Source: an uncultured Acidobacteriaceae bacterium
GTDB lineage: Bacteria; Acidobacteriota; Terriglobia; Terriglobales; Acidobacteriaceae
Reading direction: 5' to 3'
Assembly (NCBI GenBank): GCA_963830635.1
Contig: CAWHMN010000003.1
Location: forward strand, 46,190 to 110,189
DNA length: 64,000 nt
How positions within the stretch are numbered: position 1 is the first letter of the stretch; each line of letters starts with the position of its first letter. The translations under genes and the position numbers were made by a program. The notes below the pieces were generated by a model. It made no database searches, was not told the origin of the DNA, and saw only the letters and a list, made by a program, of their open reading frames with translations. This document shows, one piece after another, positions 1 through 64,000 of the stretch.

Positions 1-314
1 CGTCGCGGGTTGAATACGGGCGTCGCGTCACGCCCGAGGTGCTGGCGCAGATCGAACAGGCGGAAGCCGCACTCGGCGCCCTGGGGCTGCGCCGCTTCCG
101 CGTCCGTCACCATGGCGCAGTCGCCCGGGTGGAGATCGCCGAGGAAGAGCTGGCCTTCGCCCTGAACCGCACATCGCTCAGGAACATCTCGGCCGCCGTA
201 CATCAGGCCGGATTCAGGTATGTGGCGCTGGATTGCGATGGCTACCGCTCGGGCTCGATGAACGAGATCCTGCCGCTCTCCGCGTTGACGCAGGCGCAGG
301 GAGCGCGCGAATGA
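1..314 (+). CDS. larE: LarE-type ATP-dependent sulfur transferase (PP-loop family), C-terminal fragment; 5' end is outside the window
   Basis: The frame is open from the window edge to TGA at 312-314. The tail ...LRRFRVRHHGAVARVEIAEEEL... resembles LarE C-termini. There is an ATGA overlap with the larC start, and larC and larB follow. Confidence 0.7.
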   Translation, partial: SRVEYGRRVTPEVLAQIEQAEAALGALGLRRFRVRHHGAVARVEIAEEELAFALNRTSLRNISAAVHQAGFRYVALDCDGYRSGSMNEILPLSALTQAQGARE

Positions 315-1762
315 GCTCTGCCGAGTCGGCCTACCCCAACCAGATGCGACCGCCCGCTGCGCGCATTGGATATCTCGAGTGCTTCGCCGGCATCAGCGGC
401 GACATGCTGCTCGGCGCGCTGGTCGGCGCGGGCGTGGATCGGGGCTTGCTCCAGCACGTGGTCACGTCGCTCGACCTCGGCGCCGTGCTGCAATTTCATG
501 AGGTCGACCGCGCCGGCATCCGTTCCCTCAAGGCAAGCGTCATGGTGGACGGCCGGGAAGCCGACGCGCCGTCCGCTGACCCTGTGCATCAGCACGCGCA
601 TGCGCACGAACACGGCCACCAGCACGAACCTCATCACGATCACAGCCACGAGCACACGCACGCACACGAACCTGATCACGCGCATGGCCGCACCCTGCCC
701 GTCATCCGCGGTGTTCTGGCGCGGGCAGAGTTGACCGCCCGCGCACGGAAGATCGCGCTCGACGCCTTCGAGCATCTCGGCCGCGCGGAGGCCAGGATCC
801 ACGGCGTGCCCCTCGACGCAGTGCACTTCCACGAGGTGGGCGCCGTCGATGCCATCGTGGACATCGCCTGCGCCGCCGCTGGTCTGGATGCGCTCGCCAT
901 CGACCGCTGGTACTGCTCGGCCATCAACGTCGGCGGAGGTTTCGTCGATTGCGCGCATGGGCGCTTCCCCGTGCCCGCCCCGGCTACCGCCGAGCTGCTC
1001 CAGGGCGTGCCCACATATTCCGCCGGTCCTGCGGTCGAGCTGGTCACGCCCACGGGCGCCGCTCTGCTCAAGGCGCTCGGCTGCGACTTCGGTGCCGCGG
1101 GCATCGCCAGATATCACAACATCGGCTACGGAGCCGGAACGCGCAATCCTCCCACATTTCCCAACGTTCTGCGCCTCAGCATCGGTCAACTCGTTCTCAG
1201 CGAAGCCGCGACCCATCGCGCTACTGTTCCCGGCACGACGACTGAAACCATTGTCGTGCTCGAGTGCGCGGTGGACGACCTCAGCCCGCAGGTGGTTGCG
1301 TATGCTGCCGCTCTGGCGCTCGAACGGGGCGCGCTGGACGTGATGTCTACGCCGGTGGTCATGAAGAAGGGCCGCCTCGGCACGCACATCACCCTGCTGT
1401 GCCACGAGAGCGATGCGGCGGCCATGCAGGCGCTGCTCTTCGCCGAGACCACGACGCTCGGCATCCGTATGCGGCGTGAGCAACGCATCGTTCTCGATCG
1501 GCAATCCTCTACCGTGGATACGCCGCTCGGAACCGTTCGCGTCAAGACCGGTTTTGTCGCTGGGCAGCCCAGCAATACGCAACCCGAGTACGAAGATTGC
1601 CGCGCGCTGGCGGAAGCTCAGGGCATGCCGCTCAAGCAGGTGCTGCAGGAAGCGGCCTCGGCGGCCGCGGAGGCGCATCGCTCGCGTGTGTCCGACAACG
1701 GAAACGGCCGGCCGGAACCGCTCGCCCAACGCAGTTCTTTGAGGCCAAATCCGGATGAATAA
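311..1762 (+). CDS. larC: Nickel insertion protein LarC (DUF111 family), single unsplit ORF
   Basis: IGYLECFAGISGDMLLGALVGAGVD is the DUF111/LarC N-terminal signature. A His-rich tract lies at 587-684. I moved the start to ATG 311 (ATGA overlap with the larE stop) instead of the track start at 233. Confidence 0.85.
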   Translation: MSSAESAYPNQMRPPAARIGYLECFAGISGDMLLGALVGAGVDRGLLQHVVTSLDLGAVLQFHEVDRAGIRSLKASVMVDGREADAPSADPVHQHAHAHEHGHQHEPHHDHSHEHTHAHEPDHAHGRTLPVIRGVLARAELTARARKIALDAFEHLGRAEARIHGVPLDAVHFHEVGAVDAIVDIACAAAGLDALAIDRWYCSAINVGGGFVDCAHGRFPVPAPATAELLQGVPTYSAGPAVELVTPTGAALLKALGCDFGAAGIARYHNIGYGAGTRNPPTFPNVLRLSIGQLVLSEAATHRATVPGTTTETIVVLECAVDDLSPQVVAYAAALALERGALDVMSTPVVMKKGRLGTHITLLCHESDAAAMQALLFAETTTLGIRMRREQRIVLDRQSSTVDTPLGTVRVKTGFVAGQPSNTQPEYEDCRALAEAQGMPLKQVLQEAASAAAEAHRSRVSDNGNGRPEPLAQRSSLRPNPDE

Positions 1763-2612
1763 CCATCTCCTCCTCCAACTGCTCGAACAGGTGCGGCAGG
1801 GGAGTGTCGGCCCCGAGGACGCGGCTCGCCGCCTCGCCGACCTGCCCTTTGAAGACACCGGCTTCGCCAAGATCGATCATCATCGTAGCCTGCGCATCGG
1901 CATGCCGGAGGTCATCTTCGCCGCCGGCAAGACACCCGCTCACGTAGCCGAGATCTTCGAGCGCATGGCGCGCCACGGCTCAGATGTGCTGGCCACTCGC
2001 GCTTCCTCGGCCGTCTTTGAGGTGGTGCGGGCGCGCACGCCGCAGGCGTCCTACCATCCGATCGCCCAGGCCATCACGTTCAAGCAGGATGCGCCGTCCC
2101 TCGCCGCCGGAGTGGTCGCGGTGTTGTGCGCCGGCACCAGCGATCTGCCTGTGGCGGAAGAAGCTGCCGTCACGGCAGAGTTTCTAGGCGTGCCGGTGGA
2201 GCGCGTCTACGACGTAGGTGTCGCCGGCATGCATCGCCTGCTCGCGCAGCGCGACATCCTGCGCAACGCTGAGGTGGTCATCGTCTGTGCCGGCATGGAA
2301 GGCGCTCTGCCCAGTGTTGTTGGCGGCCTGGTGGCCGTCCCGGTCATCGCAGTGCCCACCAGCGTCGGCTATGGCGCCGCCTTCGGGGGCCTGGCCGCGC
2401 TCCTCGGCATGCTCAACTCCTGCTCGCCCAATGTCACGGTTGTCAATATCGATAACGGCTTCGGCGCGGCGTACGTGGCAACCATGATTGCCAGAAAGAT
2501 CGCCAGAAAGAGTGCCGGCAAGAGCGGGGCAGAGACCGGCGCAGAGAGTGCCGCAAATAGCCGCGCAGCGAGCGGCGAAAAGGACCGCGCGACCGCCGCG
2601 CAGACGGGTTAA
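1755..2612 (+). CDS. larB: LarB, PurE-like carboxylase/hydrolase of nickel-pincer cofactor synthesis
   Basis: FAKIDHHRSLRIGMPEVIFAAGKT plus the PurE-like core GTSDLPVAEEA...VAGMHRL...AGMEGALPSVVGG. It overlaps larC by 8 nt. The C-terminal tail is low-complexity and Ala/Lys/Ser-rich. Confidence 0.85.
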   Translation: MNNHLLLQLLEQVRQGSVGPEDAARRLADLPFEDTGFAKIDHHRSLRIGMPEVIFAAGKTPAHVAEIFERMARHGSDVLATRASSAVFEVVRARTPQASYHPIAQAITFKQDAPSLAAGVVAVLCAGTSDLPVAEEAAVTAEFLGVPVERVYDVGVAGMHRLLAQRDILRNAEVVIVCAGMEGALPSVVGGLVAVPVIAVPTSVGYGAAFGGLAALLGMLNSCSPNVTVVNIDNGFGAAYVATMIARKIARKSAGKSGAETGAESAANSRAASGEKDRATAAQTG

Positions 2613-2702
2613 CCCCTCGGGCGACCCGCCCACTTTTCTGCCGGCCTGCAGAAAACCTCTGGTAGGCTTCTATACACCTTAGTGACGACGGAGAATCGGC
2701 GC

Positions 2703-3614
2703 ATGGCTTCCACCGTATGGAAGGGGTACATCTCCTTTGGTCTCGTGTCGGTACCGGTGCGGCTCTATGCCGCGGCGCGTGAATCACACGTAAGCTTCAA
2801 CCAGATCCACACCCCCTGCGGCTCGCGCATCAAGCAGCAGCTTGTCTGCCCTCGCTGTGACCGCCCGGTAGAGCGCCAGGAGCTCTCCAAGGGCTACGAA
2901 GTGGAGAAGGACGCTTACGTCACCATCACCGGCGAAGAGTTGAAGGCGCTCGAGTCGTCCTCGTCCGACGTCATGGCCATCCAGCAGTTCGTCTCCCTCA
3001 AAGACATCGACCCCATTTACTTTCAGACCTCCTACTACTCCGTCGCCGAGGATCCCGGCCGCCGCGCCTACACGCTGCTCTTCCGCAGCATGGAGCAGCT
3101 CAACCTCGCCGCCATCGCCAAGGTGAGCATGCACGGCCGCGAACAGGTGGTGCTCATCCGCCCCTATGACAAGGGCCTGGTGCTGCACACGCTCTACTAC
3201 TCGGAGGAAGTGCGCGAGGTGAGCGAGTACGGCAGCGACACCCAGGCCGACGTGCAGCCGCAGGAAGTGGCGCTGGCCGAGCAGTTCATGCAGCAACTCA
3301 CCTCCGGCTTCAATCCTGAGCAGTATCAGGACACCTATCGCGACAAAGTGATGGAGCTGATCGAAAGCAAGCGTCAGGGCGCGGCCTTGCCCGAGCAGCA
3401 GACTCATCGCCGGCTGGCGCCGGTCATCGATCTGATGGATGCGCTCAAGAAGAGCCTGGCGCAAGCGCCGGCGTCCGCTGCCGCGGAACCTGCGGCCGCA
3501 GCCACCGTGACGGCCGAAGCTCCGGAGACCGCCTCGCGCAAGAAGCCTCCGCAAGCCGCGAGACAGCCCCGCGCAGCAGCCAAAACAAGAGCGCCCAAAG
3601 AGAAGGCCAGCTAG
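2703..3614 (+). CDS. ku: Ku protein (bacterial non-homologous end joining)
   Basis: WKGYISFGLVSVPVRLYAA is the canonical bacterial Ku N-terminus. The C-terminal tail is basic and Ala/Pro/Lys-rich. I chose ATG 2703 over the upstream GTG 2682. Confidence 0.85.
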   Translation: MASTVWKGYISFGLVSVPVRLYAAARESHVSFNQIHTPCGSRIKQQLVCPRCDRPVERQELSKGYEVEKDAYVTITGEELKALESSSSDVMAIQQFVSLKDIDPIYFQTSYYSVAEDPGRRAYTLLFRSMEQLNLAAIAKVSMHGREQVVLIRPYDKGLVLHTLYYSEEVREVSEYGSDTQADVQPQEVALAEQFMQQLTSGFNPEQYQDTYRDKVMELIESKRQGAALPEQQTHRRLAPVIDLMDALKKSLAQAPASAAAEPAAAATVTAEAPETASRKKPPQAARQPRAAAKTRAPKEKAS

Positions 3615-3662
3615 AACACAGAACATCGAAGAGCGCCCTCGCGATTCCGCCCGGCTTGTCGG

Positions 3663-3702
3663 CCTGAGCGAAGCACGCAGTGCGGAGTCGACGGATCTGC
3701 TT
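3663..3702. repeat. 40-bp REP-like repeat, copy A (cctgagcgaagcacgcagtgcggagtcgacggatctgctt)
   Basis: 38/40 identical to 5907-5946 in the same orientation. It lies 6 nt beyond the stop of the GH42 gene. Confidence 0.8.
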
Positions 3703-3708
3703 TCGACA

Positions 3709-5826
3709 TCATTGCTGCAGCACGTCCACCCCGTACGGCTCCAGTTCCACCGCAGTCCCCGAACTCCCCCGCAGCAGGCTCTTCATCGCCGACGGCAAGG
3801 GGACGTGCTGCGGCGCTGTGGTGTGGTTGATCAGCACCCACACGCGCCTGCCTTCGCCCATCCGCTCGCATACCTCCACACCCTGGGGCGTATCGGCCAG
3901 CAGCGGCTTCACTTCAGCATTCTTCAGCAGCCTCGCGGTCACCCGATCGAGCATCGCGGCATCCGGCCAGAAGCCGATGTAGGTGATCGATCCCTTGCCT
4001 ACGGCGCGCGTGGTGATGGCCGGCCGGCCATCGAGCCATCCGTTGCTCTTGCCATAGCGCGCCAGCACATGTGTATCGCTGTCGCTCGGCCTCAGTATCT
4101 CCGCCCACACCTGTGCGGTGCCCGTACCCGCATCTCCCGTTACCGGGACCGGGCCGTCAAGCGCGTAATATTCCTCAACCTCGAGTCCCGCGGCTGTCTG
4201 CAATGGGCCCGGCTGGCGCTGCTGCCACGTCGCGTCGTACTCGTTCTTCATGCCGCTGCGCGGACCCAGCACCAGGTGGCCGCCGGCGTTCACGTAGGCC
4301 AGCAAATGGTCCGCCTGCGCCTGCGTGAGCACGTTGAGCGCGGGCGCGACTACCAGTTTGTAGCGGCCCGCGCCGGTCCCCAGATCAGCGCTCGGCGGCA
4401 GGATGTCCACCCCCTGCGCCTGCGCGCGCAGCGGACGATAGAAGCTCACCAGCTCCGCCACCGGGTCAAAGGCGGCCGCGTGGCGCTGGAAGTCGATCGC
4501 CCACCGGCTGTCGTAGTCTTCGAGGAGCGCGACATTCGAGACCGGGACCGTCCCGGCGAGCGCCGGCCCCGCCTTCTCGAACTCCAGGCCGACCTGCTGC
4601 ACCTCCGCATACACCGGCACCGGCTCGCCGTCCGTCCCTACCAGCGTGCCGTGGTATTGCTCTTGCCCGTTCAAAGCCGCGCGCCATTGCCAGTACTCCA
4701 CCGCATCGGCTCCGTGGCCCACCGCCTGCCACGCCATGTCCCGCACCTGTCCCTTTTCCAGAGGATTGTTGGTCTTGCGCCAGTTCACAAACGCGGGCTC
4801 CGTCTCCATCACCCAGAAATTTTTCTGCTTGAATCCGCGTGTCAGGTCGTGGCGCGCACCGTTGTCGGCCGGATCGTAGACCGGGTCGGAGATGTAATCG
4901 TCCCACGCCGCGATGTCCAGCACCTGATGCACGGTGTAGCTGTCAAAGCCGTCGAACCAGCCCATGGTGTTGGTCGTGATGAACTGCCGCGGATCGGCGT
5001 GCGGGCGGATCGCGCTGATCTGGTTCTCCGAATAGCTCTTCCACGTGTCGCTCACAAAGCGGCGCCAGTCCAGCAGCAGCGCCGGATTTTCTTCCCTGGC
5101 GCGCACCGGTATCTCATCGAAGTTGTCGTAGGTCTGGCTCCAGTAGCGCGTCGTCCACAGCGTATTCAGCGTGTCGATCGAGCCGTACTTCCGCTTCAAC
5201 CATAAGTGAAACTGCGCCCTGGCCTCGGGGTCGAACGAGTCGTTGGCGTATTCGTTATCGAGCTGCCACCCCACGACATCGGGATTGTGCCCGTAGCGCT
5301 CCGCCATCTTCTCCGCAATGCCGTGCGCCAGTTCGCGATACTTCGCGCTGGCAAAGGAGAACTGCTGCCGGTTGCCATGCTCGTCGCGCCGGCCGTCTGC
5401 ATCCATGCGCAGCGTCTCGGGATACTTGCTGGTCAGCCACGCCGGCGGTGCAGCCGTGGGCGTGCCCAGCACCACCACAATGTGGTGCGCCGCGGCCTTG
5501 GCGATGGCGCGGTCCAGCCACGCGAAGTCGTACCTGCCCTCGGCCGGCTCCATGGTGCTCCAGGCAAACTCGCCCACCCGCACCAGGTGAATGTGCGCGG
5601 CCTCCATCTTCGCCAGGTCGGCGTCCCAAACCGCTTCGTCCCACTGCTCCGGATACCACGCCGCGCCCAGCAGCAGCGGCGGCGCGGAGGCATAGCGTGT
5701 CGCCTGTGCGCCTGCAACTCCCACGCCGGCGCTCAGTAGCAAACACGCCGCCACTAGTGCGCAGGTGTGGCGACAGCGCCAGCGGGTTAGCAGACCACCG
5801 ATCCGATCAAGAGCACCAGAGGGCAT
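3709..5826 (-). CDS. Glycoside hydrolase family 42 beta-galactosidase with N-terminal signal-like segment
   Basis: YPEQWDE...VRVGEFAWSTMEPAEGRYDFAWLD, WQLDNEY (acid/base) and FWVMETEP (nucleophile) are GH42 hallmarks. I set the start at ATG 5826 (MPSGALDRIGG...CLLLSAGVGVAGAQ). The track extension to 6024 runs through the repeat and looks non-coding. Confidence 0.85.
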   Translation of the reverse strand: MPSGALDRIGGLLTRWRCRHTCALVAACLLLSAGVGVAGAQATRYASAPPLLLGAAWYPEQWDEAVWDADLAKMEAAHIHLVRVGEFAWSTMEPAEGRYDFAWLDRAIAKAAAHHIVVVLGTPTAAPPAWLTSKYPETLRMDADGRRDEHGNRQQFSFASAKYRELAHGIAEKMAERYGHNPDVVGWQLDNEYANDSFDPEARAQFHLWLKRKYGSIDTLNTLWTTRYWSQTYDNFDEIPVRAREENPALLLDWRRFVSDTWKSYSENQISAIRPHADPRQFITTNTMGWFDGFDSYTVHQVLDIAAWDDYISDPVYDPADNGARHDLTRGFKQKNFWVMETEPAFVNWRKTNNPLEKGQVRDMAWQAVGHGADAVEYWQWRAALNGQEQYHGTLVGTDGEPVPVYAEVQQVGLEFEKAGPALAGTVPVSNVALLEDYDSRWAIDFQRHAAAFDPVAELVSFYRPLRAQAQGVDILPPSADLGTGAGRYKLVVAPALNVLTQAQADHLLAYVNAGGHLVLGPRSGMKNEYDATWQQRQPGPLQTAAGLEVEEYYALDGPVPVTGDAGTGTAQVWAEILRPSDSDTHVLARYGKSNGWLDGRPAITTRAVGKGSITYIGFWPDAAMLDRVTARLLKNAEVKPLLADTPQGVEVCERMGEGRRVWVLINHTTAPQHVPLPSAMKSLLRGSSGTAVELEPYGVDVLQQ

Positions 5827-5906
5827 ACACGATCCTTTTGATAATGAAGTTCGCCAGCCTGAAATTCGCCAGCGTGAGGAAGAGCGCCTCCCCACGCGCC
5901 TGCCAT

Positions 5907-5946
5907 CCTGAGCGAAGCACGCAGTGCGAAGTCGAAGGATCTGCTT
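5907..5946. repeat. 40-bp REP-like repeat, copy B
   Basis: 38/40 identical to 3663-3702. It lies 81 nt upstream of the GH42 start. Confidence 0.8.
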
Positions 5947-5992
5947 CTCTCTTTCCTTCACTCCATCGTTATCCGTGAGCGTAGCGATCGCT

Positions 5993-6370
5993 TCACGGGT
6001 GCTGCTTATAGTCGAAATCGGCATCGCTCAGCAGCCAGAACTCGGAGACTTTACCGTCGCGAAGACGGTAGAAATACGTCACCTCGGTGACCAACTGCGC
6101 GCTCTCCTTGATCAGGGCGCAGGTGTAGATGAAGCGGATCGCGAACTTGTCTCCGTCTGCAACGATCTCCCGAATGTCGTAAATGGGATCGCCGAAGTTC
6201 AGCACGTCCCATTGCAGGCGGTTGACGACGTCGTCGAAGGTGAGTGTCTGCTTCCGGTGGTGGCCCACGACATCCTGGTGGTAAAAGCGTGGCACAGCCA
6301 GATGGTTAAACGGCTCCCACACGTCATGCATAAGGCGAATCGCAAAGTCACGGGTTTCGGAGGAGGTCAT
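5993..6370 (-). CDS. SnoaL/NTF2-like small protein (predicted ester cyclase-like)
   Basis: The 125-aa ORF has a clean coding look. Its size and pattern (N-terminal helix, then DGDKFAIRF...GKVSEFW) are typical of the SnoaL-like fold. Confidence 0.55.
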   Translation of the reverse strand: MTSSETRDFAIRLMHDVWEPFNHLAVPRFYHQDVVGHHRKQTLTFDDVVNRLQWDVLNFGDPIYDIREIVADGDKFAIRFIYTCALIKESAQLVTEVTYFYRLRDGKVSEFWLLSDADFDYKQHP

Positions 6371-6414
6371 GCGCCTGCTTTCGATGAGTAGCCGCCGGTG
6401 GCCGACTCGCTAAA

Positions 6415-6432
6415 CCGGGTGCCCCATTCTAC
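6415..6432. repeat. Short interspersed repeat ccgggtgccccattctac
   Basis: 17/18 match to 7633-7650 in the same orientation. The two copies flank ctaA. Confidence 0.6.
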
Positions 6433-6498
6433 CCGCCGCGCAGTATGGATTGAGCCTGTTGAAGGCATTCGCGCGCGCAGGGCGCCTCCGCATTCACG

Positions 6499-7575
6499 CT
6501 AGCTGCGGAGATTGCGTTCGCGGGGTAGCAGACAGATCCGCGCTGTGAGCACCACCAGTACCGACCAGAAGACATCCGCGCCGAGAAGGTGCAGTACCTG
6601 CATCCACAACGGCGCGCGCAGCAGCACGTCGCAGATTCCAAGCACCACCTGCAAGGCCAGCAGCCCGATCAGCACGTTGGCCAGCGGACGATTGCCGCTC
6701 GGCTCCTGCCGGAACACCGCCTGCCACAGCAGCCAGAGGATGAACGCGGCCGCAATCACCACGCTTGCCGGATGCACCACCCGCAGCCGAACGAGCCATG
6801 CAGCCGACGAAGAGAAGTCCGACAGCAGCGCGGATCGCAGCGATGTAGCGGGGAAGAGGGTATCGCCCAGCGCGGCCAGCGATCCGCTGACTCCCACCAC
6901 CAACGTGGCTGCCAGACCGCAGAGCGCCAGTGCACGATAGCGTACGGCGACCGCCCCGCGGGAGGCCGCGGTTCGGCGCGAGAGGAAATGCGCCGCGAGC
7001 GCCAGCGCACCCAGCAGCAGCAGCGTGTTGGCCAGGTGCAGTGCCAGCATCGGCGGCCGCCAGGGCGAGGTGCTCTGCGCCGTCAGCCCAAGCTTCACCA
7101 GCAGCGCGCCCAGCACTGCCTCGTTGAGCGTCAACAACACGGCGGCAACGGCAGCAGCGCGCGCCAAGTGCTTGCGCATCGTCTTACGGTAGACCCAGAC
7201 CACCAGCGCCAATACCAACACCAGCGTGAGCCCGCTCATCATGCGGTGCGTAAATTCGATCACCGTGGCCACCCGCGGATTGATGGGCAGCACGGTCCCA
7301 TTGCACAGCGGCCAGTGATCGCCGCACCCCGCGCCCGAGCCCGTTGCACGCACCACCGTGCCCCACAGAATTACGGCGATGTTGTATGCCAGCACCGCCC
7401 AGGCAAAGCGGGGCAGCCATCTTCCGGCATTGACGGACTGCTGGTCTGTGTGTCCCTTCGTCTCGATAACGGATGTGTTCGCCAGGCTCGCGTTCAAGGC
7501 AGCTCCCGCCACGATTCTACGCGTGCGCCTTCTACGCCTGCGTGGCTCGGCAGTTGCAACCTCTCTGGTCACCAT
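6499..7575 (-). CDS. ctaA: Heme A synthase (COX15/CtaA family)
   Basis: It is a multi-pass membrane protein with VVRATGSGAGCGDHWPLCNG and EFTHRMMSG motifs characteristic of CtaA/COX15. Confidence 0.85.
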   Translation of the reverse strand: MVTREVATAEPRRRRRRTRRIVAGAALNASLANTSVIETKGHTDQQSVNAGRWLPRFAWAVLAYNIAVILWGTVVRATGSGAGCGDHWPLCNGTVLPINPRVATVIEFTHRMMSGLTLVLVLALVVWVYRKTMRKHLARAAAVAAVLLTLNEAVLGALLVKLGLTAQSTSPWRPPMLALHLANTLLLLGALALAAHFLSRRTAASRGAVAVRYRALALCGLAATLVVGVSGSLAALGDTLFPATSLRSALLSDFSSSAAWLVRLRVVHPASVVIAAAFILWLLWQAVFRQEPSGNRPLANVLIGLLALQVVLGICDVLLRAPLWMQVLHLLGADVFWSVLVVLTARICLLPRERNLRS

Positions 7576-7614
7576 GGACCAGCATTGTGAGTCGTTCGTC
7601 CCTCCAACCGTGAA

Positions 7615-7724
7615 TCGTCATCCTGAGGGAACCCGGGTGCCCCACTCTACGCGCCAGAACACCGCCGAATGTGCAGCGCAATCCTGAGCGTGTAGGGTGG
7701 GTCTCTGCGCGCCAGCGCAGACCC
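7615..7724. repeat. Composite REP-like palindromic element
   Basis: It contains tcatcctgaggga and atcctgagcg motifs and the 18-nt repeat at 7633-7650. A 14-bp imperfect stem (7641-7654 with 7688-7701, two G-U pairs) is followed by a second hairpin (7699-7710 with 7715-7724). Confidence 0.55.
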
Positions 7725-8012
7725 GCTCTCCCGTCTCATTCTTTGGAGTTCCAGTCACGTGACTCTCGTCACCTCCCGCTTGGCGTATCTTTACTGCCCA
7801 CTCGATACACTGGAAATAGAGGGCGCATTCCCATCCGGCGGGGGAAAACCTGGCGCCCGCAGTAACTCTTTTGTTTGCACGAATTTGGCCGTAACTCCAA
7901 TGGGCAGAGGAATTTACCGGCCGAGCCCTTGCCTAAGTCTTTTAAGAAGAGGAATTTAGCAGATTCATACCGGGGGGTATGGGGGGTCAACGGGTGCCGG
8001 AGCCCGGTCGTC

Positions 8013-8840
8013 CTAACCGCCCGCAAGCTGGCGCGCGCGCTCGGTTGCCCGCATGACTGCCTTGATCAGCGTCACGCGCAGTCCGCCCGCTTCGAGCTCC
8101 AATAGCCCGTCGGCCGTGCAGCCGGCCGGCGTGGTCACGGCGTCCTTCAGCAGCGCCGGATGTTCGCCGGTCTCCAGCACCATCCGCGCCGCGCCGTACG
8201 TCGTCTGTGCCGCCAGCAGTGTCGCGATATCCCGCGGCAGGCCTACCTTCACGCCGCCTTCTGCCAGCGCCTCGAGAATGATGTACACGAACGCCGGACC
8301 GCTGCCGGAGAGCCCCGTCACCGCGTCCATATGCTTTTCATCCACCACTACCGTGCGCCCCACGCTGTGGAAGAGCGACGCCGCGACTTCGAGATGTGCT
8401 TCGCTGGCGTGGCGGCCGCGGCAGAGCGCCGTCATTCCCGCCCCCAGCATGGCCGGAGTGTTCGGCATGGCGCGCACCACCGGCAACTCCGTCGCGGCGG
8501 CGGCCTCCATGGCGCCCGTCTTCACGGCGGCGGCGAAGGAGATCAGCAGCGTGCCGGCCCCGAGCGCCGGCCGGATCTGCTCGATCAGCTCGATCACCAC
8601 CGGCGGCTTCACGCCCAGCAGGACGATGTCCGCACCACGCGCGGCATCAAGGTTATCGGTCGTCGTCCGGACCTTCAGCCGCTCCGCCAGCGCATGGGCG
8701 CTCGCCGCATGCTGCACGGACGCGATCATCTGGCCCTGGTGGAAGAGTCCCGAGCGAAGCAAGGCTTCGATCAGAATGGAACCCATCTTGCCCGCGCCCA
8801 GAACGGCGATGCGGGCCTGCGTCAGATCGATTGGCGGCAT
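8013..8840 (-). CDS. proC: Pyrroline-5-carboxylate reductase
   Basis: IAVLGAGKMGS Rossmann N-terminus and GSGPAFVYIILEALAEGGVKVGLPRD...TTPAGCT. Confidence 0.9.
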   Translation of the reverse strand: MPPIDLTQARIAVLGAGKMGSILIEALLRSGLFHQGQMIASVQHAASAHALAERLKVRTTTDNLDAARGADIVLLGVKPPVVIELIEQIRPALGAGTLLISFAAAVKTGAMEAAAATELPVVRAMPNTPAMLGAGMTALCRGRHASEAHLEVAASLFHSVGRTVVVDEKHMDAVTGLSGSGPAFVYIILEALAEGGVKVGLPRDIATLLAAQTTYGAARMVLETGEHPALLKDAVTTPAGCTADGLLELEAGGLRVTLIKAVMRATERARQLAGG

Positions 8841-8848
8841 GCTCGCTC

Positions 8849-10705
8849 CTACTTCGCCGTGGGCGCGCTCTGCGCAGCCGTAGTATCGCCCGCCTTCTGC
8901 GCGGCAATCCAGCCATCCACGCGCTGCTCCACGACATCCAGCGGTAGCGCGCCGGAGTCCAGCACCTCATCGTGGAAGGCCCGGATGTCGAACTTCGGCC
9001 CCAGCTCCTTCTGTGCCTTCGCGCGCAGCTCCAGGAACTTCAATTGGCCGATCTTGTAGCCCAGCGCCTGCCCCGGCCATGCGATGTAGCGGTCCACCTC
9101 CGCCTGGATGTTGGTCTCGTCGATGGCGGAGTGCGCGTGGAAGTAGTCCACCATCTGCTGCCGCGTCCAGTGGTCCTGGTGCACGCCGGTGTCTACCACC
9201 AGGCGGATGGCGCGCCAGATATCCGCCTCCAGCCGGCCGTAATCGCTATAGGGATCCTGGTAGAAGCCGACATCCTTCCCCAGATGTTCGGAGTAGAGGC
9301 CCCAGCCTTCCGTATACGCAGTGTAGTAGTTGTGCTTGCGGAACTCGGGAATGCCGGTGAGTTCCTGCGCGATGGAGATCTGCAGGTGATGCCCGGGCAG
9401 CCCCTCGTGGTAGGCCACCGCCTCCACATCCGCCAGCGACCGCGAGGCGTAGTTGTAGGTGTTGATGTAGACCGTGCCGGGGCGTTTCCCGTCGGGGGTA
9501 CCCTCCTGGTAGTAGGCGGCGGCCTGGTCCTTCGCGATGTAGGCAGGCACCGGCTCCACCTGCAGCGACGCCTTCGGCAGCCGGCCGAACAGCTCCGGTA
9601 GCTTGGGCTTCATTTGATCGAGATAGCCGCGATAGGTGTTCAGCAGTTGGTCGGCGGAGGTCGCGTGCAGCTTGGGATTGTCCTTGATCGAGGCCTGCAT
9701 CGCCTTCAGATCGGAGAAGCCAAGCTTCTTCGCGATCACCAGCATCTGCGCTTCATCCTGGGCCACCTGCTGTTCGCCTATGGCGTGAATCTGGTCCGGC
9801 GTCAGGTCGGTCGTGGTGCTCTGCCGCACGCGGAATGTGTAGTAGGCCTTGCCGTCTGGAATTGACCAGATGCCAGGCTCCGCGCGGCCGCGCGGAATGT
9901 ATTGCGCCTGCAGGAAGCGTCCGAAGCGCGTGTACGCCGGCAGCACCTGCTTCGCGATCACCTCCAGCAACCGCGTGCGGATGGCCGCCTGGCGCGCCGG
10001 TGACACAGACGCGGGGAATTTCTTCAGCGGCAGCGCGAAAGGCGAGTCCTCCGGCTTCGCATTGGCGATGGCGTTCACCTGCACCAGTACCTTTTCCATC
10101 AGGTACCTGGGCACCACACGGTCATCGTCCATGCCGGTCATCATGTTGGCGGTGATCTGCGAGAAGGCGGTGGGCACCTTCTGCAAACGGGCGATGTAGT
10201 GGTCGTAGTCGGTTTCGTTGTCGAAACTCAGCAGGGAGACGAGCTGTGGGAGTGACGTGTGCAGGCCGTTGAACTGGTTGACGGGCATCTCCCAGGGTTT
10301 GAAGCGGGCCTCTTCCTGGTCTTCCACCAGCGAACGCACCAGCAGCTCCTTGCTGAGCCGCTCCTGGTCGGACATGCCGTCGGTATCGACCGCGCCCAGC
10401 CGGTCCAGAAACCCGTGCTCCCGCTCGAGCGTGGCATTGTAGGCGGCCACTGACTCGTCATCGAGCTCATCGTCGTAGCGCTTGTCGCCCAGGGTCGAAG
10501 CGAAGGTGGGGGAGTTGCGCAGACGGTCCTGCCAATAGTCGGAGAAGATCTGATCCAGCGTCTTTTGGCGTTCGCTTAGGGACGCAGCAGAAGCGGCCGG
10601 CGCGGTCGGCGCGGTCGACTGAGTCGCATTCTTGGGAAATGTCTGCGCCTGGGACGCCAGAGGAAGCAACAGCGCGGCCGTGAGCAGGGGAGAGAGATGG
10701 CGCAT
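8849..10705 (-). CDS. DUF885 family secreted protein (metallopeptidase-like HExxH-type motif)
   Basis: AYHEGLPGHHLQ motif. The signal peptide MRHLSPLLTAALLLPLASQAQ begins at ATG 10705. The track extension to 11173 is low-complexity and overlaps the divergent gene. Confidence 0.75.
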   Translation of the reverse strand: MRHLSPLLTAALLLPLASQAQTFPKNATQSTAPTAPAASAASLSERQKTLDQIFSDYWQDRLRNSPTFASTLGDKRYDDELDDESVAAYNATLEREHGFLDRLGAVDTDGMSDQERLSKELLVRSLVEDQEEARFKPWEMPVNQFNGLHTSLPQLVSLLSFDNETDYDHYIARLQKVPTAFSQITANMMTGMDDDRVVPRYLMEKVLVQVNAIANAKPEDSPFALPLKKFPASVSPARQAAIRTRLLEVIAKQVLPAYTRFGRFLQAQYIPRGRAEPGIWSIPDGKAYYTFRVRQSTTTDLTPDQIHAIGEQQVAQDEAQMLVIAKKLGFSDLKAMQASIKDNPKLHATSADQLLNTYRGYLDQMKPKLPELFGRLPKASLQVEPVPAYIAKDQAAAYYQEGTPDGKRPGTVYINTYNYASRSLADVEAVAYHEGLPGHHLQISIAQELTGIPEFRKHNYYTAYTEGWGLYSEHLGKDVGFYQDPYSDYGRLEADIWRAIRLVVDTGVHQDHWTRQQMVDYFHAHSAIDETNIQAEVDRYIAWPGQALGYKIGQLKFLELRAKAQKELGPKFDIRAFHDEVLDSGALPLDVVEQRVDGWIAAQKAGDTTAAQSAPTAK

Positions 10706-10907
10706 GAGGGAAATGCTCCTTGAGTGAAACCTAGCGCAAGTGTATGACAGTGCGCGCTGAAGCAGTTGCGCGGTGCGGGCGAATGGTTCACGCGTGCATG
10801 CGATCGCCACGGCGGCACAAAATCTTCTTGTGCAAGGATTTGACGCGGAGGTAGCATTCTGTCCTCCGAATTGGACCCCACCGAATTGGACCCGAATTGG
10901 AGCCCCC

Positions 10908-13814
10908 ATGACAATCCTGTCTGATGTGCCCGCGTGCTCTTCTCCCGCATGCTCCTCTGCTTGTAGCAATTCGGCTGGTGCAACCGCGCCGTTACGTGGA
11001 TTCTTCGCCGGGGTGCTGTCGCCGCGCCGCGTGCGAGTGTGGTTCGTAATCGCGTGCTTCGCTATTTGGGGAACGCTGGCCCATCCTGCCCGGAGACGCG
11101 CGGCAGAACCTCCGGGCCAACCGGTGCAACAGTTGATTGCCGCCAGCATCGATGCGCAGAGCGGCATCATCACCGTCGGCGCTACGAGCTACGCGCCCCG
11201 CTCCACTACGGGCACAGGCGTTCATGTCGTGGTCCTTGACCGAAGCACGTTGCAGCTTCTGCCCGATGGCGACCAAACCTTTCTGAAGTCGGGAGACGTA
11301 AACACGTTCCTCGCCGGGATCAGGGCCGGAAACCATGCGGACGCCATCCTTATGGCAACCAGCTTCGGTTACGGATTTCAGTACGGCCTGACCTTCAACG
11401 ATATGGCGAACGCGCTCGAACCGTTCGGCCTGCAGCCAAGTAAGGACTTCAACGGCGCTTTCCTGCACTTCTCGCTGATTGGGAATGGAGGTATGGAGCC
11501 GGGGCAAGCGCACGAGGCGTTCTACCTGGGATTGACCACCACACCCCGGCTGGTCCAGGGCTACTTTGCGAAGAACTCCCAAAGTACATTCACCTTCATA
11601 CAGCCCGACTACGTCCGCTATGACATCCAGCCGGACGGCACCATTCAAATTGGACCGAAGAGCTTCGACGTAGCGAGCGCCAGTGGCGCCCAATGCAGCG
11701 GAGGAGGATTTCACCTGGTCGCGGTCGACGCCCTGAAGCTGAGTCTTACCGCCAACCGCGACTTCTGCAATGTGAGTACCGATGCTGCGGCACTGAAGGC
11801 GCTCATCGCTGATCTGGACACCTACGCCGATCGCAGGTTCCGGGCAGACATCGTCTTCTTCACCAGCTACGGAAATGCATTTGGCGCGAGTCCGCCGGAG
11901 GAGCAGGCGTGGACGATGCCCATCGCGCTGAAGCTGAAAGACAAGCTGCAGGGAGCGCCGGAGACGCTTTTCAACTCGACCGGGAGCGATACGTATTCGA
12001 TCGTGGGCACGGGGGCGATCTCCTTTCTGGTGACCGAGCCAGCTCACTTCAAGGAGACCGGCAGCGTGTATCCCGGGCATCCGAGCGGCGGCCTGCACGG
12101 TGTCCTGGCGCGGAGCCGCCTCTTTGACTATTACGTTCCCATCGACGCCGACCTGACCGGGCAGGCGAATCTGGATTTCTACCGCATCCTGGCCCTGCCC
12201 CCGGCGCCGTTTCCTCATCCCTCGAATGACGCGGAGCTCGCGGCCTTCCAGTACATCAACAACGCACTGTGCAGATCGACGGATTGCAATGTGCGGAATG
12301 CCTACGGCAACCTGAACCAGCCCATATCCGACTACCAGGCCAGGCTCGCGTCGCTGAAAGACCCCAACGATCCCGACCATGACTGCCCGCCCGCCTCAAC
12401 TCCAGCCGCAAGTCCGTTCTGCATGGTCAAGATCCAATTGCAAACGGAGTTCAGCGATGTTGCCTCGGCCCGGGCGCTCTATGACAACCTCAAGGACCTC
12501 TGGCTCGGATCGGGCACCAATGGCATTCTTTCGCTGCTCACTGTCTATCAGTCCATCAAGAATGAAGTTGGCGCCTCCGGCGATGCGCCTGCGCAGAATA
12601 TCGGCGTGCCCCTGCTCAGCGCGCTCCTCGCAATTGGCAGCTATGCTCCCGGCATTGGTCCTGTTCTCGGGATCACCGATACAGTCATGAACTTCGCCAC
12701 CGGCCTGGCCAGGGATGCGGATGGCAATCAGACGACGGAGCTCGATACTACGGTTGCGAAGCTCGAGGACACTGCAGCCCGCACCTTCAACGAGCAGGCG
12801 GTCGCGATCGGAATACAGTTCGATTTCATCTACCAGGACTGGAGCAAACTCGATGCTCTGGGGAAGGCTCTGCAATCGCATGCGCCCGGATGGACCTGGA
12901 GCTCGTCGTCAACGGGGATCATTCTGCAGGGCATGAAACCGGTGGTGGAACAGTCGTATTATCAGGCGCTGCTGCCGGCGGTGTATGCCCTGGGCTTCTA
13001 CGTACCAGCGGGCGATGGCTGGCCGACCGATCCGCATAACTACTCCGCGTACTGCGGCCATGTGAACTGCGATCACCCCTTCGGCAGCAACTATGCGCCC
13101 TATACCTACCCCAGCGATCCGCATCTTTATCCCGATGAGGGAACACAGACGATGTGGGCGGGAAACGGCTGGTGGGGCATCAGCAGACGTGACTCCCCGA
13201 ACACCCGCGCCCCGGATTGGGGCTACCAATATAGCCCTCCGATCAACACCTTCATGGCGCATCTGTTCCTGCCGCAGGCGCAGGGCGGCCTCGGCGTATA
13301 CCGGCCGGCCTTCTTCGAAAACTGGCTACAGGCGCGCATTACCTGTCTGCCTAACAAGGACCACAACAGCGAGTATCAATTTGGAGGCTGCTACTGGAAG
13401 AACGCAACATCGTCGCTCGAGACCCCGCCACCATCGACCAAAGGCCTTTCCATTACGGCAGGCGACGTCAGGCGAGAGGGAATTCGCGTGACCGTGACGC
13501 TACAGATCTCCAATCCCGGCGTGCTTCAGGTGGACGACCTGTACCTTACGCAGATTTCCGCGCGTGCGAGCGGGCGGTCCAGCGGGGCCTCCGCTCAGGC
13601 GGTGCAGGGATGCGGCGCGGTTTCGGTTGACAATCCCGGCGTCCCCTTCCGGTTGGGCGCACTGGCTCCGGGTGGCCACACCACCATGACGCTGCACCTG
13701 GAGGCTCCCTTCTGCGTGACGGACATCTCCATTACCGAGCGCGGCAAACTCAAGAACGACACCGGCGACGAATGGCAGACGTTCAGGAGATCGCAGAGGA
13801 TCATGACCGACTAG
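10908..13814 (+). CDS. Large hypothetical protein (968 aa), N-terminal membrane anchor, no recognisable domain
   Basis: The ORF is long and uninterrupted. GGAG lies 5 nt upstream of ATG 10908. A hydrophobic segment VRVWFVIACFAIWGTLA is near the N-terminus, and an internal hydrophobic stretch IGVPLLSALLAIGSYAPGIGPVLGI is present. I see no motif I recognise. Confidence 0.65.
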   Translation: MTILSDVPACSSPACSSACSNSAGATAPLRGFFAGVLSPRRVRVWFVIACFAIWGTLAHPARRRAAEPPGQPVQQLIAASIDAQSGIITVGATSYAPRSTTGTGVHVVVLDRSTLQLLPDGDQTFLKSGDVNTFLAGIRAGNHADAILMATSFGYGFQYGLTFNDMANALEPFGLQPSKDFNGAFLHFSLIGNGGMEPGQAHEAFYLGLTTTPRLVQGYFAKNSQSTFTFIQPDYVRYDIQPDGTIQIGPKSFDVASASGAQCSGGGFHLVAVDALKLSLTANRDFCNVSTDAAALKALIADLDTYADRRFRADIVFFTSYGNAFGASPPEEQAWTMPIALKLKDKLQGAPETLFNSTGSDTYSIVGTGAISFLVTEPAHFKETGSVYPGHPSGGLHGVLARSRLFDYYVPIDADLTGQANLDFYRILALPPAPFPHPSNDAELAAFQYINNALCRSTDCNVRNAYGNLNQPISDYQARLASLKDPNDPDHDCPPASTPAASPFCMVKIQLQTEFSDVASARALYDNLKDLWLGSGTNGILSLLTVYQSIKNEVGASGDAPAQNIGVPLLSALLAIGSYAPGIGPVLGITDTVMNFATGLARDADGNQTTELDTTVAKLEDTAARTFNEQAVAIGIQFDFIYQDWSKLDALGKALQSHAPGWTWSSSSTGIILQGMKPVVEQSYYQALLPAVYALGFYVPAGDGWPTDPHNYSAYCGHVNCDHPFGSNYAPYTYPSDPHLYPDEGTQTMWAGNGWWGISRRDSPNTRAPDWGYQYSPPINTFMAHLFLPQAQGGLGVYRPAFFENWLQARITCLPNKDHNSEYQFGGCYWKNATSSLETPPPSTKGLSITAGDVRREGIRVTVTLQISNPGVLQVDDLYLTQISARASGRSSGASAQAVQGCGAVSVDNPGVPFRLGALAPGGHTTMTLHLEAPFCVTDISITERGKLKNDTGDEWQTFRRSQRIMTD

Positions 13815-13880
13815 ATTTTGCGGCACAGTCGGCGAGCGCTGAGCCCCGCAGGGTCTTCGGCGACGCTCCCCCGCGGGATC

Positions 13881-14636
13881 CTAGACCGTGCGCACGCGTG
13901 TGGACTTTTCGTCCGAAGCGATCACGCCGTCGCGGATGTGGACCACGCGATGCGCGAACTCCGCGATGTCCGGCTCATGCGTGACCAGCACGATAGTGTT
14001 GCCACGATGGTGCAGATCGTCAAACAGCGCCATGATCTCGTCGCCGGTCTTCGAATCGAGATTGCCGGTAGGCTCATCGGCCAGGATGATGGAGGGCCGG
14101 TTGACCAGCGCGCGCGCAATGGCCACGCGCTGCCGCTGGCCGCCGGAGAGCTCATTCGGCTTGTGCTGCATGCGCTCTTCAAGATTGACCGCGCGCAGCG
14201 CAGCCTTGGCCCGCTCGATGCGCTCCTCCGCCGACGTGCCGTTGTAGATCAGCGGCAGCTCTACATTGTGCAGCGCCGTGGCGCGCGCCAGCAGATTGAA
14301 GGTCTGGAAGACAAAGCCGATCTCGCGGTTGCGGATGCGCGCCAGCTCATCGTCGTTCAACTCGCTCACCAGGTGTCCGTTGAGCATGTAGGTGCCCTTG
14401 CTGGGCGTATCCAGGCAGCCGATCAGGTTCATCAGCGTGGACTTCCCGGAACCCGACGGCCCCATGATGGCGACATATTCATTGTGCTTGATGCGCAGGC
14501 TGACGCCGCGCAGAGCGTGCACCTGCTGCTCGGAGCCCATGTCATAGGTCTTCCACAGGTTTTCTACCTGGATGACGTCGCCCTGCGCTCGGGGAACCGC
14601 CGGAACCTCGTTGCGGATCATGGTCTCTGCCGCCAT
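13881..14636 (-). CDS. ABC transporter ATP-binding protein (MacB/LolD-type ATPase)
   Basis: Walker [10 protein letters not shown], signature LSGGQRQR and Walker [12 protein letters not shown]. Confidence 0.9.
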
Positions 14637-14683
14637 CTGTGCTCCTTACGTCCTGCTTCACACGCCTTAGATCACCGGCGCCC

Positions 14684-16105
14684 TTAGGTGGTTTCAGCTT
14701 CCTTGGGAACAGCATTCGCGTCGATGACCTTCACCGGAGCGTCGTTCTTCAGCGTCCGCAGCGTCTTGTAGGAGCCGGTGACGATTTCATCGCCGGGCTG
14801 CAGTCCGCTCAACACCTCGATATCGGTCGCGCCGGTAATGCCTGTCTTCACCGGGACGAAGACCACCTTGAGCTTGCGCTTCTCGCCCCGCAGCACGAAG
14901 ACGCCCTGCACCTGGGCATCGTCCTTGGCCGCGTCGGTCGAGATCTCCGCGGCGTGCGCGGACCGGGAAGATTTCGCCTTCGCGTCGACGAGTTCGCTGG
15001 GCCGGCGCATGGTGAGCGCCTGGATGGGTATGGCGATGGCGTTGGCCTTCTCGGCTGTAGTGATCTTGGCGGTCGCCGAAAGTCCAGGGCGCAGTTCATC
15101 CGATGGTTGATCGAGCGTAACCACGACCTTGAAGTCCTTGGCCTCTTCCGTGCCCGTAGTGCTCTGGCTGGTGGCGATGCCGGTCGAGCGCAGGATGGCC
15201 TGATCGCCGATCTGCGTCACATGCCCTTTGAAGACCTTGCCCGGTAGCGCATCTACCGTCACGTCGGCGCTCTGGCCGGGCTGCAGGTTCACAATGTCCG
15301 TCTCGTCCACCTTCACCTCCGCCGTGATGATGGACATATCGGCCAGCGTCATCAGCGTCGATCCTTCCGCGTTCTGGATACCGACCACCACCGTTTCACC
15401 CTCGCGTACCGGCAGGTTGGTGACGATTCCGTTGAACGGCGCCTCGCTTGCGGTCTTGTTCAGCGAGTCGTAGTTGCTGCGCAGGTTGGCCTCCGCCGAT
15501 CCGACCTTGCCCACCGCGGACGCAGTCTCAGCCCGTGCCTGCACCAGCGCAGCCTGCTGCTGCGCGAGCGTCGCAACGTCGGTGTCGTAGGCTGCCTTGC
15601 GCGAATCGTAGTCCTGCTTTGAGATGAGCTTGTTGTCGTAGAGCCCCTGGGCGCGCGCGAAGTCCAGCCGCTTCTGTTCAAGGTCGGCCTGAGCGTGGGC
15701 TACCGAGGCCTCAGCCGTCTTCTCTGCCGCCTGAAAGGAGGAGACATCGGTCTTGGCCGAGCTGATGGCAGCCTGCTGTGCGTCCACTCCTGCCCGTGCC
15801 TGCACGCTCTCGATGGTCGCCAGCAACTGTCCCTTATGGACCTTGTCGCCTTCCTTGACGTAGAGATGCGTGATGCGGCCAAATGCCGTGGCCCCCACGT
15901 TGACGTATGTCTTGGGCTTGATCTGCCCCGTGCCGCTCACCTGCGCGACGATGGTCTGGCGCGCCACCTTGCCGGTGACGACCTTGGTGACACCGGATTG
16001 GGCCCGGGCTACGACGATCCCCACAACAGCGGCGACAACAATCACTAATCCCAGGATCAGCAGGATGCGTTTGCGTTTCATCTTTAGAGTCCGGTCCATC
16101 GTCAA
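14684..16105 (-). CDS. Efflux periplasmic adaptor subunit (HlyD/MacA family)
   Basis: It has an N-terminal TM anchor, long coiled-coil Ala/Gln-rich hairpin segments and a barrel-sandwich pattern. It sits directly upstream of the ABC ATPase. Confidence 0.8.
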   Translation of the reverse strand: MTMDRTLKMKRKRILLILGLVIVVAAVVGIVVARAQSGVTKVVTGKVARQTIVAQVSGTGQIKPKTYVNVGATAFGRITHLYVKEGDKVHKGQLLATIESVQARAGVDAQQAAISSAKTDVSSFQAAEKTAEASVAHAQADLEQKRLDFARAQGLYDNKLISKQDYDSRKAAYDTDVATLAQQQAALVQARAETASAVGKVGSAEANLRSNYDSLNKTASEAPFNGIVTNLPVREGETVVVGIQNAEGSTLMTLADMSIITAEVKVDETDIVNLQPGQSADVTVDALPGKVFKGHVTQIGDQAILRSTGIATSQSTTGTEEAKDFKVVVTLDQPSDELRPGLSATAKITTAEKANAIAIPIQALTMRRPSELVDAKAKSSRSAHAAEISTDAAKDDAQVQGVFVLRGEKRKLKVVFVPVKTGITGATDIEVLSGLQPGDEIVTGSYKTLRTLKNDAPVKVIDANAVPKEAETT

Positions 16106-16145
16106 AGCGCGGAATGAGGTACGAATCTGCCCCGGCAGAGGTTCC

Positions 16146-16163
16146 CATCGCGCATGCGCGATG
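16146..16163. promoter_or_regulatory. Perfect 18-bp palindrome catcgcgcatgcgcgatg (candidate operator)
   Basis: The sequence is self-complementary. It lies 41 nt upstream of the adaptor-gene start, in the divergent intergenic region. Confidence 0.35.
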
Positions 16164-16400
16164 ACAGGTCGCCGTGGTTACGACCGCCCGTCTGCATGGT
16201 TACCGCAGAGAAGCAGGGAGACGGAGGGCGTGCCTTATCATATCAAGGCCGGTTGCGAGTTTGCCCACTGAAACCGTCTTTGGGGCAAGCCGATCCTGGT
16301 GGATCACCCTCTCAGTTGCGCTGCCTGGGTCCCCTTCCTTGTGTTCCTTGGACGCAAACTCCTACAATGGGAGAACTCTTGAGAGGTCTCAGGCAACCTT

Positions 16401-18122
16401 ATGTATTCGGTTCGTCACACCTTTTTTTGCGCCATCGCTTTTGGAGCCCTGGCCCTTCTGCTTCCGCCATCCTTTGCGCAGACCGCGCAACCTTCGAACG
16501 AAGCTCCCGCCGCCTCCGATCAATCTACGCAGGATCCCCTGCAGCGGCCGCTCAGCGATAAGGAGCGTTTCAGCCAGCAGAAGGAACTCAAGCAAGAGTT
16601 GAAGGGCTCCTACAAGAAGTGGCTGGATGAAGATGTCCGCTGGATCATCACCGACCAGGAGATGAAGGCCTTCAAGAGCCTGTCGAACGATGAGGAGCGG
16701 GAAGCTTTCATCGAACAGTTCTGGCAGCGTCGCAATCCCAATCCGGAGTCGCCGGAGAACGAGTTCCGCGAGGAGCACTACCGGCGTATTGCGTACGCGA
16801 ACGAACACTTCGCCGCGGGCAAGCCCGGCTGGAAGACCGATCGCGGCCATATCTATATCGCCTATGGCAAGCCTGACAGCATCGAATCGCATCCCGCCGG
16901 CGGCAACTACCAGCGCCCCATGGAAGAGGGCGGCGGCGAGACCTCAACCTATCCCTTTGAACAGTGGCACTACCGCTATCTCGAAGGCATCGGCGAGAAC
17001 ATCGACATCGAATTCGTAGACACCTGCCAGTGCGGCGACTACCACATGACCCTCGACCGGTCAGAGAAGGACGCGCTACTGCATGTGCCGGGAGCCGGCG
17101 AAACGATGTATGAGGAGATGGGGCAGGCAAAGAAGGCCGACCGTTTCCACGGCGGGCTGGAGAGCCTGGGCAACGGGCCGCTCTCCGGGATGCAGGCGTC
17201 CAAGCAATTCGACCGCCTGGAGCAGTTCTCCAAGTTGCAGGCCGCCCCGCAGATCAAGTTCAAAGACCTGGAATCCTTTCTCACCAGCCACAAGGTGCTG
17301 AACGGTCCCTTCTTTCCCTTCGATGTGCGGACGGATTACGTGAAGGTCACCGAGGATACCGTGCTGGTTCCGGTCACTCTCCAGATCAAGAACAAAGACA
17401 TCACCTTCAGCACCAAGGACGGCGTCTCTAAGGGCGTGGTCAACATTCTGGGACGGGTGACCACCATCACCGGCCACATCGCGCAGACCTTTGAAGACAC
17501 CGTGCTGGTGGAAGAGCCGAGCGAGTTGCTGCCCAAGACGCTTGAGACCTCACAGGTATATTGGAAGGCGCTGCCGCTGCGCCCCGGCCACTACCGCGTG
17601 GATATTGTGATTAAGGACGTCAACAACCCGGACCACGTGGGTACCTGGGCCCAGGGCATCATGGTGCCCAAGTTCGACGACGAACATCTCGCCGCCTCTT
17701 CGCTCATTCTGGCGGACAAGATGGAGCGCGTGCCGTCCAAAGAGATCGGCACCGGCAGTTTCATTATCGGCAACACCTTTATCCGTCCGCGGGTGAGTGC
17801 AACGCCGGCAACGCCGGCCAGCTTCCACCAGAACCAGAAGCTGAACTTCTGGATGCAGGTCTACAATTTGGGTATCGACGACAAGAGCAAGCAGAACGCC
17901 GCTACCGTCGAGTACCAGATCGTGGACCTGGCGACCAACAAGGCGCTCCTGGATACATCCGAGGACAGCAAGACCTTCGGAGCCAATTCGGACCAATTGA
18001 CTGTGGAAAAGACGGTTCCCCTCGGAAGCCTCAAACCCGGAAAGTACCAGGTAACCATCAAAGTGAACGATAGTGTATCGAAACAGCAATTGGCGCAATC
18101 GGCACCATTCACTGTAGACTAG
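16401..18122 (+). CDS. GWxTD domain-containing secreted protein
   Basis: It has a signal peptide ending ...PPSFAQ. REAFIEQFWQRRNP...GKPGWKTDRGHIYIAYGKPDSIE matches the GWxTD domain signature. Confidence 0.8.
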   Translation: MYSVRHTFFCAIAFGALALLLPPSFAQTAQPSNEAPAASDQSTQDPLQRPLSDKERFSQQKELKQELKGSYKKWLDEDVRWIITDQEMKAFKSLSNDEEREAFIEQFWQRRNPNPESPENEFREEHYRRIAYANEHFAAGKPGWKTDRGHIYIAYGKPDSIESHPAGGNYQRPMEEGGGETSTYPFEQWHYRYLEGIGENIDIEFVDTCQCGDYHMTLDRSEKDALLHVPGAGETMYEEMGQAKKADRFHGGLESLGNGPLSGMQASKQFDRLEQFSKLQAAPQIKFKDLESFLTSHKVLNGPFFPFDVRTDYVKVTEDTVLVPVTLQIKNKDITFSTKDGVSKGVVNILGRVTTITGHIAQTFEDTVLVEEPSELLPKTLETSQVYWKALPLRPGHYRVDIVIKDVNNPDHVGTWAQGIMVPKFDDEHLAASSLILADKMERVPSKEIGTGSFIIGNTFIRPRVSATPATPASFHQNQKLNFWMQVYNLGIDDKSKQNAATVEYQIVDLATNKALLDTSEDSKTFGANSDQLTVEKTVPLGSLKPGKYQVTIKVNDSVSKQQLAQSAPFTVD

Positions 18123-18182
18123 CGGCGTTTGCATAATCCGGGCAGCGGCGGTATCGCCCGGTGAACGGCTTCCCCTGGAGGA

Positions 18183-19910
18183 GTGGCGAATTTCGCAGTG
18201 AGAGACAGGATCCTCCAAATCGCATGTGCCGTTGCAGCTTCGGCTGTGTGGATAATGCCGTCTTCCGCCTTTGCCGCGGATACCTCCGTCGGCGGCGTGG
18301 TCCGGGACCGGGGCGGTATCCCACAAATTGGCGCGCTGGTTGAGCTTCTGCGCGCGGACCAGACACCGGTGGCGATGGTGCGCACCGACGGCCGGGGCAC
18401 ATTCACCCTGGCCCATCTGCTGCCCGGCGTCTACCAGTTGCGCGCAACGGAGACCGCCTATCTCCCCTCGGTGCGCGAGCACCTGCGCGTGGCCGCGCAT
18501 CAGCGCACGCTCGCCGATATCACGGTAAGCACATTGTTTGAAGCGGCTGACTGGCTGCCGGTAGAGAAGCGAAGCGCCTCCGAGCCTGAGGACGACTGGA
18601 AGTGGACGCTGCGTTCCTCGGCGAACCGGCCGCTGCTGCGCTTCGATGCGGACGGGCCGGTACTCGTCTATCAGGGTACGGAAGACGGTGCGGCGACGCC
18701 CGCCAGCGAAACCCGCCTTTCCGTCCGCGGCGGCGGACGCGTCTTCGGCCAAGGTGGCGTGGCGAACAGCGTCGAATACCAACAGACGGCGCCGGACGGC
18801 CGGCGTGCCCTGGTTCGCGCCCAGGTAGGTGCGAGTGAAGGCGCTCCCAGCGAGTACACCGCCGCCTACGAGCACGCAGTGGTTCCGGGTGAGCCATTTC
18901 GGGCCGCTATCGCATTTCTCACTCAACCGGACCTGAGCGGCTCCGCTGCCGGAGCGGGGATGGAAGCGATTGTGCTGCGCACTGCGCAGACCATGGAACT
19001 CCTACCTTCGGTACAGGCCGAGTTCGGCAATGAAATCGTCGCCATGAACCTGGGTCGAGAGCAGATCCAGAGCCATCCATTCGCTTCCGTGGACTGGCGC
19101 GGAGAGCACAGCACGCTGGGCTACTCGCTCGCCACGGCGCGGCAGATTCAGACCGGCGAAGCGAGCGCGGATGAAGGCACCCTGATGCCGCGCGCAGCGG
19201 TTAGTGACGGGCGGCTCGCGTTGGAGCACGGTCTGCACCAGGAGGTTCGGTGGACGCGTGATCTGGGCGGGGGCTCGAGCCCGGCTTCCATGCTGACGCT
19301 CGCCGTCTTCGATGACAGTTGGAGCAATGCCATTCTGAACGGCGGCGGCAGCGTGTCCTCCCTCGATGACGCCGGGGGCCAGTTGCTGCTTGATCCGGTT
19401 GCGGGTGTGCTGCGCGCGGCGGGACACAGCTATGGCGGAGCAGGTTTTCTCACCCGCGTCGAAACGCATGTTTCCCCGGACGTTTCCTTGTCCGCAACCT
19501 ACGAGATGGGGCCTGCGCTCGAGGCTACGGAACCCTCGGGCGAAGCCGCAACCATCGCGCACGTGCTGGCTGCCATGCACGCGCATACAGCGCATGCCGT
19601 CACGCTTGCGGCGAGCGGCACCGTGGTGCGTACAGGCACTCACTTCCGCGCGTCCTATCGCCTTCAGAAAGCCGATGATCTGACTCCCGTGGACCCCTGC
19701 GATTCGCCTTTGGAAGAGGCCTACCTGAGCATGTTCCTGCGGCAGCCGATCCATCGCGGTAGGGTCTTTCCCGGAGGCATGGAGGCGATGATCGACGTAC
19801 GCAACCTGCTGGCGCAGGGCTATTACCCCTTCATGACGCCGGACGGCAGCACGCTCTATTTCGCCCAGGCCGGGCGCTCCGTCGAGGGTGGCATCGCCTT
19901 CACGTTCTAG
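18183..19910 (+). CDS. Carboxypeptidase-regulatory-like domain protein, probable outer-membrane beta-barrel
   Basis: It has a signal peptide ...SSAFAADTS. The CarboxypepD_reg-like N-domain reads GGVVRDRGGIPQIGALVELLR...TDGRGTFTLAHLLPGVYQL. The C-terminus ends ...GIAFTF, a terminal Phe as in OM barrels. The start is uncertain (GTG 18183 or GTG 18198). Confidence 0.7.
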   Translation: MANFAVRDRILQIACAVAASAVWIMPSSAFAADTSVGGVVRDRGGIPQIGALVELLRADQTPVAMVRTDGRGTFTLAHLLPGVYQLRATETAYLPSVREHLRVAAHQRTLADITVSTLFEAADWLPVEKRSASEPEDDWKWTLRSSANRPLLRFDADGPVLVYQGTEDGAATPASETRLSVRGGGRVFGQGGVANSVEYQQTAPDGRRALVRAQVGASEGAPSEYTAAYEHAVVPGEPFRAAIAFLTQPDLSGSAAGAGMEAIVLRTAQTMELLPSVQAEFGNEIVAMNLGREQIQSHPFASVDWRGEHSTLGYSLATARQIQTGEASADEGTLMPRAAVSDGRLALEHGLHQEVRWTRDLGGGSSPASMLTLAVFDDSWSNAILNGGGSVSSLDDAGGQLLLDPVAGVLRAAGHSYGGAGFLTRVETHVSPDVSLSATYEMGPALEATEPSGEAATIAHVLAAMHAHTAHAVTLAASGTVVRTGTHFRASYRLQKADDLTPVDPCDSPLEEAYLSMFLRQPIHRGRVFPGGMEAMIDVRNLLAQGYYPFMTPDGSTLYFAQAGRSVEGGIAFTF

Positions 19911-20020
19911 GCAGATCCCGCCGGCGGCCCGATTTCTCCGGGCCTCTCCACCGTGATATAAAAGATTCAGAACAGGGCATCGTTCTTCCCACCACAGGCA
20001 GGCTTCGCCTGCGCCAAGCT

Positions 20021-20096
20021 GGACGCGTAGCTCAACTGGCAGAGCATTCGACTCTTAATCGACAGGTTGTAGGTTCGATTCCTACCGCGTCCACCA
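20021..20096 (+). tRNA. tRNA-Lys (anticodon CTT), CCA encoded
   Basis: A manual cloverleaf fits: acceptor ggacgcg/cgcgtcc, D stem gctc/gagc, anticodon loop ctCTTaa, T arm gtagg-ttcgatt-cctac, discriminator a, then cca. Confidence 0.9.
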
Positions 20097-20205
20097 GATT
20101 CAACCGGTGCGCCGGCACTGCACGACCGGCGTGCCATCCCACGCCGCCGAGTGCTCTATCTTTCAGGCACATCCGCCGTTGCCGGGCCGGTGCGGCCGAT
20201 ACCCG

Positions 20206-21126
20206 CTAGACCACGCGCATGTAAATGGAGCAGGGAAAGTCCCCGCTGATGTTGTCCGTGTTCAGTCCCGTCTCATCCGCTTTGGGGCGGTAGTCGGGAA
20301 AGCACTCGAACAGCGCGCCGGGCCGCTCATAGTGCAACAGGCTCATGCAGAACATGATCTTGTAATGCACGTTGCCGATCAAAAATGCGTGCAGCATCGC
20401 GGTCTCCATCCAGTGATTGAAGGACCGGAGCACCTGACGGTTGTAGTCATAGGGCAGATAGATATCGTGGAAGTGCACGATCACGCCCGGCTTGAGGCGG
20501 GGAAGAATCTCCAGGATCACCCGGTTCACATCCCCATCCACGCGTACCGTGTGGCTGGAATCAATGAACAACATGTCGTCCTGTCCAAGTTCCTCGAAAA
20601 GCTGGACGTCCACGTCCTGCATCTGCTTGGGAATCAGGGAAACGTCCGCCTGCCGCACCCACTTGCTGGGATAAGGCTCAATGCAGGTGATGTGGCCCGG
20701 CCTGCCCTCCGCCGCGTTCTTCTCGAGCGCCGAAAGCGAGCAGTAGGTAGACATGCCCGAACCCACCTCGATAATGCGTTTTGGCTTGGCCCAGCGAAGG
20801 AAGCCGTGCAGCGCCATCGCCTCCAACCGGCCGAACCCTGGGCCGAACTCCCCCTCGACGGCGCGGGTATACACCGCATTGTCACGGTACTCGTCAAAGT
20901 ACGGCTTGACGATTGCGCGCATCGTCTGGGCCTGCTCGTCGATATCGACAGGAATGCCGGGAAGCTGTGATTTGATGGCCCAGCGGCCGCGCTGGCGTTC
21001 CAGATCCCGGATATCCGGGTAAGGCACGTAGTAGTGCTTGGGTAGTACCGTGATGCCCACCGACTGCAGCAGCTTGTGGACGGCGAACAACCCGTTCGCC
21101 GTTCGATGCCGTAGATTAGAACGCAA
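20206..21126 (-). CDS. Class I SAM-dependent methyltransferase (Methyltransf_24-like)
   Basis: IIEVGSGMSTYCS (motif I), MLFIDSSHTVRVDGDVN and GVIVHFHDI resemble the TylF/cephalosporin-hydroxylase-like methyltransferase family. Confidence 0.65.
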   Translation of the reverse strand: MRSNLRHRTANGLFAVHKLLQSVGITVLPKHYYVPYPDIRDLERQRGRWAIKSQLPGIPVDIDEQAQTMRAIVKPYFDEYRDNAVYTRAVEGEFGPGFGRLEAMALHGFLRWAKPKRIIEVGSGMSTYCSLSALEKNAAEGRPGHITCIEPYPSKWVRQADVSLIPKQMQDVDVQLFEELGQDDMLFIDSSHTVRVDGDVNRVILEILPRLKPGVIVHFHDIYLPYDYNRQVLRSFNHWMETAMLHAFLIGNVHYKIMFCMSLLHYERPGALFECFPDYRPKADETGLNTDNISGDFPCSIYMRVV

Positions 21127-21221
21127 TCATCAGGCCTCCAACAGCCCTAGTTAACGGTATCAGAAACATAGCCGCATATGCCGAACAGGGAAGCGCCGCG
21201 GTGGTAGCGGCTGCCCCTAGC

Positions 21222-24173
21222 TCAGAAGCGTTGCGGCATGGGCGCGGTGATGGCGCGGCCATCGAGTGCGGTGGCCGACCTAGGTTCGTCCACCTCGCCA
21301 ACCTCCACGTCAAAGGGCAGGAATACGCAGAACACCGTACCCTGGTGGTCCGGATTCTGGCTGCTCCGGGCGGTTATGGCGCCGAGGTGTTTCTCGATGA
21401 TCTCCGCCGTGATCCAGAGTCCCAGTCCGGTACCATTGTCGCCTTTGGTCGTGAAGAAGGGTTCAAAGATACGGCTGAGTGTCTTCCGGTCCATGCCGTG
21501 CCCGGTATCGGCAATGGTGACCCGCACCCCTCGAACGCCACTGCGCCAGTGCGTTCCCTCCCGCGTGCGTACCTCAATGCGGCCGCCGCTGCGCGTCGCG
21601 TCGAAGGCGTTGCCGATCAGATTGGTAAATACCTGTCTCAGTTCGCCGGCAAAGCAGAAGAGCTTTACCACGCTGCGGGCCTTCCGCTCCAGATGGATCT
21701 GCGCCCCGGCGAGGCGTCCCTGATAGAGCGCGATGGCGGACTCCAGGAGCAGGTCCACGCGCTCCCAGGTGGGCACGGTCGCCTGGCGGTGAAAGCGCAA
21801 CGTATGCGTGACGATGTGGGACACCCGGGCGAGCTCGTCCTGCGCGGTTTTCGCATAGCGAGTCAGTGTTTCCATCGAAGTCTCGTCCTGCATCAGGTAC
21901 AGCAGATTGGTGACGGCCTCCAGCGGATTGTTGATCTCATGTGAGATAGTCGCCGCCAGCCGCCCGACCACCGCTAGCTTTTCGCTCTTGCGCAGGGCCT
22001 CTTCGATCTGCCGTTGCGCGCTGATGTCCATGTTGACACCGAGGAAGTACGGATCCCCCTCGGGTCCGGTCATCACCCGGGCACGGCCGGAGAGCCATCG
22101 GTCTGTCCCGTCCGGCTGGGGCACGCGGAATTGCGCGTAGTAGTGACCGGTATGGACCGCTTCGTTCAAGGCGCGCCCCACCTTTGGCCGGTCGTCGGCA
22201 TGGATACGCGACAAGACGTCGGGCAGCTTCGGCCGCATGCCACTCTGGAGCCCGAAGAGTTCCAGTGCTCCGTCGGTGAGGAAGGTGTCTCCGCTGCCGG
22301 GCCAATACTGCCAAAACCCGGCGTTGGTGGCCGCTTGCGCCAGCGCGAGGAACTCGCCGCTCTCGCGCAGATCCTGCAGGAGGCGCTCGCGCTCCTGTTC
22401 CGCCGCCGCGCGCTCGGTTAGGTCGAGGGCCGAGACGGTGAGCCCCACGACCTCGCCGGCTGTGTTTCGCAGCGGCTCCGCCGTGATGTCGTACACTTCC
22501 GCCCTGCCGTTGATCGGGATGCGCAGTTGGCGCCGTTTTCCGCTACCCGCTTGCAACACTGAGCGTTTGAATTCCATGACTTCGCGCGCGGCTTCAATGC
22601 CCATGATCTCGTCGTCCCGGTAGCCCAGTACCTCCTGGTGCGAGAAGTCCCGATGGGTCCGGTGGATCCAGGTGTAGCGCAACTCCCGGTCGCACGTATA
22701 CAGCAGCAGCGGCGCGTTGGTCAGGGCTATGCGAATGCGTTCCTGCGCCTCGGCCAAAGCTGCCTCTGCCTGTTTCAGGCGGTGAATGTCAGTGCGTGTG
22801 CCAATCCATCGCGTGATGTTTCCTTGCTCGTCGCGCAGGGGCACGGCCCGGCCGAGGAACCAGCGCCATTCTGAGTGCTCGCGGCTCCAGAAGCGCGACT
22901 CGATCTCGTACGGCGTCCCGGTCGCGGCCGCATTGTGCCAGGCTTCCTTTACCTCATTGACATCATCGGGGTGCAGAATGGGCGCCCAGCTTTCATCGCC
23001 GGTCATCCCGCGCGGAAACCCGGTGAACTCATACCAGCGCTCGTTGTAGTAGTCGATACAGCCGTCCGGACGTGCCGTCCACACGATTTGCGGCATGGCA
23101 TCGGCAAGCTGGCGGAAGCGCAGTTCACTCTCGCGCATCGCCCGTTCGGCGGCATGCCTTTCGCCAATGTCACGGAAGACGAGAACGATGCCCGCCAGTT
23201 CGCCGGCCGCGTTCCGGATGGGCGCGCCGCTGTCGTCGATGTGCACGTCAACGCCGTCTTTGCGGATGAGAATCGTATGGTTCGCAAGGCCCACCACGGT
23301 GCCGAGCCGCCGGACTTTGTCCGCCGGGTTTTCTACCGTTGCGCGCGTCTCTTCATTGACGATATGGAAGATATCCTGCAAAGGCAGGCCGATCGCCTCG
23401 GATTCCGTCCACCCGGTGAGCGTCTGCGCCACTGCGTTCATGAAGGACACGCGCCCCCCGGCATCGCAGGCGATTACCGCATCTCCGATGCTGCTGAGCG
23501 TCGCCTGGAGTAACTCGTGTTGCTCCTGCACTTCATTCGCTTGCTCTTCATAGACCCCACTGACGCGGAGAATGCGCCGGCGTGTCCAGGTGCCCAGGGC
23601 GATGCCGGTTCCCAGCGTCAGCAAGCCGGTGAGTAGAAAGAGGGAGTGTAGTGCGCGTTCGTTGCGGTTCCTGCGCTGCTCACGCAGGTCCTGTTCCCGC
23701 CGCACCATAGTGCCCATCTCGGCATGCAGGGCGTCCATTTGGGCCTTGGTTGCGAGCGAGTCGGCGCCAAGCCGTTTTCCCGCAGGAGCCGCGATCGCCT
23801 GCTGGGACGATATACGCCATGCGGCATGGAGTTGGCGCAGATGCGCGAGGCTCGTCTCCTGCTCCGGATTGTCCGCGACCAGGTGGGTCAGAACTCCAAG
23901 CTCCCGGCCGACGGCGGCCCCGCCGTCGTTCCAGGGCGCAAGGAACGCAGGATCGGCGGTGAGCAGGTACCCGCGTACGTCCGTCTCCTCGTCCAGGATC
24001 AGGCTCTGCAGCCGGTTGAGGCCCGCGATCACCTGGTCGGTGTGATCGACCCAGTGGGCGCTGTTCTCCAGTCGCCAGATTCCCGAGGCGAGAACCAGGG
24101 CGACAGCCGCCAAGCCCAGGATGGGAAGCAGGAGTAACTGGACAAGCAGTCGCTTCAGCGCGGTCGGATTCAT
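21222..24173 (-). CDS. Sensor histidine kinase: CHASE3 - TM - multiple PAS/PAC - HisKA - HATPase
   Basis: The CHASE3-like N-terminus reads HWVDHTDQVIAGLNRLQSLILDEETDVRGYLLT. It has several PAS/PAC repeats, an H-box SHEINNPLEAV, and N/G boxes in the C-terminus (DTGHGM, GTGLGL). Confidence 0.85.
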   Translation of the reverse strand: MNPTALKRLLVQLLLLPILGLAAVALVLASGIWRLENSAHWVDHTDQVIAGLNRLQSLILDEETDVRGYLLTADPAFLAPWNDGGAAVGRELGVLTHLVADNPEQETSLAHLRQLHAAWRISSQQAIAAPAGKRLGADSLATKAQMDALHAEMGTMVRREQDLREQRRNRNERALHSLFLLTGLLTLGTGIALGTWTRRRILRVSGVYEEQANEVQEQHELLQATLSSIGDAVIACDAGGRVSFMNAVAQTLTGWTESEAIGLPLQDIFHIVNEETRATVENPADKVRRLGTVVGLANHTILIRKDGVDVHIDDSGAPIRNAAGELAGIVLVFRDIGERHAAERAMRESELRFRQLADAMPQIVWTARPDGCIDYYNERWYEFTGFPRGMTGDESWAPILHPDDVNEVKEAWHNAAATGTPYEIESRFWSREHSEWRWFLGRAVPLRDEQGNITRWIGTRTDIHRLKQAEAALAEAQERIRIALTNAPLLLYTCDRELRYTWIHRTHRDFSHQEVLGYRDDEIMGIEAAREVMEFKRSVLQAGSGKRRQLRIPINGRAEVYDITAEPLRNTAGEVVGLTVSALDLTERAAAEQERERLLQDLRESGEFLALAQAATNAGFWQYWPGSGDTFLTDGALELFGLQSGMRPKLPDVLSRIHADDRPKVGRALNEAVHTGHYYAQFRVPQPDGTDRWLSGRARVMTGPEGDPYFLGVNMDISAQRQIEEALRKSEKLAVVGRLAATISHEINNPLEAVTNLLYLMQDETSMETLTRYAKTAQDELARVSHIVTHTLRFHRQATVPTWERVDLLLESAIALYQGRLAGAQIHLERKARSVVKLFCFAGELRQVFTNLIGNAFDATRSGGRIEVRTREGTHWRSGVRGVRVTIADTGHGMDRKTLSRIFEPFFTTKGDNGTGLGLWITAEIIEKHLGAITARSSQNPDHQGTVFCVFLPFDVEVGEVDEPRSATALDGRAITAPMPQRF

Positions 24174-24174
24174 A

Positions 24175-24309
24175 GGCCCGGATGGTGGTTGGACAGGGTG
24201 GAACGCGGCGGTCCGTGTGGTGACCCGGCTGCTCGATATCTGGGCCTATAACTGGACGATGGCTGCTGGGGAATCGGCATGGGATTTCCAGAGTATAACC
24301 ATCCGGGCC
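24175..24309 (-). promoter_or_regulatory. Long-range 12-bp perfect inverted repeat (ggcccggatggt / accatccgggcc) spanning the cyclase-kinase intergenic region
   Basis: The arms lie at 24175-24186 and 24298-24309. One arm abuts the kinase start codon (24173), and the other lies 42 nt past the cyclase stop. Confidence 0.35.
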
Positions 24310-24350
24310 CATTTCCGTTACCCATTCAGGTCCAGAACGGCAGGGAGCGG

Positions 24351-25964
24351 CTAACCCTCCATCTCCTGAAGAAGCGTGCCTTTTGCCTGGATGACAGCGC
24401 CTTCAAGGAAGGTGGACGCCTCCTCACCTGTCGTTTTGATTCGGCTGCTGTCAAAGGCTTCCGTGCGATTCCTGCCTCGCGCCTTGGCGCGGTAAAGGGC
24501 GGCATCGGCGGCGGCGAGCAGGTGGTTCAGGCCCTCCCGGGGAGACGGCACGGCAGATGCCAGTCCCACGCTCACCGACAGGAACTCGCTCGCGCCTGCA
24601 TTCGCGCTGGGAATGCCGAGGCTGGTCACGGCGGAGCGCATCATCTCGGCAATGTGCATCCCCTCGTCCGCGCGGGTGTTCGGCAACAGGGCCACGAACT
24701 CTTCTCCGCCATAGCGCGCCAGCATCTCGCCGCCACGCCGCAGGCTGGCGCAGAGCGAGGCGGCCACCTGGATCAGGCACTCATCCCCCCGCGCGTGTCC
24801 ATAGCTGTCGTTGAGGGCCTTAAAGAAGTCCACATCGATCATCAGCAGGGTAAGCGGCCAGCCGAAGCGCATGGCGCGGTTCCACTCCACCTGCGCGATC
24901 TCTTCAAAGCGGCGGCGATTGGCCACGCCGGTCAGGGGGTCGGCCACCGAGATCTTGTGCAATTGATCGTTGGCCCGCCGTAACTGATCTTCACTCGCAC
25001 TGTGCGCCGCCTCCGCCTGCATAAGCTGCGTCTGAAAGACCGCGGTTCGCATGGTGTAGAAGATCAGCGCGAGGATAAGCGCCGCGATGCCGAAGAACAG
25101 ATGCTGCCGGATCAGGAACGCGCTCTGCACCAGCACCGCCATGGTGAACAGTGTCGGGCTGGCGTTCCAGATGATCAGGGCGGTGGCCGATCTCGGAGAC
25201 GAGGCAGGATACCGGCCTTCGCCCCGGTCCACCTTGCAGAACGGAGGAAGCACCATTACGGTCAGCAGAAGGAAGGGCACCGTCCATAGCAGGTCGACCG
25301 CCGCCCCGGTCTGCAGATGCATGACAATGTCGAGGTAGTTGAGGCAAGCCGAAAGGCCGGCGTAGATGCACAGGAAGATGCATACCTTACGCGAGAATTC
25401 GGCCTCTTCTCCCGAGGGGTCCGCAAAGACGCGCAGCGCCGCGGCGATCACCAGCACGACATTCTCTATGTTGTAGACGTAGGCCAGGGTAAGCGTGGAC
25501 ACCGGTTCGGGGTGCTGGATGGTCAGGGAGCGGAAGAAAAGTAGCTGTGACGCCAACAAAATGGCGAGCAGGGCCTGAAAGGAGTCAATGATGAGGAGCA
25601 AGGTGGAGTGCTCCTCCTTGTTGGCGGAGGCCATCGACAGCAGGATGGGAATGCCGAAGATGAAGAAATAGAAGTCGGGAAACTGCGCCGCCGTCTGGAA
25701 AAGGTGCTCAAAATCCTCCAGGTACGTGACCGTGAGCTGGCCGATGAACCAGAAGGCGAGCCCCAGAGTGAGCAGACCCCAGCGCGTCCGGGCAGGGCCG
25801 CGGCCCCGGAGGTAGCGCCATCCGCAGGCGAGGACCGCGGCGCCCGCCGCAAGCCCCATAAAGATGTTGGAGAGCAAGCCTCGCGGCGCCGCTGGCAGAA
25901 GCATAACTCCGGCATGAAGAGCCAGAAATACCGCCACGGCCATGATAGGGGTCGCTTTACGCAC
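24351..25964 (-). CDS. Diguanylate cyclase (GGDEF) with multi-pass N-terminal membrane domain
   Basis: RYGGEEFVALLPNT active-site motif and DPLTGVANRRRFEE. About 8 hydrophobic helices lie in the N-terminal 300 aa. Confidence 0.85.
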   Translation of the reverse strand: MRKATPIMAVAVFLALHAGVMLLPAAPRGLLSNIFMGLAAGAAVLACGWRYLRGRGPARTRWGLLTLGLAFWFIGQLTVTYLEDFEHLFQTAAQFPDFYFFIFGIPILLSMASANKEEHSTLLLIIDSFQALLAILLASQLLFFRSLTIQHPEPVSTLTLAYVYNIENVVLVIAAALRVFADPSGEEAEFSRKVCIFLCIYAGLSACLNYLDIVMHLQTGAAVDLLWTVPFLLLTVMVLPPFCKVDRGEGRYPASSPRSATALIIWNASPTLFTMAVLVQSAFLIRQHLFFGIAALILALIFYTMRTAVFQTQLMQAEAAHSASEDQLRRANDQLHKISVADPLTGVANRRRFEEIAQVEWNRAMRFGWPLTLLMIDVDFFKALNDSYGHARGDECLIQVAASLCASLRRGGEMLARYGGEEFVALLPNTRADEGMHIAEMMRSAVTSLGIPSANAGASEFLSVSVGLASAVPSPREGLNHLLAAADAALYRAKARGRNRTEAFDSSRIKTTGEEASTFLEGAVIQAKGTLLQEMEG

Positions 25965-26285
25965 GAGCCTGCTTTCCTATACCGGGTACGCGCCAATATC
26001 CTAACTGACTCGATGACATATTCGAATGGCATTTTTGCGCCATAGAGGACCGGGCCTGTTCCCCGCACTGCATGGCTGCTGCACGGGATTAAGCTGTCGC
26101 CCCTCCTGCCGATCGGCGAAGGGGTCCGGTAAGTTGGATGGCTCTGCTAGCGGCTCGGTTAAGCAGGTATAAACGAAAAGGTATCAACCAACTGATAACC
26201 CATGTGTCAGGCAGCAGACAGACAAAGCCAGCGCGAATCGCTGCCTTCATTCCCCTTGATTTCAGGCCCATCCGGTGAAGAACAG

Positions 26286-26309
26286 GTAATTCAAATTACT
26301 GAAAGTAAT
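26286..26309. promoter_or_regulatory. GTAAT-n4-ATTAC-n5-GTAAT array (candidate operator upstream of the sugar cassette)
   Basis: gtaattcaaattactgaaagtaat contains two overlapping inverted repeats. It lies 86-109 nt upstream of ATG 26395, in a 430-bp intergenic region that looks AT-richer. Confidence 0.3.
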
Positions 26310-26394
26310 CGATATGCGCTTCAGCGTGGATGAGCATCTATATACCTATTCTGCCATTGGCGATTCGGTCACCAAGTAGCAGATTGGAGAGACG

Positions 26395-27192
26395 ATGACG
26401 GCAAGCAGTGCTGCATGCAGCGTAGAGACTTCCGCGCAACTGCAAGAGACCATCAGGACGCTGGGCCCCTGGTTCCATAATCTGCAAGTCAAGCACATAT
26501 CGACCGCCCCCGACCACTTTCTCGGCGACTTTCCCCGGGTCAAATGGGCCCGGTTCGCCGCGACGATCCCCGCGGATCTCACCGGGCAGAGCGTGCTGGA
26601 CATTGGTTGCAATGGGGGCTTTTACGCCCAGGAGATGAAGAAGCGGGGCGCGGCACGCGTTCTTGGCATCGACAGCGACGAGCGCTATCTGCGGCAGGCG
26701 CGCTTTGCCGCGGAGACGAACGGTTTCGACATCGAATTCCGCAAGACCTCCGTGTATGAGCTGGACGGGCTCACGGAAACCTTCGACATCGTCCTGTTCC
26801 TGGGCGTCTTTTATCACCTGCGCTATCCCCTGTACGCGCTTGACAAGGTGGTGCAGAAGGTCAGGAAGCACCTGCTCTTTCAGTCCCTGATCCGGCCTTT
26901 CCCGGCTAGAGCCGCCAGCCCGCCGCGGGCGGACGAATATGACTTCTGGGAGCAGGCGGTCTTTGAACGCAAGGCGGACTTCCCGCGCATGCACTTCATC
27001 GAGGGCAGGTTCGCGGACGATCCCACCAACTGGTGGCTGCCCAACGTCGCCTGTGCGGAAGCCATGCTCCGCAGCGCCGGGCTGGAGATTCTCAGCCGGC
27101 CGGAAGAAGAGACGTGGTGGTGCGCGCCGACCTCCACGAAGCGTAATGGGCGATTCCTTCAGGAGGCGGAGTTGCGGGGAGAGGTCTGGTGA
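26395..27192 (+). CDS. Class I SAM-dependent methyltransferase, CmoB/DUF1698-like
   Basis: GPWFHNL...GQSVLDIGCNGGFYAQEMKKRGAARVLGIDSD...FDIVLFLGVFYHLRYPL. GGAGAG lies upstream of the ATG. Confidence 0.75.
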   Translation: MTASSAACSVETSAQLQETIRTLGPWFHNLQVKHISTAPDHFLGDFPRVKWARFAATIPADLTGQSVLDIGCNGGFYAQEMKKRGAARVLGIDSDERYLRQARFAAETNGFDIEFRKTSVYELDGLTETFDIVLFLGVFYHLRYPLYALDKVVQKVRKHLLFQSLIRPFPARAASPPRADEYDFWEQAVFERKADFPRMHFIEGRFADDPTNWWLPNVACAEAMLRSAGLEILSRPEEETWWCAPTSTKRNGRFLQEAELRGEVW

Positions 27193-27232
27193 CGGCCGGG
27201 CAAAGCAACACACGAGGGGAAAGGTAGCCGCG

Positions 27233-28177
27233 ATGGTCGAAGCAGTCATGCTGTGGAACGAGCCGAATAACCTGTCGCACTGGAACTTCCAACTGGATCC
27301 GGGCTGGAAGCGCTTTGCCGACATGGTGATCGGAGCATCCGCCGCCATTCGCAGGGTTAACCCTGCGCTCCCTATAGTGCTCGGGGGGGTGTCCTCCTGC
27401 GACTGCGACTTTCTCCGGCTCATGAAGTCTTACGGGGTCATCGAGGCGATCGATGCGGTCGCCGTTCACGGATTTCCCCTGGACTGGAATCACTGGCCGG
27501 TGAACGAGTGGCCGGCGCGGATTGCCGAGGCCGCGGACGTTGCGGGCAAGCCCGTGTGGGTCAGCGAGATCGGTGCTTCTTCCTTCGGGGCGGAAGAGGT
27601 GCAGTTGTTTGGCATGCAGCGCATGCTCCACCTGCTGCGCGGCCGGGTTGAGCGCATTCACTGGTACAGCCTGTTCGATCTTCCGCCTACCTGGCCTGCG
27701 GAAACGCGCCACAAGGAGGCGGAAGGCAGCTCGTACTACCGGCATTACTACCTCGGGCTCCTGGCGCACGACGGCTCTCCCAAGCTTGCCGCCCACGAAT
27801 TCCCCCGCGACGGCGACGTGGGCCTGTGCCAGTGGTTCCACTTTGAAGATCCCCGTCTCGGCCGTGCGGTGGAGTGGATGAAGGCGCATGGCGTCCAGTA
27901 CCTGCGGACCGGCCTGAGCTGGGCGGATTCCTATCGCCCCCACGCGGAGGCCTGGTTCGACCGCCAGATGCGTGCGCTCGCGCCCTTCGACACCACGCTG
28001 ACCCTGTGTTTTACGCCCGAACATCTGGGGCTTGAGGCGCACCACACCAGCCCACCCAACCACAACGCAGATTTTGCCGAGTTTGCGTCCTGGGCCGTCC
28101 GGCGGTATGCCTCGGCCAGTAAGGAGCAGAGCCTTCATCCCATGGAACTGGAAGAGCGAGAGGTAGCAAGCGCATGA
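27233..28177 (+). CDS. GH39-like clan GH-A (beta/alpha)8 hydrolase, apparently circularly permuted
   Basis: It starts 8 aa before the acid/base motif LWNEPNN. The nucleophile-like motif is PVWVSEIGAS. The C-terminal 100 aa (AVEWMKAHGVQYLRTGLSWAD...TLCFTPEHLG...SPPNHNADFAEFASWAVRRY) look like the strands that normally precede NEP. GAGGGGAAAGG lies upstream of ATG 27233. The track extension back to 26939 is Arg-rich junk overlapping the methyltransferase. Confidence 0.65.
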   Translation: MVEAVMLWNEPNNLSHWNFQLDPGWKRFADMVIGASAAIRRVNPALPIVLGGVSSCDCDFLRLMKSYGVIEAIDAVAVHGFPLDWNHWPVNEWPARIAEAADVAGKPVWVSEIGASSFGAEEVQLFGMQRMLHLLRGRVERIHWYSLFDLPPTWPAETRHKEAEGSSYYRHYYLGLLAHDGSPKLAAHEFPRDGDVGLCQWFHFEDPRLGRAVEWMKAHGVQYLRTGLSWADSYRPHAEAWFDRQMRALAPFDTTLTLCFTPEHLGLEAHHTSPPNHNADFAEFASWAVRRYASASKEQSLHPMELEEREVASA

Positions 28178-29298
28178 CCGCAAAGCAGGTACTCATTACC
28201 GGCGGAGCCGGCTTCGTCGGATCGCACCTGGCGGACGGACTTCTCCGCGCGGGGCACTCGGTCCGCATCCTGGATAACCTGACCCCCCAGGTGCATGACA
28301 GCGCCCGGCCGGACTATCTCTCGCCGCAGGTAGAACTGGTCGTCGGAGATGTTCGCGATCGTGACCGGGTGCGGCGGGCCATTGAGGACGTGGATGTCAT
28401 CTTTCACTTCGCGGCTGCCGTCGGTGTGGGCCAGTCCATGTACGAGATCAGCCGCTATATGGAGATCAACACGCAAGGGACCGCTGAATTGCTGCAGGTG
28501 CTGCTGGACAGCCGTCATTCGCTCGAGAAGTTGATCGTGGCCTCCTCCATGTCGATCTATGGGGAAGGGAGTTACCACTGCGCGGCGTGCGACCGTTCCG
28601 TGGCTCCGCCGGTGCGCAAGCCGGAACAGTTGCGCGCAGGCTCCTGGGAGGTCGCGTGTCCGGACTGCGCCGGCGCCCTGGAACCGCGCCCCACGTGTGA
28701 AGACAAGCCCTCGGAACTGACCTCGTTCTATGCCCTTTCCAAGCGGGACCAGGAGGAGATGTGCCTGATCTATGGCCGTACCTACGGGGTGCCGGTGGCC
28801 GCGCTGCGGTTCTTCAATATCTATGGCACGCGCCAGGCTCTATCCAATCCGTATACCGGCGTGGCCGCCATCTTCGCCTCCCGCATGTTGAACAACCAGC
28901 CACCGCTGATCTTCGAGGACGGTGAGCAGATGCGCGACTTCGTGAGCGTGCATGACATCGTCAGAGCCAACTTACTGGCCATGGAACGGCCGGAGGCGGA
29001 CCAGGTCATCCTGAATATCGGTTCGGGGCAACCTATCTCCATCCGGCGCATAGCCGAAGTGCTCTCCAAAGCGCTGGGCAAGGACATGCCTCCGGTCATC
29101 ACGCGCAAGTATCGCGCGGGCGATATCCGCCATTGCTATGCCGATGTGACCCGTGCGCGCGAGGTTCTCGGCTATATTCCGCGCGTCAGCCACGAGGAAG
29201 GTTTTCGTGAACTTGCGGAGTGGCTTGCATCCCAAGAGGCAGAAGACAAGGCAGAGAGGGCGATGCGTGAGCTGACGGCTTACGGCTTATCCGCATAG
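28174..29298 (+). CDS. NAD-dependent epimerase/dehydratase (extended SDR) with 4-Cys zinc-ribbon-like insert
   Basis: ITGGAGFVGSHL; the catalytic YxxxK is probably YALSK. The insert CAAC...x24...CPDC lies at 28579-28668. There is a 4-nt ATGA overlap with the upstream gene. Confidence 0.8.
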   Translation: MTAKQVLITGGAGFVGSHLADGLLRAGHSVRILDNLTPQVHDSARPDYLSPQVELVVGDVRDRDRVRRAIEDVDVIFHFAAAVGVGQSMYEISRYMEINTQGTAELLQVLLDSRHSLEKLIVASSMSIYGEGSYHCAACDRSVAPPVRKPEQLRAGSWEVACPDCAGALEPRPTCEDKPSELTSFYALSKRDQEEMCLIYGRTYGVPVAALRFFNIYGTRQALSNPYTGVAAIFASRMLNNQPPLIFEDGEQMRDFVSVHDIVRANLLAMERPEADQVILNIGSGQPISIRRIAEVLSKALGKDMPPVITRKYRAGDIRHCYADVTRAREVLGYIPRVSHEEGFRELAEWLASQEAEDKAERAMRELTAYGLSA

Positions 29299-29324
29299 CG
29301 AAAGACGAAGGGGGCATGGTATTC

Positions 29325-30464
29325 ATGGCGAGCGAATTGGAACGGCGGGTACTGATCACTGGCGGAGCTGGCTTTATCGGATCGAATTTGGCAGCCTTTC
29401 TGCTGCAGACCACGAACGCCCGCGTCCGCATTCTCGATAATCTCTCTCGCCGGGGCGTGGAACTGAATCTTGCCTGGCTGCGACGTCTGGCCCGCGATTC
29501 CGACCGCCTGCAAATCATCGCCGGCGATGTGCGCGACGCCGGCACTGTCAACGCGGCCTGCGATGGAATCACCGAGATTTACCACTTTGCCGCACAGGTC
29601 GCGGTGACCACCAGCGTGGACGATCCGCGGGAAGATTTCTCCATCAACGCCAAAGGGACCCTGAACGTGCTCGAAGCGGCGCGGGTCCTCGCACGTAAGC
29701 CGATGCTGCTCTTTACGTCCACGAACAAGGTTTACGGCGCGCTGGATGCGCTGCCCGTGCAGACCGGGCCCCGCCGCTGCTTTGTCGCGGACCCGGGCTT
29801 CCGCGGCGTGAACGAACAGACATCGCTCGACTTCCACTCTCCCTACGGCTGCTCGAAGGGCGCGGCGGACCAGTATGTGCGCGACTATGCGCGTATCTAT
29901 GGATTGCCTACGGTTGTCTTCCGCATGTCCTGCATCTGCGGGCCCCGCCAGTTCGGTACCGAGGACCAGGGGTGGGTCGCGCATTTCCTCTACTCCGCGC
30001 TCGCCGGTCGGCCAATCAACATCTACGGCGACGGCAAACAAGTACGCGACGTGCTGCACGTCGACGACCTGATCGCGGCGATGCAGGCTGCGCGGGAGCA
30101 TCTGCCGGTCACCCGGGGGCAGGTGTACAACGTCGGCGGGGGCATGGAGCGGGCGGTCTCCGTGCTCGACATCCTTTCCCGCATCGAGCAACAGACGGGC
30201 CGGCCCTGCTCCCGCGCGCACGGCGAAATGCGGCCCGGCGATCAGCCGTTGTACATCACGGACCACTCCAAGCTCACCCGAGACACGCACTGGCAGCCGC
30301 GGCGATCCGTCGAGCAGACGCTCGCCGACATCCGAAAATTCTGGAATGCCAATCGCGATCTGATCGGCCGTTCGAAGGCGCCGAAGCTGATCTCCGAAGC
30401 GCCTGTCCCTGGAGGGTCTGTCTCTGAAGTCTCGATCGCCGGCCCCAAGGAGCAGGTGGCATGA
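29325..30464 (+). CDS. NAD-dependent epimerase/dehydratase (CDP-paratose/tyvelose 2-epimerase-like SDR)
   Basis: VLITGGAGFIGSNLA...ILDNLSRRGVELNLAWL and YGCSKGAADQY. I preferred ATG 29325 because the AAGGGG spacing is 10 nt. The track start at 29316 has only 1 nt spacing. Confidence 0.8.
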   Translation: MASELERRVLITGGAGFIGSNLAAFLLQTTNARVRILDNLSRRGVELNLAWLRRLARDSDRLQIIAGDVRDAGTVNAACDGITEIYHFAAQVAVTTSVDDPREDFSINAKGTLNVLEAARVLARKPMLLFTSTNKVYGALDALPVQTGPRRCFVADPGFRGVNEQTSLDFHSPYGCSKGAADQYVRDYARIYGLPTVVFRMSCICGPRQFGTEDQGWVAHFLYSALAGRPINIYGDGKQVRDVLHVDDLIAAMQAAREHLPVTRGQVYNVGGGMERAVSVLDILSRIEQQTGRPCSRAHGEMRPGDQPLYITDHSKLTRDTHWQPRRSVEQTLADIRKFWNANRDLIGRSKAPKLISEAPVPGGSVSEVSIAGPKEQVA

Positions 30465-31750
30465 GGTATGCGCTGGTCAACCCGCACTGGTCCTTCGCCG
30501 GTTCCACCTACTTCGGCTGCCAGGAGCCTCACTTTCCTCTCGAGCTGTTATCGGCCGAGCAGTTCCTGCGCAAGGCGGGACATGACACGTTACTGGTCGA
30601 TGCTCACATGGAAGGGCTAAGTGCCTCAGAGGTGCGGGATCGCCTGGAAGGGTTTCGTCAGGACTACCTGGTGATTCCGACAGCGCCTTCCTATCTCTTC
30701 TGGCGCTGCCCACAACCGGAGCTGCGCATTCCGCGCCAGTGGTTCGAAGCCTTGCACAGCTCGGCCATCTCGGTTGCTATCGGTCCTCACGGCTCCGCTA
30801 CGCCGACGGCGACGCTGCGCAAGACCGGCGCCGACGTCGTCCTGCGCGGCGAACCGGATCAGGTGCTGCCTGACCTGGCGACCAAAGCGTGGATCGAGAT
30901 CCCCGGTTGCTATTGGATGGAGAACGGCAAGGTGCACATGAACGCGGGGCTCGGCGTCACCGATATGCGCGCGGTTGAGCCGCTCGACTACCGCGGTTAT
31001 CCGGTGGAGCTGCACACGCACAAGCACCATATCTTTACCGAAGTCGGCGGCCTGGGCGCGGAAGTCGAGTTTGCCCGCGGCTGCCCGTGGTCGTGCTCCT
31101 TCTGCAACAAGACCCTCTTCCGCAACAAGTATCGTGAGCGTAGCGTCGCGGCGGTCATCGAGGAGATCGACCATCTGATCGCGCGGGGCGTCGGATACAT
31201 CTACTTCATTGACGAAATCTTTGGCGTGGGCAGGCAGGTGCGCAGCCTGCTGGAGGCGGTCGCGCAGAGGCCGGTCAGCATCGGCTTCCAGAGCCGCATC
31301 GATCTGTGGGATGAAGACTCGCTTGATCTGCTGGGGCGGGCGCATTGCATCTCCATGGAGTGCGGCATCGAGTCCATTACCGAGGCCGGCCGTGACGAGT
31401 TGAACAAGAACTGCAAGCTTTCCACCGACCGCATCGCAGAGCTGTTGATCTGTGCGCGCGGGCGCATCCCCTGGGTGCAGGCGAATCTCATCAAGACGGC
31501 GAACGACGATCCGGCGCTGGTCGCTGCATGGCAGGCCAAGCTCAAGGCGGCGGGCGTGTGGGTATCCGAGCCCGTTCCCATGTTCCCCTTCCCGGGAAGC
31601 CCGCAATACGTACAGACATTTGGCGCGCAGCCCGACGACACCGCATGGGAGCGGGCGCACGAGTACTACCTCGGCCTGTTCGCCGACAAAGGTTACAGCG
31701 ATATTCAGGAGCAGCACCCTATCCCCCTCGAGGAGCTTGAATGCGTCTGA
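30461..31750 (+). CDS. B12-binding domain / radical SAM protein
   Basis: The N-terminal Rossmann-like B12 domain reads GHDTLLVDAHM...DYLVIPT. The radical SAM cluster motif CPWSCSFC (Cx3Cx2C) lies at 31082-31105. There is a 4-nt overlap with the upstream gene. Confidence 0.85.
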   Translation: MRYALVNPHWSFAGSTYFGCQEPHFPLELLSAEQFLRKAGHDTLLVDAHMEGLSASEVRDRLEGFRQDYLVIPTAPSYLFWRCPQPELRIPRQWFEALHSSAISVAIGPHGSATPTATLRKTGADVVLRGEPDQVLPDLATKAWIEIPGCYWMENGKVHMNAGLGVTDMRAVEPLDYRGYPVELHTHKHHIFTEVGGLGAEVEFARGCPWSCSFCNKTLFRNKYRERSVAAVIEEIDHLIARGVGYIYFIDEIFGVGRQVRSLLEAVAQRPVSIGFQSRIDLWDEDSLDLLGRAHCISMECGIESITEAGRDELNKNCKLSTDRIAELLICARGRIPWVQANLIKTANDDPALVAAWQAKLKAAGVWVSEPVPMFPFPGSPQYVQTFGAQPDDTAWERAHEYYLGLFADKGYSDIQEQHPIPLEELECV

Positions 31751-32883
31751 TGATGACCACCGACGTGGTGGGAGGAGTCTGGACCTATACGCAGGAGCTG
31801 GTCGAAGGCATCATCCGCGAAGGGCATCAGGTCGTCCTTGTCAGCCTGGGACGCGCACCCTCCGGCGAGCAGCGATCGTGGGCTGAGCGTGTATCGCAAG
31901 CGGCGGCGGGCCGGCTCCGCTATGTGCCGACCGAGTTCAAGCTGGAATGGATGCCGGACGGCCACCAGGATATGGAGGAATCGTCCGCGTTCCTGCTCCG
32001 CTTGATTGCCGAAGAGCATCCGGACGTCCTGCACTGCAACCAGTTCTGCTACGGATCGCTGCCATGCGCGGTCCCGCGCGTGGTGGTCGCGCATAGCGAT
32101 GTGGTGAGCTGGTGGCATGGCCGCCATGCCGCTGCGCCGCCCGAAGACGCCTGGTTTGCGTGGTATCGCTCGGTGGTCGGCCACGGGCTTGAGCTCGCCA
32201 ATGCCATCGTCGCGCCGACGGCATGGATGTGCCAGCAACTCACATTGCACTATGGCGTCAGGCGAGCGGAATGTCACGTGATTTCGAATGGACGGCGCGC
32301 GCCCCTCGCCGGCGGCCGGCCTCGCCGTATGCAGGGCATAACCGCGGGCCGGTTGTGGGACGAGGGCAAGAATATCCGTCTGCTCAGTGATGCCTTGCTT
32401 GCCCTGCCGGTGTATGTCGCGGGTGACCGTGGCGGGATAGACAGCGGCGACGCCAGTGCCGCAGCGTCTGGCCAGCCCGGCAAGGCCAATGCGCAGGTGC
32501 ACTTCCTGGGCGCTCTCAGATCCGGCGAACTGCTGGCCCTTATGCAGGAGAGCGTCATGTACATCGGCACGTCCATCTACGAGCCCTTCGGCCTTGCCCC
32601 TCTGGAGGCGGCGCTTGCCGGGTGTGCGCTGGTGCTGAGCGACATCCCGTCCTTCCGTGAAGTGTGGGCGGACACGGCAGTGTTCTTCGATGCCCGGGAT
32701 GCGCATGCGCTCGCCCGCGCCGTCAACGGACTGGTCGAGGATCCGGAACGGCTTCATCAGCTCGCAGCCGCGGCCCAGGCCCGGGCGGCCCAATTGTATG
32801 CAGCCGAAACAATGACTGCCCGGTATCTGGAGCTGTATGCCAGGGTCCGATCAAACGCGGAAGAGGGCGCCTTTGCGGCGTAA
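31741..32883 (+). CDS. Glycosyltransferase family 4 (GT-B fold)
   Basis: GGVWTYTQELVEGIIREGHQVVLVS and YEPFGLAPLEAALAGCALVLSDIPSFREV (EX7E-type region). It overlaps the radical SAM gene by 10 nt. Confidence 0.8.
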   Translation: MRLMMTTDVVGGVWTYTQELVEGIIREGHQVVLVSLGRAPSGEQRSWAERVSQAAAGRLRYVPTEFKLEWMPDGHQDMEESSAFLLRLIAEEHPDVLHCNQFCYGSLPCAVPRVVVAHSDVVSWWHGRHAAAPPEDAWFAWYRSVVGHGLELANAIVAPTAWMCQQLTLHYGVRRAECHVISNGRRAPLAGGRPRRMQGITAGRLWDEGKNIRLLSDALLALPVYVAGDRGGIDSGDASAAASGQPGKANAQVHFLGALRSGELLALMQESVMYIGTSIYEPFGLAPLEAALAGCALVLSDIPSFREVWADTAVFFDARDAHALARAVNGLVEDPERLHQLAAAAQARAAQLYAAETMTARYLELYARVRSNAEEGAFAA

Positions 32884-33979
32884 ACTGCGCATTGCTTTCT
32901 TTGCTCATTCCTTCCGGTCGGACTGGAATAACGGCAACGCGCATTTCCTGCGCGGGCTCGCCCGGGAACTCGGCAAGCTGGGGCACGCCGTCACCTGCTA
33001 CGAGCAGATGGATGGCTGGTCCTACACCAACCTGGTCGCGGAGGAGCAGGAACGCGGAGACGCATCGCTCAGGACATTCGCTACCACCTATCCTGACCTG
33101 CAGGTTGAGCTGCTGAACGGCAGTGACGGAGAGCTACGCGCCGCCTTGCGAAGCGCCGATATCGCCCTGGTGCATGAATGGCATACGCCCGGGATGATCG
33201 CCGATCTCCTGGCGGCCCGCGAGGGACTGCCGTGCAAACTGCTCTTCCACGATACGCATCACCGCGCCTCCAGCTCACCGGAACAGATCCGCCTGCTGCA
33301 GGTGCAACGCTTCGATGGCGTTGTGGCGTTCGGTGAAGCGTTGCGAGCGATCTACCGCGAACGCTTCGGCCTGAGCCGCGTATGGACGCTGCACGAAGCC
33401 GCGGATACGACCATCTTCTTCCCGCAGGAGCGTAAGAAGAGCATCGACGTGGTCTGGGTGGGGAACTGGGGAGACAACGAGCGCAGCCAGGAGCTCTGCG
33501 AATATCTGGTCGAGCCCGCTCGCCGCTTGCAACGATACAAATTCCAGGTGCACGGCGTGCGATATCCCACGGAAGCACGCGCGGCCCTCAGGAGTGCCGG
33601 GATCGCCTTCTGTGGATATCTTCCTAACCTGAGTGCGCCGGCGGTATACGACGCATCCCGGCTGACTCTGCATGTCCCGCGCCAGCAATACTCCGGCGCG
33701 ATGGTGGGTATCCCGACCATCCGTGTCTTTGAGGCCTTGGCCGCGGGCGTTCCGCTGATCTCGGCACCGTGGAGCGATGCCGAGAGCCTCTTCCGCCCGC
33801 AGGACTTCCGCCGCGTGAACAGCGGGGCGGAGATGACCATGGCGATTCGGAATCTGCTGGAGGACGGCGCGGCGGCGGCGCAGATGGCTGAGGCGGGACT
33901 TGAGACAGTGCGCGCGCGCCACACCTGCCGCCACCGTGCCGAGGAGTTCACCGGGATCTGCGAGGAAGTACTGGCATGA
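32837..33979 (+). CDS. CgeB-like glycosyltransferase-fold protein, paralog 1
   Basis: SDWNNGNAHFLRGLARELGKLGH N-terminus, VVWVGNWGDNER, and C-terminal TIRVFEALAAGVPLIS. It is paralogous to the next two genes. ATG 32837 gives a 47-nt overlap with the GT4 gene, and no alternative start exists downstream before the conserved N-terminus. Confidence 0.65.
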   Translation: MPGSDQTRKRAPLRRKLRIAFFAHSFRSDWNNGNAHFLRGLARELGKLGHAVTCYEQMDGWSYTNLVAEEQERGDASLRTFATTYPDLQVELLNGSDGELRAALRSADIALVHEWHTPGMIADLLAAREGLPCKLLFHDTHHRASSSPEQIRLLQVQRFDGVVAFGEALRAIYRERFGLSRVWTLHEAADTTIFFPQERKKSIDVVWVGNWGDNERSQELCEYLVEPARRLQRYKFQVHGVRYPTEARAALRSAGIAFCGYLPNLSAPAVYDASRLTLHVPRQQYSGAMVGIPTIRVFEALAAGVPLISAPWSDAESLFRPQDFRRVNSGAEMTMAIRNLLEDGAAAAQMAEAGLETVRARHTCRHRAEEFTGICEEVLA

Positions 33980-35070
33980 ATATCTTTGTCTTTGGTTCCA
34001 GCATCGTGTCTTCCTACTGGAACGGCGCGGCCACCTATTACCGGGGCATCTACAAGGCGCTCCATGCTCTCGGACACCGCGTGACATTCGCCGAACCCGA
34101 CGCCTACGGGCGCCAGCAGAAGCGCGATGCCGGGGATTACTCCTACGTGCACTCGCTGGTGTACGCGCCGGGGCGCGACCTGAATGCGATGCTGCGGCTT
34201 GCGAGCCGGGCGGACCTGGTCATCAAGCACAGCGGCATTGGCGTCGATGACGAGGAGTTGGAACTACGCGTGCTCGAGTGCCAGCCGCAGGCGTCCGTCA
34301 TCTTCTGGGATGTGGATGCGCCCGCGACCATCGCCCGCATGAATGAGTATCCGCAGGATGCATTTCCGAGGGCCATTCCACGGTATGACGCCATCCTGAC
34401 CTATGGCGGCGGCCCGGAGATCGAACGGCATTATCGCTCCTATGGCGCACGCGCGTTCGCCAGCATCTACAACGGATTGGACTCTGACACGCACCACCCC
34501 GTCGCGCCGGACCCGTCCCTCAAATGCGATCTCGCGTTCATCGGCAACCGTCTTCCGGACCGCGAGCGCCGCGTGGAGGATCTGTTTCTTGCAGCGGCGC
34601 AGCAGGCGCCCGAGAAGCAGTTCCTGTTAGGTGGAGAGGGCTGGGGCGACAAGCCGCTGCCGCCGAACGTGCGCTGGATCGGGCACGTGCCGACGACCGA
34701 CCACAACCGCGTGAACTGCTCGGCCGCCATGGTGCTGAATATCAACCGCGCATCCATGGCCAGCTTCGGCTTCTCTCCACCTACCCGTGTGTTTGAGGTC
34801 GCAGGCAGCGGATCGTGTCTCCTGTGCGATGATTGGCCGGGCGTCGAAGAGTGCTTCGAGCCCGGGAGGGAGATACTCATCATTCGCTCCGCTGCCGATG
34901 TCGTCGATTGCCTCCGCAGCCACGATCGGAGGTCGGCTGCCGCTCTCGGGCAAGCGCTGCGTGCGCGTGCGCTGCGCGACCACACCTATACGCAGCGCGC
35001 CAGGGTGCTGGATGCTCTCCTGAGCAGCAACTTCCGCTCCTGCGAGCTGGTCGAGAGGGAGCCGGCATGA
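33976..35070 (+). CDS. CgeB-like glycosyltransferase-fold protein, paralog 2
   Basis: SSYWNGAATYYRGIYKALHALGH, LAFIGNRLPDRERR and PTRVFEVAGSGSCLLCD. There is a 4-nt overlap at each end. Confidence 0.7.
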   Translation: MNIFVFGSSIVSSYWNGAATYYRGIYKALHALGHRVTFAEPDAYGRQQKRDAGDYSYVHSLVYAPGRDLNAMLRLASRADLVIKHSGIGVDDEELELRVLECQPQASVIFWDVDAPATIARMNEYPQDAFPRAIPRYDAILTYGGGPEIERHYRSYGARAFASIYNGLDSDTHHPVAPDPSLKCDLAFIGNRLPDRERRVEDLFLAAAQQAPEKQFLLGGEGWGDKPLPPNVRWIGHVPTTDHNRVNCSAAMVLNINRASMASFGFSPPTRVFEVAGSGSCLLCDDWPGVEECFEPGREILIIRSAADVVDCLRSHDRRSAAALGQALRARALRDHTYTQRARVLDALLSSNFRSCELVEREPA

Positions 35071-36170
35071 AGATTGTCATCCTGGGACTCACGCTCTCGT
35101 CTTCCTGGGGCAACGGGCACGCCACCACCTATCGCTCCCTGTGCCGGGCACTGCACGCGCGCGGCCACGCGATCACGTTCATTGAAAAAGACGTGCCCTG
35201 GTATCGCGAGCATCGCGATCTCCCCCATCCGTCCTACTGCGCGCTGCGCCTTTACAGCAACTGGCGGGACGAAGAACGCAGAGTCCTGCGCGAGGCGGCA
35301 GAGGCCGATGTCACGATCGTCGGCTCCTATTTCCCCGACGCGATCGCGGCCGCAGATGCTCTCTTTGCTGCTGACCGCGCACCGGTGCTCTTCTATGACA
35401 TCGACACGCCTATCACCGTTGCTGCGCTGCGTGCGCACGGTCAGGCCGATTACATCGACGCTGCGCAGATCCCCAACTATCACGCCTACCTGAGTTTTAC
35501 CGGCGGTCCCATACTGCGGGAGCTGGAAGCGCGTTTCGGCTCGCCCCTGGCCGCGCCGCTCTACTGTTCGGTCGATCCCGCGGCGCATCAGCGCACGCCT
35601 GTCCGTGCCGAGTTCAGGAGCGATCTCAGTTATCTCGGCACGTATGCTGCCGATCGCCAGCCCAAGCTGATGAGATTGCTCAATGGCGCCGCGGCACAAC
35701 TGCCGCACGCGCGCTTTGTCGTGGCGGGTCCCATGTATCCGCAGGAGATCGCATGGGCGCCGAATGTGCATCGCCTTAATCATGTACCTCCGCCGCAGCA
35801 TGCCAGCTTCTACTCGTCGTCGCGCTTCTCCCTGAACCTGACGCGCCAGGAGATGGTCTATGCCGGCTACTCGCCCTCCGTCCGGCTCTTTGAGGCCGCG
35901 GCCTGCGGAGCGGCTGTCATCTCCGACGCGTGGCGCGGCATGGAAGGCTTCTTCACTCCGGGCGAGGAGATACTCCTGGCCGAGAGCGACTCCGATGTCA
36001 TCGGCTATCTCTCCCATACCACGGATCAAGAGATCCACTCGATCGGCAGCCGTGCGCGCGAACGCGTGCTCGCGCACCATACGGCCGATTGCCGCGCCAT
36101 TGAATTCGAGGACATCGTCGCCGCCCCCTCCGGCAGTCGAACACGTATGGCTGCGACGGCTGCGGTCTAG
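35067..36170 (+). CDS. CgeB-like glycosyltransferase-fold protein, paralog 3
   Basis: SSSWGNGHATTYRSLCRALHARGH, LSYLGTYAADRQPK and SVRLFEAAACGAAVISD. The start is ATG 35067 (ATGA overlap), not the track start at 34833. Confidence 0.7.
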   Translation: MKIVILGLTLSSSWGNGHATTYRSLCRALHARGHAITFIEKDVPWYREHRDLPHPSYCALRLYSNWRDEERRVLREAAEADVTIVGSYFPDAIAAADALFAADRAPVLFYDIDTPITVAALRAHGQADYIDAAQIPNYHAYLSFTGGPILRELEARFGSPLAAPLYCSVDPAAHQRTPVRAEFRSDLSYLGTYAADRQPKLMRLLNGAAAQLPHARFVVAGPMYPQEIAWAPNVHRLNHVPPPQHASFYSSSRFSLNLTRQEMVYAGYSPSVRLFEAAACGAAVISDAWRGMEGFFTPGEEILLAESDSDVIGYLSHTTDQEIHSIGSRARERVLAHHTADCRAIEFEDIVAAPSGSRTRMAATAAV

Positions 36171-36264
36171 CGCGGCAGATTACTGCAACGAGCAGGCTTC
36201 CTGAGCGCTGTAAAAGGCAGGGCGGGGATGTGTTCGCGAAATCGCTATGGTGGGAGACACAAAC

Positions 36265-37719
36265 ATGCACCAGGAGGCGCTACTGCCCACTGCCGACGAG
36301 CGGGCTGAGCTCTGGAGCGAGCTGATCGCTCTGGTCGAAGCCTACATCGTCGAGGTCGAGACGCTTCCCGTTGCGCCGCCCCTCGATCAGAATGCGATGC
36401 GCCGCATCCTGCAGTCGTTCTCCTTCGATGAGCCGGGCGGACGGGTGGACGTGTTGCGACGGTTCACCGGAGAGATGACCGCGAATCAGGTGCACACGCC
36501 GCATCCCTGCTACTTCGGCCTGTTCAATCCTGCACCTGCGTTCATGGGGGTGATGGGCGACGCCGTTGCGGCCGCCCTGAACCCTCAGCTTGCCGCATGG
36601 AGCCATAGTCCGCTCGCTGTGGAGACCGAACGCTACCTGGTGCACGCGTTCGCGGAGAGGTTTGGTCTCGGGAGGGGCGCCGATGGCGTGTTCACCAGCG
36701 GTGGAGCAGAAGCGAACCAGACCGCGCTGGTGTGCGCGCTACACCATCGCTGGCCGGCGATGGCGAAGGAAGGTATAAGTGCGGCACCGCGGCACCCGGT
36801 CTTCTATGCGTCGGCGGAGAGCCACCATTCGTTTCTCAAGGCTGCCCGGGTAGCTGGCCTGGGCGAGCGCGCGCTGCGCACCGTGCCGGTGAATGCAGAT
36901 CTGCGCATGGATACATCGGCTCTGCGTGCGATGCTGCAGGAAGACCGCGAGGCAGGACGGGAGCCGTTCCTGCTGGTCGCGACAGCCGGCACTACGGGCG
37001 CCGGCGTCATCGATCCGTTGGCGGAACTCGCAACAATTGCACAAGAGCAGGGTCTCTGGCTGCACGTGGATGCTGCCTGGGGTGGCGCGGCGATGCTGGT
37101 GCCTGAGCTGCGGGCCCACTTCGACGGCATCCAGCAGGCGGGCTCGATCACGTTCGATCCACACAAATACCTCTCCGTACCTATGGGTGCGGGCATGTTC
37201 CTCACCCGGCATGCGTCGATACTGTCCGATGTCTTTGCCGTGCACACCGCGTACATGCCCAGGGAAGCGCAGCGGCTCGCCATCGTCGATCCCTACGAAC
37301 ACTCGTTGCAGTGGTCGCGGCGATTCGCCGGACTGAAGCTCTTCCTGTCGCTCGCGACTGCCGGATGGCAAGGGTATGAAGGCGTGTTGCGGCATCAGGC
37401 GCGGATGGGCGACCTTCTCCGTGAGCGGCTGGAGCAGGAGGGATGGAGGATTGTGAACCGGACGCCTCTGCCCTTGGTGTGCTTCACGCCTGCGGACGAA
37501 CACTGGGATATGGCTGCACACCAGCGCGCTGCCGATGCAGTCACGGCATCGGGCCGGGCGTGGATCTCGACCATCTTGCTCAAGGACGAGATCCCCGCGC
37601 TGCGTGCCTGCATCACCAACTACCGCACAGAACCGCGGCATATCGAAATCCTGATCGAAACGCTGCGGCAGGCAAGAGACTCGAAGGCGTCAGCAGAATC
37701 TGTCACCCGCCGGAACTAA
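36265..37719 (+). CDS. Group II pyridoxal-phosphate-dependent decarboxylase
   Basis: SGGAEANQTAL and the PLP-lysine motif ITFDPHKYLSVPMGAGMF. I preferred ATG 36265 (GGGAGA 7 nt upstream); the alternative is ATG 36247. Confidence 0.8.
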   Translation: MHQEALLPTADERAELWSELIALVEAYIVEVETLPVAPPLDQNAMRRILQSFSFDEPGGRVDVLRRFTGEMTANQVHTPHPCYFGLFNPAPAFMGVMGDAVAAALNPQLAAWSHSPLAVETERYLVHAFAERFGLGRGADGVFTSGGAEANQTALVCALHHRWPAMAKEGISAAPRHPVFYASAESHHSFLKAARVAGLGERALRTVPVNADLRMDTSALRAMLQEDREAGREPFLLVATAGTTGAGVIDPLAELATIAQEQGLWLHVDAAWGGAAMLVPELRAHFDGIQQAGSITFDPHKYLSVPMGAGMFLTRHASILSDVFAVHTAYMPREAQRLAIVDPYEHSLQWSRRFAGLKLFLSLATAGWQGYEGVLRHQARMGDLLRERLEQEGWRIVNRTPLPLVCFTPADEHWDMAAHQRAADAVTASGRAWISTILLKDEIPALRACITNYRTEPRHIEILIETLRQARDSKASAESVTRRN

Positions 37720-38417
37720 GTCCGCGGCGAATCTCCCGCGAGCAGGTATTCGAGAGAGCGAACGCACCAGGTGGGCGACTCGGCTCGAAGCTCGGCTTCT
37801 CCGAAGATGCCGGTCGCCACGGCGATCACATCCAGCCCATTCTCCCGCGCTGCCTGGATATCGGACGGGGTGTCGCCGACCACACAGATGCTCGCGCTGG
37901 GCGCTGTCCGCCTCTTTGCCTGCTCTACCGCGGCGCGGAAGATATCGTGACGGTATTCGTAACGGTCGCTGAACGCTCCGAAATGGAAGAGGCCGCGCAA
38001 CCCGCTTCGCTCGAGCTTCAACCAGCCGATCGCTTCGAGATTGCCGGTCGCAACGCCGAGCACCGCGCCCTTGGCCGCCAGATGCTCCAGCACCGCTGCC
38101 GCTCCCGCAGTTGCCTCGGCTTTCATGTCCGCCTGGGCCGCATGCACGAAGCTGCACATCTCCGTTGCGGCCCGGGCCAGATGCGGCCGCCACCTCTCCT
38201 CCGCCACTGCATGCAATCTGAGCGCATCGCGGAGAATACCTATGTCAGTATTGCCGTGCACTCGCACGCCATCCAGGTTGAGCGGTCTGCCGGCGAGCCC
38301 GGTCAAAGCCTGACAGAACGCGAAGTAGTGCACCGCATCGCGGCAGTTCAGCAGCGTGCCGTCGATATCGAACAGATAGGCGTCATATTCGTCCCACTTC
38401 CGCGTTCCGTTCAGCAT
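37716..38417 (-). CDS. HAD-superfamily hydrolase (phosphatase, PGP/beta-PGM-like)
   Basis: Motif I YLFDIDGTLL and a late motif VVGDTPSDIQAA. The convergent stop codons overlap (CTAA at 37716-37719). I set the start at ATG 38417 (the alternative is 38429), overlapping the upstream GT9 stop. Confidence 0.75.
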   Translation of the reverse strand: MLNGTRKWDEYDAYLFDIDGTLLNCRDAVHYFAFCQALTGLAGRPLNLDGVRVHGNTDIGILRDALRLHAVAEERWRPHLARAATEMCSFVHAAQADMKAEATAGAAAVLEHLAAKGAVLGVATGNLEAIGWLKLERSGLRGLFHFGAFSDRYEYRHDIFRAAVEQAKRRTAPSASICVVGDTPSDIQAARENGLDVIAVATGIFGEAELRAESPTWCVRSLEYLLAGDSPRT

Positions 38418-39502
38418 GCCGCCCCGCATACCGTATCCAACTGCCGTTCTACTGCGTGGATCACGTCCTCCCATGCTCCTACTCGCCGCTGACGGAAGAT
38501 GCGCATGGTCGGATACCAGGGCGAGTCCGCGCGATCGATCATCCAACGCCAGTCGGCCGCGTACTGCAGCAACAGCCAGACCGGCTTCCCCATCGCGCCG
38601 GCCAGGTGGGCTGCCATGGTATCGACGGTGATGACGAGATCCAGATGCTCCATGACGGCGGCCAGGGTCAGCAAGCCGTCACCGTAATCGGATGCGTCGT
38701 GAAGGCGATATCGCTCGCGTATCTGCGTCCACGCCACGTTATCCTCCGCTCCCTGCAGGCTGTAGAAGCTGGCGTCTGTACGGACGAGGAGGGGCTCCAG
38801 CAGCGGTAGGGGAATCACTCGCGATCGATTCCACTGGTCGCATCCCCACACCAGGCCGATGCGCGGGCGCGGGTTCCTCTGTGCCATCGCTCGGCCGATG
38901 GTTGCAGCCAATCTTCGCGGCGCAGTGATGTATGGACATGCGCGCGGAATGGTCGCAGCCTGGGTGCGGAAGATATAAGGGAGTTCAGTGATCTCCGCCT
39001 CTATATCCGCCCCAGACACAGCATCCCAGCATGCCGGCTCCTGCCCCCACGGCATAATTTTGACACTCGGCTCGTCCATGCCCGCAGCACAGCGCAACAG
39101 GTCCACCAGCCTGGGCGACACCTGCAGCATCAACGCAGCGGCGTCTTTGCGAATGCATGGAGCGTAGCGGATGCACTGGATCGCGTCTCCGAAGCCATGC
39201 AGGCTCCGCACCAGCACACGTTTGCCGGTGAAGCTCGATCCGTTCCACAGCCGATGCGGATCCGGCGCGCCGCGCCTGCGAATCGCGTCGCTTTCCTGCC
39301 ACGCACGCTCCATCTCGCCAAGCAGCATCCAGCATAACCATCGGCTGCCCGCGCAGCGGTCTGGATCCGCACCGGCGGCTTCCGCCACGCCGAGCGCATG
39401 CAGGCAATTTTCGACCTCGCGCGCCGCAAGCAATGCCTCTGCATGCTCCAATAGCGCATCTGCGTGATGTTCATCCGTCGCGCGCGTAGCGTTTCCCCTC
39501 AC
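38411..39502 (-). CDS. Glycosyltransferase family 9-like protein (heptosyltransferase fold) with helical N-terminal region
   Basis: VLVRSLHGFGDAIQCIRYAP, RIGLVWGCDQWN and LVITVDTMAAHLAGAMGKPVWLLL are GT9-type motifs. Confidence 0.7.
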   Translation of the reverse strand: MRGNATRATDEHHADALLEHAEALLAAREVENCLHALGVAEAAGADPDRCAGSRWLCWMLLGEMERAWQESDAIRRRGAPDPHRLWNGSSFTGKRVLVRSLHGFGDAIQCIRYAPCIRKDAAALMLQVSPRLVDLLRCAAGMDEPSVKIMPWGQEPACWDAVSGADIEAEITELPYIFRTQAATIPRACPYITAPRRLAATIGRAMAQRNPRPRIGLVWGCDQWNRSRVIPLPLLEPLLVRTDASFYSLQGAEDNVAWTQIRERYRLHDASDYGDGLLTLAAVMEHLDLVITVDTMAAHLAGAMGKPVWLLLQYAADWRWMIDRADSPWYPTMRIFRQRRVGAWEDVIHAVERQLDTVCGAAC

Positions 39503-39644
39503 AACGATGGATGCTTGCCGCTGGCCGCGAAGCTACAGGTAGCATCGCAGGCACGTGTTTGGGTACAACCGCGCAAATCCTGCATCTTACCGTGTACTTG
39601 ACACACTTCGCCCCATGGGGACGCATTCGACGGAGGGAAAGACC

Positions 39645-39803
39645 ATGAGAGGTATTCTCGTTGGACTGGCTGTGCTGCTGCTGATTGCATGGATTCTTGG
39701 CTTCGCTGTCTTCCACGTAGCCGGCTTTCTCATCCACCTGCTGCTGATCATCGCGATCATCGTGTTCATCGTGCAGTTCTTCACTGGGCGATCCGCGCCG
39801 TAA
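39645..39803 (+). CDS. Small membrane protein (52 aa, lmo0937-like two-helix protein)
   Basis: MRGILVGLAVLLLIAWILGFAVFHVAGFLIHLLLIIAIIVFIVQFFTGR. GGAGGG lies 7 nt upstream of ATG 39645. Confidence 0.65.
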   Translation: MRGILVGLAVLLLIAWILGFAVFHVAGFLIHLLLIIAIIVFIVQFFTGRSAP

Positions 39804-39840
39804 AGGCGCAGCGGAGGGCCGCTCGTCGAAACCACGTTGC

Positions 39841-39885
39841 CGGAAGAAGAGAGAGGCGGGTCAGTCGACACCGCCTCTTCTTCGG
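39841..39885. terminator. Bidirectional stem-loop between convergent genes
   Basis: ccggaagaagagagaggcgg ... ccgcctcttcttcgg forms a stem of about 13 bp with a bulge. It sits between the small membrane protein gene and apt. Confidence 0.5.
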
Positions 39886-39894
39886 TCGAACGTG

Positions 39895-40437
39895 TTATTC
39901 GTCGTAGTGCAGCAGGCTGAATACGTCGAACCCGGAGAAGCGTTCGCGTCCCTTCAGGAAGTCCAGTTCCACGGCAAAACCCAGCCCCGCGATGCGGCCA
40001 CCCAGTTGCCGCACCAGCTTGATAGTGGCTTCCATCGTGCCGCCGGTCGCGAGCAGGTCATCGACGATGATGACATTCTGCCCTGGCTCTACCGCATCCA
40101 GATGGATCTCGAGCGAATCGGAGCCGTATTCCAGGTCATAGGTGACTTTGGCAGTCTGGGCGGGTAGCTTCTTCGGCTTGCGCACCGGCACAAACCCGGC
40201 GTTGAGACGATAGGCGAGCGCCGGCCCGAAGATGAACCCCCGGGCCTCGATGGCCAGCACCAGGTCTATATCGCGCTCCATATAGTGCGCTGCCAGCGCA
40301 TCGATCAGGGTGGCGAAGCCAATGCGGTCCTTGAGCAGCGTGGTGATGTCATAGAACAGGATCCCCGGCTTGGGAAAGTCGGGTACAGTGCGTACCAGCC
40401 GTTTCAGCGGCTCACAGTTAATGGGCTCCATGGTCAT
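39895..40437 (-). CDS. apt: Adenine phosphoribosyltransferase
   Basis: [18 protein letters not shown] and the PRPP motif [14 protein letters not shown] set the start at ATG 40437 ([12 protein letters not shown]); the track extension to 40671 overlaps acyP. Confidence 0.9.
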
Positions 40438-40444
40438 GTTCGGT

Positions 40445-40729
40445 TCACCAGGCTCCTTCAATTTCAAATGATCCAAGCGCCGCGGCCTCGCTGTCGGCCA
40501 GGTCGCGTTGATCGATGGCGTCCACGCGGCTGCCGCGTGAGCCGCGCTGCAGGGCCTTGCGCAGCTCGGCCAGGTCCTCTTCCGGGCCGGAGGCAACCAC
40601 TTCGACGTGGCCGCTCTCAGTGTTGCGCACCGAGCCGTGCAATCCCAGCGCCGCGGCCTCGCGATGCACAAACCAGCGAAAGCCCACTCCCTGCACGCGG
40701 CCTTTAACGAGATAGTAGCGAACGGGCAT
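40445..40729 (-). CDS. acyP: Acylphosphatase
   Basis: [14 protein letters not shown] signature; 94 aa. Confidence 0.85.
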
Positions 40730-40732
40730 GGG

Positions 40733-41293
40733 TCAAGCCCGGCTCAGGTATGCGCCCTCGGCGGTATCTACGCGGATCTTCTCGCCTTCATTAATGAAGG
40801 GAGGCACCTGCACCACCAGACCGGTCTCGAGCGTCGCCGGCTTGGTGACGGAGGAGGCGGTAGCGGACTTGAGTCCCGGCTCCGTCTGTACCACTGTCAT
40901 CTCGATGGTCTGAGGCAGCTCAATGCCTACCGCCACATCGTTGAAGAAGGAGACGCGGATCTGCAGGTTGGGAATCAGGTACTCCACGGAATCTCCCAGC
41001 GTGTCGTGCTTGAGCACCGTCTGCTCATAGTTCTCGGTATTCATGAAGTAGTAGTCGTCGCCATCGGAGTAGAGGAAATCCATCGGGATCTCGTCCACCA
41101 CCACGCGATCGATGGGGTCCGGCGAGCGGAAGCGGTGCTCGAACATGGCGCCGGTGCGCAGGTTGCGCAGCTTGGCCTGGATGAAGGCACGCAGGTTTCC
41201 CGGAGTGCGGTGCTCCACGCTGAAGACGGCGTGGAGTTCGTTGTTGTGCTTGATAATCATGCCCGGACGCATCTGGGTGGCGGGAATCGCCAT
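40733..41293 (-). CDS. efp: Elongation factor P (atypical loop tip PGNLRAF)
   Basis: At 186 aa, it follows an EF-P/EfpL-type sequence pattern throughout (KOW-like N-domain, then two OB-like domains). Confidence 0.85.
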
Positions 41294-41498
41294 AGAGAAA
41301 GCTCCTTACGCGGTTTGATGCGAAGATGGCGGCCAAACGGCCGCGCAGAGAGGGGTCATGCCGACCCACAACCAAAGTTGAATTGTAGCGCAGCGAACAA
41401 GCTGCTACCGTCTCCCTCAAACCGGGCTGCCGACCGGCAATGCCGGCGGCAGGGTGCAGAGCGGCCAGAGACACCAGCGAGGCGAGAGAACATTGACC

Positions 41499-43289
41499 AT
41501 GATGAACCGGCGGGAGTTTCTAGGTCAGGCACTCGCGTGCTCCGCGGCGGCCGGCCTCGCTGCCGCATGGCCGCGCTCCGTTGCGGCATCCATTCCGGCC
41601 AGCAGCCGGCCGGCAGGCACCGCGCACCGCGCCTCCGTGGTGGACTTCGGCGCTGACCCCACAGGCGTGCGCGATGTAACCGATGCCGTCGATCGCGCCA
41701 TTGCGTCACTGGCGCTCCACGAGGCGCGCCTCGTCTTTCCGCCGGGCAGGTACAACTTCGCCGCCTCTGATAACTGCGCCATGTCCTTCCGCAACTACAA
41801 CGGCCTGGAAGTCTTCGGCAACGGCGCGGAGTTGATCTTTAACGGCAACACGCGGCCCTTCCTGCTGAGCGCCTGCCGCGACGTGGAGATCCACGATATC
41901 AAGATCGATTGGGCACGGCCGCCGTTTTCGCAGGGAACCGTAGCGGCTGTCGCGCAAGGGAATCCGCCGTCGTTCACCGTAGTGCTCGACCCCGAGTTTC
42001 CGGCGGAGGGAGTAGAGGCGGTCGAGTCCCTGACCGAGTATGACGCCAGGACCGGCCTTCCCGCGGCGAGTGGGCTGGATGAGACCGGCGTCATCCGCTC
42101 CGTACGTCTGTCGGCTCCGCAGACGCTGATGCTGGAGTGCTCCCGGCCGATGGCGGTGAAGCCGGGCATGCGTCTCGTCCTGCGGCATCGCATTACACCC
42201 GATGCGTGCATCTATCTCGAGGCGTGCAATACCGTCCTGCTTGAGAGCGTGGCCATCTTTGCCGGCCCGGGCAACGGTGCTGTGCTGCACGGCTGCCGCG
42301 ATGTCTCGCTTGAAGACTTCAGCGTGACGCCCCGGCCGCAGTCCAAACGCTGGCTCTCACTGTGTGGCCGTGGCGTGCAGATGGTGGGCTGCGAGGGCGC
42401 TGTCGCCATCAAGCGCAGTCAATTCAAAGGCACCGGGGAGGACGCATTGCGCATCTTCCAGCCCTACTGGAAGATCGGCAGCCGCGTGGATGAGACCACG
42501 GTGATTCTAGAAGGGGCAGGGAAGCAGGCGCTGCCGCTGTGGCAACTTCCCTCGGACGGCACGATCCTGCAACTCACGGATGCCGCCAACCTCAGCCTGC
42601 TGGGCGAGATCGCCGTCGCTTCCTGCGAGAACACGCCCGCAGGCACCAGGCTTTCCTTTACCGAGACGCTCTCGCCGGTCATCAAGCCCGGAACGCTGGT
42701 ATGCAGCGTGCTGAAGCAGGCGCGCGCCACCATCGACCATTGCAGCTTTGCCGGCAACCGCGGCAAGGGCGTGGTGGCCCACGCTCGTACCCGCATCGTG
42801 AACAGCCGCTTTCATGGCTGCTCCGGCGCGGCCATCCAGTTCGCCGCCGATCCGGTAGCCATGGCCGGCCCGGTGGTGCAGAGCGTCAGCGTCACTGACT
42901 CCAGCTTCGACCTTTGCAACTACGGCGCTCCGGATGGGCGCCGTGGCGCCATCACGGTGGGCAACGCGCAAAACACGCCGATGGCCGGCGTGCCGGCGCA
43001 GCGCATCAATCAGGGCGTGACGCTGAGCCGCAACCTCATCGCCAACGTGACCGGGCCGGCCATCGATTGCGCCGACGCCTCATGGCTCACCATCGAGGGC
43101 AACACCTTCGGCCGCTGCGATGGGGCGGCGCGTTCCGGCGACAAGCCCCGCGCCATCGTGCTGCGCAACGTCGCCCAGTCGCAGATCGACGGCAATCAGT
43201 CCAAGCTGCCGCAGCAGATCGTGCTGATCGGCTGCGCGGACACCGCAGTCGCCGTGAATAACGCACCCATGGTCGCGGTGAAAGCGTAG
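41499..43289 (+). CDS. Tat-signal right-handed parallel beta-helix protein (pectate-lyase-superfamily / GH28-like)
   Basis: Twin-arginine signal MMNRREFLGQALACSAAAG. VVDFGADPTGVRDVTDAVDRAI is typical of the pectate-lyase-3 N-terminus. Repetitive beta-helix-like segments follow. Confidence 0.65.
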   Translation: MMNRREFLGQALACSAAAGLAAAWPRSVAASIPASSRPAGTAHRASVVDFGADPTGVRDVTDAVDRAIASLALHEARLVFPPGRYNFAASDNCAMSFRNYNGLEVFGNGAELIFNGNTRPFLLSACRDVEIHDIKIDWARPPFSQGTVAAVAQGNPPSFTVVLDPEFPAEGVEAVESLTEYDARTGLPAASGLDETGVIRSVRLSAPQTLMLECSRPMAVKPGMRLVLRHRITPDACIYLEACNTVLLESVAIFAGPGNGAVLHGCRDVSLEDFSVTPRPQSKRWLSLCGRGVQMVGCEGAVAIKRSQFKGTGEDALRIFQPYWKIGSRVDETTVILEGAGKQALPLWQLPSDGTILQLTDAANLSLLGEIAVASCENTPAGTRLSFTETLSPVIKPGTLVCSVLKQARATIDHCSFAGNRGKGVVAHARTRIVNSRFHGCSGAAIQFAADPVAMAGPVVQSVSVTDSSFDLCNYGAPDGRRGAITVGNAQNTPMAGVPAQRINQGVTLSRNLIANVTGPAIDCADASWLTIEGNTFGRCDGAARSGDKPRAIVLRNVAQSQIDGNQSKLPQQIVLIGCADTAVAVNNAPMVAVKA

Positions 43290-43360
43290 GCCCGCGCGGA
43301 AGACTGAGCCCCGTACTTGCTGGAGTCGACCCGGCCAGGATTGCGGAGCCAGGTTTCGCG

Positions 43361-44455
43361 CTACTCCGCGCCGAACACCTTCGAGAAGAAATGACCCATG
43401 CCGCGGCCCACGCGATGCAAGAAGCCGGGGTTTGAAGCCGCCTTCTTTGCTGGGAGGGGCGCGGGCTGCGTAACGGTGGACGTGGGCGCGGGTGCGGTGG
43501 ATGAACTGGCTGCGCCTGTCTGTCTCGAACTGGCCGGCACAGGAGGCGCACTCACAACCGCAGGCGCATCGCCGTGGTAGACGAACGGCACCGTGACCTG
43601 GGCGTGCACCTCACCCGGAGCTGCCACTGGCGTCGTCGGTGGTCCCGGAGCCGGGGCCAGCCCTTCGCTCACGCTCAAGGGAAACTCCGTATCCGCCGGC
43701 GTGGACGACGGGCCACCCACTGCCTTCCCGGGGGTCGCCGCCGCCTGCGCCACATTGATCGGCGCTGTGGGCGGGCAGCCGCACGGCTCCTGCTCGGTAT
43801 CCACCACGCTGCGCAGGCTGCCGTGTTCGAAGCTGACGTGCTGGTTGGGCAGCACGCGATAGATGCCGCCCTCCAATTGGCTGCTGACGGTGATGTACGG
43901 CGCGTGCTCCCCGTGGTTGTTCACGCAGGTGTCGCCATTGTTGCTGACGCGGATGCTCAGGTCCGCCGTTCCCGGTCCAGAGATCAGGATGCGCAGGTCC
44001 GGCGTCAGCAGCACATCGGAGTACTTGCCCACCACGTAGTTTGCTTCGATCGCCCCGCGGTCCAGCCCCATCATCAGCGCGGTGGAATCGGGCGCATCGA
44101 TGGTCCGGTCGTGCGCCAGGTGCACGCTGGTGGTGGAGCACAGACGCAGCGCCCCGCCGCGCGTCAGCGCGATCTTTACCGGCTGGTCTCCGGCGGTCAC
44201 AATGCTGCCGTTGCCTAGCTCCATCTGCCCGTTGCGCACGTCCACTGCGCCGGACACCTGCACCTCCCGTGCGTCAGTGTGGCCGATGGGCGTGGCCGGG
44301 CTGGCGGCGAGTGCCGAGGCGGGCGCTGCAGTTTGAGCGACGGAGCACGCGGGTATGGCGTATCCGGCGATCGACAGCACCAGCCACAACGCCGGCCGCG
44401 GGGGGCAATACAGGCGGTGCGGATGCCGGCACTTCCACGAATTTGGAATGGTCAA
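43361..44455 (-). CDS. Hypothetical secreted protein with Pro/Ala/Thr-rich C-terminal region
   Basis: The ORF is 364 aa with a signal-like segment ALWLVLSIAGYAIPACSVAQ. I see no recognisable catalytic motif. Confidence 0.5.
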   Translation of the reverse strand: MTIPNSWKCRHPHRLYCPPRPALWLVLSIAGYAIPACSVAQTAAPASALAASPATPIGHTDAREVQVSGAVDVRNGQMELGNGSIVTAGDQPVKIALTRGGALRLCSTTSVHLAHDRTIDAPDSTALMMGLDRGAIEANYVVGKYSDVLLTPDLRILISGPGTADLSIRVSNNGDTCVNNHGEHAPYITVSSQLEGGIYRVLPNQHVSFEHGSLRSVVDTEQEPCGCPPTAPINVAQAAATPGKAVGGPSSTPADTEFPLSVSEGLAPAPGPPTTPVAAPGEVHAQVTVPFVYHGDAPAVVSAPPVPASSRQTGAASSSTAPAPTSTVTQPAPLPAKKAASNPGFLHRVGRGMGHFFSKVFGAE

Positions 44456-44504
44456 CCTCAGCGATTATGCTTCCCACTGATATTGTATCGAGACGCACCG
44501 GACT

Positions 44505-44590
44505 GGGCGCAACGGACCGGGCGCAACGGGCCGGGCGCAACGGGCCGGGCACACCAGCCGGGCCAACATCGTCCGGCGCACACCAGCCAC
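44505..44590. repeat. 14-bp tandem repeat (gggcgcaacggRcc), 3 good and about 3 degenerate units
   Basis: The good units are at 44505-18, 44519-32 and 44533-46, and they decay into gggcacaccagcc-type units. The array lies in a divergent intergenic region. Confidence 0.7.
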
Positions 44591-44624
44591 AACAGACCGG
44601 GCGTACATAGGGGAGAACGCGACT

Positions 44625-45281
44625 TTGGCCATGCAGGCGACACACCCTGGCGGCGATTACGTGCAGTTTGGCTGCGGAACCTGCGCCCCCTCCACCTGGC
44701 GGAACTTCGATGCGGGGCCGGCCTTCTGGCTGGAAAGGAACGTGGGCTGGCTCAAGCCGCTGCTGCTGCGGCGCGGCTTTCCGGACTATCCCGCGAACAT
44801 CGTCTACGGCGACGTGATCAAGGGGCTGCCCCTGGCGCCTGGCTCGGCCGCGGCCGTCTACTGCTCCCATGTGCTGGAGCATCTCGCGCTCAACGACCTG
44901 CGCATCACTCTGCGCAATGTCCTCGGCTACCTGCGCCCCGGCGGCCTCTTTCGTTTCGTGCTGCCCGACCTTGAATGGCTGGCCACAAATTACGTGAATG
45001 CCTCCGACCCCGAGGCAGCCAGCCGCTTCATGCGCGACTCTTATCTGGGCACGGAAGATCAGGCGAAGGGTACGGCCGGGCTCATGCGGCTGGTCTTCGG
45101 GCGCAGCGCGCATCTTTGGATGTGGGACTTCAAGAGTCTGTCGGCGGAACTCGAAGCTGCGGGCTTCACCGCCATCCGCCGCGCGCGAATCTTCGATAAT
45201 CCCGATCCACGCTTCCGCGAAGTGGAGGATCCGGGCCGGTGGGAGAACTGCCTGGGTATGGAGTGCCGCCGTCCTGCCTGA
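44625..45281 (+). CDS. Class I SAM-dependent methyltransferase (Methyltransf_11-like)
   Basis: VQFGCGT..., AAAVYCSHVLEHL and LRPGGLFRFVLPD. The start is TTG 44625 or ATG 44631. Confidence 0.65.
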   Translation: MAMQATHPGGDYVQFGCGTCAPSTWRNFDAGPAFWLERNVGWLKPLLLRRGFPDYPANIVYGDVIKGLPLAPGSAAAVYCSHVLEHLALNDLRITLRNVLGYLRPGGLFRFVLPDLEWLATNYVNASDPEAASRFMRDSYLGTEDQAKGTAGLMRLVFGRSAHLWMWDFKSLSAELEAAGFTAIRRARIFDNPDPRFREVEDPGRWENCLGMECRRPA

Positions 45282-45322
45282 AAAAAGAAGGCTCACGAAC
45301 GATGGAGAGACGAGGAAGATTA

Positions 45323-45895
45323 ATGGCCTATCGCATGTGCAGCAAGGAAGCCGTCGTCGCAGTTATGGCCGCAGGTACGCTGCTCCTGGGCGTGGCCGGT
45401 TGCAAGTCGAGCAAGAAGCAGCCCAATGACAAGAACTTTACCAACGCCCTGAACGCCTACTATGCCAACCACAACGACTGCCTCTATGCGCAGGCGCTGA
45501 AGTTCCCCTATGAGGTCCCCAGCACGGAGAAGTCCGACAAAGGCCCGAAGGCCATGGACGCACTGACCGCCGCCGGCCTGCTCACCCGCGATGAGGACAA
45601 GAGCATCAAGGTGAAGCGCTATGCGCTCACGCCCATCGGCACCCGCGCCACCCCTCGCTTCTGCTATGGACATCGCGAGGTCACGCAGATTGACGGCTTC
45701 ACCGAACCGGCGACCGTGGACGGCCACCTGCAGTCAGCCGTGAGCTACCACTACAAGATGCTGGACGTGCCTGTGTGGGCCAACACCGACCAGATGAAGA
45801 AGGCGTTCCCGCAGTTGGCAACCGCTTTAAGCGACCAGGCACAAGGAAAGACCACGCTGATGCGGACGTTGGATGATTGGGAAGTGCCCGAGTAG
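45323..45895 (+). CDS. Hypothetical lipoprotein
   Basis: The lipobox is LLGVAGC. GAGGAAG lies upstream of ATG 45323. Confidence 0.6.
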   Translation: MAYRMCSKEAVVAVMAAGTLLLGVAGCKSSKKQPNDKNFTNALNAYYANHNDCLYAQALKFPYEVPSTEKSDKGPKAMDALTAAGLLTRDEDKSIKVKRYALTPIGTRATPRFCYGHREVTQIDGFTEPATVDGHLQSAVSYHYKMLDVPVWANTDQMKKAFPQLATALSDQAQGKTTLMRTLDDWEVPE

Positions 45896-45928
45896 ACCGC
45901 GCGTCGTTCGATACATCAAGGCAAGGCG

Positions 45929-46144
45929 TCACTCGGCATCGTCCGTTATGCCGCATTTCACGCAGAACAGAGTCATACCCAGGTGCGCGCGTCTGCCCTC
46001 TTCCGTGGTCACCCACGGTCGCATCTCCCATGGCGGCCGGTGGCGCACGTGCTGCCCATGGCCGCAGCTTAACTCGGCCACCCAATCGCCAAACTCGTCC
46101 TGATGGAAGCCGACGATCGCTTGCGGCTGCCCCGGGTTGCGCAT
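45929..46144 (-). CDS. DUF3565-like small protein
   Basis: GFHQDEFGDWVAELSCGHGQHVRHRPPW matches my recollection of the DUF3565 signature. Confidence 0.6.
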   Translation of the reverse strand: MRNPGQPQAIVGFHQDEFGDWVAELSCGHGQHVRHRPPWEMRPWVTTEEGRRAHLGMTLFCVKCGITDDAE

Positions 46145-46157
46145 TGCGTGCGCCGTC

Positions 46158-46721
46158 TTACATCTCCACGAAGTTCTGGATCAGGCGCTTCCCGCCCGCG
46201 GTCAGCACGCTCTCGGGATGAAACTGCACGCCTTCGATCGGATACTCCCGATGGCGCAGGCCCATGATAATGCCGTCCTCGGTCCGCGCCGAGATCTCCA
46301 GTTCCTCCGGCAGACCCTCCTCCGCGACGATCAGCGAGTGGTAGCGCGTGCAGGTCATGGGGCTTGCCAGTCCGGCGAAGATCGATTTGCCGTCGTGTTC
46401 CACCGCGCTGGTCTTGCCGTGCATCAGCTTCGGAGCTCGTACCACCGTTCCGCCGAACGCCGCGCCGATGGCCTGATGTCCCAGACACACGCCCAGGATC
46501 GGCACCTTGCCGGCGAAGTGGCGGATCAGCGGAATGCTGATGCCGGCCTGCTGTGGCGTGCACGGCCCCGGCGATAACAGGATGCGCTCGGGATGGAGAT
46601 CCTCCACTTGCTCCGGAGTAAGCTCGTCGTTGCGGCGAATGACCATCTCCGCGCCCAGTTCGCCCATATACTGCACCAGGTTGTAGGTGAACGAGTCGTA
46701 GTTATCGAGAACAAAGACCAT
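46158..46721 (-). CDS. trpG: Anthranilate/aminodeoxychorismate synthase glutamine amidotransferase component II
   Basis: [14 protein letters not shown], catalytic GVCLGHQ and FHPES. The start is ATG 46721. Confidence 0.9.
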
Positions 46722-46774
46722 CCAGGCGGCACGCCTTTCCAAGTACCTCCAGTGTAGAACGAATGCTGCGCATT

Positions 46775-47176
46775 TCAGGCGCTCTCCTTCAGGCGCTCGA
46801 TGAGTGACTGCACCCGGGCGCGTATGCCGTCGCGGATGGCGCGGACCTCATCGAGCGTCAGGCCCTTGGGGTCGAGCAGCGGCGAGTCTTCGCGCTTGAG
46901 GCCGGGAACATAGGGGCATTGGTCGCCGCAGCCCATCGTGATCAGAAGCTGCGCCTGCCTTGCCAGCTCATCGGTCAGCTTCATCGGCTTCGCCCCGCTC
47001 AGATCGATGCCCGCTTCCTGCATGACGGTGAGGACTTCAGGATGCACCCGCTCGCCCGGGTCCGTGCCGGCGGAAACCGCTGTCATCTTCGAGCTATCGG
47101 CGAGCTGACAGAAGAACGCGGCTGCCATCTGCGAGCGTCCGGCATTGTGAACACAGGCGAAAATCACTCTATACAT
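46775..47176 (-). CDS. arsC: Arsenate reductase, LMW-PTPase (thioredoxin-coupled) type
   Basis: The P-loop is CVHNAGRS. Additional Cys residues lie in [11 protein letters not shown]. It is adjacent to acr3. Confidence 0.85.
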
Positions 47177-47188
47177 GCTGCTCCATTC

Positions 47189-48307
47189 CTAAGGTGCGTC
47201 CTCGACAGGACTGACGCCAAAGCCCGGCTGCGGCCCCGAGAAGTAGCGGCGTTGTAACCACAGCGACAGGCTGACCAGGCCAATCAGCGCGGGAACCTCC
47301 ACCAACGGGCCGATGACGCCCACGAAGGCTTCTCCGGAGTTAAGCCCGAACACGGCAACAGAAACGGCAATTGCCAGTTCGAAGTTGTTGCCCGCGGCGG
47401 TGAAGGAAAGCGTTGCCGTCTTGGCATAGTCGGCGCCGAGCCGCTTGCCCATCCAGAAGCTCACCAGGAACATCACGACAAAATAGATGAGCAGCGGGAC
47501 CGCCACCCGCAACACGTCCAGCGGCAGGCGAACGATCAGGTTCCCCTTAAGGCTGAACATCACGAGAATGGTGAACAGGAGCGCCACCAGTGTCATCGGG
47601 CTTATGCGCGGAATAAAGCGCGTCCGATACCATTCCTCGCCCCTGGCGCGGATGAGGGCAAAGCGCGTGATAAGCCCGGCGAGAAAAGGAACGCCAAGAT
47701 AAAGCGAGACACTCTTCGCGAGCTCGCCGATTCCGACATGCACGACGCTTGCAGAGAGGCCGAACAGTGGCGGCAGGATGGTGAGGAAGACCCAGGCGTA
47801 AAGACTGTAGAAGAACACCTGGAACACGCTGTTGAGCGCGACCAGGCCCGCCACGTAATCCGTATCGCCTTTGGCTAGCTCGTTCCAGACCAGCACCATC
47901 GCAATGCAACGGGCAATGCCTATCAGGATGAGGCCGCGCATATAGGCCGGCTCGCCGTGCAGGAAGACAATGGCGAGCAGGAACATCAGCACCGGCCCGA
48001 TGAGCCAGTTCTGCAGCAGCGAGAGCCCAAGGACTCGGCGGTTGCGGAAGACCTCGCCCAGCTTCTCATAGCGGACCTTGGCGAGCGGCGGATACATCAT
48101 CACAATCAGGCCGATGGCAATGGGAACGTTGGTGGTTCCCGCCTGGAATCGCTGCACAAGAGCGGCCGACTGCGGAACGAAATGGCCCAGGCCGACGCCC
48201 AGCGCCATAGCCAGAAAAATCCATACCGTCAGAAAGCGATCGAGGAAAGAGAGCTTTCTGCGCGGCAGGGGTGCGCACACCTGCGCCTGAACGAGCTTGG
48301 TGGACAT
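47189..48307 (-). CDS. acr3: ACR3 family arsenite efflux transporter
   Basis: [24 protein letters not shown]-terminus. It has about 10 TM segments and the [10 protein letters not shown] conserved Cys region. Confidence 0.85.
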
Positions 48308-48348
48308 GCTTACCTCAAGGCAAAATCAGCATCTTGCTTATATTCGCA

Positions 48349-48378
48349 TTGACAGATATGAATTGCAAGCAATATATT
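48349..48378 (+). promoter_or_regulatory. Candidate sigma70-type promoter TTGACA-n18-TATATT for arsI, overlapping an imperfect inverted repeat
   Basis: ttgaca lies at 48349-54 and tatatt at 48373-78, 30 nt before ATG 48408. The arms gcttatattc (48336-45) and gaattgcaagc (48360-70) bracket the -35 box. Confidence 0.4.
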
Positions 48379-48407
48379 TGGGTTGCCGCATACGGAGACG
48401 GCCAGCC

Positions 48408-48887
48408 ATGACGATCCAGTCCCTTAAGGCACACCTCGCCATCAACGTCCGGGATGTTCCGGTCAGCATCGATTTCTACCGCAAGCTCCTGGGCATCGAG
48501 CCCGTGAAGGTGCGCCCCGGCTACGCGAAGTTCGATATGGCGAACCCGCCGCTCAATTTCACCTTGAACCAGCGCCCTTTCGACGCGCAGGGCGCGCTGT
48601 CGCATCTTGGAATTCAGGTAGCCTCGACCGAAGATGTGTTAGCGATTCGGGAGGAATGGCGGCAGCGGGGTCTTATTACCCGCGACGAGATGCAGACCAA
48701 CTGTTGCTACGCCACGCAAGACAAGACGTGGGTGAAAGACCCGGATGGAAATGAGTGGGAGGTCTTTGTCGTGTTGAAGGACAACCTGACGAACCAGCCG
48801 GTGCAGACCTCGGAATCCTGCTGTGCCCCGAACTGTTGCGGTGAGCATGCTGATCTGGAGGTCGCCAAGGACGGCGCTGAGCGATAG
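48408..48887 (+). CDS. arsI: ArsI/CadI-family VOC metalloenzyme (C-As lyase-like)
   Basis: FYRKLLGIEPVKVRPGYAKF...LNFTLN...HLGIQV...TNCCYATQDKTWVKDPDGNEWEVF carries the vicinal Cys pair of ArsI/CadI. The tail SESCCAPNCCGEH is Cys-rich. GGAGA lies upstream of ATG 48408. Confidence 0.8.
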   Translation: MTIQSLKAHLAINVRDVPVSIDFYRKLLGIEPVKVRPGYAKFDMANPPLNFTLNQRPFDAQGALSHLGIQVASTEDVLAIREEWRQRGLITRDEMQTNCCYATQDKTWVKDPDGNEWEVFVVLKDNLTNQPVQTSESCCAPNCCGEHADLEVAKDGAER

Positions 48888-48900
48888 TACCGGCGCTCCT

Positions 48901-48933
48901 GCCGCAGCCAGACTACCCGAATCTGGCTGCGGC
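48901..48933. terminator. Perfect 12-bp stem-loop between convergent arsI and LysM genes
   Basis: gccgcagccaga - ctacccgaa - tctggctgcggc. Confidence 0.55.
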
Positions 48934-49003
48934 ATCTCGCGGCGGATGGCTTGGCGGTCGCGAGCGTCGGGCTTACCTCGCGATGAGCGTGGATGCGGGC
49001 ATG

Positions 49004-49390
49004 CTATCGCGCCGGTATGGTGATCTGCTGGCCAGCGTGGATCTTGTCCGGATCTCCAATTCCATTCGCCTTTGCGATCTCCTGAAAATGGTTTGGCGAA
49101 CCGTAGAACAGCTTGCTGACCTTGGAAAGATTGTCGCCCGGCTTGATGGTGTAGGTCTGCTCGCCGCCGCCCGTCGTGATCTCATGGTGCAGATCGGCAT
49201 ACTGCGGATCGACCTGCTTGATGGCGTCCCACACGCGGTTCGCGACGACCTGTGAGGGAACGGAGGCTTTGAGCAGGAGCTTGTCGCCGTCCAGGCTGAT
49301 GTCTTCCACCTTTGCTCCTTCGCTGCCAAACTGCTCAATGGTTTGAATGACAGGCGCGTACTTCGTTTTCAGTTGATTCAGATCTGCCAT
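49004..49390 (-). CDS. LysM domain-containing protein
   Basis: The C-terminal LysM reads YTIKPGDNLSKVSKLFYGSPNHFQEIAKANGIGDPDKIHAGQQITIP. Confidence 0.75.
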   Translation of the reverse strand: MADLNQLKTKYAPVIQTIEQFGSEGAKVEDISLDGDKLLLKASVPSQVVANRVWDAIKQVDPQYADLHHEITTGGGEQTYTIKPGDNLSKVSKLFYGSPNHFQEIAKANGIGDPDKIHAGQQITIPAR

Positions 49391-49501
49391 AGGGAGGCTC
49401 CGTTCAGAGGGTGTCGGCTCACAAGAGTGGATGCTGAAAGTAAGTCAGCCATTTGCCGGGCGGATGAAAATTGACCCTGCGTATATGTCAATACCCGCGC
49501 A

Positions 49502-49536
49502 GCAAAAGAGGCCCGGGTAGTGAAGCTGCCCGGGCC
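49502..49536 (-). terminator. Rho-independent terminator of ferritin-like gene A
   Basis: On the minus strand, the stem ggcccggg...cccgggcc is followed by tcttttgct. Confidence 0.6.
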
Positions 49537-49563
49537 GCGCAAGAGCGGAGTGTCTCTGCAGGA

Positions 49564-50415
49564 CTAGACCACGTTGATCGCGCCGTTCACTCCCTGTGGG
49601 AAAAAGCCGCCGCGGCTTGTGCCTTTCGTGCCCTTGCCATACACGATCGCCAGCACCTGACTTGCGGTACGAGCGGGGGCCAATCCATTTCCGTTAATGG
49701 TGAACATATTACTTCCCGACGGCGGCGGCAGAACGTCCTGTATGTCGATCTTGGTTGTGGGGACGCTATACGCATCGCAGAAGAGCCGCAGGTTTCCGAC
49801 ATGCTCAGCTTCATCGGCCAGGATCTGCGCCGAGGCCGTCAGATAGGTCTTGTTTTCGATCAGGTGCGCGGCACCGGCATAGGCGGACTCGCCGGTCTGC
49901 TCATGAATGCGTGCCGCAGCGATGAACTTCAGGTACGTATCGACCTTGCCGAATGCATCCAGGTTGATGGCTGGCTTTGCGACAGCGTAGCTGCCCAGCG
50001 TGCTGCGCAGAAACTTGACGTGGCGCTGCTCGTCGTCCATCAGGCCGTTTGCCGTACGGCCTAATTGGCTGTGCCAGGGGCCCGCGGCGCCGAAATTGAT
50101 TTTGGCGCCCCCGGTGGTGGCGCCGTAAGTACCCTTTCCACTGAGCGTGAAACCTGATTGCGCCAGCGTCTTGCCGGTGACGGCCACGGTATAGAACTCT
50201 GCGTCCAGATATTCCAGATTCAGAGCGAAGTTCAAGATGTCGTAATCGTTGATACCAGCCGCGTCGACATTCGGGATCTTGACGCCGGGCAAAACATCCG
50301 CCAGCCTGCCGCTGACAAGTGCCGCCAATCCCACGCCCGTCAAGCCGGCGCCTTTCAGAAAACTTCGCCGGTTCGCCGCACTCGTTGCCTGCGGTACTTC
50401 CTTCTCCTTGTTCAC
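49564..50415 (-). CDS. Tat-signal ferritin-like domain protein, paralog A
   Basis: RRSFLKGAGLTGVGLAA twin-arginine signal, DILNFALNLEYLDAEFY and ILADEAEHVGNLR (ferritin-like/desiccation-protein-type motifs). I preferred GTG 50415 (GGAGG 5 nt upstream) over the TTG track start at 50427. Confidence 0.75.
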   Translation of the reverse strand: MNKEKEVPQATSAANRRSFLKGAGLTGVGLAALVSGRLADVLPGVKIPNVDAAGINDYDILNFALNLEYLDAEFYTVAVTGKTLAQSGFTLSGKGTYGATTGGAKINFGAAGPWHSQLGRTANGLMDDEQRHVKFLRSTLGSYAVAKPAINLDAFGKVDTYLKFIAAARIHEQTGESAYAGAAHLIENKTYLTASAQILADEAEHVGNLRLFCDAYSVPTTKIDIQDVLPPPSGSNMFTINGNGLAPARTASQVLAIVYGKGTKGTSRGGFFPQGVNGAINVV

Positions 50416-50711
50416 AAAAACCTCCAAACGTAATTGAAGCTGAGGATGCAGCCGGGCGCCGGAGTCTTCCGTGGAGGGAGAACCGGAGCATGAAAGAGCG
50501 GGTGGACAGGAGCAAGTTAGACGACAACCGCACCTGAACTAAACAGTGCGTACCTGCCAGCCCTGTCCATGCGGAGTAAGATACGAAGTCTTCTGGAATG
50601 GTGGGTCATGTTCAAAAGGCTCAAAGTTTAATTGTTCATGGAAATTCAAATGCCGCTCTTACTACGAGAAGCGACTCCAGAACCGAGCTCCTCGCCGTTC
50701 CCGGCGCGAAT

Positions 50712-50751
50712 CAAAAAAGAAGGCCCGGACAGCAACAATGCTGACCGGGCC
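50712..50751 (-). terminator. Rho-independent terminator of ferritin-like gene B
   Basis: On the minus strand, a 12-bp stem with one A-A mismatch (ggcccgg-a-cagca / tgctg-a-ccgggcc) is followed by ttcttttttga. Confidence 0.6.
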
Positions 50752-50777
50752 GGCAGGGGAAGCGGAAAAGTCGAGAA

Positions 50778-51620
50778 CTATACAGTGTTGACGGCGCCGT
50801 TCAACCCCTGTGGGAAGAAGCCTCCGCGGCTGGTGCCCTTCCTGCTGTTGGCGTAGACGATCGCCAGCACCTCGCTGGGCGTGCGCGCGGGCGCCAGGCC
50901 CTTGCTGTTGATGGTGAACATATTCGTTCCCGACGGCGGCGGCAGAACATCCTGCGCGTCGATCTTCGCCGTCGCGACGTTGTAGATATCGCAGAATAGC
51001 CGCAGGTTCCCCACATGCTCGGCTTCCACCGCAAGAATCTGCGCGGCTGCCGTCAAGTATGTCTTGTTCTGGATCAACGCTGCTGCGCCGGCATAGGCTG
51101 ACTCGCCGGTCTGTTCCTGGGCGCGTGCGACTACGATGAACTTCTGCCAGGTGTTCACCAGGCCCAGAGCATTGAGGTTGATGGCCGGTTTCGCGACGGC
51201 ATAGCTGCCCAGCGCACTGCGTAGGAACTTGACGTGGAACTGCTCGGTCTCCGCCAGGCCATTCGCTGTCCGGCCGAGTTGGCCCGTGCCCGCGAAGTTG
51301 ATCCTGGCGCCCCCTGTCGTTGGGCCATAGGTTCCCTTGCCGCTGAGATCGAAACCGGACTGTTCCAGCGTCTTGCCGGTCGTCGCCATGGTGTAGAACT
51401 CCGCTTCCAGATACTCCAGGTTGAGCGCGAAGTTCAGGATGTCGTAGTCGTTGATGCCGGCTGCCTCGACGTTGGGAACCTTGACGCCGGGCAGCACATC
51501 GGCCAGCTTGCCGCCGATCAGCGCCGCACCCGCCAGGCCCATGCCGGTAAGGCCCGCGCCCTTCAGAAATCTGCGGCGATCCGCCGATCCCGCTTGTTGC
51601 AGTACTTCTTCCTTCTTCAC
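50778..51620 (-). CDS. Tat-signal ferritin-like domain protein, paralog B
   Basis: By eye it is about three-quarters identical to paralog A and has the same GGAGG-n5-GTG start context (GTG 51620). The track extension to 51827 has no support. Confidence 0.75.
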   Translation of the reverse strand: MKKEEVLQQAGSADRRRFLKGAGLTGMGLAGAALIGGKLADVLPGVKVPNVEAAGINDYDILNFALNLEYLEAEFYTMATTGKTLEQSGFDLSGKGTYGPTTGGARINFAGTGQLGRTANGLAETEQFHVKFLRSALGSYAVAKPAINLNALGLVNTWQKFIVVARAQEQTGESAYAGAAALIQNKTYLTAAAQILAVEAEHVGNLRLFCDIYNVATAKIDAQDVLPPPSGTNMFTINSKGLAPARTPSEVLAIVYANSRKGTSRGGFFPQGLNGAVNTV

Positions 51621-51989
51621 AGAGACCTCCAAATGCGGTGAAAGGGATGAGGAGCCTGGCGCCGTGGGCATAACTAGCAATGGGGAGCGACGCAATTGAG
51701 AGAGCAAGAGCGTGGTCACAGCAGCACAACCGGCTGTGCCACGACGACTGAGATCGCTCGCTCGTATAAAAGGGTGGCTGTGCGGAAAGAAGATATTGAT
51801 AACTGCTCTATGATGTGAACAAGCCAAGTTATTGCCGAAGATCCAAGTCTATCTCTCGCTTCGTTCTAAATAGGCTTCCTCAACAACCACCGGCATGTGC
51901 GGAATTATGTTGTTGTCGCACAGATCCAAATAGATTGCTCGCTACGTATTACTAAATTGCGTCCGTGGAATGTGCGCCGCGCTCAAAGC

Positions 51990-53540
51990 CTATTCTCGCG
52001 CTCGCTCGATCGCCCGCACCAGCGCCTGCGCCTTGTTCACGCATTCCTCGAACTCCTTCTCCGGCACGGAATCCGCGACGATCCCCGCCCCCGCCTGGAT
52101 GTACCCGCGTCCTTCCTTTACCAGCATGCTGCGGATCGCAATGCACGAGTCCAGGTTGCCGGAAAAGTCGGCGTAGCACACGCTGCCTCCGTAGATGCCG
52201 CGCCGCGTCGGCTCCAGTTCTTCAATGATCTCCATCGCGCGAATCTTGGGCGCGCCGGAGAGCGTGCCCGCCGGGAAGCAGGCGCGGAATGCATCCACCG
52301 CAGAGAGGCCGTCGCGCAGTTTACCCTCAATCGCGCTGACCAGATGCATCACGTGCGAGTAGCGCTCGACGAACATCAGGTCCTTCACCCGCACGCTGCC
52401 GTATTCGCTCACCCGGCCCACATCGTTCCGGCCCAGGTCGACCAGCATCACGTGCTCCGCCACCTCTTTGGCGTCACTGAGCAGGTCCTGCTCCAGGCGC
52501 AGGTCCTCCTCTTCGTCGGTCGAACGCGGCCTGGTGCCGGCGATGGGCCGGTACTCGACCTGTCCCCGCTTCACCCGCACCAGCAGTTCCGGGGACGATC
52601 CCACGATATGTAACGGTTTCGGTTTCGTTGTGCCAGGCGCATCATCGACCTGCAGCCGCAGAAAATACATGTACGGTGACGGATTCACGATGCGCAGCGC
52701 GCGATAAATCGAAAATGGATCGGCGCCCGGCTCCACCTCGAATCGCTGCGAGAGCACTGCCTGGAAGACGTCGCCCGCCGCAATGTACTCCTTGATCGTC
52801 TCCACTGCGCGGAGAAAATCGTGCTTTCGCGTCCGCGGTGTCACCGTCAGCTTGGCGTACCCTCTCTTCCGTGCGGGCGGGGGAAGTGGGCCGGCCAGCC
52901 GCCGCTGCATGTGCGCCAGCCGCCGCACCGCGCCGGCGTAGGCGGCCTCGGGCGCCTGCCCGGTTACGTCCGCTGTCGCCATCAGCAGAATCTCTCTTTT
53001 GACATGGTCAAAGGCAAGTACATCGCGGAAGAACGCCAGGTAAGCGTCGGGCGCCTTCAGGTCGTCCTCTGCGATGGAGGGCAGGTCTTCGATCTGGCGC
53101 ACTACATCGTAGGCGAACAACCCAACCGCGCCTGCCGTGAACGGGGGCAGTCCGGGAATGCGCGCCGGCGTGTGCCCGGCCAGCGCATCCTTGAGCACGG
53201 TGAACACGTCCCCCTCCTGCACCGTCTTCTTGCGCTCCCGGGTCACCGTCAGCGTCGTCCCGCGCGCCACAATCTTCTGGTACGGCTCGATGCCAATAAA
53301 GGTGTAGCGTCCCAGCTTCTCCCCACCCTCGACCGACTCGAGCATGAAGCATTCCGCTGCGTCATCTGCCAGACGCAGAAAGGCCGATACGGGCGTCTCC
53401 AGGTCGCCGTTCAGCCGCCGGCATACCGGCACCAGCGTGTGCGTCCGCGCAAGCTTCAGAAATTCGGGCAGGGCGGGGAAGAGTGATTGCTGCGGGGTAT
53501 CGGAATCGGCGCGGGTGCGGGGCATCGGAGTCTCGCTCAT
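51990..53540 (-). CDS. trpE: Anthranilate synthase component I
   Basis: LETPVSAFLRL and the C-terminal chorismate-binding core GTLSGAPKIRAMEIIEELE...RGIYGG. The start is ATG 53540 (the alternative is 53525). Confidence 0.9.
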   Translation of the reverse strand: MSETPMPRTRADSDTPQQSLFPALPEFLKLARTHTLVPVCRRLNGDLETPVSAFLRLADDAAECFMLESVEGGEKLGRYTFIGIEPYQKIVARGTTLTVTRERKKTVQEGDVFTVLKDALAGHTPARIPGLPPFTAGAVGLFAYDVVRQIEDLPSIAEDDLKAPDAYLAFFRDVLAFDHVKREILLMATADVTGQAPEAAYAGAVRRLAHMQRRLAGPLPPPARKRGYAKLTVTPRTRKHDFLRAVETIKEYIAAGDVFQAVLSQRFEVEPGADPFSIYRALRIVNPSPYMYFLRLQVDDAPGTTKPKPLHIVGSSPELLVRVKRGQVEYRPIAGTRPRSTDEEEDLRLEQDLLSDAKEVAEHVMLVDLGRNDVGRVSEYGSVRVKDLMFVERYSHVMHLVSAIEGKLRDGLSAVDAFRACFPAGTLSGAPKIRAMEIIEELEPTRRGIYGGSVCYADFSGNLDSCIAIRSMLVKEGRGYIQAGAGIVADSVPEKEFEECVNKAQALVRAIERARE

Positions 53541-53831
53541 CCTACATGGCAGCGCTTGCCCGGTACGAGGGGGGAGCGTGTCCTCCGCCGGCCCCGGCGG
53601 CATCTAGAAAGAGGTGGCCCCTTAGTAATCCCCGCGTCTTGCCGGAGTTTTAGACGCGCGCCTATACTCGGAGGGTTTGGCCGGCGCCCGGAGAGCGCCG
53701 GAGGCCTGTAGATGCATTTCTGGGTCTACCGCCACGTTCGTTGCATTCCCTGCCGCCGCTTTCTGGCCGATGCTCGTTGAGGGCGGCAAAGGCGGCCGGT
53801 CCACCGGAACAGAAGACTGGAGATCATTTGT

Positions 53832-55097
53832 ATGCAGACACTCACACTCGAGCAGGAGATTAACCCCTGGGAAGCTCAGGCTGCTCGGTTCGATTTCGCG
53901 GCGAAGAAACTCAATCTGGATGAAGGGTTATGGAAGGTCCTGCGTTATCCCGCACGCGAGATCATCGTGCATTTCCCGGTGAGCATGGATGACGGCTCCA
54001 TTGAAGTTTTCACTGGCTACCGTGTGCAGCACTCCGTCGCCCGCGGTCCCGGCAAGGGCGGCATTCGCTACTCGCCCGACGTGACGCTGGACGAGGTACG
54101 CGCGCTCGCCAGCTGGATGACCTGGAAGTGCGCCGTGGTCAACATCCCTTTCGGCGGCGCCAAGGGCGGGGTAATCTGCGACCCCAAGAAGATGTCCATC
54201 GGCGAGCTGGAGCGCATGACACGCCGCTACACCTCCGAACTGATCGAGTTCATCGGGCCGGAAAAGGACGTACCCGCGCCGGACATGAACACCAACGAAC
54301 AGGTGATGGCCTGGATCATGGACACCTACTCCATGCACATGCGCCAGACCGTCACCGCCGTGGTTACCGGTAAGCCCTTGAACATCGGCGGCTCCCGTGG
54401 ACGCCGCGAAGCCACCGGCCGCGGCATCGGCGTGATGTGCGACGAGGCACTGCGCTATCTGAACATGCAGCGGGACGGCTGTCGCGTGATCATCCAGGGC
54501 TTTGGCAACGTCGGTTCGAACGCCGCCAAGATCATGATGGAAAAGGGTTACAAGATCATCGGGATCGCGGAGTACGACGGCGGTCTCTTCAACGCCAATG
54601 GTCTGGACGTCCATCAACTGCTTGAGTACCGCCAGCGCAACGGCACCACCCTCGGCTTTAAGGGTGCCGAGGCTGCAGATCCCCTGGACCTGATCACGCA
54701 GGAGTGCGAGATCCTGATTCCCGCCGCAACGGAAAACGTCATCACCAGCCGCAACGCTGAACGCATCCGCGCCCGGATCGTATGCGAGGGGGCCAACGGT
54801 CCCACCACCGCGGTCGCCGATGAGATTCTGGGAGACAAGAAGGTCTTCGTCATTCCCGACATCCTGGCGAATGCCGGCGGCGTCACCGCCTCCTACTTCG
54901 AATGGGTGCAGGACCGTCAGGGTTACTTCTGGAAGGAGTCCGTGGTCAACGAACAGTTGGAACACATTCTCTCCGAGAGCTTCGATGACGTGGTCCGCTA
55001 CTCCGAAGCCCATGGCGTGAATAACCGCATCGCTGCCTACATGCTGGCCATCGATCGCGTCGCCTTCACCATCAAACAACGTGGTATCTACGCCTGA
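53832..55097 (+). CDS. gdhA: Glutamate dehydrogenase (Glu/Leu/Phe/Val dehydrogenase family)
   Basis: [11 protein letters not shown]...[19 protein letters not shown] and the NAD(P) domain GFGNVGS. Confidence 0.9.
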
Positions 55098-55118
55098 GCG
55101 AGATAGCCCGGCAAGCGG

Positions 55119-55151
55119 GGGAGATGGCTGCGGCCGTCTCCCTTATTTATT
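55119..55151 (+). terminator. Rho-independent terminator after gdh
   Basis: gggagatgg-ctgcgg-ccgtctccc is followed by ttatttatt. Confidence 0.65.
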
Positions 55152-55210
55152 CAGACCATCGGGCAGGTCAAAGTTGCTCTCGCCAGTTAGCAAGCGGCTG
55201 GGGCATACTT

Positions 55211-55609
55211 ATGGATGTGATCCGACCCTGTTTCCTCGTCATTGACCATGAGTACCCGGGCGCCATCTCCACCCGCAAACTGGTGATCGAGACCGCCAAG
55301 TTCAACGTCTTAACCGCGTATAGCTCGGCGGAAGCGCTGCTCACGCTACGCAGGTTCCCCAAGGTCGACGGCATTGTCATGGATGCGCCCATGGGCGATG
55401 AACCCTGCGCGGAACTGGTCAGACAACTGCGCGAGATTGAGCCCGATGTTCCGATCGTGGTCACCTCCGACCGTGGATACGTGGACTGCGGCCCGGTGGA
55501 GCATCACCTGGAAAGCTTCGAGCCGCGCAAACTGCTCGGAGTGCTGCAGACCTTGCGCCCCAGAGCCGCAGCCGAGATCGCCCAGCACGATAAAGGCGTT
55601 TCCAAGTAA
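55211..55609 (+). CDS. Receiver-domain-like single-domain protein (atypical acidic pocket)
   Basis: It shows a CheY-like pattern: FLVIDHEYPG ... GIVMDAPM ... IVVTSD ... EPRKLL. The usual DD pair is replaced by D-H-E. Confidence 0.45.
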   Translation: MDVIRPCFLVIDHEYPGAISTRKLVIETAKFNVLTAYSSAEALLTLRRFPKVDGIVMDAPMGDEPCAELVRQLREIEPDVPIVVTSDRGYVDCGPVEHHLESFEPRKLLGVLQTLRPRAAAEIAQHDKGVSK

Positions 55610-55647
55610 GTTTGGGTCGTCGCCGGAAGCCCCGCATCTATTAGCGC

Positions 55648-56637
55648 ATGGAGATGCGTAACCTTGGATCCTACGGTCCTGCCGTGGCCGCGCTTGCGCT
55701 GGGCTGCATGGGCATGTCCGGCATGTATGGCGCGTCCGATGAAGCGGAGAGCGTGCGCACCGTCCACGCCGCCATTGACGCCGGCATCAACCTGCTCGAC
55801 ACCGGCGATTTCTACGGCATGGGCCACAATGAACTGCTCGTTCGCAAGGCCATCGAGGGCCGGCGCGATCAGGTGTTGCTCTCCGTCAAGTTCGGCGCTC
55901 TGCGCGATCCGCGCGGCGGCTGGCTTGGGTTCGACGCCCGGCCGGCTGCGGTGAAGAATTTCCTTGCCTATAGCCTGCAGCGGCTCGGCGTCGATCACAT
56001 CGATATCTACCGGCCGGCGAGGCTCGATCCCGGCGTTCCCATCGAGGAGACCGTTGGCGCGATCGCCGAGCTCATCCAGGCCGGCTATGTGCGCTACATC
56101 GGCCTCTCGGAAGTGGGCGCCGACACCCTGCGGCGTGCGCAAAGGGTGCATCCCATCAGCGACCTGCAGATCGAGTACTCGCTGATCACCCGCGGCGTCG
56201 AGGCGGAGATCCTTCCCGCCATCCGGGAATTAGGCCTGGGCGTCACCGCCTACGGCGTCCTGTCGCGCGGCTTGCTCAGCGGGTCGGCAGCCACCGGCAA
56301 GGGCGACTTCCGCGCCTTCCTGCCCCGCTTCCGTGGCCCAAATCTTACCCAGAACAAGCGTTTCGTGGATGCCCTGGCCACCTTCGCGGGCGATCACGGC
56401 GCCACACCTGCGCAGGTCGCCGTCGCCTGGGTTCTGGCGCGTGGCGAGACCATCGTACCCGTGGTGGGCGCCCGCAAGGTGCAGCAGATCGAAGATGCGA
56501 TCCGCGCGCTCGATCTTCACCTGAGCCCGGGCGCCATGGCTGAGCTGGACGCGCTGGCAACCTCGTTTCCCGTCGCCGGCACCCGCTATGACGAACGCCA
56601 GATGCAGGCGCTCGACAGCGAACGCAGCAGTGCCTGA
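55648..56637 (+). CDS. Aldo/keto reductase
   Basis: LGCMGMSGMYG...AIDAGINLLDTGDFYG and IGLSEVGADTLRRA are typical AKR11/13-like motifs. Confidence 0.85.
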   Translation: MEMRNLGSYGPAVAALALGCMGMSGMYGASDEAESVRTVHAAIDAGINLLDTGDFYGMGHNELLVRKAIEGRRDQVLLSVKFGALRDPRGGWLGFDARPAAVKNFLAYSLQRLGVDHIDIYRPARLDPGVPIEETVGAIAELIQAGYVRYIGLSEVGADTLRRAQRVHPISDLQIEYSLITRGVEAEILPAIRELGLGVTAYGVLSRGLLSGSAATGKGDFRAFLPRFRGPNLTQNKRFVDALATFAGDHGATPAQVAVAWVLARGETIVPVVGARKVQQIEDAIRALDLHLSPGAMAELDALATSFPVAGTRYDERQMQALDSERSSA

Positions 56638-56725
56638 GCCGGCCGGGGAGCCGGTAGGCATTGAAGTTGCTGGTGCATAATGTTGGATAGAGGCGCGCCG
56701 TAAACGCCCTCCGCGGACTTCTTCT

Positions 56726-57400
56726 ATGAACCTGCCGAATTCCATCACCATGAGCCGCATCGTCTGCGTGCCGCTGCTGATCTGGATGCTCTCGGCCAGC
56801 TTTCCTTTCCGCGATGGTAAAGGGGAACAGGAACTGATCGCGGCCGCGATCTTCCTCCTGCTTTCGGCTACGGACGGCGTGGACGGCTACCTGGCCCGCA
56901 AGCGCGGGCAGGTCACCACCATGGGCATGCTGCTGGATCCGCTGGCGGACAAGCTCATGATCTCCGCCGCGTTCATCTCTCTGGTTGAATTCACGCCCAG
57001 CATTATGAAGCCGTGGATCGCCGTTCTGGTCATCGGGCGGGAATTTCTGGTAAGTGGCCTGCGCTCGATCGCCAGCGCGGAAGGCTTCACGATCGAAGCC
57101 AGCAATCTCGGCAAGTTGAAGACCATCGTGCAGATCGTATCCGTCATTGCAACGATCCTCGCCCATCGCTGGTATTCGCTGCAGTTCGGCTGGTATGTGT
57201 TCCCGATCCGCTGGACGGCCTACACCGCCATCTACTTCATGGTGCTGGTGTCCATCATCTCGGCAGTGGATTATTTCGTCGCCTTCTGGAAGAAGATCGA
57301 CCACGCCTCGTCGGACCGCCGCGAGACAGCCCGGCGCGAGGCCAGCCGCGTCCTCAGCCGTAGCAAGAAGAACCTGCCCGCGACCAATCACCTGCTCTAA
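56726..57400 (+). CDS. pgsA: CDP-diacylglycerol--glycerol-3-phosphate 3-phosphatidyltransferase
   Basis: The CDP-alcohol phosphatidyltransferase motif reads DGVDGYLARKRGQVTTMGMLLDPLADKL. Confidence 0.85.
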   Translation: MNLPNSITMSRIVCVPLLIWMLSASFPFRDGKGEQELIAAAIFLLLSATDGVDGYLARKRGQVTTMGMLLDPLADKLMISAAFISLVEFTPSIMKPWIAVLVIGREFLVSGLRSIASAEGFTIEASNLGKLKTIVQIVSVIATILAHRWYSLQFGWYVFPIRWTAYTAIYFMVLVSIISAVDYFVAFWKKIDHASSDRRETARREASRVLSRSKKNLPATNHLL

Positions 57401-57450
57401 AACGCCAGTCCGAGCGCAGCGAAGAATCCATCCGGCGCTGGCTGGACATC

Positions 57451-57483
57451 AAAGTAAAAGAAAACGGCCCGCGGGGGCGGGCC
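57451..57483 (-). terminator. Rho-independent terminator (minus strand) after the GvpF/L-like gene; could also act for pgsA
   Basis: On the minus strand, ggcccgc-cccc-gcgggcc is followed by gttttcttttacttt. Confidence 0.6.
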
Positions 57484-57508
57484 TGGTGTGTTCGTCCTTT
57501 GGGGTAGC

Positions 57509-58264
57509 TTACGCGGAGATGGCCTGGGGTATAGGCGCGGAGCGTGTAAGGCGATGGACGAAGTGATACGGCGGCCAGGGGCCGGAAAGCTGCATCTGGC
57601 AATCTTTCAGTAGCTCTTTCGCGCTGGTGAACTTGTTCTGATAGCGCGGCACGCACTTGGTGTCGATCAGATGGGAGACGTCGAGCAGCATCTTGCCGTG
57701 GTCCGTGCGCCGGCAGGTGATCTCCTCATCCAGTGGATTGAACATGCGATGCATCTGCACCGAGATAGCGCGGCCTTTGGTTTGCCGCTCCCGTTGCAGT
57801 ACGGCGCTCTCGCGCAGGTTGGTCAGATAGCCGCGGCCCACGCGATCGACGGGCGCGGAAACGGCATGGATTGCAGAGCGGCAGCAGTCATCCACCAGCA
57901 CCTTCAGGTGCATCTCGGCCTTGCCGCGCAACCGCTCGACATTGGTCGCAAACTGGCGCTGGTTGGAACGGATGGATCGCCGCAGCGCTTCATCGTCGGC
58001 GAAGATGGTGCCGAAGCGAAAGGGAAGTACGGTGGAGTGTTTGAAGCAGTCGCCGATCACGCGTGCATGGTCCACGGCTGCTTGTTGGTCCAGAGTTTCC
58101 AGGGGATTGTGTTCCGAGACGATTACGGCAAGATCACTGGCTGGGTAAAGGAAGATTTGATTTCCGGCGATTCCGGTAACTGCTTGCATCGGAACCGGTT
58201 TGCGGTGGCGGGCGAGTTCAGGGAAGGCCTGTTTCTCGCTGATGCAGTAGGCGTACCACGCCAT
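57509..58264 (-). CDS. GvpL/GvpF family protein (orphan; no other gas-vesicle genes nearby)
   Basis: YAYCI start, VLPFRFGTIF, GKAEMHLKV, GRGYL and the C-terminal LSGPWPPYHF parallel the conserved blocks of GvpF/GvpL. I set the start at ATG 58264. Confidence 0.65.
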   Translation of the reverse strand: MAWYAYCISEKQAFPELARHRKPVPMQAVTGIAGNQIFLYPASDLAVIVSEHNPLETLDQQAAVDHARVIGDCFKHSTVLPFRFGTIFADDEALRRSIRSNQRQFATNVERLRGKAEMHLKVLVDDCCRSAIHAVSAPVDRVGRGYLTNLRESAVLQRERQTKGRAISVQMHRMFNPLDEEITCRRTDHGKMLLDVSHLIDTKCVPRYQNKFTSAKELLKDCQMQLSGPWPPYHFVHRLTRSAPIPQAISA

Positions 58265-58559
58265 AGAGAGTAGCTCCATTGACGCTGGCGAAAACCTCCG
58301 CCAGTCCTTTTTGTGTAGGCACAAGGCTTCTGTTACACGCGGACATCCGACCCCGTCCTGGCACGCCCAGCGAAAGGCTGCGCCGAACTACCGCACATCC
58401 TAGTCCGCAAAGGAGAGGACTGGCAACTCTAAAGGAAAGGGAACGCAAGCGCGAAGATAATCGTTTGAACGCCGAGTAGTCTGCATATCGATGCAGGACA
58501 GGTACAACGCGCACCCACACGCACCCGTTTCGGTCGGAGTGCGGCCGCTAACGTCGACG

Positions 58560-60068
58560 CTACGAACCTTCCCCGGCTTGCTGGCGCAGCGCGTGCACCA
58601 CCACCCGCAACATCTCTTCCTCCGGCGCCGGCTTGCCGGTCCATATCTCGAACTGCCGCGCGCCCTGCTGCACGAACATCTCCACCCCCGTAATCACGGC
58701 GATGTTCTTCTCGCGCGCCATGCGGATGAGCGGAGTATCCGCCGGGTTCGACACCATATCGAAGACCAGCCGGGCATTCAATTCTTCCGGCGCCAGGATG
58801 GACTGCAGCTTCACATCCCGCATGCCCGCCGGCGTGGCGTTGAGGATCACATCGAACTTCGATTTCGCCACCTGCTCCCGCCGGATGCTCTTCGCCTTGG
58901 CCTTCCGCGCCAGTTGCTGCGCCGCCTCCGGGGTGCGGTTCAGGATCAGCACCTCCGCGCCCTTCTCCACCAGCCCGAAGACCGCCGCCCGGGCCGCGCC
59001 GCCGGCTCCGAGCACCAGCACCCGCGCTCCCTTGAGCGAGAGCCTGCGTTCCAGCGGCCGTAGCACCCCGCCTACGTCGGTATTGAAGCCGAACAGGCTG
59101 CCGTCCGCTCCACGCACCAGTGTGTTGCTCGCTCCCACCTTGGCCGAGAGCGCGTCGGTCTTGGCCAGGTGCGGCAGGATCTCTTCCTTCAGCGGCATGG
59201 TGATGGAGAGCCCGTGGAGAGGCACCTCGCGCACCAGCGTCAACAGGTCGGGCAGCCTTCGCGTTTCGAGCGGAAGAAACACCGCGTTCACCGTCAGACG
59301 GCGGAAGGCGGCATTCATCATCGCGGGCGAGAGCGAGTGGCGCACCGGGTTGCCGGCCACGCCATACACCCGCGTCGCGCGGTCCACCTGGCCGATGCGG
59401 TAGATATCGGTCAGCGCGCGGCTGGCAATCTGCCCCTCTCCGGTCTCTTCCCCCTCGCTGGCTGCGGCAAAGGTGAAGGCGCTGCCCGCCCGCAAGCCCA
59501 GCACGCGGCTGATCACGCCCGCCTCTCCCATGCAGATCCCGATCAGGTTCACGCGATCGCTATGGCGCTCCAGCAGGCGCAGCATGCGTACGTTGTCGGT
59601 CAGCGTCTTCGCTGTCGAGACGATCTTGATGAACTCCGGCGCGTACGGCAGGATGCGGTCCAGCACGCTGTCCAGGTCCTTGGTCGCGCTGAAGTCGTGA
59701 TACGAAAGCAGCAGCGCCGCTCCGCGCGAGCGCAGGCGGTCGAGCTCCGCCTCCTTGAGCTGCTCGGCCGACTCAATCTCCATGTCCACCAGGTGGAAGC
59801 CCAGCAGGGCAGCCTTCTCCAGTACCTCAAGCTGCTCGCGGACCTCGCCCACAAAGCGGCCGCCGGCTTCCGTGCGGCGGCAGGTGGCGATGGCCACCAG
59901 CTCGCTGCGCTCCTCCAGGAACTGCTTCAGCTTGGGCAGCGCCGTCACTGGATTGTTAAGGTAATCGAGGCGTAGCTCCAGGAATGGATAGTCGCGCGCG
60001 GCCGCGGCGGCGCGCTCCATCATCTCCGCCGCCGAACGCCCGGTGACCGCGATGCAAACGCGGCCCAT
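58560..60068 (-). CDS. Bifunctional type I 3-dehydroquinate dehydratase / shikimate 5-dehydrogenase
   Basis: The N-terminal half is DHQase-I-like (CIAVTG...LELRLDYL...YHDF). The C-terminal half is AroE (YGVAGNPVRHSLSPAMMNAAF, LGAGGAARA). The start is ATG 60068. Confidence 0.85.
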   Translation of the reverse strand: MGRVCIAVTGRSAAEMMERAAAAARDYPFLELRLDYLNNPVTALPKLKQFLEERSELVAIATCRRTEAGGRFVGEVREQLEVLEKAALLGFHLVDMEIESAEQLKEAELDRLRSRGAALLLSYHDFSATKDLDSVLDRILPYAPEFIKIVSTAKTLTDNVRMLRLLERHSDRVNLIGICMGEAGVISRVLGLRAGSAFTFAAASEGEETGEGQIASRALTDIYRIGQVDRATRVYGVAGNPVRHSLSPAMMNAAFRRLTVNAVFLPLETRRLPDLLTLVREVPLHGLSITMPLKEEILPHLAKTDALSAKVGASNTLVRGADGSLFGFNTDVGGVLRPLERRLSLKGARVLVLGAGGAARAAVFGLVEKGAEVLILNRTPEAAQQLARKAKAKSIRREQVAKSKFDVILNATPAGMRDVKLQSILAPEELNARLVFDMVSNPADTPLIRMAREKNIAVITGVEMFVQQGARQFEIWTGKPAPEEEMLRVVVHALRQQAGEGS

Positions 60069-60269
60069 GCGTCCTCGCAGGTGGTGAACGGTTGCGAGTT
60101 GTCGCGTCGCTGGCATGCGAGGGATGGCGGCATACTACTTACCCCGGTGCAGGGATGCAAGCACCGTACACAGGGCGCGGCCAAACCAGCGGCCCGGGTG
60201 CGAATGCGATACGCTGGGACGCAGGCGTTCATGGATAGCAGGCAGAAAGGAACATCTTTGGAGAGCGCG

Positions 60270-62264
60270 ATGACCAAGGCTGCGGGACAGCATGCATGGA
60301 GCGTTGAACGCCGGGAAGGCACGAAGAACGTGCCGGCACTGGAACCGGAGCAGCTCGAAGCCTGGACCACTGGCAAGCTGTCCGCGCACGCATCCAGCCT
60401 GGAGCAGTTGCTGGCCGTGAGCGGCGCCCGCACGCCGGAAAACACCTGGCGTCCGTATGACGATGCCGTCTCCGCGCTCTCGGTCGCGGCGTCAGAGTGC
60501 TCGCTGCTGAACAGCGTCCATCCCGACAAGGCGGTGCGCGATATGGGGCAGCAACTGGCGCAGCGCGTGGCCGAAGCCGCAACCGCGCTGTCTCTCAATT
60601 CCGCCGTCTACCAGGCTCTGCAGGCCGCCGACCTCTCCGCCGCGGACGCGGCTACGCGCCACTACGCCGAGCGCACCCTGCTGCAATACCGGCTGGCCGG
60701 CGTCGACCGCGACGAAGCCACACGCGCCCGGCTGCGCCAGCTTCAGGACAACGCCACCCTACTCGGCCTGACCATGAGCCGCAACGTGCAGGAGGGCACA
60801 TTGCGGGTGGAGGTGAAGGATCCCGCGGAACTCGCCGGCCTGCCGGACGACTTCCTCCGCAACCATCCGCCGTCCGAATTCGGGACTGTCGAGCTCACTA
60901 CCGACTACCCCGACTACCTGCCGGTCATGACCTTCGCCCGGAGCGACGCCCTGCGCCGCCGCATGTTCCTCGCCTACAACACCCGCGCCTTCCCGGCGAA
61001 CCGGCAGCTTCTGCTCGACCTGCTCCGTACCCGGCATGAGATTGCGAACCTGCTCGGCTTCGCCACTTGGGCGGACCTCGCCACCGCCGACCAGATGATC
61101 GGCTCGGCCGCCAATATGAAGCAGTTCCTCGACAGACTGGAGACCGCCACCCGCCAGGGCGCTCAGCGCGAGTATCGGGCTGTTCTGGACTTTGCTCAGC
61201 GCGAGAAGCCTGGGCTCGCCGCCATGGACGCCGCCAGCCGCGGCTACTGGCTGGAGCAGTACCGCCGCTCCGCCTACGCCTTTGACTCGCAGGTGGTGCG
61301 GCCCTATTTCCCGTATGCGCAGGTCGAGGCCGGCATACTGGAGACTGCGGCGCGCCTCTTCCATGTCGAGTTCCGCCCTGCGCCGGATGCCGAAGTCTGG
61401 CACCCCTCCGTCTCCGCCTGGGATGTGATGGACCGAGGCGAGCGCAAAGGCCGCTTCTACCTGGACATGCACCCGCGCGAGGGCAAGGACAAGTGGTTCA
61501 GCGCGGCGCCGCTGGTGCCCGGCATCCGCGGCCGCCAGTGGCCGGAGGCAGCGCTCATCTGCAACTTCCCCGGCGGCAAGCCGGAAGATCCCGGCCTGAT
61601 GCAACACTCCGATGTCGTCACCTACTTTCATGAGTTCGGCCATCTGATGCACGCCATCCTGGGCGGCCAGCAGGCGTGGGCCGGCATCAGCGGCATCGCC
61701 ACCGAAGGCGACTTCGTCGAAGTGCCCTCGCAGATGCTCGAAGAGTTCTTCCGGGATCCCCGGCTGCTGCAGCGCTTTGCCCGCCACTACCAGACGGGCG
61801 AGCCGATCCCGACGGATTTGGTTCAAACGATGAACCGCGCCGGCGCCTTTGGCCGCGCCGACTGGGTACGCACCCAGCTTTTCTACACCCGCTATTCGCT
61901 CGATGTGCACGACCACGACCCCGCTTCGCTCGATCTCGACGCGCTCCTCGAGAGCGACTACCGGCGCTTCCTGCCCTACACCTGGATCGAGGGCAACCGC
62001 ATGTATGCCAGCTTCGGTCACCTGGTCGGCTATTCGTCGAACTACTACACCTATCTCTATGACAAGGTGATTGCCATCGACTTCTTCAACCAGTTCGACG
62101 GCAACGCCTTGGTTGAGGGCCCGGCCGCCATGCGGTATCGCGACGCGGTGCTCGACCGGGGTGGTTCGGAGCCCGGACGGACCCTGGTCAGGAACTTTCT
62201 CGGTCGTGATGAAAGCCTCACATCCTTCGAGACCTGGATCGCCGAAGCCCTGCCGGCCGGCTGA
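60270..62264 (+). CDS. M3 family metallopeptidase (oligopeptidase A / Dcp / thimet-like)
   Basis: The zinc motif is HEFGHLMH with a downstream E...EVPSQ. The start is uncertain. I preferred ATG 60270 (GGAGAG 5 nt upstream); the track start at 60081 overlaps the divergent aro gene region. Confidence 0.8.
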   Translation: MTKAAGQHAWSVERREGTKNVPALEPEQLEAWTTGKLSAHASSLEQLLAVSGARTPENTWRPYDDAVSALSVAASECSLLNSVHPDKAVRDMGQQLAQRVAEAATALSLNSAVYQALQAADLSAADAATRHYAERTLLQYRLAGVDRDEATRARLRQLQDNATLLGLTMSRNVQEGTLRVEVKDPAELAGLPDDFLRNHPPSEFGTVELTTDYPDYLPVMTFARSDALRRRMFLAYNTRAFPANRQLLLDLLRTRHEIANLLGFATWADLATADQMIGSAANMKQFLDRLETATRQGAQREYRAVLDFAQREKPGLAAMDAASRGYWLEQYRRSAYAFDSQVVRPYFPYAQVEAGILETAARLFHVEFRPAPDAEVWHPSVSAWDVMDRGERKGRFYLDMHPREGKDKWFSAAPLVPGIRGRQWPEAALICNFPGGKPEDPGLMQHSDVVTYFHEFGHLMHAILGGQQAWAGISGIATEGDFVEVPSQMLEEFFRDPRLLQRFARHYQTGEPIPTDLVQTMNRAGAFGRADWVRTQLFYTRYSLDVHDHDPASLDLDALLESDYRRFLPYTWIEGNRMYASFGHLVGYSSNYYTYLYDKVIAIDFFNQFDGNALVEGPAAMRYRDAVLDRGGSEPGRTLVRNFLGRDESLTSFETWIAEALPAG

Positions 62265-62555
62265 ACTCGATAGACCAGCGCAGAGCTCTCGCGCACTGTC
62301 CTGCGGCTGTATTCGCCCGGGCAGGTAAGACGCGAACTCGCGATTCCCTGAGATCCCCTTGAAATCCCTGTGCGCCACCGTCGCGCTCGAGCCTCGCGGC
62401 AGTCCAAAAACACGGCACAAAAGAAAATTCAAAAAGAGCTTGACATCTATCTAGTGTTATAGCTAACTATATCAGCACATCGGCAAACGGATTTCGGTCG
62501 GCTCCCAGGCAGACCGATCCGAGGCAGAAAAGTGAATTGGCAAGGAGAACGCACT

Positions 62556-63101
62556 ATGAAACCCCTCCGTCTTATCCTCACGGCCGCCATCCTGTCGCTC
62601 ACCACCGCGGCCTTCGCCCAATCCGGCGTGCCGAGCCAGTCCGACGCGCAAAAATCCTTTGAGGCGCTGAAAACGCTGGCCGGCTCCTGGCAAGGCGTCA
62701 TGGATGGCAAGCCCGTCGACGTCTCCCTGCGCGTCACCTCCATGGGGAACGCGCTCATGCACGAGATATCGGCCACGGGCCGGCCCGATGACCCCATCAC
62801 CATGTTCAACCTGGATGGGGATCGCCTGCTGATGACCCACTACTGTGACGCGGGCAATCAGCCTCGCCTGGTGGCAACGGTTTCGCCTGACGGCAAGACC
62901 ATCACCTTCGACTTCGTGGACGCGACTAACCTGAAGGCCGGGCAAATGGGCCACATGCAGCATGTCGTCTTCCATCTCATCGATGCCGACCACCACACTG
63001 AGCTCTGGCAATTCGCCATGGCGAACGGCAAGCCGATGGGTGGATTGCTGGACCTGAAGCGCACCGGGCCGAGCAATTCCGCCGCGAAAAACGGGCGATA
63101 A
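62556..63101 (+). CDS. Hypothetical secreted protein (about 180 aa, beta-rich)
   Basis: The signal peptide is MKPLRLILTAAILSLTTAAFAQ. AAGGAGA lies upstream of ATG 62556. Confidence 0.6.
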   Translation: MKPLRLILTAAILSLTTAAFAQSGVPSQSDAQKSFEALKTLAGSWQGVMDGKPVDVSLRVTSMGNALMHEISATGRPDDPITMFNLDGDRLLMTHYCDAGNQPRLVATVSPDGKTITFDFVDATNLKAGQMGHMQHVVFHLIDADHHTELWQFAMANGKPMGGLLDLKRTGPSNSAAKNGR

Positions 63102-63192
63102 AGTCCGGAGCGGGTGCGTCGGTCTTTCGAGCGCGACCGCTCCGCACCTCTCTCTTTGAGCTATCTCATACCTGGAGTATCTGGAACCTCGG

Positions 63193-63627
63193 ATGGATCT
63201 TGAGTGGAACGACAGCCAACCCATTTACCGCCAGCTTCGGGACCGCGTCGTCGCGATGATCCTCGACGGCGTGCTCAAGGAAGGCGATCCGTTGCCGTCG
63301 GTGCGCAACGTCGCCGCCGAGTACCGGGTCAATCCGCTCACGGTGTTGAAGGGCTATCAGCAACTGGCGGACGAGAGGCTCGTCGAAACCAGGCGAGGCC
63401 GCGGCATGTTCATCAATGATGGTGCGCGCAGCCGGTTGCTCGAGGGCGAACGGCAGAAGTTTCTGAGCGAAGAATGGCCCCGCGTTCGCGCCACCATGCA
63501 ACGGCTTGGCCTCCGGGCAGAAGAACTCCTGCACGCCGCCAGCCGCCCGGCGCCTTCTCCAGCCGTACCGTCCAATCCTCCCCCCGAACATCTTTCCCCT
63601 GCGAATACTCCAAAGGAGGAACGTTGA
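63193..63627 (+). CDS. GntR family transcriptional regulator (YtrA-like, short effector domain)
   Basis: The winged-HTH reads PIYRQLRDRVVAMILDGVLKEGDPLPSVRNVAAEYRVNPLTVLKGYQQLADERLVETRRGRGMFI. It is followed by an ABC ATPase, as in ytrA-type operons. Confidence 0.85.
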   Translation: MDLEWNDSQPIYRQLRDRVVAMILDGVLKEGDPLPSVRNVAAEYRVNPLTVLKGYQQLADERLVETRRGRGMFINDGARSRLLEGERQKFLSEEWPRVRATMQRLGLRAEELLHAASRPAPSPAVPSNPPPEHLSPANTPKEER

Positions 63628-63631
63628 AGCC

Positions 63632-64000
63632 ATGGCATGCATAGAAGCCCGCGGCCTTCGCAAAGCGTTCGGCACCACCATCGCGCTCGACGGGATCAAC
63701 CTCCGGGTGGACGAGGGCCGCATCCTCGGACTTATCGGACCGAACGGCGCAGGTAAGACCACCGCGCTCAACGCGATCCTCGGCCTCACTCCTTACCAGG
63801 GAGCGCTGAACGTGCTCGGGCGCGACCCCTGGACCGAGCGCGATCAGCTCATGCGCGACGTCTGCTTCATCGCCGACGTAGCCGTACTGCCGCGCTGGAT
63901 GCGCGTATCGCAGGCGCTCGACTACGTCGCCGGCGTGCATCCTCGATTCGATCGTGCGAAGGCGGAAGGTTTTCTCGCCAGGACGACCATCGCACGCACC
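63632..64000 (+). CDS. ABC transporter ATP-binding protein, N-terminal fragment (3' end outside window)
   Basis: IEARGLRKAFGTTIALDGINLRVDEGRILGLIGPNGAGKTT (Walker A). AAGGAGGA lies upstream. Confidence 0.85.
   Translation, partial: MACIEARGLRKAFGTTIALDGINLRVDEGRILGLIGPNGAGKTTALNAILGLTPYQGALNVLGRDPWTERDQLMRDVCFIADVAVLPRWMRVSQALDYVAGVHPRFDRAKAEGFLARTTIART

Follow-up and report, generated by a model that had tools for sequence, protein, structure and literature searches.

Mycobacterial polymethylated polysaccharides (MMP and MGLP) are made by pathways that combine soluble glycosyltransferases, SAM-dependent methyltransferases and a hydrolase controlling chain length. In the MGLP pathway a phosphatase acts on a phosphorylated primer, and both pathways are entirely cytoplasmic and have no exporter. 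Pairs of a GT4 glycosyltransferase and a phosphatase that form glycosides on phosphorylated acceptors are known from the mycothiol (MshA) and sucrose-phosphate synthase/phosphatase systems, and PimA is a related case of a GT4 enzyme. GT4 and GT9 enzymes of the PIM and LPS-core types use membrane acceptors without having transmembrane helices, PslG-type GH39 enzymes normally process exopolysaccharide, and CgeB has been implicated in glycosylating the crust of Bacillus spores. Among the radical SAM enzymes with a comparable two-domain fold, TsrM, MgmA, GenK/GenD1 and Fom3 are methylases, OxsB contracts a ring and AprD4 is a cobalamin-free sugar diol-dehydratase.

A gene cassette that brings such functions together has already been flagged by curated protein models. 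JGI uses the name 'rhizo-twelve system' for relatives of its radical SAM protein, TIGRFAMs/NCBIfam for the cassette itself, and the two marker families, TIGR04290 and TIGR04295, are both graded 'hypothetical equivalog'. Our literature search found no publication on the cassette, and characterisation of any member is absent from the literature found. The locus described here is one copy of this cassette. It lies in a 64-kb window, by which we mean the whole stretch of DNA analysed.

Layout and conservation of the cassette

The methyltransferase g01 scored 340.8 bits with the TIGR04290 model (cut-off 300) and 62 bits with PF08003/DUF1698, whereas the radical SAM protein g05 scored 630.4 bits with TIGR04295 (cut-off 400), the next family, BchE, reaching 85 bits. 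The pair of curated families to which the earlier note alluded is real. Profile searches also upheld the other family calls of that note. Its twelve open reading frames (Table 1) and six junction overlaps were all found in the sequence, as were the CPWSCSFC motif in the radical SAM protein and the DPHK motif in the decarboxylase.

Table 1. Genes of the cassette and its flanking pair (positions in the window)
Gene	Product	Position	Strand	Basis
g01	Methyltransferase, TIGR04290 family, DUF1698/CmoB-like Rossmann core	26395..27192	+	HMM
g02	Cytoplasmic GH39/PslG-like (clan GH-A) TIM barrel, circularly permuted	27233..28177	+	HMM, solved-structure match
g03	GalE-like NDP-sugar 4-epimerase-type SDR	28174..29298	+	Best solved match 4zrm
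g04	CDP-tyvelose 2-epimerase-like (TyvE-like) SDR	29316..30464	+	1orr, 9rl0 matches
g05	B12-binding-domain radical SAM protein, TIGR04295 family	30461..31750	+	HMM, motif
g06	GT4 glycosyltransferase	31741..32883	+	PF13439 + PF00534
g07	CgeB-like GT-B paralog 1	32837..33979 (start ATG 32837 or TTG 32873)	+	PF13524
g08	CgeB-like GT-B paralog 2	33976..35070	+	PF13524
g09	CgeB-like GT-B paralog 3, end of the conserved + operon	35067..36170	+	PF13524
g10	Group II PLP-dependent decarboxylase, insertion	36247..37719	+	PF00282
g11	HAD-superfamily phosphatase	37716..38429 (start 38417 or 38429)	-	HAD_2, DIDGT
g12	GT9-like GT-B glycosyltransferase	38411..39502 (database entry start ~39433)	-	PF01075, fold

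Four of the junctions are 4-nt ATGA overlaps (28174/28177, 30461/30464, 33976/33979 and 35067/35070), the overlap at 31741/31750 is 10 nt, and that at 32837/32883 is 47 nt, or 11 nt if g07 starts at the TTG codon. The 40-nt gap between g01 and g02, whose start is the ATG at 27233, contains a GGGGAAAGG ribosome-binding site, and g03 and g04 are 17 nt apart. Genes g01-g09 constitute a translationally coupled nine-gene core. The gap between g09 and g10 is 76 nt, which indicates that g10 is not coupled. The latter gene and g11 overlap tail-to-tail by 4 nt, and by the 7-nt overlap (ATGCTGA) between g11 and g12 the convergent pair is coupled too.

Relatives of g05 are encoded in at least 591 GTDB species genomes. 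Analysis of the gene neighbourhoods bore out the idea of a multi-gene cassette around a B12-type radical SAM protein and a DUF1698-like methyltransferase, co-conserved across phyla. The conserved unit is g01-g09: each core gene was found in 40-47 of 47 full-length related loci, all nine occur in the same order in 36 of the 47 loci with full flanks, and the core is colinear in more than 80 other genomes, showing that the arrangement has been selected and did not arise by chance. Between families and phyla the core proteins are 60-73% identical, with the order fixed, and in a distant acidobacterial lineage (radical SAM identity 47%) the bare nine-gene core stands alone. In several genomes neighbouring cassette genes are fused into single proteins, for example the second SDR with the radical SAM protein (SDRb::rSAM), which ties neighbouring steps together.

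The window copy shares with this cassette the GH39-like gene, the two SDRs, the radical SAM gene, the GT4 gene and the three CgeB-like genes. It differs in being a reduced variant, headed by the methyltransferase gene and made up of the core, the convergent HAD/GT9-like pair and one inserted, unrelated decarboxylase gene. Missing from it are a nucleotidyltransferase gene and a fourth CgeB-like gene, both part of the commonest layout (29/80 loci). The earlier note had counted ten + strand genes, of which nine stand. The tenth, g10, is a PF00282 protein (219.9 bits), but had to be rejected as a member of the cassette since no homolog was present in any of the 90-odd related loci. These include L086, a locus with a 92% identical radical SAM protein and with upstream neighbours and flanks that agree with those of the window copy. 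The nearest homologs of g10 are at most 67% identical and reside in unrelated neighbourhoods. The gene is an insertion, specific to its lineage, that separates g09 from the HAD gene, and because it is not part of the system, the proposal of a PLP decarboxylase in the pathway, and with it that of an 'amine-decorated' product, loses its basis.

The HAD/GT9-like pair, which the earlier note had counted in the locus, is a frequent accessory and belongs to the system in Acidobacteriaceae. The HAD gene occurs in 31/47 and the GT9-like gene in 36/47 full-length loci. The convergent HAD gene follows g09 by about 60 nt in locus L002 and overlaps it by 4 nt in L086; in alphaproteobacterial versions it is replaced by a histidine phosphatase.

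Properties of the individual enzymes

Among the nearest solved relatives of g01 are the sugar O-methyltransferase EvdMO1 and WbdD. Its homologs (40/47 full-length loci) come either first or last in the cassette, and one protein cluster (P0224, 14 member sequences) consists of methyltransferase::GT9-like fusions. For g02 the matches were weak: 25 bits with PF11790 (Glyco_hydro_cc), none with the Pfam GH39 model, and only 21 bits with the best solved match, the Pseudomonas exopolysaccharide hydrolase PslG (GH39). Residues 3-128 of g02 align with PslG 132-268 and residues 200-231 with PslG 26-57, an order by which g02 is circularly permuted relative to PslG. In Tistrella and Geminicoccaceae an unpermuted GH39-like domain is fused N-terminally to the g04-type SDR. 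Orthologs of g02 have a median identity of 72.5%, and as in PslG both glutamates of clan GH-A are conserved, the candidate catalytic residues being Glu10 (NEP; 80/81 orthologs) and Glu112 (81/81).

The two SDRs had been described as epimerases or dehydratases. Both are extended SDRs of the epimerase type; the dehydratase part of the description was dropped, the TDE signature being present in neither. The best solved match of g03, whose SSMSIYG motif is GalE-like, was UDP-glucose 4-epimerase (4zrm; 1.7e-45), with the alignment split around residues 135-172 by an insertion of about 40 residues carrying four cysteines. The insertion is common to all orthologs, and about 67-70 of the 81 retain C136/C139/C162/C165, which are missing from the alphaproteobacterial copies. 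Protein g04 matched CDP-tyvelose 2-epimerase (TyvE; 1orr, 2.9e-75, 257 bits; 9rl0, 7.2e-74) far better than the next SDR (117 bits). Of the TyvE signature features (PMC13098431), it carries the TNK segment (as STNK), the Thr/Tyr/Lys catalytic triad, the Q-loop and both phosphate-binding arginines, with VAV in place of VAM. It differs from TyvE also in context, since the 3,6-dideoxyhexose pathway is absent around it and in some genomes, as mentioned above, it is joined to a GH39-like domain.

The radical SAM protein g05 shares the two-domain fold and the cluster motif with GenK/GenD1, Fom3, OxsB and AprD4, whose substrates are sugars or nucleotides, but is set apart from the solved class B enzymes by low identity: its AF2 model (pLDDT 71) matches TsrM, OxsB, MgmA and AprD4 at 15-19%. 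It belongs to a compact family of its own (190 representatives at E<=1e-30, about eight full-length 50%-identity clusters) and its gene is immediately flanked by those for sugar-nucleotide SDRs on one side and for a glycosyltransferase on the other. Among solved structures AprD4 was the best sequence match, and NCBIfam also gave weak AprD4-type matches. Judged by analogy, C-methylation is the commonest precedent for the g05 reaction; dehydration or rearrangement is possible.

The GT4 enzyme g06 is the closest functional partner of g05: the two are fused in P0243, and locus L092 retains just a degenerate radical SAM-like gene and the GT4 gene. It is also the least conserved core protein (median 41% identity). 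Its only full-length solved matches are to the phosphatidylinositol mannosyltransferase PimA, which uses an inositol ring as acceptor, and these are weak (2.7e-8, 37 bits); with MshA it scored 27 bits. The three CgeB-like proteins g07, g08 and g09 (109.7, 123.5 and 129 bits with PF13524) each have position-specific orthologs across phyla; that of g07 in Bradyrhizobium and Azospirillum is 45-49% identical, compared with about 25% for the other paralogs. A family-profile search found no solved relative of g08.

The phosphatase g11 scored 60 bits with HAD_2 and has a DIDGT motif. The score of g12 with PF01075 (GT9) was 22 bits, exactly the Pfam cut-off, and the assignment was confirmed at the level of the predicted fold: the AF2 model (pLDDT 90.6) gave the GT9 structure 3tov, WaaF, WaaC, TibC and OGT as top Foldseek matches. 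An N-terminal three-helix extension of g12 resembles TPR repeats. The alphaproteobacterial, Sorangium and minimal versions of the cassette lack g12.

Proposed pathway and alternative readings

None of the 12 products contained a membrane-helix-like segment in a 19-residue Kyte-Doolittle scan, a crude test distinct from SignalP or TMHMM, in which a histidine kinase and a GGDEF protein encoded nearby did score as membrane proteins. This agrees with the earlier view of an all-cytoplasmic cassette. Equally in line with it, no Wzx/Wzy, OPX, PCP or priming transferase gene was found in the cassette or the 64-kb window, and no linked exporter, flippase, polymerase or priming transferase among the approximately 90 loci examined. 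An ABC ATPase + HlyD pair located 10 kb upstream is not conserved in related loci. Since glycosyltransferases of the LPS-core and PIM types also lack helices, the absence of transmembrane segments does not prove that the product is soluble.

A clue to the acceptor comes from other hosts. Genes for inositol-3-phosphate synthase and a histidine phosphatase share an operon with those of the methyltransferase and the GH39-like protein in both copies of Bradyrhizobium sp. 195 and three Azospirillum species, and a different type of inositol-3-phosphate synthase adjoins the Sorangium copy. These arrangements, together with the presence of a HAD or histidine phosphatase gene beside the GT4 gene, recall the MshA, sucrose-phosphate and PimA systems, from which the cassette differs in that the similarity of g06 is weak and that no inositol-phosphate synthase gene was found within 10 kb in the window or in 80 acidobacterial-type loci.

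In the pathway that we propose, an NDP-hexose from the cell pool would be epimerised at C4 by g03 and at C2 by g04, and the nucleotide sugar or the first glycoside would undergo radical tailoring by g05 (C-methylation, or else dehydration or rearrangement). The GT4 enzyme would then move the sugar onto a phosphorylated acceptor, which may be inositol phosphate where the cassette encodes the synthase, and the phosphate would be removed by the phosphatase. The chain could be extended by the three CgeB-like transferases and the GT9-like enzyme, O-methylated or capped by g01, and trimmed or transglycosylated by g02, with every step confined to the cytoplasm or the membrane's inner face. We estimate the probability of this pathway, with a small soluble glycoside or oligosaccharide as its most likely product, at roughly 0.5. 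Its resemblance to MMP and MGLP synthesis is one of logic; a radical SAM enzyme, an epimerase pair and CgeB-like transferases are not known from those pathways.

It is possible, but appreciably less probable, that the product is a glycoconjugate anchored in a membrane or belonging to the envelope and made at the inner leaflet, with lipid synthesis, flipping and export encoded elsewhere; a PIM-like glycosylated inositol phospholipid, a decoration of LPS core or lipid A, or a hopanoid glycoside could be envisaged. The PimA matches of g06, the similarity of g12 to the LPS heptosyltransferases WaaC and WaaF, the ability of both enzyme types to serve membrane acceptors without helices and the usual role of PslG-type enzymes are consistent with such a product. 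So are the hosts identified so far, all diderm soil bacteria, and a small two-helix membrane protein (DUF1003) that adjoins the cassette in Azospirillum and Sorangium (58% identity). However, in about 90 loci representing at least four phyla the cassette has no linked gene for an acyltransferase, an inositol CDP-alcohol transferase, a flippase, an ABC/OPX exporter or a ligase. The CDP-alcohol transferase encoded close to the Sorangium copy is PssA. In addition, g02, unlike periplasmic PslG, has no signal peptide or anchor in the hydropathy scan. Moreover, the synthase gene of Azospirillum and Bradyrhizobium directly precedes that of a soluble phosphatase, an order that points away from a lipid intermediate and towards free inositol or a soluble glycoside phosphate.

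Two further readings appear improbable. The CgeB-like and GT9/TPR-like enzymes might put the tailored sugar on one or more proteins in the cytoplasm, as the connection of CgeB with the spore crust and the resemblance of the g12 model, with its TPR-like extension, to the protein heptosyltransferase TibC and bacterial OGT would allow, but a conserved candidate substrate protein is absent from every layout, in or beside the cassette, a phosphatase, an inositol-phosphate synthase and a glycoside-hydrolase-like enzyme would be unexpected, and g12 is dispensed with in the versions named above. Marginally less probable still is that the genes make a secondary metabolite for secretion, either a cyclitol or an aminoglycoside-like compound. 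Aminoglycoside clusters have among their ingredients an inositol-phosphate synthase, SDRs for NDP-sugars, multiple glycosyltransferases and a radical SAM protein of the B12 type, the AprD4-type matches of g05 fit them, and Sorangium is a prolific producer; against this, a conserved aminotransferase, resistance gene, regulator and exporter are all absent, the sole PLP enzyme is the non-conserved insertion, and the high core identity and fixed order are unlike those of fast-diversifying antibiotic clusters.

Taken together, a cytoplasmic glycoside or oligosaccharide is the favoured product, and a modified sugar chain made within the cell is the probable output of the cassette.

Gene content of the cassette and the inserted decarboxylase

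The twelve open reading frames that had been described between positions 26395 and 39502 were all confirmed, and the six overlapping plus-strand junctions claimed in the earlier note were recovered when the sequence was read. The g02/g03, g04/g05, g07/g08 and g08/g09 junctions are 4-nt ATGA overlaps, g05 and g06 overlap by 10 nt, and the overlap between g06 and g07 is 47 nt, or 11 nt if g07 starts at an alternative TTG. The convergent pair g11/g12 is likewise coupled, by a 7-nt overlap. The decarboxylase gene g10 departs from this tight packing: a 76-nt gap separates it from g09. The motifs CPWSCSFC and DPHK were found as reported, and a Kyte-Doolittle scan detected no membrane-helix-like segment in any of the 12 products, in agreement with the earlier claim; in the same scan the histidine kinase and the GGDEF protein encoded just upstream were clearly membrane proteins.

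Genes of the cassette (g01-g10, plus strand; g11 and g12, minus strand) and other features with their positions in the window or in related loci (L0xx)
Feature	Position	Assignment	Basis or detail
g01		TIGR04290 methyltransferase	340.8 bits, cut-off 300, model 1-226
g02	27233-28177	GH39/PslG-like barrel	weak Glyco_hydro_cc; PslG best solved match
g03	28174-29298	GalE-like 4-epimerase	4zrm, 1.7e-45
g04		CDP-tyvelose 2-epimerase-like SDR	257 bits vs 117 for next SDR
g05	30461-31750	TIGR04295 radical SAM	630.4 bits, cut-off 400; next family 85 bits
g06		GT4	Pfam
g07-g09		CgeB-type	PF13524
g10	36171-37719 (with 76-nt spacer)	group II PLP decarboxylase	PF00282, 220 bits, DPHK lysine
g11		HAD phosphatase
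g12		GT9-like	Pfam score exactly at cut-off
Ku and two ferritin-like genes	2682-3614 and 49564-51827		10-24 kb from cassette
ABC ATPase and HlyD-type pair	13881-16105		10 kb upstream of cassette
tRNA gene	20021-20093	Rfam	6 kb upstream of cassette
Beta-helix protein	41454-43289	right-handed, pectate-lyase-like	611 residues; 2 kb past cassette
Fused gene	L083 9956-12004; L084 9950-12004	GH39-like domain, then TyvE-like SDR	Tistrella/Geminicoccaceae
DUF1003 gene	L081 18178-18780; L094 15772-16374; L090 6742-7314	two-helix small membrane protein	Azospirillum (L081, L094), Sorangium (L090)
GGAAC-N16-CGTT	L082 2039-2063; L085 3026-3050	EcfG-type promoter motif, perfect	Bradyrhizobium sp. 195

The earlier note had counted the PLP decarboxylase as a member of the cassette, a claim that did not hold, none of the related loci carrying a homolog. 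Locus L086, the closest relative, shares the upstream kinase and GGDEF genes with the window, and its radical SAM protein is 92% identical to that of the window; here g09 runs straight into the convergent HAD gene in a tail-to-tail overlap, and in L002 the two are adjacent, about 60 nt apart. The closest homologs of g10 do not exceed 67% identity and adjoin a TetR regulator or acetyltransferase gene, away from this cassette. On this comparative sequence evidence g10 is an insertion and not a gene of the system, and the cassette of the window consists of 11 system genes and one unrelated gene. The 'amine-decorated' product proposed earlier therefore rested on an inserted gene and has no support. 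Together with its spacer, g10 occupies exactly the g09/HAD junction of L086 and L002; neither a repeat nor a gene of a mobile element was seen at this site.

Apart from the tRNA gene, no Rfam family was matched in the window, and the 430-nt region upstream of g01 contains no riboswitch. A promoter and terminator scan gave signals at or below shuffle expectation and was therefore uninformative. The tRNA gene, the ABC ATPase and HlyD-type pair and the beta-helix protein are not conserved with the system. The efp/apt genes downstream and the GGDEF/histidine kinase genes upstream were considered as system members and rejected, their conservation with the cassette stopping at the same genus.

Distribution and variants of the nine-gene core

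A pattern scan covering one genome per GTDB species showed that at least 591 genomes encode a relative of g05. The best 80 of these at least 591 loci, mostly from metagenome bins, were compared with the window by tblastn, and 47 of them, with 10 kb on both sides, formed the full-flank subset. All nine genes g01-g09 recur in the same order in 36 of the 47, so the co-conservation on which the earlier reading depended holds for the core. Each core gene is present in 40-47 of these loci, the accessory HAD and GT9-like genes in 31 and 36, respectively. Median identity to the window proteins is 72.5% for the GH39-like protein, 71.5% for g03, 70.8% for the radical SAM protein and 41% for the GT4. In the commonest layout HAD, GT9-like, methyltransferase, sugar-1-phosphate nucleotidyltransferase and fourth CgeB-like genes lie convergently after g09. 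The window has a less common layout: here the methyltransferase gene comes first, and neither the nucleotidyltransferase nor the fourth CgeB-like gene was found by tblastn anywhere in the 64 kb. In a distant acidobacterial lineage (47% radical SAM identity) the bare nine-gene core is followed by unrelated genes.

The g05 family is compact. Among 1.84 billion cluster representatives 190 matches were obtained at E<=1e-30, mostly fragments, with about eight full-length 50%-identity clusters, one of them composed entirely of Sorangium proteins. Carriers of TIGR04295 number at least several hundred species and belong to Acidobacteriota, Alpha- and Betaproteobacteria and Myxococcota, and probably also to Verrucomicrobiota. 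Across phyla the core proteins share 60-73% identity in an unvarying gene order, which points to a product under strong selection. Copies of the acidobacterial type (about 70-73% radical SAM identity, same layout) also occur in bins labelled Acetobacteraceae, Verrucomicrobiae, Vulcanimicrobiota and Janthinobacterium (non-acidobacterial labels at L006, L010, L018, L038, L041, L047 and L070); these may reflect horizontal transfer or mis-binned contigs.

Nine plasmid records, from Azospirillum, Bradyrhizobium sp. 195 (two copies), Tistrella and one Geminicoccaceae strain, carry the cassette with radical SAM identities of 46-51%. In three Azospirillum species a divergent operon with overlapping junctions encodes, in this order, an inositol-3-phosphate synthase, a histidine phosphatase, the TIGR04290 methyltransferase and a 'beta-xylosidase', which is the g02 ortholog. 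The same synthase and phosphatase head a 15-gene operon in Bradyrhizobium, which also contains the fourth CgeB-like gene, the nucleotidyltransferase, a true phosphopentomutase (510 bits) and a UDP-xylose-synthase-like third SDR. In Sorangium an inositol-phosphate synthase of a different type directly follows the cassette; the synthase was thus recruited in at least two separate phyla. Neither the window nor the 10-kb flanks of the acidobacterial copies were found to contain such a gene. A CDP-alcohol phosphatidyltransferase near the Sorangium cassette was considered as a clue to an inositol lipid and discarded, as it is a phosphatidylserine synthase.

Several neighbours of the cassette deserve mention. 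The DUF1003 protein, 58% identical between Azospirillum and Sorangium, is the sole recurrent membrane protein near the system; neither the window nor the acidobacterial loci have it. Genes for Ku, LigD, Mn catalase, ferritin-like proteins, TreZ and terminal oxidases lie in the flanks of alphaproteobacterial copies (L083, L084, L085), and the window contains Ku and ferritin-like genes as well; the idea of a stress island was dropped, since Ku/LigD, Mn catalase, ferritin-like and treZ genes are not recurrent near the 80 acidobacterial-type loci. In Bradyrhizobium sp. 195 the EcfG-type general-stress motif precedes, by about 50 nt, the inositol-phosphate synthase gene at the head of the cassette. 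As its two copies are paralogs, the motif counts as one observation. Other loci have one-mismatch sites only, at near-chance frequency, and an EcfG-type promoter is regarded as a lead only.

Predicted properties of the enzymes

The match of g05 to TIGR04295 spans the full model (1-422), and the cluster motif CxxxCxxC is formed by C208-x3-C212-x2-C215. The whole AF2 model (pLDDT 71) can be aligned with TsrM and OxsB, including an N-terminal Rossmann-like B12-type domain, but its matches to TsrM, OxsB, MgmA and AprD4 are at just 15-19% identity; the modelled fold is considered right, and the reaction is not inferable from these matches. The enzyme may bind and use cobalamin; the histidine of its DxHxxG-like string (D47-A-H-M-E-G) is not conserved, and AprD4, a solved relative, has the B12-type domain but lacks cobalamin. 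An auxiliary Fe-S cluster in the N-terminal domain (C20/C83/C150) was rejected because C150 is Leu in most relatives. C83 and C296, both outside the cluster motif, are kept even in relatives of about 30% identity, and C83 sits in the most conserved motif of the family, PSYLFWRC, in a low-confidence loop of the model; these two residues may have a catalytic or cofactor-contact role.

Solved relatives of g01 include the sugar O-methyltransferase EvdMO1 and WbdD. Both TIGR04290 and TIGR04295 are 'hypothetical equivalog' models, that is, curated families of unknown function, and relatives of g05 carry the JGI label 'B12-binding domain/radical SAM domain protein of rhizo-twelve system'. With both models passed and this annotation in place, the tentative statement in the earlier note on curated families pairing such a methyltransferase with a B12-binding radical SAM protein proved correct.

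According to a 2026 structural paper, CDP-tyvelose 2-epimerase-like SDRs are marked by TNK, a Thr/Tyr/Lys triad, a Gln loop, two phosphate-binding Arg and VAM (PMC13098431). These hallmarks were counted as present in g04, which shows STNKVYG, YGCSK, RQFGTEDQGW, QVRD and RPGDQ, with VAV in place of VAM. The dehydratase signature is absent from both g03 and g04. After its catalytic serine g03 has an insertion of about 40 residues (about 133-172), which in the acidobacterial clade bears CxxC...CxxC (C136, C139, C162, C165), a pattern kept in about 67-70 of 81 orthologs, and which may form a zinc ribbon; in alphaproteobacterial copies the insertion is present but the four cysteines are missing. 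Azospirillum brasilense and A. argentinense (L081, L094) have one SDR between the divergent promoter and the radical SAM gene and lack the TyvE-like gene, and the 2-epimerase is therefore dispensable in some hosts. A. lipoferum carries both SDRs.

Tistrella and Geminicoccaceae have no separate g02 but a 682-residue fusion protein, in which residues 16-114 correspond to g02 197-293 and residues 120-307 to g02 5-194. PslG stands in the same swapped relation to g02. Judged by these alignments, g02 and its orthologs in Acidobacteria, Azospirillum and Bradyrhizobium are therefore circularly permuted barrels, the order in Tistrella and Geminicoccaceae being unpermuted. The predicted acid/base Glu of the NEP motif (E10, 80 of 81 orthologs) and the predicted nucleophile Glu after strand 7 (E112, 81 of 81) align with PslG and are kept in both forms. 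The canonical (beta/alpha)8 strand order was not found in g02, which gave only a weak PF11790 match and no GH39 Pfam match.

Other fusions join the methyltransferase to the GT9-like enzyme (14 member sequences), an SDR to the radical SAM protein, and the radical SAM protein to the GT4, and one degenerate relative retains only a radical SAM-like gene without the cluster cysteines and the GT4. These arrangements suggest that the epimerases would act before the radical SAM enzyme and this before the GT4, and that the methyltransferase and the GT9-like enzyme would act side by side.

Among solved structures, the GT4 g06 matched only PimA over its full length, and weakly (37 bits). PimA is a mannosyltransferase that glycosylates the inositol ring of phosphatidylinositol. 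For g12 the PF01075 match (22.0 bits, cut-off 22) covers 32 residues only, and a profile search against the PDB gave E 0.24. Its AlphaFold model (pLDDT 90.6), which has an N-terminal three-helix extension, matched GT9 structures first (3tov, WaaF, WaaC; TM 0.5-0.56, 12% identity), followed by TibC and OGT. The CgeB-like profile retrieved only spurious designed-protein matches among solved structures.

Proposed pathway and its significance

In the pathway that we propose, an NDP-hexose would be epimerised at C4 and C2 and tailored by the radical SAM enzyme, and the GT4 would place the sugar on a phosphorylated acceptor, inositol phosphate where a synthase is encoded. The phosphatase would then remove the phosphate, the CgeB-like and GT9-like enzymes would extend the chain, the methyltransferase would cap it, and the cytoplasmic GH39-like enzyme would trim or transglycosylate the product. 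We give a probability of about one half to this model of stepwise cytoplasmic synthesis with a product that stays in the cell.

No priming transferase, flippase or ABC exporter, polymerase, chain-length regulator or OPX protein was found in the cassette, in the flanks within the window or in the related loci read gene by gene. The earlier view that this is not a classical EPS or O-antigen locus was borne out, as the hallmarks of Wzx/Wzy- or ABC-dependent systems are absent. About 90 loci lack any exporter, flippase, polymerase and priming transferase, which favours retention of the product in the cell, as do the soluble phosphatases. Less probable, as the main rival, is assembly of a glycolipid or envelope glycan at the inner leaflet; in its favour, all hosts seen are diderms, and the transferases of LPS core and PIM synthesis likewise have no membrane helices. 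Only a minor share is left to cytoplasmic protein glycosylation and to a secreted cyclitol antibiotic.

Beyond retention in the cell, a wider reading is offered tentatively, its elements being taken jointly. The system would make a previously undescribed class of cytoplasmic glycosides or oligosaccharides, common in soil bacteria, on a phosphorylated primer that would be inositol phosphate in Proteobacteria and Myxococcota; TIGR04295 would convert a nucleotide sugar by a novel radical SAM reaction, and the circularly permuted GH39-like enzyme would be a cytoplasmic trimming enzyme or transglycosylase. If true, the product would be a bacterial counterpart of the galactinol/raffinose-type protectants of plants or the polymethylated ones of mycobacteria.

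No paper on this cassette was found in a literature search whose topics included bradyrhizose and Ramlibacter desiccation (subscription journals were outside its coverage). As the cassette is already in curated databases, its existence is not new, and the window locus is a further copy of a known, uncharacterised cassette: a widespread, well-defined orphan pathway that will not surprise specialists. The nine-gene core, the exclusion of the decarboxylase, the TyvE-like assignment, the permuted barrel, the fusions and the recurrent synthase were found in none of the sources. The target is narrowed to nine genes and a misleading tenth is removed; the predicted C2/C4 epimerases acting on an NDP-hexose, the putative inositol-phosphate acceptor and the radical SAM-GT4 pairing provide testable hooks, and cultivable carriers exist in Azospirillum, Bradyrhizobium and Sorangium. 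TIGR04295 belongs to those B12-type radical SAM families that lack an assigned reaction, and many of its carriers are abundant soil or plant-associated bacteria. Identification of the product would add a new radical SAM reaction on carbohydrates, would give the CgeB-like trio a first function outside Bacillus spores, and may uncover a so far undescribed glycan or protectant inside the cells of soil bacteria.
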